Assembly (NCBI RefSeq): GCF_001194135.2
Contig: NC_068981.1
Span: forward strand, 71,771,982 to 71,835,981
Length of the DNA stretch: 64,000 nucleotides
Source of the DNA: Octopus bimaculoides
Taxonomy: Eukaryota
Direction: 5' to 3'
Shown: positions 1-64,000 of the stretch, piece by piece
Numbering within the stretch: position 1 is the first letter of the stretch
How the letters are laid out: each line of letters begins with the position of its first letter
The notes under the pieces: model-generated
The model's database searches: none
The model's input: the letters and a program-made list of their open reading frames with translations, nothing else
What the model was told of the DNA's origin: nothing
Translations under genes and position numbers: made by a program

Positions 1-384
1 ATTCAGATGTATTGTAGTGTTTGTGAATAATATAGATTTCAGCATTATTTTCATGTTAAAGAAATAATGTTAACTTTTCAAAATTGCAAATCAAATGTTT
101 AAAGTTGTTTTATAAAAAAAAAAATAAATGCAGAAGTTAAAATTTAGTAATAAGAAGGTGACTATTAAAGGTTAAATGATTTTGATTCTGGAATCAGTTG
201 CTATTACAACTTATACTGAAAGTTTTATCTTTTTGTTTTTGAAATTACCAGAACAAGATTTAAGATAATTGGGGAAATAGTACTTAGCTTGGAAATAGGG
301 AAAGGACATCTGGCTGTAGAAAATCTACCTCAATAAATTCTGTCTGACCCATGCAAGCATGGGAAAAGTGGGAATTAAAATGAT

Positions 385-905
385 GTTTTTTCTATGGCCC
401 TGCTTGATCTGTCGAAATGGTGTAGGTAGAAACTCCATAAAATGCACCCAGTGTAAGCTTTGGACACATTGGAGGTGCAGCAATATCAGAGGAAGGTTAA
501 TAGGGAAACTAGCTTTTGTATGTGGAAGATGCACAGGTACAATAAACACTGAAAATGTACAGAAAATAGACTCCATCAACTGCCAGGCAGGTAAGCTAGA
601 GGTAGTAGATAGCTTCTGTTGTCTAGGTGACCAAATTAGTGGCAGAGGTGGATGCTCCGAGAGTATGGCTGTGAGAATGAGATTAGGCTGGGCAAAGTTC
701 AGAGAGCTCCTACTTCTGCTGGCAACAAAGAGTCTCTCCCTCAGAGTGGAAGGCAGATTGTATGATGCCTGTGTGTGAATACCTATGCTATATGGCAGTG
801 AAACATGGGCTGTGACAGCCAAGGACATGTGTAGGGTTGAAAGAAATGAAGCTAGTATGCTTTGCTGGATGTGCAATGTCAGTGTGCATGTTCGTCAGTG
901 TGCAT
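385..905 (+). mobile_element. RTE-clade LINE ORF fragment (degenerate)
   Basis: LEVVDSFCCLGD...GWAKFRELL...GRLYDACV*..LYGSETWAVT..LKRNEASMLCWMCNVSV, typical RTE post-RT region; internal stop. Confidence 0.85.
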
Positions 906-1041
906 GCTATTCCAAATGTATGAGCAGTATTTTGATGTAGCCCTTATTTGAGCTGATAGTGTTTGAAATATTTTTGTATCTAAACAGGAAGGCTAATTCC
1001 AAGGTTTTAGCATTATCTCTCTCTCTCTTTCTCTCTCTTTC

Positions 1042-1094
<53 letters not shown>

Positions 1095-1271
1095 TACACA
1101 CAGATTGTCAGGCTTAGGGATCACAGTTACTTTGAGGATCTTAGTAATATAGGCAACTATTCAAAGTCATAGAAGGTCAAAAGTATTTTGAATTTTAACT
1201 TCACGAGCATTTTTGTTTGCATTTTTTTAAATATCTAGAATATTTAAAATGTCTTTTTAATTTCATTATAG

Positions 1272-1352
1272 CTGAATATCAAATTAGGTCGTGCCTTACG
1301 GCCTGGCGAGTATCGTGTAAAAGTTTATCAGTTATTGGTAGATGAACCTGAG
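1272..1352 (+). CDS. USP47: USP47 internal exon (first in window; gene starts upstream)
   Basis: ttcattatag|...GAG|gtaagt; 81 nt, [27 protein letters not shown]; matches recalled vertebrate USP47 [25 protein letters not shown]. Confidence 0.93.
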
Positions 1353-2559
1353 GTAAGTTATTATATATATATATATATATATAAATATATATCACTTCAC
1401 TATCTTTGAAAAAGGAATTTCCTGTTTATTTCATTTATATATATCAGATTTTTACTTCGATTTGATATTGCAATTTATTTAGACAGAATATTAATTTTAA
1501 AAATTAAAAATTTAACTATTGTTTTTAGAAAGACATCTTATTAATGCTATTCATCTTGAATAAATTCTTATCTGTAAATTCTGTTGTAAATGGATAGCAC
1601 TTCTCAGAAGTGCAAAAAAAGACTCTTAGAGTGAGTTGCAAGCTCTTAAACTAATTCCTATATCTGAATTTTAATATAATAAAAATAAAGATATTTGAAT
1701 CAGATTATTTTGGAAATTAGTATTATTAACTCTCTTGGGACACTCAGGCCAATTGATTGGCCCTAGTGATACAAGCTGAAAAGACTTTGGGGCCAATTTA
1801 TCAGCCTGATGAAACAAATGTGTTGTGTATAGCCAATCAGAGATTGTCTTTCAGTTGATATAATATAAAACTATATAATATATATAGTTTTACATACTAA
1901 TAAAATAGTTTCAGGCACTTTATCCTTTATTTTCTACATGCATGCATCAATTTCAATCTCAACAGAAAAAATATTTTGGTCTTTTTGGCTACACATACCA
2001 AAACACTGTATCTCAAAAGGGTTAAAGATTTTGTCATATAACTTTATATTGCCACTTTTAGTTCCCTATGTAAACAGTAATACACTTGCATACAATTAAT
2101 GATATGTACTCTGTAATGTTATGAATCAATTGAAGGTATGACTAGACTGTAGGCTAAAAGGTTATTTGTTTAAACTATTGCCCATTACTCTGCTATATTA
2201 AATCTGTCTTGCTGAAATAGGTGACGTTTCTGTTTCATTTTTATACCATTATTTGTTTCACAAGAAGATGTAAAAATACTCGATCCAAAAATGCAGCTAT
2301 TCAAAAACTTAGCCCACGCTTTTTAACTTTAAAAAAAAAGAAAATTATTGTACAAAGAATTAAAATGTGTAATTCATTGGAAGCCACTTGTTGAGATAAG
2401 CAACAGATAACTTTAGGCAAAGGATGTAACAATATTCTGAGTGTATTTAATCCCTGCTAACTTTGATAACAATAGCCATTCTAATAAGAGGTTTTTACTA
2501 TATATCAGTTATTTATTTATTTTCCCAAGTAAAAATAATATTGTTATTCTCTTCATTAG

Positions 2560-2675
2560 CCTTGTAAATTTCTCATTGAAACAATATTTGCTAAGCGGAT
2601 GAGTGTCCTTGAATCTAAGAAGCAAATATTAGCTGAACTTAAAGAGCAGTGCAATTTAGACATACCTCTTTCAAG
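2560..2675 (+). CDS. USP47: USP47 exon
   Basis: cattag|...AG|gtaaga; 116 nt, PCKFLIETIFAKRMSVLESKKQILAELKEQCNLDIPLS(R); phase compatible with both neighbours. Confidence 0.93.
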
Positions 2676-4361
2676 GTAAGACATTTATTTTGTGAGTTCT
2701 TCAAAAACTATTTAAGTCAATGCCAAGTGCTGAACTTTATGTTCAAATAATCATTAATATTTGTGTAAAGTATAACATTACTTTTGTTCTAATATTGGTA
2801 GGCTAGACATAAGCCATTAAATGTTTATTTCCTAAAATTTTTTGAATGCTTAGTTTTGCAATATTATTCAACTTGCAAAAATGTGAGGGTTAATGTGACA
2901 AAATTTTCCTCAATATATATCCAGCCCATGCAAGCATGGAAAGTGGACATTAAGATGGGGATTATGATACGTTTATAATATCATTTCTAGAAACTTATGT
3001 TTAAATCTTATATTTTTCTTTTATAATATATCTTCATCTCATATATATCTTCCTTATTAGTCATAGAAGTTTTCCATTGAAACAATATTAAGCTTAAGTA
3101 ATTAAAATCTGTCTATAGATTGGGTAATTTTAGAATCTAGCATGATAATATCAGCCTACTAGTTGACATGTTACGATTGATGAAACCCCATGGAAAATTT
3201 AAATATGTGAAAATCTCAAAATTATTTGTAAAAATATAGAAAGTTTTTCAGAACTAGCAGTCACTATTAATCATGACAAGTGACTTTCAAAAGAACTCAA
3301 TTATGAAGCATTTGAATTGTTAATGAAAGACAAAGCCATTATCTAACTTGAAAGTAACTCATTTTTCATTTTGTTTTAGTTTCACTAATTTTTCATCTTT
3401 GTATTTGTCAACTTTTACTTTCAATACTGTTCATCTACAAAATGTTCTCTGGTGTTTCATTATTTGTAACTATTCATTGAGAACGTGAAAGTGTTGACGC
3501 TGTTGTGTCCCTTGGATTGGTCTAGCTTATTCCAAAATTTTCTCTTGCAAATACAGCAGCGAATTGGTCGGCTTTTTCCTAATCAACTATGTTACTTCGA
3601 TTCATTGTTCTTTTGATAATTGATGAATCACATGATGAATAGATGCTCCACCTTATTTTATGCCAGATGTTGAAACCTAGCATTATTAAACGATGATTTA
3701 CAATTTATTTGATGAATCAAATATGGAATGTTCAGTGCCCTGAAACTCTCAGCACAATTTCTTTATTGGTATTGCTCTCTTCAGTATTCAAACATTGGTT
3801 TGAAAGTTTTCTTGCTACATTCCTAATGGCAACAGACTATATGCCCTTCAAAGCATTGTGTCTTACAAAATAATTAAATTTACTGCAGTTTGTGACAATT
3901 ATGAAGATACAATAAATTAAGTTGTGAATGAGGTTTTTGTGAGACTTCAACTTGTGCCTTTCAAATACCAGCCAACTAAATCCCTTAAAACTCCTGAGGA
4001 ATGTTACTTCAAGGAAGTCACATTCTTTGACTAGAAATTTCAAGGTCTGAAAGAAAAGTTTGATAATGACTCTTTTATTTTTGAAATAACATTGAATAGT
4101 ATAAGATTCATTCTCAGAAACAAAACAATGGGTTTGGAATCAGCTGTTTTACAACAAGGACATTGGACTTTAGCTCTAAAGAATGTTTGTATAACCTTGT
4201 AAAATACTACTGCCGTTATGAAAGAGAATGCTCAGTAGATACTTTGGAAACTTTTTGTGTTGGGATGTGGGAAACATAGATACAACTGCAGAAACTTTCC
4301 AGCTGGAGATGCTGTATGTTGTTAGTGTGAAAAAAATGGTAATTTTTCTCAGATGCAAAAA

Positions 4362-4527
4362 TCTCTGAGTGGTTGGCGTTAGGAAGGGCATCCAGCTGTA
4401 GAAACTCTGCCAAATCAGACTGGAGCCTGGTGTTGCCATCCGGTTTCACCAGTCCTCAGTCAAATCGTCCAACCCATGCTAGCATGGAAAGCGGACGTTA
4501 AACGATGATGATGATGATGATGATGAT
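4362..4527 (+). mobile_element. young RTE 3'-tail element ending in (GAT)n
   Basis: gagtggttggcgttaggaagggcatccagctgtaga...ccaacccatgctagcatggaaagcggacgttaaacgatgatgat; near-identical copies at 23594, 25322, 54485. Confidence 0.85.
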
Positions 4528-5053
4528 ATGATGACTAGCATCTCCAGGTGAAATAGTTAACTGAGTGGAGTTGGATTTATCAGTTGCTGGCTCAGTCTCA
4601 TATTTCAGTAGCACTTCTTTAGCTGTCATCCTTCATTCCAAGACAATGCTATTTCTCAAGATGAGGACGCTTTGAATAAAAGAGATAGTGATATTAATTC
4701 ATATCTATATCTAAAATCAGTGTGACTGGGCAGATGAAATGTTTATAAATCCAAATATAAAATAGTATAGGACAGTGGTAAATATGCTCCGTTGCTTTTT
4801 GTTAAACTTTGGGATTTTATAAAATTTTGGCAATCAAGGTTTCTCTGTGAACAGTTTTGAATGTTCTTATTTTTGATTAATCTTTTCTTCTGTTTTTGCT
4901 TCTTCTGTCATAGTGGACTAATTTATTTCAAGTAGGATTTTCTTATCTCTAAGATATGTATTTATTTTCAAATGTTCATTGAAAAATTTACTTATGCATA
5001 AATTTGAACAATTCCTTTCACCAATAATTTTATTCACCATTTGCTATAATCAG

Positions 5054-5172
5054 ATGCCGTTTACGAAAGAAATCTTGGAAAAATCCTGGTGCAGTTTATT
5101 TAGACAATCAATTATATGATGATGACATTTCATTATATACTCACTGGGAAATTTTTCTGGAAGTTTTGGAAG
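5054..5172 (+). CDS. USP47: USP47 exon
   Basis: aatcag|...G|gtaact; 119 nt, CRLRKKSWKNPGAVYLDNQLYDDDISLYTHWEIFLEVLE(G), cf. FRLRKKTWKNPGTVFLD. Confidence 0.93.
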
Positions 5173-5364
5173 GTAACTTCATAAGCTTAATTCATTCTAT
5201 TATTCAAAATTGCCTTTCTGTTGCCAACCCTTATCTGTTTCTAAGCAAAGTAATATTTTCCAATGGCCAGACATGCTTTACATGGAAGACTGGAAACAAA
5301 TGATGTTGTTTGTATGACAGTGATGGTTGTTTACAATTATCACAGGTTATTAAGACAAGGGCAT

Positions 5365-5530
5365 ATATACACACACACTCACTCTGGCTTTTTTCAGTTT
5401 CCATTAACCAAGTTCACTCACTTTGGTTTGTCTGGGGTTATAGTAGAAGTCATTTGCCCAAGGTACCTTGTAATGAGATTGAACTCAAGACTACATGGTT
5501 TGCAAACAACCACATAGCCATGCTTGTGCC
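5365..5530 (-). mobile_element. tRNA-derived SINE family A head (other copies about 6850-7020, 9771-9930, 19540-19645, 21495-21600, 41750-41885)
   Basis: reverse complement ggcacaagcatggctatgtggt...ccttgggcaaatgacttctactata..., recurring many times in the window. Confidence 0.75.
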
Positions 5531-6504
5531 AATAAGTTCTATATATTAGACAAGCATGGCTGAGTGCGAGTCTCAACAAAATGTAGAGCCTCGAATGACA
5601 TGCTCGTCTATAAATGCCTAATGTACGCCCAGGCCCTATTATTTATTTATATGAACTAACTCATGTAATAGTCCAATTTGTATTTTTTAAATTTTATTTT
5701 TAATTCATTAATTAAAATTTTGTTTGCGTTTTCGTGTCCTTGTCATTTTCTGACTTTCTTTCAGCCACTCAAACCTAATACGCTCTTTTGTGTTATGTGA
5801 GAGGTCTATCGATTTTCATTGTTATTACTGTGGCCCAGCCCACCGCAGGTCATAATTAATATTAATATAATAAAAACTAACATAGAAACCCTGACACTGC
5901 CATAAATAAAAACTAAGACAGAAACCCCGACACTACCATAAACGTTTTTTGGAATGTCTTTTAAGCGCAAATTTAAAAAATTTTTTTAAGAAGTAATTTA
6001 TATTGGATTAAATATCAGATGATTTTTACTTTTAATAGTTCTAAATGTATTTTTTTGAAATTATATTGTTTCTTTTAGAATTTGCATTTAAAATTATTTC
6101 ATTTATAAAATTTTTTATCGAATGGCAAAAAATTGGCGATTTTTGAAAAATCAAAATTTAAATTTTTACTTCCATTAATTTTATCGCAATTTCATTCAAA
6201 CATAATAATACATATTTTTTAAAGATATAAATATTTTTGCAAATTCAAGACATTTGCCATGCTAATTGACATTTGGAAGAATGCTTGCAAATACTCCACC
6301 CACCAACATTTTTCCATAAGTGCCAAGTAATCTTATTTTTTAAGCCATGTAACGATTTACTAGATACTGTAGTCAGCTCAGCCTTTTCCAATCAAGACAG
6401 GAGCGTTTCACGTCAACTTGGAATGGCTGAAACTGACACGTCAGCAACTTTTCGATTTTCACATTCCTTCATTTTCCGCTCTCTTTTCTTGCAATGATAA
6501 TAAA

Positions 6505-6585
6505 TTATTACCTCCGCTAACGAAGGAGGTTCTGTTTCCATTGGTTTGTCTGTCCCTCTGTGTGCAAAATAACTCAAAAGCCATT
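6505..6585 (+). mobile_element. Helentron/HINE-like end
   Basis: ttattACCTCCgctaacgaaGGAGGTtctgtttcc...tttgtctgtc...aaaataactcaaaa resembles the ATTACCTCCGCCAAGGAGGTTATGTTT terminus of non-autonomous Helentron-type elements (recalled). Confidence 0.55.
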
Positions 6586-7653
6586 AAACCCAACCATCAC
6601 CCCACCACGGTATGTAGGTGTAAACCGTATGATAACGGGCTAACGATGGTACTGGTACTTGCTTTTTTTTTATGAAAATTTAATGCTTAAAAAATATGAT
6701 TTAAAAAAGGAAGAAATTTTATGGGAAAAAAATTTCTTGAAAAACAAAAAAAATGAATTCAACAAAATGCTCTTTTGAAAAAATATCAACCAATATTAAA
6801 CTTTGAAAAGAAAGAAACAAGTAAGAAGGGAAAACACACACACACACACACACACACAGAGATTTCTTTCAATTTCCATCTATCAAGACCACTCATAAGG
6901 CTTTCATTGGCTTGGGTCTATAATGGAAGACACTTACTCAAGGTGACATGCAGCGGGACTAAACCCAAACACTCTAAGTGCTTTGCTGGCAACTTTGTAC
7001 TTCATGTTGCATAAGATTGTGTTGCATGGCTTACAACCTAATATATTTATGAAGGGTTAAACAATTGTCCAACTTATTTAAAACCACACTCTTTTGTTAT
7101 CTCAAATATTTATTTTTAAAAAAATGCATCATCCTTATGAGAAAGTTTCTCCTGTAAAGCTTATGAAAATGAATATCTGTTGAGTTGGCTATTAAATATT
7201 TAAGCATGCTCCACAGATTATGTGATTTTCATAGTTACCCATTTTTACTTGATTTAAGATGCTGCAATTAACATCTGTTTTCATTTTCTTTTCACTTTTG
7301 TTTGAATAAAAACAAATTGATAAAGCTCTGCAGGAAGAAAAATATTTTAACATATAATTGTTTTAATAAAGATGATTTGCATATTTATTTTTAATACACA
7401 CTCTGTGAAATTTGAATGCAGCTATGTGAATCACTATTGTCTTTGTCGTAGGAGAACAACAATTCCCATGTGCAACAATGTGTTTAATGATGAAGTTGTT
7501 CTCCTGTGATGTACACGACAGCAACTAACATATTTTCATTCAAATCTGCTGGAATGTTGTAAAAAATGATTTGCACTGTACACAGTGCAAATAATGATTT
7601 TTAATTTGTTTTAATATATATAATTTTAACTATTTTTTAAAATTGAATAATAG

Positions 7654-7784
7654 GCCCCGATCAAGTTAAATCTGCTAATGAACTATCACTATTTGCACGG
7701 CGATGGCGGACATCTACTTATCGGTTGGATCTCTTCCAAGAAGTTGTTTTATCACAACATACAACAGACCATCTACGAGAGAAA
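7654..7784 (+). CDS. USP47: USP47 exon
   Basis: aatag|...AAA|gtaagc; 131 nt, PDQVKSANELSLFARRWRTSTYRLDLFQEVVLSQHTTDHLREK. Confidence 0.92.
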
Positions 7785-8385
7785 GTAAGCCACTGAAGAA
7801 TAATTTTTATTGTTTCTAGTTAGGAAATATTTTTCTTTGTAACATCTTTCATTTAATCTGTTAACTCTGATTTCTTAACATTTCTGAATGCAATATTTAT
7901 TTTGGTTGTATAATGTCGGCTTCAGTATTTGCTTTTACATTACAAAGATAAAAATATTTAAAATCCAAATGGAGACTGTGAAATGTATACTTTGATGAAT
8001 AATATTAAATGCAATAACCTGATTTTGTACAGTTTACGTAAGGACAATTACCAAAAGCTAACTCTACATGTGGTATTAATTCAAATATATTTTTGACTTA
8101 AAGAATAGAGTTTCTTATTAACATATCACATTTTTCACTATGACTGGATAAATCTTTCATTTTTCTTATTCTGTTATATTCACTGGAATATGGGTTGATA
8201 GAACTTAGGAAGGAAAAAAAAAAAAGATGAGTACATTTAGTACACATAAAAGAAAGTGTTAACTAAATTTTCTTTTATATATTTCAGCCTTGAGGCTTGA
8301 AAGCAACTCGGGGTTTTGTTCCTTTGTTTGACAATTATTTACTTACTAAATGTTTTATAAAACAAATTTTCTTTCCTACTTTCAG

Positions 8386-8433
8386 TTACATGAAATTAGT
8401 GGTATAGAGAAAGAAAATATTGAATTTGCCAAG
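8386..8433 (+). CDS. USP47: USP47 exon
   Basis: ctactttcag|...AAG|gtcagt; 48 nt, LHEISGIEKENIEFAK, cf. LSEISGIPLDDIEFAK. Confidence 0.92.
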
Positions 8434-8599
8434 GTCAGTAATTTTTCATTTTAATAGTTTTATTTTTTTTATAACCGACATGCTATCATTAAAAAAAGTT
8501 TTAGTTTCAAAGTTAATTAGTGATTACAATGGTTAAAATAATTTTCATTTTTGTATTATCTTTGCCTTATCTATAGCCAAATCCCCTGAGGTCAGTTAA

Positions 8600-8808
8600 T
8601 CCTTTAGCATTCAGATTTATTTATCCAATGTATTCACGTGGGTTTGAGTTAATCACGCATCATCTTGTAGCTTCAACGTTCCAATGGTATGTTTCTATAT
8701 TTTTAGAATGACATTGTAAGGTAGGTGCAAGAGGTTGGATCTGGTCAGTTTCAACACAAATCGGGTACAATATTTGGGCCAGATATGGCCAGATTAAATG
8801 CTAAAGGG
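8600..8808. mobile_element. piggyBac-type MITE
   Basis: TTAA|tCCTTTAGCATT...AATGCTAAAGGG|TTAA; TTAA TSD at 8596-8599 and 8809-8812; related copy about 50345-50573. Confidence 0.8.
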
Positions 8809-9568
8809 TTAAACAATTTGGACATGGATTTATAAATAACTTTCTTCATGCTTGAAAGCAGCTAAGGGTTTGTGCCTTTGTTTGAAGAATTCTCATCATC
8901 AGTACCACCTTTTCTGTCTTCACAACCTCCTTGCCTTCTTCAATGTCATTTCAATTGTTGTTGCTGCTGCCATCTGCATCTCTGAATGTTAGTATGGATT
9001 GGTGCTTTTATATGAATGTGTCATTCTTCCTAAACAATGTGGAGGAAATATATCTTAAATATTGTCCTTCAGAAGGGAAAGCTCTGAAAGAAAAGAGATA
9101 TAGCACAGTGCAATGAGATATCCCTAATAGTAGATTGATAATAATGATCAAGATGACATTGCCAAATATTGGTGAATATTGGTATTATGTAAAATAGTTT
9201 TAATTGCATTAATTCAATTTATAAAACTTCAAAATATTTCTTTAATTGTTAAATTATGTGTAGAAGCTTTTCAATTTTTGCTTACTGATACAAAAATTAT
9301 AAATACTTAAATGCTTACTTTTTGGAAGTCATTAAATGTTTTTGATTGTGATAGTCATAATAATAAGTGAAAACATACAGACATGCTTATTTCATTTTGT
9401 AATAGTGTTATATTCTATTATAATGTTAAAAATGTTCAACATTTATGATCTACTCACTGTGTCTGCATGGAATATTTGTTACACATACAGAATCTTATTG
9501 CTTATTTTTCTTAGTATTTGTAAAATATTGTTAGAAATTGAAGATTTTTCTTTTATTTCTGTGGGCAG

Positions 9569-9699
9569 GCACGTGGCACATTCCCTTGTGATATTCCTGT
9601 GTTGGGGATTCAAACTGAATTGGACTGGAATCCTCAGGTTACCTCCTTTAATATGTGGCCCCAAGCAATGTGTGAACCAGGAAGTGTAATATATTACAG
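9569..9699 (+). CDS. USP47: USP47 exon
   Basis: gggcag|...AG|gttagt; 131 nt, [43 protein letters not shown](R), cf. [22 protein letters not shown]. Confidence 0.93.
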
Positions 9700-10820
9700 G
9701 TTAGTGTCTCTGTTCGTTAACTCAAATTATAAATAAGGAAATGGCAAATGTTTTTATTTCAGGTGGGATCAGGCATGGGTGTAAAGTTAAGAAGTTTCAC
9801 AATCATGTAGTTTCAACTTTGATCCTGTTGCATGGCATTTTGGGCAAGTGTCTTCTTTTAACTTCAGGTTGAGCAAGGCTTTGTGAGTGGAATTTTGTAA
9901 GTGGAAACTGATAGAAGCTTGCCTAATGTGCTTGCACTTGTCTTCATGTGTCTTTGCATTGACACAGCTTAGGCAGTAGAGACATTGTTTATGTCCTCCA
10001 TAAACTAAACATCTTACAGCTGTTTGATGTGCAAAGACATGGAGTAAAGGTATCTTATCTGAAAACAAATAGGAATGGCACCAAGAAGGACATACATCTG
10101 TTGAAAACAGCCCAGAGAAATCTCATTCAACACATCAGTATAGAAAAAGCAGGTATAAAAAAAACAATGATAAATTGCTTTTCTATACGAAATAATGGAA
10201 TTTGTTCAAAGCAAAGGAAGTTCGGTATTTTCTGTTTTGTCTAGTTAGATATTTTATTAGCAAGTGCAAGTTCTTGTTGAATGAAATTTGTACAGATTAT
10301 TATGTAAAATGCATGAATAGAGAATTACTTAGCATAATGATTTTTTACTGCTCTTTAATCAGACATAAGTACTACAGTACTGAATTGGATAAAGTCAATG
10401 TTGTAATGTTTATTGCGAATGCTAAGTTAGTATTTGGAAGTTAAAACCTGGATAGGAAGTTGTAATTCTAAGAAGTAGAAGAAGAAATAATCAAAATGTT
10501 TATACTGGATTAAAGATCCAATATGAACATTTAATTACTTTAATGTTCTTGTATTACCTTAATTTTTCATTAATGTTTTCATGCAACTCTGTAAACACAT
10601 TTGGAAAAGTTTCAGTATTTTGTAAAGCCATACCATAAGACCACATGGTCAGATGTTTATGGTTTGACTCGTGGACATTGTTTCGCATAGCAGCTGTTTG
10701 GTTGGTATTTGTTATGAACATTTCTATTTTTATTTTTTAAAGTTAAGTTTCATATAACTTGATTCATTAACAACTTTTATAAATTTGGTGTATGAAATTT
10801 GAGATTTCTTTTAAATTCAG

Positions 10821-10889
10821 AGATAAAACAGAAGATTTAATGGAACTGTCCAAAGAAAAAAAGGAGGAACTATCTCAGAAAGAAAACAG
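10821..10889 (+). CDS. USP47: USP47 exon
   Basis: aattcag|...AG|gtgagt; 69 nt, DKTEDLMELSKEKKEELSQKEN(R), cf. [21 protein letters not shown]. Confidence 0.92.
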
Positions 10890-11974
10890 GTGAGTNNNNN
10901 NNNNNNNNNNNNNNNNNNNNNNNNNNNNNNNNNNNNNNNNNNNNNNNNNNNNNNNNNNNNNNNNNNNNNNNNNNNNNNNNNNNNNNNNNNNNNNNNNNNN
11001 NNNNNNNNNNNNNNNNNNNNNNNNNNNNNNNNNNNNNNNNNNNNNNNNNNNNNNNNNNNNNNNNNNNNNNNNNNNNNNNNNNNNNNNNNNNNNNNNNNNN
11101 NNNNNNNNNNNNNNNNNNNNNNNNNNNNNNNNNNNNNNNNNNNNNNNNNNNNNNNNNNNNNNNNNNNNNNNNNNNNNNNNNNNNNNNNNNNNNNNNNNNN
11201 NNNNNNNNNNNNNNNNNNNNNNNNNNNNNNNNNNNNNNNNNNNNNNNNNNNNNNNNNNNNNNNNNNNNNNNNNNNNNNNNNNNNNNNNNNNNNNNNNNNN
11301 NNNNNNNNNNNNNNNNNNNNNNNNNNNNNNNNNNNNNNNNNNNNNNNNNNNNNNNNNNNNNNNNNNNNNNNNNNNNNNNNNNNNNNNNNNNNNNNNNNNN
11401 NNNNNNNNNNNNNNNNNNNNNNNNNNNNNNNNNNNNNNNNNNNNNNNNNNNNNNNNNNNNNNNNNNNNNNNNNNNNNNNNNNNNNNNNNNNNNNNNNNNN
11501 NNNNNNNNNNNNNNNNNNNNNNNNNNNNNNNNNNNNNNNNNNNNNNNNNNNNNNNNNNNNNNNNNNNNNNNNNNNNNNNNNNNNNNNNNNNNNATATATA
11601 TATATATATACACACACACACATTCAGCATTTCATTGCCTTTAATTAGTGTTCTACATGAATGCATATTATATGCAAATAAATATAGTATGCTTTTTAAG
11701 GAAAAAAAAAATTTACCAAGTAATGCATGAAGAGGGTTTTTTCAGATTTCAAAAGAGTTCTTTCCATTTAAGAGTTTGAATGAAATATGTGAATCGGTTT
11801 TCAAAACTAAATTTGCCTGGGAATGGACCTTCTAAGGAAAATATTCTTGAGTTAATGTGAATTTCATTAAGTTTAAAAGTATTTTTTTAACATTTTAAAT
11901 TAAAAAGTTTTTTTTTAATATAGAAAAAGATTGACTGCTAACTTATATAACATTATTCTATTTGTTTTTGACAG

Positions 11975-12119
11975 GGTAACCAACCTGGTGCATAAGATCT
12001 CCAATTCTCCCAGGAAAGAACGAGCTTTGAAAATTTACACTGAAGATTTAAAATCGACCAGACTTTTGCCATCTCCTGTAGTTCCCTCTGCTGCTGGTGC
12101 AGCTTCTGGGCTAGACTAG
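11975..12119 (+). CDS. USP47: USP47 terminal coding exon
   Basis: tttttgacag|G GTA...GAC TAG; VTNLVHKISNSPRKERALKIYTEDLKSTRLLPSPVVPSAAGAASGLD*; SPRKERALKIY matches the conserved USP47 C-terminal motif SPRKEKALKIY. Confidence 0.93.
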
Positions 12120-13291
12120 TATAATAATAATATCAATAATAATAATGAGTTGCTGATCTTCATCTGTCTGTCTTCTCTTGTGATGTAAATAGAAACAGAA
12201 TGAGAAGCAAAAAATGACAGTGTTATAAACTGTTAAAAAGAACATGTTCTGGTTGTTGTGCAATGACTATATTTCCTTCCTTAGCTTTTGAATGGATGTT
12301 TCTGCTTCATTTTAAAGAGATTTCTGCCCTTTTGATCTTTCCTTGATTCTTTTCTCTCCTTTTACTTGCAGGGAATGACAATACAACTTTATGAAGCAGT
12401 TGCTGTTTTTACAGCAATAATCCAGTAGTTTATTGTTATATTATAAAGGAAATATCTCTGATGTTTTCGTATCTTTTCCATTGCAAATCCTAATGTACAT
12501 AGGTTCTATGTGCATTTGAAATTTACTACTAATGAATAGCTTTTATTTGTGAAATCCCATGCCATAATTGAACTCTCAGTGAAACAACAAAATAGCAATA
12601 TTTTAAATGCATGCATACATAATGTGCTTATGTATATGCACACACACACATACTTATGCATATGCATAACATTCTTACATCAAACAAGCAAATATTAATT
12701 TTGACCAATAGAAATAGTTTTTTTTTTTTCACTTTCTTTTTCTGTTGGAACAAACGAGAGGTTGTAAAGAAGTCTGTCCAAATATCGATGCCTAATTCTT
12801 CCCCCACAATTATTTATTTTATTTTTCATTAAAAAAAAAAAGTTGTCTGTGATTGATTGTTTATTAAGAAGCAGGCAGATTAACTTTGAGATCATTAGAC
12901 TCACAGTCGCTTAGCATATTTTAATAATTTGCAAGGTACAATTGCTTTACAAACCAACTGGTTAATCTGTTATTTAGTAACTGGATTGTGTGATCTTACC
13001 TTACAGGTATGTTTTAGATTGTCTATTGCGAAAAAAAAAGCATAGTAGCTGCTACAGACATTTCAGCTTGATTGTTAATCTGTACAGATGATATTGAATT
13101 GCTTTTCCTTTATACTGTATATTTTGTTTTGGTTGCTTTAGCAATGACTGTTGTTGTACTTTTGTTGTTATTAGTTTTACAGTATGTGTTTTTAAAGTAA
13201 ATAAAAATCCACTATTTGAGTACTGCTGCCATTAGTCTAGAAAATTAGACAAATTTATTATTGTTAAATTTTGAGGTGATAGCAACTTTAA

Positions 13292-13331
<40 letters not shown>

Positions 13332-13381
13332 TTATTTCACCCTCACTTTTTCAACCCGTTCACTTCTCTCTTTCAAATCTG

Positions 13382-13425
<44 letters not shown>

Positions 13426-14790
13426 AATACACATGCAATATGAATTACTGGTGTGTTAAGTGTTCCATTATTTTGTTGCAATAATGCACTGTAGAACATG
13501 TAGGTTTTTCAGTCAGCACTGCATGTAATGACAACTGTAAACAACCTGCCTGTACAATGTGTGTGCAGACAAAACTGTATATCCCTATCCATTGAAAGCA
13601 CTTGTGTACATATCTATCTAAACATAATCTCTTGTATAACTATTTACATAATGCAAAAACAAAGTTCTTACTCAGTTAAATATTTACTGGTGGATGTGCC
13701 TGTTAAGCAGCTGTGTGTAACGTTTATGAAATCTTCTAGAAGATAAAAAGTATGGAATTGATTGCTAGATTGTTGTGAAACGTTGAACTCAATTCGGGAT
13801 AGACAAATAAATAGGTGAAAAAAAAATCCCTCCAGTGAATAAAAAGGGTTAAATGACATGTTTTACTTATACATTTGTTTTGAGTCTCTTGTGCCTGTTA
13901 GTGTATATCTTGAATACAACATGACTGTATTACAGAACTGAGATATTGTTATGATTAATGGAGAAAGTAAGATCATTACAGTGGATATAATTTGGTTCAA
14001 ATGTGTTAACAGCTTTGCCAATTACACTATTGTCTAGTAAATATTATTTGAACTAGTAGAGTTTTGTTGTTGTTTTTTTTTTCCGTCATTTCAACTGCTG
14101 TAATCCCAATCATCCTCATGCTATATATTATGTTGTATAGTCTCTTGTATTCTAGTTTAATTCCAAAATAAATAAAATGAAATATATAGTAAAAATAAAA
14201 ATGAAAAAAGCCCTTATAAACCCAAGACTATTAGGATAAATTTTTATACAAACTTGAGGATAATTGTAAATTGCTTCAGCTGAAATTTGTAACAAAAAAA
14301 CAACAATAAAAGTTAAGTTCACTAATCTGAATATTTTCATGCTTTGTTTTAAAAATTATACAAATGCAACTCTCTGTTGCCTTAATCTTAGTATAACAAC
14401 CTTGGCTTTTTCTACAAGGAACTGTTTTTAATTGATATACAAAATGTTTATGATCAAATTACTATTCACACACTTGATTGGTTAAGAAGACCTCATTGCT
14501 TGGCTTTTTTCATATTTCATTGCATAACTTCCTTTCAGAAGAGATTGTGCTCATTGACTGGCATGTATTATTTTGGTCATCTCTGGAAATCGATAGATGC
14601 TGAACACTTATCTAGAGGAACAATGAAGGTGTTGCAAAGGTTTTACAAGTTCAATTCTTGGATATAGTTATTTAAGTGTATATAAAAATATGGCATCTGA
14701 AGATGCTCTGATAGACTTATTGCTACATTTGTGTAAATAAAAATACAAAATATCCACGTAATATGCTGTATTAAACTTTATTTAATGTAT
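12120..14790 (+). other. putative long 3' UTR of USP47
   Basis: repeat-poor U-rich stretch after the stop; AATAAA at 13200 and 14736; TE density rises after about 14.9 kb; the end point is inferred. Confidence 0.4.
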
Positions 14791-15350
14791 TGTAAAAATT
14801 TCTATAACAAACACAAACTAATGCTCAGATCTTAGCAATATTTAAAAGTTGCTTTTTTCCTCACCATATTAATTCTGTGATTTTGTTATTTGGATGATGG
14901 AATCATTTATTATTTCTTTTACATACTGTGTTTCCATCTTCTCTCTCTTGTGTGTGTGTGTGCGATATAATTTTCCAGAGATTTTGTGACGATCAAGTGG
15001 ACTGGGATGTGGAATTTCACCTATTAATTTATTCAAATATTTTAGGATTAATTATACCTTTTTAATCACCCTGTGTATGATGCAACTTGTGTGAATTTTA
15101 TTGTGTATGATACTCTTCTTGAAGTAAAACCAACAGAGGGAGTGGCCATTCAAGTTGTCAGCAATAAGTCGATAGGGTGATTGAGGATATAAATACAAGG
15201 AAAATAGCTGACCCATCAGAAATTGTCATTGTGATGCTTAGAATATCTGAAGTAGGATATGGGTTAGTTGCAGAAATAGTCAATACCAACATGGAAGGTG
15301 GATGTTAAACGATGATAATGTAATACAGAAAGTTATTATATTCAATGACT

Positions 15351-15562
15351 TATGAGGGAATGCTGGAAAGTTTTGGGTATCACGAAAGGCCTGGTTGGAG
15401 GTGCAACCATCCAAGTTCTTTTACAAGGCTTAGGAAAACTGCAAGACCACTGCAATAAATGTGTGAATCTGTGAGGGGAATATGTTGAATAAGATCATAA
15501 TTAACTGATCCTCCTGTATTTTCTCTTATCCAAAGCCAGGAACTTTTCAGCACCCACTTGTA
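15351..15562 (+). mobile_element. mariner-derived MITE
   Basis: TA-flanked TIRs tatgagggaatgctggaaagtttt / ccaggaacttttcagcacccacttgta; carries a remnant of the mariner C-terminus (NKCVNL.GEYVE*). Confidence 0.75.
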
Positions 15563-15564
15563 TA

Positions 15565-17680
15565 TAGCAGTATTATTGTAAACTGTTACAAAGGTAAAGG
15601 AGATACACTAGAGAGGGAGAACTACAGGAACATCAAAGTGTTGGACCATGTCATGAAAGTTACAGAAAGATATTGCAAAATTGATTCAGTTAATATGCTG
15701 TTTGGCTTTATACCAAGAAGAGGTACTACCAATGCCATCTTCCTTGTAATCTAAAAGTAAGAGAAATACTTAGCTAGTATCCATAGATTTGTTAAAAACC
15801 TTTAGTAAAAACGTTTAGTAAAAAGGTTAAAACCCTTTAGTAAAGGCTCACACTCTGTCATCTGGTATGTGTGAATGGCTAGTGAGGGCTGTACAAGCTA
15901 TGTACAGAAATACAGTCAGCAACAGAATGAGTTAACAATACATACAGTGATGACTTTGAGCAATGTGAGTGGAGGGGCATCAGTGCTTTGTCCTCAACTT
16001 TCTGCTTATTGTAGTCCTTCAAGCCATAACATGAGTTTAAGGCTAACTGTCTGGGAACAGATGTATGTTGGTAACCTTGTTTTTATACCAGAATCTGAGG
16101 AAGATTTAGAGAAATTCTAGACATGAAAACTTCAACTGGAATTGAAAGGCTTTGAAGTAAACTTGGCCAAGATTAAAAGTTATGCTGAGTAGAAAAGATG
16201 GTTTTGCTGCTATCAGGGAAAGGGATGTGCTCAGTATGCAGTAAAGGAGTAGAAAGAAACAACATACAGCATGCCCAGTATAGACAATGGACTCACGAGG
16301 TGCTGTGGGATTACAGACAGACTAAAAGCAAAGGTATCCTTCACAAATACATTAAGCATGATGAATACTTGATGAATTGATTCCCTCAACTGCTCAGAAG
16401 GATCCCTAGAAGTAGTTAGTTACTTAGGTAACTAACTGATAGTAGGGATGGGTGCTTTGAAAGCATACTAGCCATAGTAAGAATGAGATAGAAAAAGTGT
16501 AGAGAACTATAAACCACTGCTGGCAAAGAAAGGTTTCTCTTCAGAGTGAAAGACAAAGTGTATGATATTTGTTTGCAAAAGGCAGTACTTCATGGTAGTG
16601 GAATGTGGATGCTGTATTTGTGGAGGTTAGAAAGAAATGAGGTAAGTTTGTTTTGCTGGATGTGTAATGTCAGTGCATGAACAACATTGTACAAATGACC
16701 TGAGAGAAAAGTTATTATAAGAAGGATGAAATATAGTTTGTAAGAGAGAAGACTATTGGTGTGGGCATGTGATGCATGTGATTGACAACAAGCTGCATCA
16801 AAGGGGATGAAACTTAAGCTAACACAGCACCTAGAAAGAAATAGAATGAAGTGGTGAAAACTGATTTTGTGATGCTGGACCTCAGAAAAGAGATGTCAGT
16901 TGGTGATAAGCAAACATGGTAGAGAGAAAACTAGCCAAGAGAGTGCTGATGGTCGGGATGCTCTCATTTCCCTGCCTTTCTTTCTCTCACTTCATATCCT
17001 CTTTGCTTGGTGTGCTTTCACAGCATTCCATCCTCTTTTCTTCCCCTCTACTTCTATGGTACTTTATAGCCTCTTTTTCTCTCACTGTCATCTTGCAGCT
17101 TCTCTCCCACTTGAACAGCCACACACTTCTCCTTTATGGCCAATCTCCATGACTCCCCCTACATCTCCCTTTCCTTCAGTGGTCCTCTCCCCACATCTCT
17201 GCAGATCCACATTGCTCATTTCTTTTATGCCCCTCTCCCCAACTTCCTGCCCATGATCACCCTACTCAGCCAACCCCATCACCCTTACTAATCTGTCCCT
17301 TTCTCACCCTGCCACATATCCCTCCTGTTTCTTATATACCCACACCTCAACAGAATCTATTCTGTTACCACCCTCTCACAGCACTAAATATGTTCCTCAA
17401 TACTTTAACCTCTCATAACCTTACCTCACCTGCTGCTATTCTCATTTTGATAATGGTGGTTCTTTAGTCTTGTAATTGACGAAATGACCTTGCTAGTACT
17501 GGTTCCATGGAAAAAGTTTCTAGTACACTCTGTAAAGTGGTTGGCATTAGGAAGGACCTTCAACCATAGAAAGCCTGACAAAATTGAGATATTGGAGCAA
17601 GCTAGGGTCCTCTAACCTGTTGGATCCTGCTGGACAATCTAACCCATGCCAACATGGGAAATGGTTGAAAAATGATGATG
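15565..17680 (+). mobile_element. 5'-truncated degenerate RTE LINE with CT-rich 3' UTR and tail
   Basis: HVMKVTER...FGFIPRRGTTNAIFLV...EKYLA; LERNEVSLFCWMCNVS; ends in aacccatgccaacatgg...atgatgatg tail. Confidence 0.8.
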
Positions 17681-18889
17681 AAGATATATACGTAGGTATG
17701 GAAACTTCGGTCAAAAATCAGTGCAACTAGAAATGCAAATGAAGTTCAATAAAAGCTATATAGATGACTGCAGAGTGAATAGTTATATTTTACAGATAAA
17801 GCTTTAGCTATGAATTATTGCTATTAATAATTCCAAAAGCTTTTTGGAAACTGCTGAAACTATAAATCTGTTATAGGATAATTTAAGTAAGACAAATGCA
17901 AGATCTGTCAAGAGGATAAATCCAGTGTAGGGACAACTATCTAGCAACTGTGTATGGGACATAGAAATACTTAAGACTGTGAGTGAATGCACTGTAAGAT
18001 GACTAGGGGTAGTGATAGACCATTGGAAGAAGGAAAACCCTGAATTGAAACCCTTGCTATATTGTGGGACTCTTTGAAGGAGTTGGAGTACTCTGGCATA
18101 AATCTTGAAATGTTGGTATATGGTTGTTTCATCTTTGTGGCATAAGAAACTCCTTGCCTTACTCAAAAAGTGGATTACATGTAGTACAATCTCAGTTCAC
18201 TATAAGAAAACTTGTGCCCAAGTACCTTTTTGGAATGTGTCATGCTCATGTGATTTCCAACTCTAGTGTGATATTTTTTTCTCAAGCCCTTTGGCAACAG
18301 GGTGGTTTTGATGGTGTGTTTAAATTTAACTGACTAGAAGTATGTAATGAAAACACTGCTCATGGGTGGGTTTGAGAGGTCACCATGCTGTTCATGAATT
18401 GAGGGTGTTCACATTTGAAAATGAATAGACAATCATCACATTTATGTATGTATAAATATATATATATATATGTGTGTGTATGGTGATGGAAATCAACTCA
18501 ATAAATAGTATGACCATTGCTTGTTAATGAGCTGCAAAATGAAGATGGCATTTTAGTTCAGTTGATGATATACAGCGTTTACCATGACTATTAAATAAAT
18601 ATTTCTTTGTGAAGTACAATATAGAATTATGACATTTGGCATTGTGTACAAACAATTGTCTTGTCAGACAAACAATAGGAAGATAATGTTTATTATATGA
18701 TTGGCTGATATGCATTCCTTCAGGTGGGAAAGATTTATTATTAACTTGCTTTTGTTCATGTTCCCTTGAGCTGTTAATAAGACCAGCCTTAGGTAGACAA
18801 ATCTGGTTACAAATTGAACATTTTAGATTTTTTTTTTTTTTAATATCTATGAGGCTGCATTTTCTTGCATCCTGTTTTAATTTTCAGTG

Positions 18890-19260
18890 TTGAATGTGAT
18901 TCTCTTCAAAATACATGGATGCATTGAGTATAGTTTTTCTTCATGCTGCCTCTTCAATTGCAGTTATTTCCCAACTCTGTGTGGATGTTGCCTTTTATTT
19001 TTTTTTTGTTCAGATCAGATTCAAGACGGTCTTTGTAGCTTAACTTTGGTTTGTAAAGAAGTTTTTTTTCCCAGAACATAGTTTTCCATAGAGTTGACTC
19101 TAAGAATTCTTTCATCTTCCATACAGACTACACGTAAGCAAAAGATCTCTGCTTACGATATTGGTTTACCACAAGACCTTGACATCATTCGTATCTTTCC
19201 AAGACATATGCAAAAATTTGCCAAAGACACTTTTGCAGAAAACACTCCCACTGTTTAACA
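18890..19260 (-). mobile_element. RTE/BovB-like LINE 3' ORF relic
   Basis: minus-strand frames give CMEDERIL and KPKLSYKDRLESDL (cf. RMEDxRIP...KPKLRYKD), with frameshifts. Confidence 0.65.
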
Positions 19261-20455
19261 TGGGTTGAATATAACGTCCATGTTCCCCAGTCATACTACA
19301 AAACATGCTTTGAAAATACATATTTGAGTGTCATTTTTTAAAAATATTGATATCATTGAAAATTAATATCTTTACTAAGGTCTCGACAAATATGAAAGAT
19401 ACACTATCTATTTATCTATCTACTTACCTATCTACTCTCCTGTCCATCCAACCATCCATCAATCTGTTGAGTTTCATTATAATGAATATTGACATAATCC
19501 CCTCTCTCTTCGGAGAGGCACAAGCACATACACAGACATATACACACACGGCAGTAACTTCCGCCTACCAAATCCACTCACAAAGTTTTGGTCGGCCTGG
19601 GGCTATAGCAGAAGACACTTGCCCAAGGTGCCACGCTGTGGGACACCAATTGTTCAGAGTGGGCAGTGTGGAGCAGGATGTTTATTGTATCACTATTTTA
19701 GTAATATCAAATGTTACCAAATTGTTTGAGGGCATTTGAAATTAGTGATGTGAAGAATATTGGATTGGACTTGCTGTCACATCTAACAATGCCTCTACTC
19801 TTCATAATTAGCTAACTGTACACCATTTTTTTTTTTACCTGCTCACATCTGCTTTTGTCACTTCTATCTCTCCACTATTCACTTTTTCAGATTCTTCCAA
19901 CCTAGAATGTCAACCCTCTCTTTTTCCCCATATTATTTCTCCAGACATCAGTGTTCAGATGTTCAAACAAACAGTTACAGTTTCAATCTTACTTATTAAA
20001 AAAACAAAATGAGGGCCTGAAAAGTCTGGTTGATGAGTATAAGGTCATCAAAATTGAGTGCCTCTTTACATTTATATCATTTACATAAGTATTGCTTATA
20101 ATACTTTAAAAAAGAAGAGTTGGGATTCATCCAAAGTTAGTGATATTAATGTTTCCTACTAGGAATTGACATTTGGCTATGTATTCAGTTTACATAATCT
20201 TACTGTGCAAGAATAGACAAATAGGTGTTCATGAATAAAAAAAATCATTGCTCTTAACTCACTCCATCTCAAAGTAAACAGATTCAAATCTGATGGGCAT
20301 CAGATAAAAAAGAAAAAGAGCCCACATTTTTGTTCTCATCAATGCCAAGTGTCATTTGATTCTTCTTCCATCACTTCCATCTATTTCTTCTTATTACACT
20401 ATATTACACTTACTATGCGACAAAGAATTTTAACAATATATTTCAGTTGTTTTAA

Positions 20456-20671
20456 CCCTTTCGTTACCAACTCAGCTGAAACCGGCTCTGGTTCTAAGTA
20501 CAAATGTCTTGTTTTCATAAGTTTTGAATAAAAATCTACCAAACCTTAGCCACAATTTATGTTCCTAACACTAACTGAATGATAATTCAGTTATTTTACT
20601 AAATCCTTTGTTATATTTAGATTAATTGAAAGAAACACAGAGCATCTCAAAATAATATGGTAATGAAAGGG
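20456..20671. mobile_element. piggyBac-type MITE, second family (related copy about 53245-53432)
   Basis: TTAA|CCCTTTCGTTACC...GGTAATGAAAGGG|TTTA. Confidence 0.75.
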
Positions 20672-20675
20672 TTTA

Positions 20676-20890
20676 GGCAGTAAGCTGGCAGAATTGTTAG
20701 CATGCTAGACAAAATGCTTAGTGGTATTTTGACTGTCTTTACATTCTGAGTTCAAATTCTGCTGAGGTCGACTTTGTCTGTCATCCTTTCAGGGGAAATG
20801 AAATAAAGTACTCGTGGAGCACTGGGGTTGATGTAATCAATTAACACCCTCCTCCAAATTTCAGGCCTTGTGCCTATAATAGTATATTTT
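20676..20890 (+). mobile_element. tRNA-derived SINE family C (MetaSINE-like core; copies at 22585-23010, 50745-50935, 51515-51650, 53555-53775, 60218-60860)
   Basis: gtaagctggcagaattgttag...gagttcaaattctgctgagg (B box)...tcatcctttcagggg...aaataaagtac...ctggggttgatgtaatc; the Meta-domain assignment is from recall. Confidence 0.7.
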
Positions 20891-21244
20891 AGTTGCTGTG
20901 ACTGTTTTAGGATTTGATAGTGAAGCAAATGATTTCTGAATGAAGATAAGTAGTTTAATGAGTGAGAGATTTTTACTACTATATCATCAGTAAATGAAGT
21001 AATTCATAAATTACAGCAAGTTATGAACTAATTATTAAAGAGATTCATGTCATTCTTTGACAATCACCAAAACAATTTTCTAAGTTTGAATTAAAACCTT
21101 GGGAAAGTATCTACTTAGTGCCAAAAGGCATAATTCAACACTCATGTTCAATATCAATGATATGAGATACCAATGTTCAGTTGCTGAATAAATAAAATCA
21201 CCACTCCAGTATGTGATCTAATACATCTAAAAATTATATAACAT

Positions 21245-21460
21245 TAATCCTGATGAAAAGATCCTGGCTTTGGGTAAGAGAAAATACAGCAGGATCAGTT
21301 AATTATGATTTTATTCAACATATTCTCCTCTTAGATTCACACACTATTGCAGTGGTCCTTCAGTTTCTTTAAGCCCCGTGAAAGAACTCAGAAGGTTGGG
21401 CCTGCAACCAGGCATTTCATGATACCTTTAAAGTCAGGAACTTTTCAGCAGCCCTTCATA
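21245..21460 (-). mobile_element. mariner-derived MITE, same family as 15351
   Basis: reverse-orientation copy ending aaagtcaggaacttttcagcagcccttcata. Confidence 0.7.
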
Positions 21461-22537
21461 TATGATATTCATGAAATGTATATTAAGTTCATGCATGGTG
21501 CAGACATAGTTGTGTGGTTGAGAAACTTGCTTCCGAACCATGTGGTTTCTGGTTCAGTCACACTGTGTGGCATCTTGGGTGTCTTCTTCAAAAGTCCTGA
21601 GCTGACAAATGAAAGTTTTGTAACAGGATTTAGTGGACAGAAATTCTGTGTGTTTCAATTCCCTGGTCTTGATATTGCACGAGAGATGTTAACAAACATT
21701 ACCATTATACAAGTAGTGCCTTTTTTTTTTGCAGTCTTCTTTGAAAACATGTCCTACTATTATGCTGCTCATGTTCAAAGGACAAGGAGAAATATTACCT
21801 CACTTTTAAACTAGTGAGGGTTGGCAACAGTGAGGGCATCTGGCTTAGGAAATCTGCCTCACTGAATACTGTTTGACCCATGCAAGCATGGAAAAGTTGG
21901 CATTAAGACGATGATAATGTTGCTACCAGTATTTGAAATATATTTCATTTGTAACTTTTACTGTTAATTCCCACAAGTTAGATTTAGTACTAGAAATGAG
22001 TTACTGTGATTTTTAATGTCTTCATAAAAGAATTGAAAAATGTATGATTTTAATATTCTTTCCTCAATAACGAGGGAAAGAAACAAGGCTGCGATGTCTG
22101 AAAGTTGAAAAAAGAAACAATTAACAGCTGTCTGGTATCTATCCAAGAATTATAAATATAACATTTCTGTCTCTCTACCACTTCATGTGAGTTGGCATCA
22201 ATTATGAATGTACACATAAATACACACATAAAAAATAGATGTATTTAAATATGTGTGATTTCATTTCTAAGTTTAAAGAGAGAAATCGACTGATTAGTTA
22301 ACTCCAGTGTGATTATTCAGCATTGAAAAGTTTATATGATATTAAACCTGAAAAAATTTTTTATTAGGTGTCAATAAAAGCAATTTTATGTCATCAAAAA
22401 GATCAACCAAAACAGAAACCAAAATTGTTTTTTCTAAGGCAATTTCTAATAATTTAATGTATTTAATTTTCATATTTTAGACCAAAAGAAGCATTAAAAT
22501 TTTCTTATTTCAGACATTCTTTAGGATTCACCAATGA

Positions 22538-22573
<36 letters not shown>

Positions 22574-23291
22574 ACAGCAGCAGCAGCTGGGTAGTGAGCT
22601 AGCTGAATTGTTAGCACATCAGACAAAATGCTTAGTAACATTTCTTTTGGCTCTTTACATTCTGAGTTCAAAAATAACTGCAGCTAACTCATCCCCCTCC
22701 CCCCGTCCGCCAGACTGCTGCCCTTGTGGCAAAATTTGAAACCATCATTATTATTCTGCCAGTTCGTTTCCCTAATGGGCAGCGAACTGGCAAAATTGCC
22801 AGCATGCTGGATAAAATGCTTCATGGCATTTTGTCTTTCTGTACATTCTTAGTTCAAATACCACCGAGGTTGACTTTACCTTTCATCATTTTGGGGTTGA
22901 TAAAATAAGTAGCAATCGAGTACTGGGGTTGATGTGATCAACTTACCCTCTCCCCATAACCACTGGCCCTCTACCAAAATTTGAAACCATCACTATTATT
23001 ATTATTGTTTGATGCAACCACTCAGCCTATTTTACTGGATATGATAGAAAGTGTCAGCTATCCACATCCAGCAGACTAAGGTAACATGTTTACTGACCAT
23101 GCTACAAGAGGTTTGATTTTTGTAGGCGTTCCATCTATACCTGGTAACTGAGTGCTGATGCTTCCAAACATGCCTATTACTATTGGTATCAAATTTATCA
23201 CTCAAACAAAAAAAATTATTATCATTATTATTATTATTATTATTAAGAGAGTATTATAGTTGACTTGAAGCATTGTGTATTGTTTGTAAAG

Positions 23292-23931
23292 AATAAAATA
23301 TTTTGAATGACACAACAATGCACTATAATACAAACAATGGACTATAATAACTGTTGTAATTTAATCATCCATAGTCTGATATATTTCAGAATAAAATTCC
23401 TTCTTCAGATATCCCCCTAGGAATTGATGGAGTCGCTACTATAATCAGTTTTTCCAACAACTTTGGAAAACCAATTATAGCAGCGGCTCCATCAATTCCT
23501 AGGGATATCTGTGGGAAAACCGATTATAGTAGTGACTCCATCAATTCTTAGGGATATATGAAGAAGGAATTTTATTCCGAAATATATCAGATTGAGCGAA
23601 ATCGTTGCCAGTGCCCCTGGACTGGCTCTTGTGCGGGTGGCACATAAAAGACACCATTTCGAGCATGGCTGTTTTCGTGCGGGTGACACGTAAAAGCACC
23701 CACTACACTCTCTGAGTGGTTGGCGTTAGGAAGGGCATCTAGCTGTAAAAACTCTGCCAAATTAGATTGGAGCCTGGTGTTGCCATCCGGTTTCACCAGT
23801 CCTCAGTCAAATCGGCCAACCCATGCTAGCATGGAAGGCGGACGTTAAACGATGATGATGGATGATTAAATTACAACAGTTATTATAGTCTATTGTTTGT
23901 ATTATAGTGCATTGTTGTGTCATTCAAAATA

Positions 23932-23939
<8 letters not shown>
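23292..23939. repeat. foldback (long inverted repeat) element interrupted by an RTE-tail insertion
   Basis: 23292-23372 is the reverse complement of 23858-23939 (1 mismatch); 23375-23455 is the reverse complement of about 23514-23593. Confidence 0.85.
23594..23857 (+). mobile_element. young RTE 3'-tail element inserted in the foldback arm
   Basis: same core and (GAT)n tail as the 4362 copy. Confidence 0.85.
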
Positions 23940-23965
<26 letters not shown>

Positions 23966-24790
23966 TAGTCTTATTTTTATCATGTGCTTTCACTGCATTA
24001 CCAAGCACAGCTCTGTGTGCCTTGGGTATCTGCTGTGGTTTGTTGTGGTGCTCTTATTTTCACTGTATTGAAAGTGCTTTACACAGGATGTGTGTGGTAC
24101 CTGATAGTGCTATTTTGTGTATGTTATATACATTTGTAAGAAAAGGTGTTTTGGTTATGTATTTGTCTGAATGTTTTTTAATCATACCTAATGCATCAAT
24201 CATCATAGGGATTGTTTCTGCTTATAGGCTCCACATTCAGGTTACCTCTATTTGCAGATCTTTGTATTTTGAGAGTTTCTCCGTTTCTTTTAGAGATACA
24301 TTGTCATCTGTTGTTATTGATAAATTGATTAGAAGGCATTTTTTTCTTGGTAATCTCTGACAGCTATATCCGGCCTATTAGCCTTGTTTTTGTTTGTTCT
24401 TTTCCAAATAACTTTATCAAATACATTACCATCATCAGTAACTCTGTGTTTCTAACTTGGTGCCATTAGTTGAAAAATCGGTAGAGAATGTATTTCTCTT
24501 GCTTTTTTTGTTCACTCTTTTCAATTGTTCTATAAAGTTTCTTAGACTAGATACAGTTACTACATTCCTAAGCTAACTGTCTGCTACTTTAGTTTCACAA
24601 CACAGATCCAAGAAATACTTTATTTTACCAGTAATAAAGATCATGTGCCAAACCATTGTGAAATTTATCTATAGAAAAACCTGTTATCATAAGAAGAGAT
24701 TATTCTTAGAAGAAAAACACCAGTCATATCATCTGGTTGCTAACACCATTCATACCTTTACAGCAGTCAAAAGAATCTTATCTAATACTG
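23940..24790 (-). mobile_element. R4/Dong-type RLE non-LTR retroposon, 3' end with (TAA)n tail
   Basis: ANRPDIAV..DDNVSLKETEKLSKYKDLQIEV..DALGMIKKHSDKYITKTP..KIALSGTTHILCKALSIQ* (stop 24060-24062), short UTR, then aataataat tail. Confidence 0.8.
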
Positions 24791-25232
24791 AATGAGAAGT
24801 CTATCTCGTTGCATAGCATGAATGGTAATTACGTAATTTCTTTCTTAAGATGTATATTTCCCTAAAAAGTACATGTATTTGTGTGTATTTCAAAATATAG
24901 CTAACTGGAATATTCTACAGGGAGATTATTTGAAATTAAGAATACAAGGGATGAGATAATATATATATATATATATAATGTAGTATCTGGTGCTGGTGTC
25001 ACATAAAAAGCACTGGTGCTGGTGCCACATAAAAATCACTCAGTACACTTTGTAAAGTTGTTGGCATTAGGAAGAGCATCCAGCCATAGAAATCATGCCA
25101 CAACTGACAATGGAGCCTGGTGTGGCCTCCAGCCTTACTGCCTCCTGTCAGATCATTCAACCAAAGCCAGCATGGAAAATGGATGTTAAATGATGGTAAT
25201 TATATGTGTGTGTGTGTGTGTTTGTGTATGTA

Positions 25233-25305
<73 letters not shown>

Positions 25306-25321
25306 GCATGTATGTATATAT

Positions 25322-25857
25322 CATCATCGTTTAACAACCAATTTCCATGCTAGCATGGGTTGGACAATTTGACTGAGGACTGGCGAACCAGATGGCTACG
25401 CTAGGCTCCAATCTGATTTGGCAGAGTTTCTACAGCTGGATGCCCTTCCTAATGGCAACCACTCTGAGAGTGTAGTGGGTGCTTTTACGTGCCACTGGCA
25501 CGAAGGCCAGTCAGGCGGTACTGGCAACGGCCATGCTCAAAATGGTGTATTTTATGTGCCACCTGTGCAGGAGCCAGTCCGGTGGCACTGGCAATGACCT
25601 TGCTCAAATGTCTTTTCACGTGCCACTAGCACAAGTGCCAGGAAGGCGACGCTGGTAACGTTTACGTTCAAATGGTGCTATTTACGTGCCACTGGCGTGG
25701 AAGCCAGACAGCTACTCTGGCAACGATCATGCTCAGATGGTGCTCTTAGCGCTCCACTGGTACAGGTGCCATCATGATTTCGCTTTCGCTTGCCCCAACA
25801 GGTCTTCGCAAGCCAAGTTTAGTGTCCAATGAAGGAGATGTTGGCATGGGTGCCACA

Positions 25858-25860
<3 letters not shown>
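25322..25860 (-). mobile_element. RTE 3'-tail element with internal ~65-bp tandem units
   Basis: core identical in type to 4362; about 4.5 units each starting tttt(a/c)cgtgcca; sister copy at 54485-54810. Confidence 0.85.
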
Positions 25861-25891
<31 letters not shown>

Positions 25892-26659
25892 TAGGGTGTG
25901 GTGGGTAAATTATCACCATTTTATATTTTTCATTTCATGCATGCACATTGTTTGTTTTTGATTTTGTCGGCTACACAGTATATTAAGGTCAGCTGGGCCC
26001 GAGCACCTTGTGGTTGGGAGGCAAACTTTTCACCATACAACCATACCTGTATATACATTCACATACCTCTGCCTCCACCACACACATATAAAACCATAAA
26101 ATCAGGAAGTATGAGAGGGGATATGGTTAATTTCTTCTGCCGCAAGACTTTTTAGGAGATTCATATGCCTTGCAGTCCATATAAGATGTTCTTTGAAATG
26201 AAAATGAGATACAGTATAAAAATTCAATGCAGAATGGAGCTGATACTGAAATACTTGTTACAAATTATCATCATCATCATTATGTTATATGTTTCTTTTT
26301 AAAATTCCATTCTTGTAGTGTTAGATTTGGGTGGGTCTAGCATCCATTTATGCTGGCAACATGATAGCTTGCATTTAGTGAGTTACTCTCACATTCCAAA
26401 TAGAGTTACTATACTTACCTGCTGCTTGAAAAATTGATTCTCCTAGACAGGTGACAACAGTATTATTATCATCATTATCATCATTATCACTTAATATCAA
26501 TCTTACATGCTAGCATGGCTTGGATGATTTGACAGGATCTGATATTCTGGAGGATTGTGTTGAGCCCCAGTGTCTGTTTTGGCATGGTTTTTTTTTATAG
26601 TTGGATGCTCTTCTCAATATCTTTATAGGTGCTTTTTTAGTGGTATTCATAATAATCAT

Positions 26660-27072
26660 TATCATTTAACGTTTATTGTTCATACTGGCATGGGTTGGAT
26701 GGTATGACCAGAGTTGGCAAGCTGAGAAGCTGCACAAGACTCCAGTCTGATTTGGCATGGTTTCTACAGATGGATGCCCTTCCTAATTCCAACCACTATA
26801 GAGTGTGTTGGAAGATTTTACGTTGTACCACATGGGTGCTTTTATGTGGTACCACCACGAGTGCTTTACATCACCATAAGGATTGGTCTTAACACTTCTG
26901 CTGAAAGGTATGGGTCTTCTTGAGCACGGCCAGGCACCAGGTATCTCAGTTCTTTGCCATCTCACCTGAAAGGTTCAGCTTCCTGATGTTGTTCTCCAGT
27001 ACTTCATCCCATGTCTTCCTGGGTCTTTCATTTCCACATATTCTATCCACTTTAAAAGATCAGCACTTCTTC
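26660..27072 (-). mobile_element. RTE LINE 3' end (ORF end + UTR + tail)
   Basis: minus strand MKKC*SFKVDRICGNERPRKTWDEVLENNIRKLNL..WCLAVLKKT is directly joined to the common tail, linking the tail family to RTE. Confidence 0.75.
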
Positions 27073-27469
27073 ATTAACTAGCACTGTAAATTGGTGGGAT
27101 TAGGAAAGGTATCCAACCCCAGCTGCAGAAGCCATGCCAAAACATAAATTGGTAAACGATGTCTCTGTACTCATTGGATTCTGTCAAACTATCCAACCCA
27201 TGCCGGCATGATGGATAGTCATTAAATGATGTTGATGATGATGATATATAACATTGATTATGATGTTCTAATATAAAACAATTAATATGCTTTTTACTTG
27301 ACTTTTTACATAAGTTCTGTCAGTATGTTTTCATTTCCTTGTATTTCATTTCTTCAGTAAAAACAATGAGTTCAATTATTTAGTAAGAGATTTTGTGTTT
27401 GAGAAAATAACTTAGTGAAATAATGAGACGAAATTTGAAAAAAAAAACAAGGTTTCACAAGACAAAAAT

Positions 27470-27756
27470 TTCTCTTTCTTTTTTATTTGTTTCAGTCATT
27501 GGACTGTGGTCATGCTGGGGCACCACATTGAAGAGTTTAGTCAAATAAATTGGCCCCTAGTACTTACTATCTTTTAAGTCTAGTACTTATTCAAATGGTC
27601 TTTTTACACCAAACCTCTAAGTTACAGAGATGTAAACAAACCAACATTGGTTGTCAAGTGATGGTGAGGGGCCAAACACAGACATAAACACAGACAAACA
27701 GATAGACACATACATACACATACACATGCACTCACTCTCTCTCTCACACGCACACG

Positions 27757-27800
<44 letters not shown>

Positions 27801-27990
27801 CTCTCTCTCTCTCACACCCACACACACACACACACACACATGACTGGCTTCCACACAGGTTCACTTGCAAGGTATTAGTTGACTGGGGCTATAGTAGAAG
27901 GTACTTGCTCATGGTGGTGTGCAGTGGGACAGAATCCAAAACCTTGTAATTGCAAAGTGAGATTCTTAACTGCATAGCCATAGCTGCATC
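27470..27990 (-). mobile_element. near full-length SINE family A with internal CA/CT microsatellite (another at 58605-59110, + strand)
   Basis: tRNA-like head at 27880-27990, microsatellite at 27700-27840, 3' part at 27470-27690. Confidence 0.75.
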
Positions 27991-29318
27991 TACAGAAATA
28001 AAGATGTACTTGGCATCACAAACCTGTAGGTTACAATGGAATGTGACCACTGGTAATCAATCGGAGGCTCTTTTTTAATAGTTCAAAGACAAGTGAAAAA
28101 TATGTTTCATTACACAACTTGCTTTGATTCCAATTTTCAGGCCGTCTTAGTCTCAAGATAATGTAATATTAAAATGAAATTTTGCAAAGAACAAATAAAA
28201 CATAATTTTCTTTTTGTAGTATATGGAAATTTCAACAAATAATTTAACAAAAACACTAGATTACTTTTTATATTAAGTATGATTTTACCATTAATGCAAA
28301 TATATATTTAGTATTGATCTGGGGTCACAGACTTGAGATTTCTCACCAACTGAAGAAAGCCAGATATTAGGACTTGGTTTATTGGGTCTTGTCAAAGGAT
28401 GGCACACAGCTTTATTCCCTGTTGAAGTTAACTGCTGTGTTTTTTTTTAGCAAGAGTGGCACACTATTTCCTGTTGAGAAGATTAATTTGGAACACAAGC
28501 AATTGAAGAAAGCCATCAAGGAGACAGCCATAGTAGCCGAAACTAATTCAAGGTGGTTGTTGTTGATGAGAGTCCATGCTAACATCTGTTCTATAGGCAA
28601 AGGCTAATTTAGTCATCACTGCCCAACTCAGGGGAAGCATACAGACTAAGAAGCAAAATGCTTGTGATACTGAGGCACTTACTTGTACATATATAGATGG
28701 GTTTTAAATGTTGCAAAAAGCTTAGTGCCAGAAAAGCCTGCAATATTGTAAATTAGCTCCTACAGTTTGTGCGTGGGGCAAAGCATCTCTGGTGTTTATT
28801 TCACTTTATTTCTCCTTTAATATGAGCATTATTTGCATAAAGATTAGAGAGATGAGCTAAGTGATCTCAGAGGTTATTCTGGTTTGTCTTAAATATGCAA
28901 ATTCATTATCCCCCTAAGATAATCAGTACTGAGATCATTTAATTACATAAGAATGATAATCTCTCTTATCTCATGGTGCACCCTGTCTAGTTTCTGTGGA
29001 CAAAGAGGAGATAACCCCTCTGAAATGCTTACATCCCACAGTCTTGGTAGGTGGTGCTGAGAGGTGATTTTGGTGTATTTACACCATTTGTCTTCAGTAA
29101 GAAATTGGTTTCATAACAAAACACTGTGAATGGCTTTCTTATGGGTTTGAATATGCCCCAAGCATATTTCAACCAGTATTTAATTAACTATATTCTTTTT
29201 TTAGAGTATAATCAATAAATAGTCTTATCAGCCTTTTCAAAAGAAACTAATATGAATATAATTCCACATATGGATATAATTTATATTTTTATTGGCTGTG
29301 ACTTATACAATGTAATTA

Positions 29319-29705
29319 TTGTTGTTGTTGGCACTCTGTCGCTTACGATGTCGAGGGTTCCAGTTGATCCAATCAACGGAACAGCTTGCTCGTGAAATTA
29401 ACGGGCAAGTGGCTGAGCACTCCACAGACATGTGTACCCTTAACGTAATTCTCGGGGATATTTAGCGTGACACAGTGTGACAAGGCTGGCCCTTTGAAAT
29501 ACGGGTACAACATAAACCGAAAGAAAGAGTGAGAGAAAGTTGTGGTGGAAGAGTACAGCAGGGTTCGCCACCATCCCTGCCAGAGCCTCGTGGAGCTTTA
29601 GGTGTTTTTGCTCAATAAACACTCACAACGCCTGGTCTGGGAATCGAAATCGCGATCCTATGACCGCGAGTCCGCTGCCCTAACCACTGGGCCATTGTGC
29701 CTCCA
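29319..29705 (-). mobile_element. young full-length tRNA-derived SINE (OR1-like) with TSD
   Basis: head tggaggcacaatggcccagtggttagggcagcggactcgcggtc...gtttcgattccc (A/B boxes); (CAA)n tail; TSD ACAATGTAA at 29307-29315 and 29707-29715. Confidence 0.88.
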
Positions 29706-31185
29706 CACAATGTAACTATATATTGGACTGAATATATAGACACTAGGGTAAGAAAATTGTCAATTATAAGTTAAATTATTACATCATTTACACACAAAAG
29801 GGAGTAATTTATTTAATGTTTTATCAGTCAAGCTCTCTCACAACTACTGATCTTTTTTATTACCACTCATTCAATTTTTAGGTCTTTCAATATATAATAT
29901 AATTACAACATTAGCAATTATTATGCTATTAGAAATGCTGGAAAATAGAAAAAATAGAAAAATAGAAAAAGGACCCTGTAATAACACAAAATTTCAAGCT
30001 GAATAGTCATAAATGTAACTGAATTTTAAAAATATTCATATCTCAAAGCATTTGTTTTCCAACAATAACAACAACAACAACTACATTCTGTAATTAACAA
30101 CATATTTAATTGATCACAGTTTAATGGATTCTATTGAAAAACTGTCATTTTGGGCCTTTTAAAAGCACTACAAAAGAGGAAGATGCCTTCTCTAAAAATA
30201 TTTCAATGAGCATAACTAAAGATGCTAGTCAATATTATACATTGGTGAGCTGGCCAGAAAATTTACATAACAGTCCTTGTAATGTTTAAAAATTGTTTGA
30301 ATGTGACGTATTGTAGTTTCAGATTTAAATGAAGGGCTTCCTTTTATGACAGTAAAATTTGTGAAGTTTATCATGACAGGCATGTAATTCTCAATTAAGC
30401 AACAATAAATTCATGCAGACGAAATGTAAAGTAAAAGGGTGTAGGAAAATCCATTTGTCATCTTGTGTGCTCTTGTAAAACTGTTGCTTACTTAATTTCT
30501 GCCAATTTCTGTAAACGAAATATAGTTTGAGCATTATACATTATATTTTATACATGCTATCATATAGCATTTTGTTTTTTTCCAAAACATTTTTCAATTT
30601 TTATAAAAAATAGTCCATTAGCAAATATTATTTTGCTATAGTATATATTATGAGTTATAGCTACCTTACATACCTGTGTATATATATCATTCTTAATTAC
30701 AGCTTTTTTTTATTTCAACAATAAACTACTTAATTGTATTTAGATTTATGAAAATTATATAAATATTTTCTTTAAGCATGTTTGAAATTTGTGCGCTTCT
30801 ATTTTTATGTACGTGTGCGTGTTTATATGCATGTGTGTGTGTATATATATATATAAATATATATGTATATATATAAAAATTCAGGATTCAAGTAAATCAG
30901 GTCCTTAAATAGTAAAGCACCAAGGTCAGGCCAGTCAAATTGCTATTGCGTACAAACAGTATCTGAGGAACAAATATGTACTTACTAAAGTAAACACGCA
31001 TTTATATTCCAGTTGTATGTACAATCACAAATGGCTGACTGAATATACTATGAGTCTCAAGGCTGTACATAGGTACAAACACTGCACCAATTGTACTGCA
31101 CTCAATAGACTCCAAATCCATGTGAACTGCAGGTTTCAAGTAAGGTGAATAATAAGCAAATAACAACAGATGGATTGTGGTTCAC

Positions 31186-31500
31186 TGACTACAACTGTTT
31201 CGGACATGTTTTTTTATTGATGAATAGAATTATGTCATGCAAAAAAAAAAAAAAGATGCTTTCATCAGGTGAATATATGTATGAATTAAACATTTCAAAA
31301 CATCTTAAATTCCAAAGCAAATGCCATTTCATGACACTCTGACCAAAATTTAGAGAGTCACAAAATAGCATTTGCTTTGGAATTTAAGATGCTTTGAAAT
31401 GCTTAATTCGTACATATATTCACCTGATGAAAACGGGTTTCTCTTTTGCATGATGTAATAATTCTTTTCAATAAATACACATCTGAAACAACTGTAGTGA
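31186..31500. repeat. foldback/MITE with ~150-bp inverted arms
   Basis: 31186-31340 aligns to the reverse complement of 31352-31500; 11-nt loop gaccaaaattt. Confidence 0.85.
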
Positions 31501-31527
31501 GTGAAACACAACCCATCTGTTATTTGT

Positions 31528-31566
<39 letters not shown>

Positions 31567-32061
31567 CCTACCTATCTATCTATCTATATATATATAGGTA
31601 TAGTAGAACAAATGAGAAATAGAATTCAATACCTGAATGTATATACTTATTTTATTTTTAATTGGCAGAAAATCACGAAAGTAACTCAAGGGTCAAGAGT
31701 TTCATGCATGGCACTTGGCACTTATCAAATTAGGTTTGATAAGTGCTATGAATGTAACTATCAGCCCTTGAGTCACTTTTGTAACTTTCTCATGATTAAA
31801 AGTAATGAAAGTATATATACACACATGCATATATTTATATATATACACACAGACACACACATATATATGCATGCAAATTTTTGTGTTTATCTAGTCATTT
31901 ATTTCTACATATAAAATACAAAGAATCAACTAAACTAACAAGCTTCCACTTTCTTCCTTTTTGTTACTTAAATAGTTAAAAAAACTCTCAAAATTATTCA
32001 CAACCTGCTGCAAAAGAACTTTCCTATCCCTTAATTGTTATCCTTAAAAAGAGGATTAGGA

Positions 32062-35000
32062 TTAGTCAAATCTTTTGTTGCCTTTATTTATACTATCACG
32101 TAAGTCTGGTTCTGAATGAAAAGTATGCATTTTACCATTTTCTTCCTCAGCTGCTTCTTCTGAAGCTGATTTTTGTAGTTGCTTCAGTTTGTCAATACGC
32201 TTTCGATCTGGTTCGAAAGAAGCAAAAAGTTCATGAAAACTATGACATCTTTCAGCATGATCATTGACTTCATTTTCAGCAACTTTTTCAAATGATATTG
32301 GACTGTCAGTAGCATTGACAAATTCTCTTGCAGATGATATACTCCAGCGACTCCTACTTTTATTTGATGAAGCTGGTGATGACTTTTCTCTCTGTTTTTC
32401 ATTATTAGAAGATTCATTTGGTGTTTCTCCACCTTGTTCATCTCTCACATTATCATCAGACGAAGAGAGGCACTTCTCAGAGCTTTGTGACCGTTGTCTA
32501 GGTATGGGTAAAGGAGGTTTAGAAGCAGTGGAACTATCTTCTGTAGCTAAATTTTCATCAGAGAGTAATGGCTGAGGACTCTCATTTTCTTGCATCATCA
32601 TTTGTTGAGCTATTACTATTTTTTGTCTTGCTTTTGCTTCATGTCGCTGTTTTACATTTCGTGGAGTCATAACTTTAGAAGATGATTGACTTTTTGGAGA
32701 AGATTTTGAGCTTTGTGAATCATCAGAAAACTTATTTCCTTGTTCTTCACTAATTTCACTGATTGGTCGTCTTTCATGTCTCGACCTGGTCCTAACTTTA
32801 CGATGACGATCTTCATCACTTGAGCTGAAAAGATCCAACATTTTGGCTATACCTTTTGAAACTGGTCGTTTTTTCTGTTGTACCATTTCAGCCGAACTGT
32901 CACTTGAACATGACTGTTCTTGCCTTAATTGTTGCTGGAAGTTTTGTTTTGAAATATTTCCATTTTCCTGAATTTCTCTATTTCCATTACTACTCTGGGA
33001 TTGACTACTAGAAGTAGTGTGTTTCATATCAAAATCAGGTGGTGTTGACTTTCTATGATTTCTTTCGTCATCTCGTCCTGATTTACGATGTAGACTAGAA
33101 GATCGTGGCGGAGGTTTGGGTCGAGGTGTACCATTAATTAGTCTTGAACTACCGTCTGAAGTGTCAGATCGTGCAGAAGATTTTGACCGTGATCCTTTTT
33201 CTACTGTTATTGAGGACAAATATACACTTGGACCATCATTACCTTCTTTACCACTATTTCTACTCTGGAATTTCTTACTTTCTTGGTTCATTTCATTTGC
33301 TAGTGACCTCCTTTGGCGTCTTGTTCTTGCACGCCGTGTAGGAACATCAGAAGTAGACAATACTGAATCTCCTGATGCATCTTCAGTTTTGATTAAAGGT
33401 GATTCAGTAACTGAAGGAGAATTTGATGTCTGAGATTCAGTTTTTATTGGGTATTTGCTACCAATATCTTTCACTGGAACTTGCATTAATTCTCGATATC
33501 TTTGACTAGTGGTTAATCCATGGTCAGATGTTGACAAGTAGCGCATGTCAGAATGAAATGAGTCTGAACTGACATGTCCAGTTGTATTATCATACAGCTG
33601 GGAAAATGAAGAAGATAATCTAAAACAATGGCTTTCTTGGCTTGAATATGGAGAAGAAAAATTGCTTGGTTTGTTGCAGTCCAATAAGGTTTCATTGCCG
33701 ATATTAAGTTGGGTGTAAATTTTTTCCAATTCATTAAGTGCTTCACTAAGTTTAGCTTTCCTGTTTACAAAATGTTCTGTATTAGATTTTTTGCTGCTTG
33801 AAGATTTAACATCAGCTGAAAGCATTGCACTTGTTGCAGGAGAGAATTTCTTGAGAGTGTTGAGAATTCTGTCAAGATTTGATTCATCTGCTTTGAGTAT
33901 CTTTGATTTAATTTCTGAAAGCTTATCTTCGACTTGACTTGCAAGAACTTTAAGTTCCTCTATATTTTCTTCTGGTTGAGCAGGTGTGTAGGTAGTTGGC
34001 TTTTCATTGTCTCTAAAAGCAAACATGACATTATTATTTCCTTCCTGGATATTCTTAATTAGAAAGGCTAAATCATCACCAGATGGAGAACGTTCAACCA
34101 AACCTGTGTTGATGAGTTTCTCTTTCAGCACAGAGGGATCTAGTTGATAGTTACCATTGACAACATTTTCATACTGTTTCTCTCCTAGTTTAGTCATAGA
34201 TTGGTACATCAAATTTCCATGGTTGCCTTCTTGAAGTTGTAAAAGATTTTGTTGGGAAGAAAACTCAGGACGTTCTGCAGAGGGACCGCTATTACAAGCA
34301 GCCTTTAACATTTGAGAATGAACTTCTAATTGATCTCCATGGTAAGACCCTGAATGATAAGACAGGGGCCTTTTTGGTGAACTTGATTTGTGAGACATGT
34401 CCGAATGGCTGCCAAATATCTTTCTTTGACTATTTGACATTCTGTTACCAAGGACTGGCTGTAGATCCAAAAGAACTTCATCTAATGCATTCATATTAGC
34501 AATCTTGTTTGAAGATTTGAGACTTGAAGTTGAATATGGTTTGGATTGAGGTTTATTATCAGCATTAGATGCTGGAAAAGAAGGTAAGGAAAAAGGTTTC
34601 ATATGCTGAGTAGATGCTGCATCCATTTGACAAGAAGTAAATGCTTTTGTAGAATCAATTTCAGTTGAGTTCTTTCTTTCTGAAGGACTTTCTTTCATAA
34701 GATGATCAAAGTTTGTTAATTCCTCAATTTCTTTCCAAAAAGGGTCTTCAGAAAAGGGGATTGTTTCTAGAGTTCTGGCTGTAACTCGTTCAATACTAAC
34801 TGGTCCTTGATGACTGTCCATTTGAGGTGACCATATCTCTGAATCTTTGAGTTTTTCTTGCATTCCACCAATCAAATTTTTCCAGTTACCATGTTCTGCA
34901 TTTCTTCTGTTTGATACCATTTGACTAATGCTATGGTCAGATGTTATATCACTTTTCCTTCTGAGGAAATTTCCAGTTGGTATGTTGGTATTGTTTATAT

Positions 35001-38000
35001 CCTGAGGATACAATACAGTTTTCTTCTCATTTGTTTTCAATTCCAAAGTAGTAGATCCACTATTTGGTGCAGAAGCAGCTGTATGATGCTTTGGAATAAA
35101 AAACTGATAATCTTTGTTTGTCAGTGGGCTGGAGGCTGGTATAAGTGTATCACCTGTGTTATTACTTGAAAAATTTCTTACTGGAAGGAAAAGAGGGCTG
35201 TCTATTGTTGGTGATTTATTTATTCCTTCATGATAGCTATGGCTGAGACCATTTGCAGTTGTGTTATTTACATCTGGTGATATTTGGAGAAGACTTTTGT
35301 TTATATCGACCATAATTTTTGAATGGGTTTTACCTTTAAATAAGTCACCATCAGATATAGACCCAGTTTGTGAAAGACTTCTGGTCATATTGCTTTTACT
35401 CATATTTTTATTTACATTAACTGGTTTGGTAGGTACATCTGAAGAATAAGGCTTTGTCGCTACAGAATCTTCATCGATAACAGCTAAATATTTTGACCAC
35501 TCACTCGCCATATGTTTTACTGTTGTTGGCAAATGGTTCTCCCCAATGTCAGGAATTTCTCCTGTTTTACTGTCTACTGGTGGATTTTTGAGTGACGTTT
35601 TCATTTTAGTTTCCCACTTTTTCACTCTTTCAGCTACTTCAATGTCATATTCTACATCAGAAAACATTCCAGTATCTTTAATTGGTAAGGCTAACTCATT
35701 TTCTGGAGTTTCACTTTTACTACTAATATTAGCTTTAGTTGAGCTTACTATAGAGGGTGCAGAACAGCTTAAAGATTTTTTAATTACCTCAGGAGAGCTT
35801 TTTATTTTGTTAGATTCTGACACCAAAATACTTTCTGAAATAGTTATAAGTGGTTTATACTGGGTCATAGTTTCAGCATTTTCCAATGGCTTTGATGGCT
35901 GATTATCTCTCTGGTTTTGGTTAGCTGCTGGTTGGGCATTATCATGAGATTTTAGCCAAGACATACAAGATTGGAATGCACTACTCTCACAGACAGGGGA
36001 CTGTGTAATTAAAACTGGCTCTGAAATTCTAATTGGGGTTGGGCGAAGAATTGGCTGTCTATTTTCAGTATAAATTTGTGAAGATGTAATGGGTTGTTTG
36101 TTTCTAGGAGTAACAGGAAGTAGTTTTGAACCTGTACACTGTTGTGACATTAAGACTGGTTCAGAGGACATTTTTAGTAGAACTGGTTTTGAAGTTGTTA
36201 CTAATTCTGGAATTTTAGGCATAACTGGCTGTAACATTGGAATTGGTTCTGAGACCTTTGGTAAACCAGATGCTTCTGATGCTGATATAGGTTTCTCATT
36301 TTGTGAGTTTGAATGCTGTGTTAATTGAAGAGTATTATTGACACTTGTTGGTTCTATGTATTGCTTATTTGATTCTAACAGCTCATCAAGTGAATCTCCA
36401 TCACTGTAAGATTTTGATGAATAATTTGTTGTATGTTTTATATTTGATTCTTTGGAATTTGAATCTATGCCTGTTTTAGATCTACGATTTTTTTGTTTTT
36501 GCTCAGCTTTGGATTTTTCCTTTTTTTGTTCTTGGAAAGGATGTTGATCCACTTTGGCGGGTAATTGAGGTGATTTTGGTTGTGTTGGAACATATGGCTG
36601 AAAACTCAATGGGCGAGTGTTCAATTGAGGATTATGCCCATTAGATAAGAGAAAAGCATTTTGCAAGGAACTATTTGTTTCAAAGTTTCTGTTTTGATTA
36701 ATGAAATTTTCAGGTTGTTGTTGCTGAAATGTTTGTTGCTGAAATATTTGTTGTTGTTGTTGCTGCTGCTGCTGAGGAGGAGGAGGAGGAGGAGGACTGA
36801 TACATTGGATATTGTTCCCAAAAGCAAAGGCTGTGGAATTTCTGTTTGGATTGCTTGCAGCTGCCTTCCTGTTTTCACACTGAAAATTTGTATTTATTAT
36901 TTGAGAATCTGTTCCATTTCTATTTTCTTTCTGTAAAGAATTGTTGAAATTATTTGATAACCCAATATTTTGGTTATTTTTGCGAGGATATTCAACAACA
37001 ACCATTCTTGGTTTTGGTTTTTCTGGTTGGCTTGGAGGTTTGTTATCTCTTTTGAATGTAAGAGGTGGAGACAAGCTTCCACTTGCAGTAAATCCTAGAG
37101 ACATAGGTCGGTAGCAAGGAAAAGAAGCTGTCATTTGAGCTGGCTTTGAAACTTCTGTCTTTAGTTTTGGTTCTAGAACAATTTGATCACCTGAAATATT
37201 AAGATAATTTGTGTATTCTTGACCAGATCTAGCGGTTACACCTTCATATTCCCCTATGGAGGCTTTTCTACCTTTTCCACGGCCTGCTTGAACTTGGGAA
37301 AGTCTCTGACGAATTTGGTTTGAAATTTCAGAGTGTGGGTTGGTTTCTTCATCAGATGTGGGATAATTTTCCATTCTCTGTTGTCTCATTTCTTCTAACC
37401 GCTGAAACTTAGCTTTTTGAGGAATGGCTGCATTAACTCTGTTAGGATTACTCCATGTATTTTGATGGTCCTGCTTATTTCCACTTGAAGGTGATGGAAT
37501 ACCTGCATGTGGTCGATTGATTGAATTTGGCATGGTTTGGCTTTTGTTTTCTTGTTGTTGTTGTTGTTGTTGTTGTGGTGGTGGTGGTGGTGGAGTGATT
37601 AGTTTCCATTCTGTTGCTTTGGTTTTATCATGCCGTTTTGTCTTTTTTATCAAAAGTGGATTCCGTGTCCATCGCTTTGGTCCACTATCTCCTGAATCAG
37701 TGTCACTGTCCGATAGATTAATGTTAACGATATCATCTTCGGAGAACTGGCGCAAACATAATGGATGAGGACTTTTGCGTGGTTCATGACTAATAGCCCA
37801 TTGTGGTCCAGATGTATCTTGTCTACTAGGGCTTAGATGTCGTCGAGGACCTTCACTTCTTGAACGATGACGTGCTTTGGTTTGACTATCACTAGGCACA
37901 GCAACTCTTCTTCCTTGTCTTTCATGTCTTTCCATCAAAGGGTCATCTGTTGCTTGACTGGTTGCTCTTGACCCTTGACCTCTAGACAGACTTTTCAGTT

Positions 38001-38013
38001 TCTCATCTGCACT
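32062..38013 (-). CDS. giant terminal exon (5,952 nt, 1,983 aa + stop) of an unidentified, largely disordered Ser/Gln/Pro-rich protein
   Basis: uninterrupted ORF 37938-32062 extends in frame 25 codons (SADEKLKSLSRGQGSRATSQATDDP) up to acceptor ttactttttatataatttcag at 38014+; in-frame TAA just upstream of that acceptor; no TE protein motifs recognised. Confidence 0.88.
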   Translation of the reverse strand, partial: SADEKLKSLSRGQGSRATSQATDDPLMERHERQGRRVAVPSDSQTKARHRSRSEGPRRHLSPSRQDTSGPQWAISHEPRKSPHPLCLRQFSEDDIVNINLSDSDTDSGDSGPKRWTRNPLLIKKTKRHDKTKATEWKLITPPPPPPQQQQQQQQENKSQTMPNSINRPHAGIPSPSSGNKQDHQNTWSNPNRVNAAIPQKAKFQRLEEMRQQRMENYPTSDEETNPHSEISNQIRQRLSQVQAGRGKGRKASIGEYEGVTARSGQEYTNYLNISGDQIVLEPKLKTEVSKPAQMTASFPCYRPMSLGFTASGSLSPPLTFKRDNKPPSQPEKPKPRMVVVEYPRKNNQNIGLSNNFNNSLQKENRNGTDSQIINTNFQCENRKAAASNPNRNSTAFAFGNNIQCISPPPPPPPQQQQQQQQQIFQQQTFQQQQPENFINQNRNFETNSSLQNAFLLSNGHNPQLNTRPLSFQPYVPTQPKSPQLPAKVDQHPFQEQKKEKSKAEQKQKNRRSKTGIDSNSKESNIKHTTNYSSKSYSDGDSLDELLESNKQYIEPTSVNNTLQLTQHSNSQNEKPISASEASGLPKVSEPIPMLQPVMPKIPELVTTSKPVLLKMSSEPVLMSQQCTGSKLLPVTPRNKQPITSSQIYTENRQPILRPTPIRISEPVLITQSPVCESSAFQSCMSWLKSHDNAQPAANQNQRDNQPSKPLENAETMTQYKPLITISESILVSESNKIKSSPEVIKKSLSCSAPSIVSSTKANISSKSETPENELALPIKDTGMFSDVEYDIEVAERVKKWETKMKTSLKNPPVDSKTGEIPDIGENHLPTTVKHMASEWSKYLAVIDEDSVATKPYSSDVPTKPVNVNKNMSKSNMTRSLSQTGSISDGDLFKGKTHSKIMVDINKSLLQISPDVNNTTANGLSHSYHEGINKSPTIDSPLFLPVRNFSSNNTGDTLIPASSPLTNKDYQFFIPKHHTAASAPNSGSTTLELKTNEKKTVLYPQDINNTNIPTGNFLRRKSDITSDHSISQMVSNRRNAEHGNWKNLIGGMQEKLKDSEIWSPQMDSHQGPVSIERVTARTLETIPFSEDPFWKEIEELTNFDHLMKESPSERKNSTEIDSTKAFTSCQMDAASTQHMKPFSLPSFPASNADNKPQSKPYSTSSLKSSNKIANMNALDEVLLDLQPVLGNRMSNSQRKIFGSHSDMSHKSSSPKRPLSYHSGSYHGDQLEVHSQMLKAACNSGPSAERPEFSSQQNLLQLQEGNHGNLMYQSMTKLGEKQYENVVNGNYQLDPSVLKEKLINTGLVERSPSGDDLAFLIKNIQEGNNNVMFAFRDNEKPTTYTPAQPEENIEELKVLASQVEDKLSEIKSKILKADESNLDRILNTLKKFSPATSAMLSADVKSSSSKKSNTEHFVNRKAKLSEALNELEKIYTQLNIGNETLLDCNKPSNFSSPYSSQESHCFRLSSSFSQLYDNTTGHVSSDSFHSDMRYLSTSDHGLTTSQRYRELMQVPVKDIGSKYPIKTESQTSNSPSVTESPLIKTEDASGDSVLSTSDVPTRRARTRRQRRSLANEMNQESKKFQSRNSGKEGNDGPSVYLSSITVEKGSRSKSSARSDTSDGSSRLINGTPRPKPPPRSSSLHRKSGRDDERNHRKSTPPDFDMKHTTSSSQSQSSNGNREIQENGNISKQNFQQQLRQEQSCSSDSSAEMVQQKKRPVSKGIAKMLDLFSSSDEDRHRKVRTRSRHERRPISEISEEQGNKFSDDSQSSKSSPKSQSSSKVMTPRNVKQRHEAKARQKIVIAQQMMMQENESPQPLLSDENLATEDSSTASKPPLPIPRQRSQSSEKCLSSSDDNVRDEQGGETPNESSNNEKQREKSSPASSNKSRSRWSISSAREFVNATDSPISFEKVAENEVNDHAERCHSFHELFASFEPDRKRIDKLKQLQKSASEEAAEEENGKMHTFHSEPDLRDSINKGNKRFD

Positions 38014-38762
38014 CTGAAATTATATAAAAAGTAATACTTAAAGAAAATGACTAAATGTGAAAGAAATCATGTCATATATCTTTCAATTAAAAAAAATTAC
38101 AAAAATATAACATTTGAAAACATAATTCTTGAAAGTATTAAAAGTCGCATGCAATCTTGAGATCATGGCTGTTGGAAAATGATTAATGTGGTGTATCTAA
38201 AATTATTACATCAAATTATAAAGAATTCAACTGTTGTAGTATTTGCACAGAATATGCAACATTACTTCTTTCTAACAAATTGAACATGTCTGTGTGATTA
38301 AGAAATTTCCCTATTATAGCCCTGGGTTGATCAGTGCCTTGTGAATGAATCTGGCAGATAGAAACTTTTGTATGTTATTGTCATTGTCATTGTTGTTGTT
38401 GGTACTGCTGTGTAACCATTGCCATCATTGTTGTCATCCTCTTGTCCTCATTGTTCTTGTCATTGTTACCACCATCACCAACACCACCACCACCACCACC
38501 ACCACCACTGCCACTGCTGCTCCTCCCACCACTACCCTCATTTTAATGTCACATGGGTTAGATGGAATTTGTTGATGTGCATTTTCAATCAATGGATACA
38601 CTTGTTGTTGCCAACCCTCATCTGTTTCCAAGTGAAGTAATATTTTCCCATGACCAGACACTGCTTGCATGACAGTAACGTTTATTTACAACAATTACAT
38701 GATATCAAGGCAAGGAATCTGTAACACGTATACACACAAACACACACACACACATGTATATT

Positions 38763-38796
<34 letters not shown>

Positions 38797-39429
38797 CATA
38801 CATTTATATATATGTATTTACATACATATACACACACACACACACATATAAATTAAAGTAGACAGCAGTTTGTTGCAATGTTTCACCAAAAATTGGAAAC
38901 TATAATCGTCACTAAATGTGACTTTGGTGTTAGAAACATCTACAATGCTAGAAATAAGAGCTAAAATGCTCTAATGCTGTAGTCAAAGCACATAATTGTA
39001 TACATATGCACTGATAGGATTGTAATCGTCTGAAAACACTGTTCAAGAATTCTTTATACTGACCGTCAGTTTTGGAAATTTCTGTTGTCTCATTAGTAAG
39101 GATTGGCTCCACTTTGGCAGATTGTGGACTTAATTCTCTATCAGTATATATGTTTTTATCATAGAAGTGTATGGAGGATGTAGCAAATTGGTAATGTGTA
39201 TACAGAAAATTAATGTAGACATCAGTTTGCAATGTTTCACCAAAAAGGAAAACTATAATCGTCACTAAATATGACTAGGGTGTTAGAAATACCTACATTG
39301 CTAGAAATAGGAGCCAAAATGCTCTAATGCATTTTAGCAGTTTTTATGTGTTTTGATTACAGCATTAGAGTATTTTAGCCCTCATTTCTTGCAATGTATG
39401 TGTTTCTAGCACCCTATTCACATTTATAT

Positions 39430-39484
<55 letters not shown>

Positions 39485-39776
39485 NNNNNNNNNNNNNNNN
39501 NNNNNNNNNNNNNNNNNNNNNNNNNNNNNNNNNNNNNNNNNNNNNNNNNNNNNNNNNNNNNNNNNNNNNNNNNNNNNNNNNNNNNNNNNNNNNNNNNNNN
39601 NNNNNNNNNNNNNNNNNNNNNNNNNNNNNNNNNNNNNNNNNNNNNNNNNNNNNNNNNNNNNNNNNNNNNNNNNNNNNNNNNNNNNNNNNNNNNNNNNNNN
39701 NNNNNNNNNNNNNNNNNNNNNNNNNNNNNNNNNNNNNNNNNNNNNNNNNNNNNNNNNNNNNNNNNNNNNNNNNNNN

Positions 39777-39828
<52 letters not shown>

Positions 39829-40344
39829 CAAGTAAAAATGCAAAAAATGCAAAGATATGTTTTCACATAGCAAAAGTTTTCATATACCAGTTTTACAGTT
39901 AAATTACTAGTGTATATTTTCAGAATGTGAGTTTTACATACACAACATGAAAAAAGAGAGAGTAAAAAAAAGAAATCACATATTACTGAAAAGTTTTTGT
40001 AGAACAGAAGTTTTACTGAATAAAGTTTAGTGCATGTTGTCACCCAGAGGCATTTTGCAGAGAAAGAAAATCCTATTGTACTAAGAAAAATCATATTTCA
40101 CTGACTGGAGCTGTTTTTACTGTTGTTCAGCTTTGATCCTAAAATGCATTGACAAAACACACTTTGAACTTTGATAAGCTGAATGACAGTGAACAAAAAA
40201 ATTTACAAACAAACCAGAAGCATTATAATCACTGGTTTATCAGGAACTTTAAAACAAACCATACATATTTTGTAATATTGTGGAAATAATGGAAAGAGCT
40301 ATATTATTTTGGATAAAAAAGGAAAACCAATAACACAACAGCAT

Positions 40345-41400
40345 TTGTATGATGTTTGTGTTAGAACTGCAATACTGGATGATAGTGAGATATGTGCCTT
40401 GAATATAGAGGACTTAAAATGACTGGAAAGGAATGAAGCAAGCATGTTCAACTGGATGTGTAATGTAAGTGTGCCTGAATGACAGTATAAGTTGGCTGAG
40501 AGAAAACTGGGCATAAGAGGAATCATATGTAGTGTACAAGGGAAAGATTGCATTGGTATGATCTTGTTATGCATATGAATGAGGACAGCTGTATAAAGAA
40601 GTGCCAGTCACTTAATGTGGTTGGAGCTCACATAAAAGTGTTCCAGAACAATCTGGGATGAAATAGTGAAGGCTGAACTCAGGACCTTGAACCTCACAGT
40701 GATGTTGACAAAGGACCACACCAGGTGATGATGACAAAGGACTGGGAAGGCTGGTGATATGCTGTTTTTTGAGAAGATCTGCCCATCTTGGAAGCAGTGT
40801 GTATGTGTATGTATATATATATAAATGCATAATCAATGTGTATGAATATATATATAAATGCACAATCTTCTTCAAATACCCCACTCCACTAATCATCTCT
40901 CTCTTGATACCACTTTATTTTTCTTGCTACCTGGAACCATTTCATTTGTTAGTTATTCTTCATGCATTAATATTGCTCCTTCTGTTCTTATGTTAAATTG
41001 GTTGACTCACCCACACCACTGAGCCACAAAATTAATCCTCCTCATGCACTATGGTTCTCTCTCTCTCTCTCTCTCTCTACTTCTCCAGACTACCCAACCA
41101 TGTGTCAACTCTCTCTCTCTCTCATCTTCCTCTTGTCTGCTATATCATCACTGTTATCCTGCTACTCTCCCCACTACTCTCTTCTGTATCCTTCTACCTT
41201 CTCCAACTCATGCATCATTGGTCATCTCCACTCTTTATTCTCTACTCCCTACATCTACTCTTCAACCCTACCTAATCTTTACAGTTTTGTCTACCTCCCC
41301 TCACCTCTCCCATTCTTCCATCTTTTGCTCCCTCATACACTCTTGAAAACCCCCACCCCTACTCCTGTACCTTGAGGGGTCACATAGACACCTCATTACC
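40345..41400 (+). mobile_element. 5'-truncated degenerate RTE LINE with CT-rich 3' UTR
   Basis: YDVCVRTAILDDSE..LERNEASMFNWMCNVSV.., then a CT-rich tract as in the 16900-17450 copy. Confidence 0.75.
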
Positions 41401-42299
41401 ACTATTTATTTCTTTGTAGCTCCTACACACCAGTACAGCCCTTTCTTCTAAATGTTAGTAGCCATGTAGCCTCTCTACAACAAAAACCTGCATGCTTGCA
41501 TGGGTCAGATGGAATTTGTTGAAGAAAAGTTTCTACAGTTGGATACCCTTCCAATTGCCAATGCTCACCTGTTTCCAAGTAAGTTAATACTCCCCATGAC
41601 CAGATATGTTTTTCACAGAAGAATGGAATGGAAATGAAGGACACTGCTGGCATGATGGTGACATTTGTTTACGCTGTCACATGCAGTCTAAGTAAAGAGA
41701 CATTAACACACGCACACACACACACACACACATATGCATGCATGCATGTATGTGTGTATGTGTAAGGCTTTGGTCATCCCTGGTCTGTAGTAGAAGACAC
41801 TTGCCCAAGGTACCATGCTGTGGGACTGAACTCAAGGTCATGTAGTTGGGAAGCAAACTTCTTACCACATAGCCATGCATGTGCCTAGTAATTGCATGTA
41901 GTATTATAAAATAGTGTAAAATGATAGTGTAGAATGAGGTAACCATATAATAATACAACTATATAGATGAGGAAATAATAACTTTCAAGATAGGAAAGTG
42001 ATATGATTATAAGTATAAAGAGATTATGACGTAAATATCATTACAATATGGATGAAGTAAAAATAACTTTCTTTTCACGAGATGTTAATGCAAATGACAG
42101 TATAAAGTTTTAATATAGTATGAAATGACAAAACAATGTAAAATGATGGTGCTAATGTTAAATTTTAAAGTAAAATAAAAGAATATGTGATGTGATATTA
42201 TGGGTACTACCCTGATAAAATAGAGATATATATAAAAAAGTAAAAATACTATAAAAAGTAAAAGATATATAGGTTAAGAGTAGGGGAAGAATATATGAG

Positions 42300-42800
42300 A
42301 AGGAAAATACTAAATAGAATGATTCCAGGTGGAAGGGTCCACTCTACCATATGTTGGTTTATTGTTACTTTGGTTCTAAGAAGGGTGTGTTGTTCATGTA
42401 CAACATATATGCTAAATTCCAGCATGTGATAACCATCTGGATATTATTTAGAAATGGTGTGTTCATGAAGAAGATATGAGTTGTGTCCTTGGTATATACA
42501 TTGCACTGTGTTCTATTGCCTTAGACAAAATCTTCCACCATATGTTGTATCCTTCAAATACCAAAAATAAGTTTAGAGAGCTGTTATGTTTCTCCTAGAA
42601 GGGTATCTGAATGAATGGAGATGTTAATGATATTTGAACTTGAAATCATTTGCAGTGAGATCAATATATACTTTTGAGAAAGAGCTGGTCATAACATTGC
42701 ATTAATAAATAACACTTCTTATAGGTAGTTTTATTTAATAGTCTGGGAAAAGTACAATTATAACCTGATCCATGTCCTGTTTACATTACTGATATTGTTA
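42300..42800 (-). mobile_element. highly degenerate Penelope-like RT relic
   Basis: weak resemblance to Penelope RT motifs (NDFKF.., NNTPFL..) across stops and frameshifts. Confidence 0.35.
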
Positions 42801-42931
42801 CTGGATCTTTTAGTTCTATATCTATTCAACTTAGGTAAATTAGAATAAGCAATACTTTGAGAAGTGCTGTTATCTACGTCGCAGTTGAATATTTATAAAG
42901 TATAAAGTGGGTGTATGTGTATACATCTAAA

Positions 42932-42969
<38 letters not shown>

Positions 42970-42976
42970 TGTATGA

Positions 42977-43013
<37 letters not shown>

Positions 43014-43016
<3 letters not shown>

Positions 43017-43515
43017 GAGAATTTACGAAAAAAACAACAACAGACGAGGACAGGTGGTGTAAACAACAAAAGGATGTATTAGTTTAACGCTCGGGAATAC
43101 AGAAAATCTTTAACGTTTCAAGCTACGCTCCTTAACAGAAAGAATACGGAGAAAACAAGGAGAAAAACACGGAGAAAAAAAAATTGAATGTTTTGTCAGC
43201 AATCAATCATGGCGAATGCCTGACAGGAAGTTGCCGGACAGGAAGTTCACACAGGAGAGCTAAGAAAAAGGGGAGATAACAAAAGAGGAAAGAAATGGTA
43301 TATATGTAAATTGTGTATGGCAGAAAAATATATAATCCTTATGAACTCACATGAACCAGGAGGCTACCTGAACTCCAGGACTGAAGCTGTGAGAAGTTGT
43401 CCACATTTTCGGAAATTTTTACTTAAAAATTGGAAAACCTAGCTATCAAGCGAAGGAAGACAACTCACTCGGCCATAATTTTTTCAGAGGAATATTTCTT
43501 CAATTATCACCAGCC
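43014..43515. mobile_element. Penelope-like terminal (pLTR) fragment; second copy at 48266-48460
   Basis: gggagaatttacgaaaaaa..gacaggtggtgta..gatgtattagt..acgtttc..gctc...cagaaag is shared with 48266; both copies abut TA runs and carry a minimal hammerhead-like motif. Confidence 0.6.
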
Positions 43516-43646
43516 TTCTTGTGTTTTTTAAAAAAACATTCTTTGCAGAGAACAGTTATTGTTTAGAGAAACTGAAGATATGTCTAGTTCACACTAGATA
43601 TGAAACCAATGGTTTTTTTTCTAAAACTGTTACTTTACACATACAG

Positions 43647-43694
<48 letters not shown>

Positions 43695-43727
43695 GCCAGT
43701 ATGGATCATGAATGTTAAATGAGGGTG

Positions 43728-43728
43728 A

Positions 43729-43818
<90 letters not shown>

Positions 43819-43828
43819 TAATAATATA
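43728..43828. repeat. compound (TAC)n/(TAA)n microsatellite
   Basis: directly visible. Confidence 0.95.
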
Positions 43829-43859
43829 TTTTAAAAAAGGATTGACATAACTCTTCTTC

Positions 43860-43890
<31 letters not shown>

Positions 43891-43959
43891 TATTATATAT
43901 AATACATATAAAAACAAAAAAGTGGGTGAAAATGCACAATAATTTAAAAGATCTCTAGA

Positions 43960-44520
43960 GTTTAGAAATGGAGTGAAATGTCTTCAAGACTCCTTCACTG
44001 CAATGGGCTGTTGGATGTCACTAAAAGTCCATTTCCTTGATTCACATCTGGACTTTTTTGCAGAGAACCTTAGAGCAGTGTCTGATGAGCAAGTGGAACG
44101 CTTTCATCAAGATATTGCATCGATGGAACAACGATATCAAGGATTTTGGAATGCAGGAATGTAAGCTGACTACCGTTGGATGTTATACAGGGATGAACCT
44201 GAGACAAAATACCATAGAAAGTCCAAATCCCAAAGATTTTAAGTTGTTATGCATTTGAGTGTATTCTAACTTATTTGTACACAATAATTTTAATTTTGTA
44301 CAATAAAAAGCCATGAAATTATCATATCTTGTATTCAATATACTTTATATAGACATGCTTTATGTATCCTATAAGTTAAAACAGCAGGTATTATTAACAG
44401 GAAAATGTGGCCTGATAGAGGAAATTGGAATTCAGATTTGTAATCAGCATCAAAAATTAACTCAGAATTGTCAATCAGTAACTCTGATGATTAAAAAAAG
44501 TTTCATTTTGTTGACCAGTG
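43960..44520 (+). mobile_element. Chapaev/CMC-like DNA transposon 3' part (pseudogenised transposase)
   Basis: MGCWMSLKVHFLDSHLDFFAENLRAVSDEQVERFHQDIASMEQRYQGFWNAGM*ADYRWMLYRD; right end ...gttgaccaGTG|TTA (CAC...GTG-type terminus); family assignment is from recall. Confidence 0.65.
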
Positions 44521-45179
44521 TTATTGGTTTTCTATCTGAAATTCGCTTATATAGTCAAAAGTTTTAGATTTCAAACATTTAAAACATTTATTCAATAAAA
44601 TCAAATATCCCGTTACCTTTCATTGTTTATGAAGATTATTATTTTCAATCATTACAACAGCACTATTTAATTGCAATTTTAGTATCTTTTTATAGATTAA
44701 CTAGATTTTGCCATTTGTGTTTTGAAATATTTGACATTATATTCCTATTTTATTTTTCAGTTGAATAGAAAAATTTACAATGTGTTCCTCGAAAGTACCA
44801 AGGGCTTTATTCTTTCCTTTCTTTGGATAAAATTTGCTTTTATTCTTTACAAGTGATTCATCTTTATTATTATATTCTCTTAAAAAAAACGTATTTAGCT
44901 AGTCTAAGTTTTCAGCTGAATCCTGTGATGTTATGATTTTTTATTTCAGTGAAGTTGAACTTTTGGGGAGTGGGTTCATTCTAAAAAACAACTGCTCTTT
45001 TTACTCATGTTTTGCATTAATAGTTCTAGTTTGAGTTGATTCATCAAATCTATCAGTATAGAACTTGTGTTTAAAATACTAGAAAATAATAACTATTAAG
45101 AAAAGATTGACAACTATAAACTAATAAGAAATCTGACCTTTATTGAATAAATATTGAAAATGTTTGACACCTAAAGAAT

Positions 45180-45570
45180 TTCAAATGCAAAAGCAGCAAT
45201 TCCTATGGGCTACCCAAAATACACAACAATAAGACTATAAGTGATGATTGTAAAAATATAAATCCAAACATATCAGAGTACCATCTGAAGACAATTTGAA
45301 ACTCAGAGTAATCATAGCAGCACCTGCATATGAAACAGAGACTAAGCAACAGGACATCTTACCAAAACCTTTCTTAAAGCACATACAAAGTTTTATTCAA
45401 GATGATCTGGATTTACCTGATCACTTATCAAACATAGTGAATCAAAATAAAATTATTATTTCTTTTTACATTATTAATCTAAATACCAATATTCCCCATG
45501 ACTATAGAACAAATGCTATAAAATACTGGTTAGAAAGCAAGTTAAAAAGACTTCATACATCAAAATGAAA
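45180..45570 (+). mobile_element. Penelope-like RT relic
   Basis: LKLRVIIAAPAYET..DILPKPFLKHIQSFIQDDLD..IISFYIINLNTNIPHDYRTNAIKYWLE, cf. Penelope RT LVSFDVxxLYTNIPH..AIxYWL. Confidence 0.7.
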
Positions 45571-46235
45571 TGTTACAATTTCTTTTTGTCTCTTAATATT
45601 TCTAAAAAGATTACAAGAATTCTTTTAATGTTATTGTGAATTTTCATTCATTTTTTGCTTTTATATGCATCTTGTATGGAAAGCACTATTCATTATATAT
45701 AAATGTATATATATTCATATATATGTATGTATGTTCATGCATTCATGAAAAGCTATAACACTACACAAGACCAAGCTAGACAAAAGTGTTTGCTGATAAG
45801 ACAAGTTACCTTATATAGAATTCTTCAATATAACTTGACTACAGAACCTATATTTATAACAAAATATAGCACAGAAGACATTGCCTCATTCCTCAGATCC
45901 CACACTTTTTTTTTTTGAAACTGCTATCTTCTGAAGATCCTTTTCTAAATCTTCATTTTCCTGCAGTTATAGACTTAGAGAAACGTTTATTATCCCAATC
46001 TCACTAGTTGAACAAAAAAACAGAACATACACGCATGCATGAGTAAATGGTTTAGGAATTAAATTATACACGAGAAATGTAAGAATTGAAAAATGTGTTT
46101 TTACTCTTTGTCTCCTAGATCATAATAAGTGATAACAAATACGATCAAAAGAAAGGTATGTTGCTTCAACTAATGAGATTAAATTCTCTATGAACAGAAG
46201 CAGAAGAGTAATTTTTGAGATTAGCTTGCATTACA

Positions 46236-46370
<135 letters not shown>

Positions 46371-46683
46371 CCATGCATGTCTGCATGCATGTCTGCATGC
46401 ATGTGTATGTGGGTTTGTATCTGCATGCCTTCATATGTATACTGCTTTGGCAATGGTGACACTTGTTTATGTTTACCGTAAACAATATGTCATGTAGCTA
46501 GGCAATTTGTTGTGTGAATTCTGCTCAAAGTACAATTTTTGTTTGACTACTATATTGTTGTATATATCAAAGGTACTCATTATCCCAAACCCAGCTAAAT
46601 ATAGTATACACAAAGGTGTGGTTATGTTGCCCATATTCTTCCTTCTCACATTAATTATCTATTCACAAGTATTTTTAACCATA

Positions 46684-46765
46684 GTAAAATGACAAAACAA
46701 CACAATCTCTATGGTAAAATGACAAAACAACACAATCTCTATGGTAAAATGATAAAACAACACAA
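46684..46765. repeat. 30-bp tandem repeat, about 2.7 copies
   Basis: gtaaaatgacaaaacaacacaatctctatg x2 plus a partial third copy. Confidence 0.95.
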
Positions 46766-48837
46766 AGAAAATTTGTGCATATACATCCCTCAGCTTTGTA
46801 GCACTGGACTCTGCCTACACATGAATGATACAAAATCAAAATCTTTGGAATTACTACAAAGCCAACCCTTACACTCACTGAAGATTTGTTGTGATGATAT
46901 AACATTATGATATATATAATATTATGATATCTGCATCCAAAAGACTGTATTTGCTTTTCAGTTTGAAAAAATATTTAGATCTCTAATAAGTTCCTGACTA
47001 TTCACAAATCAAAAATGCAATCCATATTGGAATAATGTTCACATATATGGAGTGTTGCAACAGTCGTATTCATAAGTAACCTAAGTTACATGTAAATATA
47101 AAGATATTTGTTTATTTGTCAAAGATTCCATTACCAATGCACTACACCTATCTCTTTGAAAAATCTACAGTTTTTTTCCTTTGCCTCTTTTATCATTGTC
47201 ACATGGGGTGCTATGTGTCAATGTCAAAACATCTACATGGTAAACTGACCTGATAGAATTAACAGCCAAATCATCTTTAAAAATCACACTATATTGTCTT
47301 TAAAATAAATCACAATGGAAAGTGCAGCCTTGGATACATTGTATCAGAAAAGATGACAGGATGACCACTACTAGAAAATTAGTCAAACAACAAAAACTCA
47401 ACTAAGAAAAATACAAATCAACATGCATATCAATAGCAAATATAACAGAATTCAGAGGTGTAACTGTACAAAACTTGCAAAAAGAAAGTTGAAAAGGTAT
47501 GGAGACTTTAAGCAGTAAGATTAGCATGGAGGCCCTTGTTCCAGACATGAATGAAAGTTTTATGATGTCAAGGGAAATCACATATGTTTAGTAAGCCAAA
47601 TATTAGGAAATACAGCTATTAAAGCTGAATAAGTTGGTTGTATGAATCTACAAGCTCTGTTCTAAGTTACTAATCATGATACATGTGCTACCATATTCTT
47701 TCCATTATTTCCTCTTGTTATTTTGCCAAAAGAATTCTTCAGTCATGAATCAGAAGTAATGCACACCCAGATAGTATTCTTTCTTGCATGTGAACTGAAA
47801 GTATAAGTAATTGTTTTGGCTGTTTTTTTCCTTTTGCTACCTTATTCCATCATAACATGGAAAATTTAAAAGAAAAGCATTTTTCTAGGCTTAAACCTAA
47901 ATAAATTTGAATTAAGCATTCCTTCTCCTAGTCTACAAGAATGTTCATAGCAATAAAAAAAAAAAAAGAAAAAAAATTTTTAAATGCTTATATCGACAGT
48001 GGCAGCTGCTTCTTATGCTCACTTTTAGATGGAGTCTTTTATATAACAATAAGCAGCTGATAACATTAAGCTGCAGATATAACATTACCTGAGCTTTGAT
48101 TCTAATAAAGGGATACTTTTAAATTTATTTTAAATAATGTCTAAAGTATACTAATTTTGATAACAATAGCTGTTTAATAGCAGTAGTCATGATTATAGAT
48201 CATGGATAATGTTATCAAACATACAAAATAAGTAGCTCTCATGGAACAGTACAATAGATATATAGGGAGAATTCACAAAAAAACTAAAGACGAAGACAGG
48301 TGGTGTAGAAAACAAACAGATGTATTAGTATAACACTCAGGAATTCAAAACAGTCTTCAACATTTCGAGCCTATGCTCTTCCACAGAAAGGAACCCAGAA
48401 AGAAACAAGGAGAGAAAAAATATGTGTGTAGTGGTTAGCGATTTAGCATGGCGAATGTGATGATGATGATATATATGTATATATAGTTTTATTAATATTT
48501 AGCAGAATCAACAGGGTGACTCAAGGTCCAAGAGTTTTGTGCACTGGCACTTATCAAACTGTTTGCACCAACATACCTGTATATATGTATACATATAAAT
48601 ATAAATTTTCTATCATATATTATGCAAACCTGAAATGCATGTATTAAATGATTTCAAAATATCACTAATTGGTTTGACTTCATTATTACGACTCATATGA
48701 CTCAGTACCAGCACAAACTAGCCAATCTTGACTCCACTCATGTGGATACTCTAACAAATATTTGGAGTAGTTTGTTATGTTTCATTTGAGCTGAAAATTC
48801 TGGTACTGTGCACCACTTTTTCATGTAACATGAAATA

Positions 48838-49206
48838 ACTACACACACACACATGCACACGCACACATGTGCTCACACACACACACATGCACACACACAC
48901 ACACACACACATGCACACACACACACACACATACACACACAAACACACAAACACACACAAACACACAAACACACACACAAAGATTGATATATATACATAA
49001 ACAGATACAAACATACATACATACATACATGCTTGCATACATACATACATACATGCATGCATGCATACATACATACATGCGTGCATATATATACATACAT
49101 ACATACATACGTACATACATACACACATACATACATGCATGCATGCATACATACATACATGCATGCATACATACATACATACATACATACATACATACAT
49201 ACATAN
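48838..49206. repeat. compound (CA)n/(CATA)n/(CATG)n simple repeat
   Basis: directly visible; runs into an N gap. Confidence 0.95.
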
Positions 49207-49376
49207 NNNNNNNNNNNNNNNNNNNNNNNNNNNNNNNNNNNNNNNNNNNNNNNNNNNNNNNNNNNNNNNNNNNNNNNNNNNNNNNNNNNNNNNNNNNNNN
49301 NNNNNNNNNNNNNNNNNNNNNNNNNNNNNNNNNNNNNNNNNNNNNNNNNNNNNNNNNNNNNNNNNNNNNNNNNNNN

Positions 49377-49750
49377 TATAAATATCTCTTTGAAAATCAA
49401 AGAAAAAGAGGATGTCTATGGACAACTGCTTCGAAACCTCCAGCTTCTATATCCAGACTATGAATTCATATTCATATCAATAACAATTGGAGCACTTGGT
49501 TTTGTTAGTAAATGCTTAAAGGAGAATCTGGATAAACTGGGATTTTCAGAAAAAGAAATCAACTGGCTAATTCGTACATTACAAGTGCAATCTGTGAGTG
49601 GAACAGTAAAAATATGCAAGACTTTTCTCAAGTTCCAAATGTGAATTTGTCTGTGTTAACTACATCCCAAAGATGGAGTCTTGTATCTTTGTTGGAAACC
49701 AGCTCCCTTCTTAGTGGAAAATTTATAATAATTAAATGATAGAAGAGACA
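49377..49750 (+). mobile_element. RLE-type (R4/Dong-like) retroposon 3' end followed by (CATA)n
   Basis: INISLKIKEKEDVYGQLLRNLQLLYPDYEFIFISITIGALGFV...SVSGTVKICKTFLKFQM*; the 5' part is hidden in an N gap. Confidence 0.7.
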
Positions 49751-50273
49751 TACATACATGCATACATACATGCATGCATACATACATGCATGCATACATA
49801 CATGCATGCATACATAACATGCATATATAAAAAGTAAACACAGATGGCATTTTAAGTTTATGACAGCTGTTTTGGTAGAATTTTATTTATTTAATGCAGT
49901 CATAAAAGACTACATGATAATATATAATCCGCTCTCATCAGGTAAAGGTTTACCTGATGGTGGCAGATTATCGTGTAGTCTTTTACGAATGCATTACATA
50001 AATAAAATTCTACCAAAACAGCTGTCATACATTTTAAATGCCATTTGTATATACTTTTTATATCTATGCCACACCAAAGCCCACCCCTGAGTTAGCTCTA
50101 TGGGTTAAATTGGATTTGATACTTGCATATCTATGGGGTCTCCTGTCAACAATTGATGTATTCAATGTTTATTTCAATATGAACTCAATGTTATTGTACA
50201 TAGTAATTTTTGGCATTCTACAAGTTAATGTGCTTTGATTCTTATGAAGCCATATAATATATATATGTGTGTG

Positions 50274-50306
<33 letters not shown>

Positions 50307-53300
50307 CTATGTGTGTGCGTGCGTGTGTGTGCGTGCGTGTGTGTTTTAGCAAATAAATCAGGCAGTCAATCTGTCTGTAATTCTGTTTTATCCCTATTTT
50401 ATGTTCCAACTGTCCAAATCTGACCTCTTACACCTACTCTACAATGTTATTCTAAAAATAAACTATCATATCATTGAAATCTTGAAGCTACAGGTTATAC
50501 AGGCATAATTCAAAACAATGTGAATAAATAAGTTCTACATTTGACAGAGTAATCTGAATGCCTAAAGGGTTTAAATAAGGTTATTCTATTTTCAAAGAGA
50601 GTTAAAAGTAAATCATAATATGAAATATTTCTTTAGTTCGACTTTCTGACATATTGTGTGTCAGATGATATAGCCTGAGGCCTATTCTGCTTATTTTTCA
50701 TTGTTATTTTTGAAGTTTGGTTTCAACTCTTTTGGTTATATTAGTTATTGATTTCTTACATGGGCACAAGGCTAGGGATCTGGGTGGAAGGAACAGTGAA
50801 TTAGATTGCCTCCAGGACATGAATGATACTTTATGTTATCAACTTCAGAAGGATGAAAGGTAAAGTTGAGCTTGGTGGGGTTTGAACCCAAAACGTAAAG
50901 GACCATAACTAAACGCTAGAAGACATTTTGTCTGATAATTGTTAAAGTAGCTTTCCTGCTTTGTTTCATCCTGTTTTCAGAATGTCTATAGAATCAAAAG
51001 ATGAATGAGTTCCCATCTTAAGCTTAATAAATAAAAACAAAAACAAAGCAAAAAATATCATAACAGATATCATATTTTCTATATCAATGGTAAACAAATT
51101 TAATCTAGTAAATATCTTGCAGTTAGTTTAAATTGAAAAACATCTGGCTATCCATTTCGACTCTATTTGAATTTCAATGAATAACAAAGCTAATATTTGA
51201 TGCAGTTACTCTATTTAACGGAAGGATAAGAGGCACTCATAGATTCTTGAAATCAGATGACAACAAGATCTAGTCTGGTATCAGTGTTCTAAGTTTATTT
51301 ATTTCATATAGATATTTCATTTGTGGCCATACTTATTATTTAGTTGTGTGAAGAAGAACTTTTAAGGAATTGGCCTTTGATTGATTCCAGAATGGTTATG
51401 TAGATATTTTTTTTTTACATAGTAAGTCAAATATCAATAAAGTAAGTATTTGGAGTGTTGTACTTAATTTCAAATTTGACATGTTTAATAATGAAAATAC
51501 TCATATTTTGACCTGGCTTGATAGTGGTTTCAAATTTTGGCACTAGGCCAGCCATTTTGGGGGACAGGTTAAGTTGATTACATTGACTCCAGTATTTAAA
51601 TGATACTTATTTTATCAACTTCAAAAGATTGAAAGGTAAAGTTAACCTCTGCATTAGGAAGGGCACCAAACTGTAGAAACCATGCCAGAACAGACAATTG
51701 GAGTCCAGACAGCTCCCAGCTGGCCAGCTCCATGTCAAACCGTCCAACTCATACTAGCATGGAAAGAAGACGTTAAATGATGATGATGATGATGATGTCT
51801 ACGATGAATGTAAAGACAGAAGAAATGCTGCTAAGCATCTTGCCCAGTGTTTTAACAACTCTGCCAGCTCACCATCTTTTAATATCTCTGCTTGATACTG
51901 ACTTGAGGATATCACCTATTAGACATTTAGTCATGTATAAACATTTTAGTAGTTTTGAATATTTCGATATTTTTAACCTCTTTCATACTGATTTCTTTTG
52001 ATTAAGCATGATGACAAATGTATGTGTGTTTATGTGTGTGTGACTGTTTGTTTCTCTCATGTCTTCATGACACTCTTTAAGCAATGGTGTGATTGTTTAT
52101 GTCTACTGTAAAGGAATATATCTTCTTGGTATCGTGGGAAGATGAATGGAATAAAAATACCCTACTTGAAAAAAAAAAAAGTAGTGGTTGATAACATGAT
52201 GGGCATCTGGTTGTAGATTTCCACCTCAAGAGAGATCTCATTCAACTCATACCCAATGAAAAAAAGCTGACAAAAAAGTTATGAAAAAGATGATTATGAT
52301 GATGTATTCTGTTCTATTTTTCAAATATAATTTAACATTTTATTTTACAGCATTTTTTATTCTAAAGAAAGAAGCAAATATTTGTCAAAAAGATAAGTTA
52401 TTACAATCTTCACCATTATTTTTACAAGTACTGAGATGTATATTATCATACAGATGCCTAAAGACTTCTTACTTGAAACTCAAATAATACAAGATAATAC
52501 TTATATTTAGATATTTCTAAATATAAAAAGGCAAGAAAACTAAATTTAATAGGAGTGACCAGATACTTCACCAAAAATACATTCTGTGATATTTTTGTAA
52601 AAAGATTAATGAACAGGGTATACTGTATTTCTATGTTGCTATCATGCTTATATTTTTAGAAAATATATAAAGATTTCATGCTAGGAAGTGCCTCCTAAAA
52701 ACAAATACTATTGTATAATTTAAGTAGATTATCAGGTTTTATTCATCTTCATTAACTCCATTTAGTACAATTGCTCCTTAGATTAATATAGTTTATAATT
52801 GAATGGAAAAAGGCTGTTTTCCAATTTAATTAAAATAATTATATCCTGCTTTAAACAACTCTGTTATTTAATATCACTCTTTTAAATTGTTTCCATTTTC
52901 ATCACCCTATGCCATCAATTTACTGAAAAGCAAATAATTTTTTATAAGAAGAATTTTCTGTTTCTTTCTTCTCTTACAAATTCCCTTTCATTTGTCTATT
53001 TTTTATGAACTTATATTTTTCTTCTTGAAAATATGTTTCAATAATGTAAATATGTCATTAAAAATGTTCCTTTGAAAGCTTTCCCTGCAACACATAACTT
53101 GCTTTTCATAACGAAAAAAACAAAAAAAAAATCTGAATATGTCCATGTTTTCTTTGTCAAAAACAAGAGTAATAATTTAAACTTCCTTCACCCATGTTGC
53201 AATATTAAGTCTATTAAAATTTGATATTCTAATACTAAGAAAATGTTTTATTACCATATTTTTGTTGAAATACACTGCCTTTGTTTCAATGAATTTTGAA

Positions 53301-54484
53301 AATGATGAAGAATTCAGTAAAATAGCTCAGTCATTATTATGCTGGTATTTGGAATATAACATGAAATTACTTTAATACAGGAACTTTGTATCACAGAACA
53401 AAGTGCAGTCTCAGGTGAGTTAGCATCAAATAGATGCATACTTATTCCACCATGAATCATATATGCACTATATGAGTCTCCAGTATTTGACTTCATATTG
53501 TAAATTGATTCAGTTACATTGTAACATTATATTGTAACATCATTTTGTACACGAAGGTGGTGAGCTAGCAGAATCATTAGTACACTGGGCAAAATGCTTT
53601 CTAGCGTTTCATCTGTCTTTATGTTCTGAGTTCAAATACCACCAAGGTCAACTTTGCTTTTCATCCTTTCAGAGCCAATAAAATAAATACCAGTTAAATA
53701 CTGGGGTTTATGCAATCAGCTTACCTCCACCACTGAAACTGCTGGCCTTGTGCCAAAATTTGAAACCAATATTATTTTGTACATGGATGTAGTTTACTTA
53801 AGCTTGGAATACATACAATGAAGCTTTAAATTCTTGAATTTATTGCTGAAAATGACACTTCCTTCATTCCTTTGTCATAAGCTGAAGAATTACTCATCTA
53901 TAATTAACTACCAACCAGATCCAGATAAATACCTTTTCTATGTCAACAAATTTATAGATATGCAATTTTGCAAAACTGCCCTCTTGCAATTATATCACCA
54001 GAAATATGATATCTGTAGTCCAATTCCAGATACAAGGCTTTACTAAATCCTGTACATTTCAATCAACTATGACTTCTTTTTACTATAACCTATATTACCC
54101 TCATAGACTTAGCTCCGCAAAGAAGGATAGATCTTTAATAGGTAGAAAACATAAGTTTGTTTCCCTGGCGTGACACCTGTAAGAAGAGCTTCATCTGAGC
54201 ACAGTCAGTATGATTACTTTGAAAACACATAATTAATTTCTCTAGCTGACCCTTTTTATACAGCTGCAGTTGTGCTGCCACCAGCACCACCACTACCACT
54301 ACCATCACCACCACTACCATCACTACCACTACCATCACCACCACCACCACCACTGCCGCTGCCAACACCACCACCACCACCNNNNNNNNNNTGCAGTTGT
54401 GCTGCCACCAGCACCACCACTACCACTACCATCACCACCACTGCCACCACCATCACCGCCGCTGCTGCCGCCACCGCCGCCACC

Positions 54485-54810
54485 TGGAGGACTGGTGAAC
54501 CAGATGGCTACACCAGGCTCCAATCTGATTTGCCAGAGTTTCTACAGCTGGATGCCCTTCCTAACGCCAACCACTCCGAGAGTGTAGTGGGTGCTTTTAC
54601 GTGCCACTGGCACGAAGGCCAGTCAGGCGGTACTGGCAATGGCCACACTCAAAATAGTGTATTTTACGTGCCACCTGCACAGGAGCCAGTCCAATGGCAC
54701 TGGCAATAATCTCGCTCGAATGTTTTTACACATGCCACTGGCACAAGTGCCAGAAAGGCGATGCTGAGCACAGGTGCCATCACGATTTCGCTTGCCCCAA
54801 CAGGTCTTAG
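54485..54810 (-). mobile_element. young RTE 3'-tail element with internal tandem units
   Basis: near-identical to 25375-25800. Confidence 0.85.
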
Positions 54811-54935
54811 CAATAAGAAAATGGAGAGGAATATGTGGTATTCATCAACTTGCAGACATTGTATTATGTCAATTTACCTGTTTATTTTTTAACTAAGAGG
54901 ACAATAAAAACAATATACAAACACATGTGACATAT

Positions 54936-54979
<44 letters not shown>

Positions 54980-57289
54980 ATCATCATCATCATCATCATT
55001 TAATGGCTGTTGTTCATGCTGGGTTGAACAGTTTGACCAGAGCTGGGGAGCTGCACCAGATTCCAATTTGATTTGGCATGGTTTCTATGGCTGGATGACC
55101 TTCCTAACACCAACCACTTTATAGAGTGTGCCAGGTGCTTTTACATGGTGCTGCACAAATGTTTTTACATGGCTCTGCATAAGTGCTTTTACATGGCACT
55201 GCATAGGTACTTCTTTTGATAAATGATTTGAAGTTAAGAATAACATCAGATAGAGACTAATAAAAATAACATTAGATAGAGACTAAAAAGAATATGATTT
55301 GAGAAAACAAAAGAAATCGTTTTTTCTATCATATAATTGTTGATACCTGACTACCTCTACTAACGAGTTACAATAATCTTTTATTGACAAAATTAGATAA
55401 ACATGAAGTCTATAAACTTAAAATGTACTGTTTATAAATAACTATATCTATGTTTATCTCTGTTTTCTCAAGTTAAAGAAAACAAGTATTAAGAACAGTA
55501 AGAACTGAAGCTAACAGATGGTTAGGTAGGCTCTTGAAAGCTGTACATCAACAAATATGTAGGGAGAAATTAATTTCTCTATAAAACATTTTATGAAGTA
55601 AACTTAAATATTGACATACACTTGGGATATCATGAAATGCAAAAGAAAAGACAAAATTTTCTCAACATACAGAAGTATTTACTTGATCTCAGTGGATTAT
55701 AAAATAAAAGGAAGTCAGAACACTGGAAAAGTTATAAATATACAAACAATGAGCCAAAAGATTTAAAAAAAATGTAATGTATGTTTACAACATTATTTTT
55801 TGAATCATAAGCATAAAATTTAACTCTTTCTTCATATTCACACAAAAAATAACAAGTATGTAAATAACATATTGAACAAAAAACTGGACTGACACTCTAA
55901 ATATTTATGCAACTTGAAACAGAGATATATGCAAAAAGTAATTTATATATTAATACCAGTATCTTTTATATGGTTCCTAAATATTCTAGTGCATCAAAAT
56001 TAAAAGTTTGTTGGCATCAAAAAAAAAGTTTATTCCATAATAATTTAAATTCAAGACCAGTCCATATTGCAGGGATTAAAAGAATCATCTAAATTAAAGA
56101 ACAGAATGTCTATAAAAGATGCAATTTATATCTGCCTTCGATTAATTTTTAGAAATTTGTGTAATACTCTAACAAGAAGTCAAATAAAATGAAGATATTG
56201 AAAGAGATATATCTACATTAAAAAGGAAATGTAGAACTACTGGACTAGAAAGTGTGTGAAGTTAATGTGATTAATCTTTAAGTCTAATTAATAAAAAATA
56301 TATGTTGACAAAAGAAGTTCAAAGAAGGAATTTGATGACTGTCTAAACTTATGTAAAGTTTTGAGGACTGTTCAATGGTTTAGAAATAAGAATGAATTTA
56401 AGAAGTGTGGGGAAAAAGAAGTGTGAGCTGTGGGATAAAATGGGAAAGTTCAGAAAAGGAGTAGATGTTATAGAATGTGTAGAAACAGAAGGAGCTTGAT
56501 GCTCTAATAATTGAAAGATTTTTGTGATAGTAGGTTTGTGATATATTTTTGTAACCAGAGTTGAGTGTGTAGCTTTCCTAAGTTGGTGGTTGCATTACCT
56601 AGTACACATCTATCTCTTTATCAAGTAGTACTGTTTTGGTAATGTTGGCTCATATAAGTGTGTAAAAACTGTTCAAGAATTATAGCATCTGGCAAATGCT
56701 ACCAGATAATTTATGTATATTTTGGGTCAGAATAACAGTCTTGTGCAGGCTTAAGCACATACCTAATTCAGAGCAACCAGAGGTAAAAAAATTGCTTAAT
56801 TCTTAAAGTGTCCTTCTGTATTGTACTATTAATACTTTAGCATCAGCAGAATGAAACAGTTCATAAAGAACACTTGAGTCTTTTTTTTTTTTAGTGTATG
56901 AAGAAAAGAGCCTAAATATTGCTGCAAGTTTGAAGCACCATTATCTGATGGGTTTCACAAAGCAAGGATCTGCAAAGCTAAAAATAATTTGCCAAAAAAA
57001 GGAAGGGCTAAGAAATAGCCTAGTTTAATAACAGCTACTGCAAAGGCTTCTGACTTAAAATGTGCTGTGAGTTACATGTTAGCAAATATATTTCAGAAAA
57101 TACTTACAAAATTATCAATCCTACATGAGTATATTGAATATATTTGTAAAACTGTTTGCGTTAGAGAAATTTCTAGATTAATGCATTTAATAAATAACAA
57201 TTTTCATTACTCATTGTACTTCTTTTGTAGTCTATGTTTAACTCAATCTCTTTTCCATTTATTTATTTAGATTGATTTATTAATTTTTA

Positions 57290-57600
57290 TGTGCTGCGTT
57301 TGAAGGAAGGAGCAGTGTCTTTGTCCTTTGCAGGCCATCCTAAACCATTAAAATTCAAGCCATTAATTCCACTTGAATCATTGTAAAGTCAACACTTGTC
57401 AGAAAGACATGAGGAGAGAGACAATTCCAGAGGGTTCAAGTTCTGGGGAGAAAGAACTGGCCATAGTGATAAGTGCAGGACATGGAGTGTTGAAAGCAAC
57501 AAGGATAATGAGAGGAAGAGACATTAGTGACCTGGGAATGCATGAGTGGAGGTTGCCTGAGCCCAGTTAGCTGAGAGGAGAAGAGGTAATTTAATAGTAT
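57290..57600 (-). mobile_element. CR1/Jockey-like LINE 3' relic
   Basis: minus strand SSFSPELEPSG../ctctggaattgtctctctcctcatgtcttt resembles the SFFPRT..LWNxLP..VFP end of CR1/Jockey ORF2. Confidence 0.5.
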
Positions 57601-60143
57601 GGATTTAAGAGTATGCCTTTACATGAATTTATTATTATTTTCATTTCTGGATATATGAATTTGAAATGCTTTTGTACCTTAATATGATATGAAAGAAAAT
57701 ATATAAAGGAGATTTCTTGTGTAAAAAACGCATAATTAAATTGCTCAGTGAGCTGAGAAATTGGTCAGTATTAAAGGCATCAGCTAATATGTAGAAGTGT
57801 AAAGACATGCGTTGTAAAAATTATGGCACCAGTAGTGTTTTAAGGGTTAGAATCAATTGTTAAATGTAATATATTTTAAATGAATATAAAAACATAATTA
57901 AAATTGTTTTTAATGATCTTATTAGAAATAACATTGCTTGTCCTTTCAATCAATGAAGAAAAGAAAAAAAGGCAATTACAACATCAGTTTGAAAAGTTTT
58001 GTTTTATATAAAACTATTTATCAGATTACTAACATATGCTGGCGTTGCTGTCTAAGCTATTCAGTCACAAGAATTTGTTGTTACAGTTATAAATAACTCT
58101 TAGCTATATTTAATATGAATAAAATGAGCATTTATTCTGGAGCATATACCCAGTGTGTTCTACTAATATATTCCTATAGTTTCTAGCTATTTTATACTTT
58201 TATTTAAATATATGAGAGGTATTTAATAATGTTCAAGTTTAACACATTGTGAAGATCAGTACACATTACTTTTAAATAAATATCCGTGTGAACCAATAGG
58301 TAATTCAATAAAAACTTATGAAACAAACATTTTGTTGAGAAGTATTCAACATATTTTTCATAAATATACTTATTAATTAAATTAACAAGATTTTTACATT
58401 ATGTGGGGAGAAGAAATTTAATTTCAGACGGTTTAAATCAATTTAACATGTGATATAGAATTTTAATTGCAAAACCACTCCATTAAAAATGTTCAGAGAT
58501 GTACTCATTCATATGTAAACAATTATACAAATGCAGATTTGCATGTTTGCATAAAGTGAATATTTTTAAGTTTTAAAAATATATAGCTATCGAAAGCGAA
58601 TTATGGAGGCATGGCTTTGTAGTTAAAGTTTGATGCAGAGCCAAATAGTTTCAGGTTCAAAACAACCATACAACACCTTGGGCGAGTGTTTTCTACTATA
58701 GCTTGAGGTTGACTAAAGCCTTGTAAATAGATTTGGTACATGGAAACTAAAAGAGGCTCGTCATATATATATANNNNNNNNNNNNNNNNNNNNNNNNNNN
58801 NNNNNNNNNNNNNNNNNNNNNNNNNNNNNNNNNNNNNNNNNNNNNNNNNNNNNNNNNNNNNNNNNNNNNNNNNNNNNNNNNNNNNNNNNNNNNNNNNNNN
58901 NNNNNNNNNNNNNNNNNNNNNNNNNTATATGCATGTGTGTGAGTGTGTGTGTTTTCATGTATGTATGTATCTGTGTGTGTGTATGTGTGTGTGTTTGCAT
59001 GTATGTGTATATCAGTGTGTGTGTGTGTGTGTGTGTGTGTGAGTGTTGCTTTGTCTTGACATTGTGCTAATGTCTCCATCATGCAAGCATTGTTGTTTGC
59101 TTGCAATCTTCCATGAAAACATGTCTGGTAATTGCATTGATCCCATTTGAAGGACTAAGAGAAACAGATGCAGCTTGGCAATAAAAAGAACATCCAGCTG
59201 TAGAAAATCTGTCCTGATCAATTTTGTCTGACCCATGTAGGCATAGAAAGCAATGATGATGATGATCAATATCCCTTGAGTAAGAAGGTGCTTGCATTAG
59301 TGATAAAGGCTATTGAGGAATTTGTGAGGTACCCTATTTTCCCCCCAGGTAACCATTCTCTTTTTTGGGGACTATTTGTTTTTACATTTTAATTTTGCTT
59401 TCATAGTTTTTCATTTTAATACAAATATGGCTTGTTTTATTCTCTCTAAAACTTCTACAATTTTTTCAACCTACTTTTGTAATTGCCTCTATTTTATGGC
59501 CTTGTGGCAAATAAAAAAAAACTGATTATCAATATTATTGCTATTTTTTCATCTTGCCCAAATTGTGTTTCATAGCTATACTGTATTAGAAAAGTATTAA
59601 TCTAGAGGTAAGCATGATTTGTATGACAGGTCAGTAGTCCTAGGTATGAGCAGCAGTGGAGATGGTAGTAATTTTAGACTAACATCCAGTTATGTTTTGA
59701 CAGGCTCTGGAAGACTGAATTTCTTCAGACATCGAGGATTCTTAGGAACATTTGGATTAGTTATAGTGGGTGACTGAAATGGCATCTTAGATATACATAG
59801 AGATTGTGTGGAAGTAGATAGCTGAAGGCTGGCTGTAGATTGACCACAAGAACTTGGAAGAGGATCATGATTTTTGTGAGTTGGTAAGCTGGGGTTGTGT
59901 GCTGGCTATCAACAAATTACTCTGTATAATTGTCCTCCTTTCTGAGGCACCTTTCTCATTAATTTGTTGTTCTGTACTATTTGTTTATTAATTTATTGAT
60001 GTCATTACTTTGTTCATCTCATTCTTTTATTCTATGTAAGCTCTTTCTGGTTCTTGTTTGTTGTTTACTTTTGTATTGTCATCTACATCTTGTGCTCTTG
60101 ATTCCAATAAAAGAAATTATTATTATCATTATTACTATCACCA

Positions 60144-60146
<3 letters not shown>

Positions 60147-60217
<71 letters not shown>
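60147..60217. repeat. (ATT)n microsatellite (others at 60856-60940 and 63911-64000)
   Basis: directly visible. Confidence 0.95.
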
Positions 60218-60853
60218 GAGGTAGTAAGCTAGCAGAACCATTTGTGCAGTGAACTAAATGCTTAGCCATATTTCTTTTGGCTCTATATGTTCTGAATTCA
60301 AATTCTGCCATGGTTGACTATAGGGTAAATAAAAGAAGGCAAGTTCTGAGGTTGATAGAATCGACTTGTCTCCTGACCTAAAATTTCAAGCTTTGTGCTT
60401 ATAGTAAGAAAGAATTATTTGTGCTTATAGTAGAAAGAGTTATTATTACTATGAAGATGGCAAGCTGGCAGAATTATTAGTGCATTGGACAAAGTGTTTG
60501 GTGGTATTTCTTCTAGCTCTTTATGTTCTGAGCTCAAATTCCACCATGGTTGAGTTTACCTTTTAGGGTAAATAAAATGAGTACCAGTCATGTACTGGCA
60601 TTGATGTAATTGACTAGCCCCCTCCCCTAAAAAAAATTTAAGCTTTGTGCCTAAAGTACAAAGTATTATTTAATTATTAAGAAAGGTGGCAAGCTAACAG
60701 AATCCTTAGTATGCCAGACAAAATGTCACCAAGGTTGACCTTGCCTTTCATCCTTTTGGGATTGATAAAATAAGAACCACTTGAGTAATGGGGTTGATGT
60801 AATTGACTTACCTGCTCCTCTGAACTTCTTGGCCTCATGCTAACATTTTAAAC

Positions 60854-60919
<66 letters not shown>

Positions 60920-62454
60920 CATTATTATTATTATTATTATATTTCAATTTCATAGTGTAAAGTCATCATTTTTGCTTTTCTTTATGAAATACAATCTATC
61001 CTACCACAACCAAATGAAATTTCCTTTGGAGTACTTTTAAAAAGATCTATAATTGCTTAAGGAAGGCCTGTCCGCAATACCCAGAGAGAAACAACAACAA
61101 CAACAAAAAATGGTGTTTCAAATTTTTAAAATTGTATTTACGCACATTATGTTTTCACATCCCAAATGGTTACCACACATTCTTACACTAAGCACTACAA
61201 TGGCAAGAAAACAATAAAAAACACAAAATCAAGACACACAACTGAATGTGCATGAGGAAGGAGAATATGAACAGTTTAGTGAACAAATAATAGAAGAAAA
61301 TGCACTAAACACTCAAATAAGTAGTTTTAAAGATTGCGGAAATAGTAACAACAACAGCAGTAGCAATGACTGCATGTAGTTAAATGCTATGGCTTGTTCA
61401 TATAGAAGTTGTGCTAAAGTAAACCTTCTCTGAATACAAACTGAGCAAATGGAAATTTTAGACCTATCACATTTGCAAGAAAGAAAAAAATTACAAATGT
61501 AGGTGGGAAAATTTCATAAACCAGAATAGCATTTCTTTGCCGCAGGAGCTAATCCAGGAGAGAGTAAAGAGTAAAATTATATACCTCTGTTTATGGAAGG
61601 ACAGAAGTGAACTAAATCTTCCCACACATCTTGAAGAACAACTGGCTCTCTAAGTTATATTGAAAGAAGTTCTCTCAATTGAAAAAGGTTAAAATGTATG
61701 GCATTATCTACTGTGTCTTAAAAACTGAAAACTCAGTCAAAATACAAGCTAAAATTGTCAGACATATCTCTGACTATATATTTATGTCCCAGTATGTAGA
61801 TAAAAAAAGACAATAGTGAGAATAAGAGACATTAAACATGATGTACATCCATAGCTATAACCAGTTTTGTATCTCAGTAAGAGAGAGTGGTTAAAGCAGG
61901 GTTAACAAAAAATGACCTGTAGTTAGGTGATGTCAAAATAGATTTGCAATTCCTAATGTCACCTAAAGACCACAAATCCATATGAGAATTATGTTCAGTG
62001 AAGTCGGTGAGACAAAGGGCATGACATCACTAGTTACTTTATTTATTGAAGTAAAACTCAGCTCCAGAGTGGAATGCTTAGAAGAACTGGCATGATGTAA
62101 ACTACCCACCAAAACAACCCCCCCAAAAAAGAGCAGCACTAGACTAATCTGACATGTAACATGTTCTTGTGCCTAATATTAAGAATATATTAACAAACAC
62201 CATCTCATTTAACAGTGCTATTGTGAAGTATCATACCTTCATTGTGTGATAAGGAAGAAATGGTAACTACAGATAAAAGGCTACAAAGAGTTGGTAAAAC
62301 ATGAAAGAAAAATATGGAAAAAAATCAGTAAACGAAGATTCAACATAAAATGACTGAAACAAGAGAGGAGAAACAATTTCTTCCAAATAACTAAATAAAA
62401 AAAAAGAAAGCCTCCAATCCTATTCTGGAAAATATTGAAGAAAATTAAGGGAAT

Positions 62455-63908
62455 GAACTAATTTTGTACATAAGAGGATTGTATCTATTTATCTTTTCAC
62501 CTTCCTTCTTGACTATTCATGGGTCAAAGGGGCATGCAATGTCAACTATATAGCATATGTGGTGCACCTTGTCCACTACCACTAGGTCTGGTGTGTTATG
62601 CTCTAGCACCTGATCTGTTTGGATTGGGAAATCCCAGACGTTTTTGTTAGTGTCCGACTCTGCCACTCTCTGTAGTTTGTGCTCAGACCATGTCTTGCTT
62701 CTCTCTAGCCTCCACTTTTTGCACAATTTCCAATGTAGCACTTTTGCTACTTGGTCATGTTGCCACAACTTGTAATGGTTTTGGGCAAGTTTAGGGCATT
62801 TGTTCATGATATGGGCAATGGTTTCATCCACTCTATTGCAGATGCAGCACAGCGGAGACACTTGCCCATTCCTCAGGGTGACCCTCCGGTTTGTGGCCAG
62901 AGTTTGGTCCTGTGCTGCCAGTATAATGCTTTCAGTCACTTTTTTTAGGGTTCCTTTCAACAACCAATCCCACCTATTTTTTCCAGCAACTTCTGTTGTG
63001 GCTATATGGTATTGATTGTGTAGTCCCTTCTTGCGTAATTCTTCTTCAAGTCCTTTTTGTACTTCTTCCTTTCCTTTCCCTTTTTTTTCTGCTCTCAATA
63101 CTCCCTCGTTCTTAACTGCCACTAACAAGGTTTCCTTACTTTGAGCTCGGTATCTCATTAAGCTCTCGAGTTTGATACACATGCAGTCTTCCACATTTAT
63201 CAATCCCTTCCTCCATTTGCTCTCTTTATGTATAGGCAATCAGTGTCTACATGTGGATGATGGGCTCCATGCATCGTTAGGAGCTTTCTTGACTTCCTGT
63301 CCATCTCATTTAGCTTCTCCTCAGTCCACTTCAGGATTCCAGTGCCATACCGAACTACTGTGACTGTGCGTGAGTTTATTGCCAAAATTATGTTTCTGGT
63401 ATTCAGCTTTGAAGCCAATATTTTTCTCACTTGCTGTAGGTTCTCTCTTTTTGTCTTTTCCTTCATGTGATGGTGTTTGATTCCATCTGCCTCAAGTATT
63501 CCCAGGTATTTATAGCTGGATTGAGGTTGATTTATAGCTGAATTGCCTTCATCATTTCATCACTTGGCAACCATATGCCTTCTGTCCTGACAAGCTTTCC
63601 TCGTCTTATCTCCACCATAGCACATTATGAAAGTCTGAACACCATCTTAATATAATTACAGAAAGTTCACCCAGTGGACTAGGCTGTCCAGTTCTGCATC
63701 AAGTTTTGTGAATAGCTTCAGGTTATCCATGAATAGCAAGTGGTTTAGTTTCCCCTTACCTCTTCCTAGATCATACCCCAACTTTGTTTTCTGTAGTATT
63801 TCAAGGGGATCATTCCCAGCATGAATATCAGTGGGGACACACTGTCTCCCTGGAAGATTCCTCTCTTGATTTTCACCTCTCCTAGTACTTGCTTCCCTGC
63901 TGTCAATT
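62455..63908 (-). mobile_element. R4/Dong-type RLE non-LTR retroposon, truncated at both ends and frameshifted
   Basis: KRGIFQGDSVSPLIF, HLLFMDNLKLF (RT); CCICNRVDETIAHIMNKC (CCHC finger); WDFPIQTD..PDLVVVD..IVDIACPFD..EKI (RLE nuclease). Confidence 0.9.
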
Positions 63909-63909
63909 C

Positions 63910-64000
<91 letters not shown>

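Follow-up and report, generated by a model that had tools for sequence, protein, structure and literature searches.

The giant exon at positions 32062..38013 (minus strand) of the window, i.e., the 64,000-nucleotide stretch of Octopus bimaculoides DNA analyzed here, is the body of a real gene, LOC106879036, which is under purifying selection and, to judge from a relative, expressed; its product would probably serve as a disordered, multivalent adaptor or scaffold. On the minus strand, the stop-free run from 38013 to 32062 comprises 1,983 sense codons and a TAA at 32064–32062. Since stop trinucleotides have a frequency of 6.3% on the exon strand, the probability that 1,983 codons would all be free of stops is approximately 1e-56. 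The longest stop-free run of the window measures 1,985 codons and the second longest 240, while the five other frames of the exon contain 79–232 stops each. The GC content at codon positions 1, 2 and 3 of the exon is 46, 43 and 22%, respectively, revealing a strong periodicity. A canonical 3′ splice site was observed at 38014..38040 (−), with the AG at 38015–38014 preceded by a T-rich tract and an intron of phase 0; reading the exon in phase 0 from 38013 yields AGT as the first codon, which is the Ser of SADEKL. Because the acceptor, the phase-0 start at 38013 and the TAA all fit them, the boundaries 32062–38013 given in a preliminary description of this DNA are exact, and its view that this is a genuine giant coding exon is borne out. 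The same description had noted that the USP47 exons in the region are below 150 nt; using a human USP47 sequence as the query, we found matched stretches of 51–138 nt each on the plus strand between 1272 and 12038.

The translated exon matches residues 20–2002 of RefSeq protein XP_014783927 (isoform X1) from Octopus bimaculoides with 100% identity, and the TAA follows. The RefSeq title of the gene is 'uncharacterized protein LOC106879036', with isoforms X1–X3, and the locus spans 147 kb in GCA_001194135.2; the exon is hence already modelled and is in itself no discovery. It is the last coding exon of isoforms X1 and X2 and accounts for 99% of the ~2,000-residue protein, with just 6–19 residues encoded elsewhere in the O. 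bimaculoides isoforms. The tiny alternative 5′ exons are located outside the window; the first coding exons (MRRVRL, DRFGTITSVQIQK and MKKLALGLLK) were looked for within it and are absent. The junction ...CSFQ|SADEKL was also found in a contig from a second cephalopod genome. At the other end of the exon, isoform X3 uses an internal alternative 5′ splice site (G|GTAAAA) at 32134..32136 (−); its exon stops at 32136, and the final 24 codons are lost, among them those of the FHSEPDL motif. An alternative terminal micro-exon at 30492..30510 (−), with its acceptor AG at 30510–30509 and a coding part at 30508–30492, encodes (E)IGRN and a TAA, which form the C-terminus of X3 and of isoforms from O. 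sinensis and O. vulgaris. The label 'orphan' previously given to the exon must therefore be dropped, since the exon is part of an annotated gene with three isoforms, in which it is joined by splicing to small 5′ exons, and orthologues are found throughout Mollusca.

Logan contigs support expression in a relative. A 7.7-kb contig from this relative (SRR25114244) contains the spliced first exon (MKKLALGLLK|SADEKL) together with UTRs and ends in a poly(A) run, and several further homologues were present on Logan contigs of 6–8 kb. Comparison of two non-octopod cephalopod orthologues gave a dN/dS of 0.108 with a dS of 0.91, and every block of 150 codons had a dN/dS between 0.05 and 0.19; this check, which had been proposed earlier, demonstrated purifying selection along the full length. 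The linkers between the conserved islands described below also showed low dN/dS values, therefore function is not limited to the islands.

Relative to SwissProt, the protein is enriched in Ser (2.2-fold), Asn (1.8-fold), Gln (1.8-fold), Pro (1.6-fold) and Lys (1.35-fold), in agreement with the richness in these five residues noted at the outset; Arg, at 0.98-fold, has no overall enrichment. Order-promoting residues make up 22% of the sequence as compared to 34% in SwissProt, and the mean normalized hydropathy of 0.384 falls below the Uversky order/disorder boundary of 0.419. AlphaFold2 modelling of amino acids 790–1470 returned a mean pLDDT of 46, with values below 50 for 479 of the 681 residues, and the segments that were modelled with confidence match the positions of conserved islands. 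The protein is thus predicted to be mostly disordered, an assignment to a class and not to a family, which is consistent with the earlier portrayal of a long, polar and largely disordered product. The absence of a recognizable folded domain was likewise upheld as far as it is testable. Pfam yielded no families for this protein at E up to 1 and no matches in 20 homologues at E up to 0.01, and four sub-regions searched at E up to 10 gave nothing beyond sub-threshold coiled-coil noise. Sequence and profile searches of the PDB, using both full-length and islands-only alignments, retrieved nothing below E = 0.1, and Foldseek comparison of the helix-pair model (see island 10) to the PDB gave no match with E below 2. 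No internal repeats were found when these were looked for. Two compound runs were observed: P6Q8 at amino acids 160–173 (37552..37593 (−)), a low-complexity insertion whose counterparts in O. sinensis and Argonauta are shorter, and P7Q9 at amino acids 426–441 (36748..36795 (−)).

Two word-indexed searches and an exhaustive phmmer scan of 1.84e9 representatives, the latter with a single sub-range of the window as the query, recovered just 35 proteins. The family members are 1,900–2,800 residues long and come from cephalopods, bivalves, gastropods and a chiton; the named mollusc members are from Octopus, Argonauta, Mizuhopecten, Argopecten, Mytilus, Mya, Potamilus, Patella, Haliotis, Aplysia, Elysia, Physella, Lymnaea, Littorina, Pomacea, Candidula and the chiton Liolophura. 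Orthologues include LOC115209857 of O. sinensis, LOC101864682 of Aplysia, LOC110442886/KP79_PYT03324 of Mizuhopecten, LOC126831453 of Patella and LOC135464562 of Liolophura. Identity was 100% to XP_014783927, 77% to Argonauta, 49% to other cephalopods and 25–34% to the bivalve, gastropod and chiton proteins. Similarity took the form of multiple collinear HSPs over the full length, with the islands in order from SADEKL to FHSEPDL, and membership in the family was assigned on this basis. Only two named entries were from outside the molluscs: a protein whose record belongs to a clam-symbiont MAG but which probably derives from the DNA of the host clam, and a weak match in the frog Hyla sarda, which we rejected as a relative because its score is inflated by seven repeats aligning to one helix. 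The HMMER scan of 1.84 billion representatives hence contained no credible relative outside molluscs. A full-length profile in the word-indexed search retrieved molluscs only, and an islands-only profile retrieved only mollusc-like fragments of 219–613 residues, apparently reflecting a length filter. Within the sensitivity of HMMER, the family is detected in Mollusca alone. A full-length match to a characterized family, which had been named as grounds for refutation, was not found; all matches were to uncharacterized proteins, and searches of the literature by gene, protein and UniProt identifiers found no papers, while a topical search gave nothing relevant.

The orthologues from other molluscs share the length range, the collinearity, about 15 islands in the same order, a large exon that begins at [ST]ADEKL and the lack of any Pfam domain. 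They differ from the O. bimaculoides protein in having shorter P/Q runs. A bivalve orthologue has an additional intron after approximately residue 330, unlike the coleoid cephalopods, where one exon encodes everything after the first 6–19 codons (as counted in the O. bimaculoides isoforms); for the Patella and Mizuhopecten members, no gene-structure record was found. The giant exon goes back at least to the common ancestor of bivalves and cephalopods and is not an oddity of octopuses. The proposal that the protein is lineage-expanded is unsupported, as every Octopus match fell into one cluster, in which each species is represented by one gene symbol (LOC106879036 in O. bimaculoides and LOC115209857 in O. 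sinensis), internal repeats are lacking, and the giant exon occurs in a bivalve as well.

Conserved positions cluster in some 15 islands of 9–45 residues each, defined by invariant or near-invariant columns together with block alignments that included the chiton, and separated by variable polar linkers. Island 1 (amino acids 20–30, 37981..38013 (−)) reads SADEKLKSLSR, with the mollusc consensus [ST]ADEKLRSLGK. Island 2 (amino acids 66–76, 37843..37875 (−)) reads ARHRSRSEGPR, with the consensus KRRSRSEGP, and its R-R-S-R-S stretch resembles a site of the basophilic-kinase type. Island 3 (amino acids 120–146, 37633..37713 (−)) consists of an acidic Ser/Asp run, K-x-W-T-[KR]-N-P-L and a basic cluster, IKKTKR, and island 4 (amino acids 219–260, 37291..37416 (−)), K[FY]Q+LEEMR++R...TSDEE..P...IS..IRQR, contains both a charged helix and a TSDEE cluster of the CK2 type. 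Island 5 (amino acids 557–573, 36352..36402 (−)) is DSLDELLESN.QY[IL]E. Island 6 (amino acids 801–824, 35599..35670 (−)), GMFSDVEYDIEVAERVKKWETKMK, is near-invariant from chiton to octopus, and AlphaFold2 predicted a helix at amino acids 806–828 with a pLDDT of ~72. The island densest in invariant columns is island 7 (amino acids 1078–1122, 34705..34839 (−)), WSP..S.QGPVSIERVTARTL.TIPFSEDPFWKEIEE.T.FD, with a short predicted helix at amino acids 1110–1126. It is followed by island 8 (amino acids 1194–1203, 34462..34491 (−)), ALDEVL.D[IL], and by island 9 (amino acids 1305–1326, 34093..34158 (−)), NGNYQLDP..LKEKL..TGLV, which was modelled as a turn and a helix (pLDDT ~73).

Island 10 (amino acids 1368–1458, 33697..33969 (−)) comprises two amphipathic helices, at amino acids 1368–1411 and 1436–1458, with a variable loop in between. 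Hydrophobic residues at the 4-3-4-3 spacing of heptads can be read from the aligned helices, which reached the highest confidence in the models (pLDDT 80–90), while their packing is not confident (pTM 0.25). The sole Pfam signal here was TACC_C on one helix pair; with 19.7 bits as compared to the gathering cut-off of 29.9 it is sub-threshold, and membership in the TACC family was rejected. Island 11 (amino acids 1738–1755, 32806..32859 (−)), G[IV]A.M.D.FSSSDE[DE]R, is an acidic serine cluster, and the C-terminal islands (amino acids 1940–1992, 32095..32253 (−)) are ER..SFHEL...FE.D.KR, L[RQ]K.ASE and FHSEPDL, the first two of which contain invariant R-x-x-S and [RK]-x-x-S sites. Coleoids lack an EF..I.KSFQ..LDEV island. 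Manual comparison of the islands to the RVxF, SxIP, AKAP, WH2, RPEL, xLIR and FFAT consensus patterns produced no strict match; the AKAP RII-binding pattern breaks at the invariant Glu 1381, and xLIR at position −1 or +1. Putative basophilic-kinase/14-3-3 and CK2 sites, an LIR-like or FFAT-like reading of GMFSDVEY... and a DPF/DPW or WxxI reading of SEDPFWKEI are leads only.

Several alternative identities were weighed against these data. An ORF open by chance, a pseudogene or a TE- or virus-derived frame would have the TE relics and simple repeats around the exon in its favor; however, the ~1e-56 probability of the open frame, the codon-position GC periodicity, the dN/dS of 0.11 in relatives, the collinear orthologues of similar length throughout Mollusca, the canonical splice sites of the annotated isoforms and the lack of TE, RT or capsid domains have already refuted such an origin, which is ruled out. 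It is highly unlikely that the protein is a neuronal scaffold of the cytomatrix or membrane skeleton akin to piccolo/bassoon, giant ankyrins or exophilins, as the preliminary description had suggested: the resemblance is confined to gross features, namely the giant exon and the length, disorder and polarity of the sequence, whereas Pfam searches of the protein and 20 homologues detected neither the double zinc fingers of Piccolo/Bassoon and the PDZ and C2 domains of Piccolo, nor the ANK repeats and ZU5-ZU5-UPA-death module of giant ankyrins, nor the N-terminal Rab-binding Slp-homology and C-terminal C2 domains of exophilins/synaptotagmin-like proteins. Only 6–19 residues lie outside the exon, therefore the missing domains cannot be hidden in other exons, and the exhaustive phmmer scan gave no credible non-mollusc match. 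While 'scaffold' stands as the most reasonable functional class, membership in any of these three families failed all domain and sequence tests.

We consider it unlikely that the protein is nuclear and acts with chromatin, RNA or nuclear speckles in the manner of the giant-exon proteins SRRM2, SON and ANKRD11. Basic clusters that are candidate nuclear localization signals (IKKTKRHDKTK just past island 3, PTRRARTRRQRRS and RHRKVRTRSRHERR) and a C-terminal third rich in Ser, Lys and Arg point in this direction, but Arg is not enriched overall, Pfam detected no RRM, SR-repeat, ANK or other nuclear domains, and the basic clusters are loosely conserved and could equally bind membrane or cytoskeleton. 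It is distinctly improbable that the family, instead of being mollusc-specific, is orthologous to a known bilaterian one, e.g., of the villin-headpiece (HP) or death-fold/CARD type, with strong divergence through rapid change of the disordered sequence masking the relationship. Two sacoglossan members are named 'HP domain-containing protein' in UniProt, and tandem CARD-like repeats of Hyla sarda align to the helix pair with ~25% identity (E = 7.5e-4). The Pfam VHP and CARD models, however, matched none of 20 members, including both of those so named, and a regular-expression search for the headpiece-like LPxWK..LKK..GLF pattern was negative; the C-terminal headpiece of ~35–70 residues was rejected accordingly. 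For the death fold, CARD was not matched in Pfam at E up to 10, the frog score is a sum of seven repeats on the same helix, the AlphaFold2 model of amino acids 1300–1465 displayed long, 28-residue helices and no six-helix bundle (pTM 0.25), and Foldseek returned no PDB match with E below 2.

We infer the mechanism of a multivalent adaptor or scaffold from the architecture of the sequence. Each island would be a docking site, either a short linear motif or a helix induced by binding, for a folded partner, and the heptad helix pair at amino acids 1368–1458 may mediate self-association or binding of a helical partner. The invariant R-x-x-S sites (KRRSRSEGP, ER.HSFHEL and LRK.AS) and, likewise, the acidic serine clusters (TSDEE, FSSSDEDR and SDSDSD) could make partner binding dependent on phosphorylation, and the alternative first exons, together with the 3′ splice that drops FHSEPDL, may tune the two ends of the protein. 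More tentatively, it is possible that the family represents a mollusc-specific disordered hub of ~2,000 residues whose ~15 docking motifs have been invariant since the chiton–conchiferan split, and that at least one of these, e.g., GMFSDVEYDIEVSERVKKWE or PVSIERVTARTLQTIPFSEDPFWKEIEE, mediates an undescribed motif–domain interaction with a conserved machine of trafficking, autophagy or the cytoskeleton.

The present analysis reveals that a supposed orphan exon forms the main coding part of a gene that is conserved throughout a phylum, in a family without detectable non-mollusc relatives or a characterized member, and reduces its conservation to an explicit list of short motifs and one helix pair that are directly testable. 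To our knowledge, phylum-restricted, almost wholly disordered families with strong purifying selection have rarely been studied; the islands provide a compact peptide set for interaction screens in cephalopods, whose lineage-specific cell biology is of broad interest. Among known systems, motif-rich hubs such as endocytic adaptors and AKAP-type anchoring proteins similarly contain short islands, some of them amphipathic helices, within variable disorder, along with clustered phospho-acceptor sites and alternative termini, though no island of LOC106879036 fits a strict published consensus. Bassoon/Piccolo, the 480-kDa ankyrin-G/giant ankyrin-B insert and MAP1B are disordered scaffolds encoded by giant exons. 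As in LOC106879036, one multi-kilobase exon gives rise to a long, polar and largely unstructured polypeptide, with short conserved elements as the presumed functional units; sequence similarity to them is lacking, as are their defining folded domains. In those proteins the giant exon is inserted beside folded domains, whereas in LOC106879036 it is essentially the whole protein.

The minus-strand open frame extends stop to stop from window position 38013 to 32062, with 1,983 sense codons followed by a TAA at 32064–32062. An acceptor AG is located at 38015–38014 with a T-rich tract directly 5′ of it, and the exon opens in phase 0 at 38013 with AGT GCA GAT GAG AAA (SADEK); hence, the boundaries 32062–38013 given in the preliminary description were exact. 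On the minus strand of the window, 6.3% of positions are stop trinucleotides, a frequency at which the chance of 1,983 sense codons in a row is ~1e-56. The window's longest stop-free run in any of the six frames has 1,985 codons (the runner-up has 240), the remaining five frames of the exon contain 79–232 stops, and GC by codon position is 46/43/22%. Together, these observations indicated that the giant exon is coding and did not arise by chance.

Translated, the exon matches residues 20–2002 of XP_014783927 with 100% identity; this 2,002-residue protein is recorded as 'uncharacterized protein LOC106879036 isoform X1 [Octopus bimaculoides]', and its numbering is used here. The earlier label of orphan thus does not apply; the gene model is already public and the novelty is modest. 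A literature search by gene and protein identifiers found no paper mentioning any of them. In GCA_001194135.2, LOC106879036 extends over 147 kb of a 199.9-Mb chromosome; it is almost certainly a real conserved coding gene.

Codons 1 to 6–19 are supplied by small alternative 5′ exons, encoding MRRVRL with or without DRFGTITSVQIQK, or MKKLALGLLK in O. sinensis and O. vulgaris; the latter N-terminus is common to bivalves and gastropods too. None of these exons was found in the window, which makes 38014–64000 an intron of the gene. Runs of N mark assembly gaps at 10896–11593, 39485–39776, 49206–49376, 54382–54391 and 58774–58925, several of them with dinucleotide (TA, AC or TG) or short-period repeats at their edges. 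The intron is thus incompletely assembled, and a small exon could in principle be hidden in its gaps. At the other end of the protein, isoform X3 terminates in ...EEENEIGRN in place of ...EEENGKMHTFHSEPDL..., an ending explained by two minus-strand features of the window: an alternative internal donor, G|GTAAAA, at 32136|32135 (site 32134–32136), and a terminal micro-exon at 30492–30510 (acceptor AG at 30510–30509; 17 nt coding), which reads (G)AA ATT GGC AGA AAT TAA. This splice drops the phylum-conserved FHSEPDL motif. Annotated isoforms of O. sinensis and O. vulgaris share the EEENEIGRN ending, and a genome contig carrying the orthologue of a non-octopod cephalopod (L001) has no donor GT at the matching site.

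The last approximately nine coding exons of a USP47 orthologue were located at 1272–12038 on the plus strand, with matched stretches of 51–138 nt (tblastn, using a human USP47 query). USP47 is consequently a convergent, tail-to-tail neighbor at a distance of some 20 kb and does not enclose the giant exon. Just 3′ of the stop codon lies a near-perfect nested inverted repeat of ~360 nt (31162–31524) resembling a MITE hairpin, the inner arms of which (31245–31340 and 31352–31447) are 86% complementary; it adjoins a (TATC)17 microsatellite at 31529–31595. Two transposable-element relics were also observed: a 240-residue ORF at 62517–63239 on the minus strand matching Pfam zf-RVT (zinc-binding in reverse transcriptase; E = 1.4e-6), and a 139-residue ORF at 359–778 on the plus strand with a sub-threshold PHD-like finger (22.6 bits vs. 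a cut-off of 24).

A word-indexed search identified 20 related proteins of 1,867–2,781 residues each, in none of which (0/20) was a Pfam domain detected. These included an Argonauta protein (77% identity), two further cephalopod sequences at 49% (one genome contig and one 7.7-kb Logan contig), the bivalves Mizuhopecten and Mytilus, and the gastropods Patella, Aplysia, Bulinus, Candidula, Bradybaena, Elysia and Plakobranchus. An exhaustive phmmer scan of 1.84 billion representatives with residues 553–1462 as the query returned only 35 proteins at E up to 1e-3, and name look-ups together with a full-length profile search added Haliotis, Physella, Lymnaea, Littorina, Pomacea, Mya, Argopecten and Potamilus. 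A member was also identified in the chiton Liolophura sinensis (E = 1e-13), so the range of the family covers both Aculifera and Conchifera. Among the named matches, only two lacked a mollusc label. One is a clear family member of 964 aa whose NCBI record is titled 'MAG: hypothetical protein [Candidatus Thiodiazotropha sp.]'. Since Candidatus Thiodiazotropha is a symbiont of lucinid clams, the most probable explanation is that a 4.6-kb contig of host origin was binned with the bacterial MAG. The other is a protein of the frog Hyla sarda (E = 7.5e-4); the match consists of weak alignments (~25% identity) of all seven of its tandem CARD-like repeats to a single helix.

Two non-octopod cephalopod contigs were informative with respect to constraint. 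L001 contains the same exon, ~6.2 kb in length, with the same opening junction (...CSFQ|SADEKL). The second, L002 (SRR25114244), has a 918-nt leader, a spliced first exon (MKKLALGLLK|SADEKL), a 2,059-codon ORF and a terminal poly(A) run, features which show that it is mRNA-derived. Their products are 82% identical, and Nei-Gojobori dN/dS is 0.108 overall (dS 0.91) and 0.05–0.19 in every 150-codon block, demonstrating purifying selection along the full length and not in the conserved segments alone. In a bivalve genome contig (L003; ENA ERZ26168041), a 0.9-kb exon starting from SADEKL occupies 10001–10939 and a second segment 17078–20939; a 6.3-kb intron (donor GAG|GTGAGA) follows approximately residue 330, and the ORF beyond it was called at 1,678 residues. 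This bivalve structure indicated that a multi-kilobase exon is ancestral, and coleoid cephalopods simply lack the bivalve intron. The proposal that the protein was lineage-expanded found no support, given that the very large exon is ancestral and a search of the protein for internal repeats found none. Two compound Pro/Gln runs in the exon, P6Q8 at 37552–37593 and P7Q9 at 36748–36795 (minus strand), are longest in O. bimaculoides; O. sinensis, Argonauta and other cephalopods have reduced versions of them or none, a pattern suggestive of recent microsatellite-type expansion inside the reading frame.

The richness in Ser, Gln, Asn, Pro and Lys noted previously was borne out (Ser 2.2-fold, Asn and Gln 1.8-fold, Pro 1.6-fold and Lys 1.35-fold relative to SwissProt). 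Order-promoting residues account for 22% of the protein vs. 34% of SwissProt, and its position relative to the charge-hydropathy boundary is that of a disordered protein. Residues 790–1470 were modeled with AlphaFold2 from a 22-row alignment; the mean pLDDT was 46 and the pTM 0.21, with 479 of 681 residues at pLDDT below 50, and the only segments predicted with confidence were helices coinciding with conserved segments. A second model, of residues 1300–1465, placed helices at pLDDT 80–90 with a pTM of 0.25, so that no confident packing between them is predicted. Foldseek against the PDB returned nothing at E < 2, and Pfam at E up to 10 gave sub-threshold coiled-coil families only. LOC106879036 is a genuine gene under purifying selection, encoding a protein with alternative N- and C-termini that is predicted to be mostly disordered.

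Conservation across the phylum is concentrated in approximately 15 short islands of 9–45 residues, the order of which is kept among the 12–20 family members aligned; the linkers between them differ in sequence and length. From the N-terminus, these are SADEKLRSLGK (residues 20–30); KRRSRSEGP (66–76); an acidic Ser/Asp run followed by K.WTKNPL and a basic cluster (120–146); KYQ+LEEMRKKR...TSDEE..P..RISRLRQRA (219–260); DSLDELIESNIQYLE (557–573); GMFSDVEYDIEVSERVKKWE (801–824); WSP..ES.QGPVSIERVTARTLQTIPFSEDPFWKEIEE.T.FD (1078–1122); ALDEVLEDI (1194–1203); NGNYQLDP..LKEKLLSTGLV (1305–1326); two amphipathic helices (1368–1411 and 1436–1458), both with hydrophobic positions in 4-3-4-3 spacing as read from the alignment; GIA.M.D.FSSSDEDR (1738–1755); KPP..P (1849–1860); ERPHSFHEL.A.FE.D.KR...LRKCASE (1940–1972); and FHSEPDL (1984–1992).

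Judged from these sequence features, the protein is rather likely to act as a motif-based, multivalent scaffold or adaptor, in which the islands would serve as docking sites for folded partners or as helices that fold on binding, and the heptad helix pair could mediate self-association or contact with a helical partner. Binding may be under the control of basophilic kinases at the invariant R-x-x-S sites (RRSRSEGP, R.HSFHEL and LRK.AS), and of CK2-type kinases at the acidic serine clusters (TSDEE and FSSSDEDR). GMFSDV with its acidic helix presumably resembles extended LIR or FFAT-like elements, and SEDPFWKEI contains what we take to be DPF/DPW and WxxI elements; both are leads only, and none of these resemblances satisfied the strict published patterns. 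The conserved basic clusters are consistent with a different reading, in which the protein may have a nuclear role. As for the scaffold proposed in the preliminary description, it is reasonable but unproven.

Several known families were considered and rejected. Tests for the defining features of Piccolo/Bassoon, giant ankyrins and exophilins were negative in each case, and TACC_C scored 19.7 bits vs. a cut-off of 29.9. A death-fold/CARD assignment was dismissed on the grounds that the frog repeats fall on one helix, the pTM was 0.25, Foldseek gave no match and the Pfam hits were sub-threshold coiled coils only. Two sacoglossan members are named 'HP domain-containing' in UniProt; searches for Pfam VHP and for the headpiece signature were both negative, and headpiece membership was likewise rejected. 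Because all but 6–19 residues of the O. bimaculoides isoforms are encoded by the giant exon, no missing domain lies elsewhere in the gene. The protein is an uncharacterized, apparently mollusc-restricted addition to the general class of giant-exon disordered proteins and, by analogy, might work in the manner of the giant-exon disordered scaffolds and motif-rich hubs.
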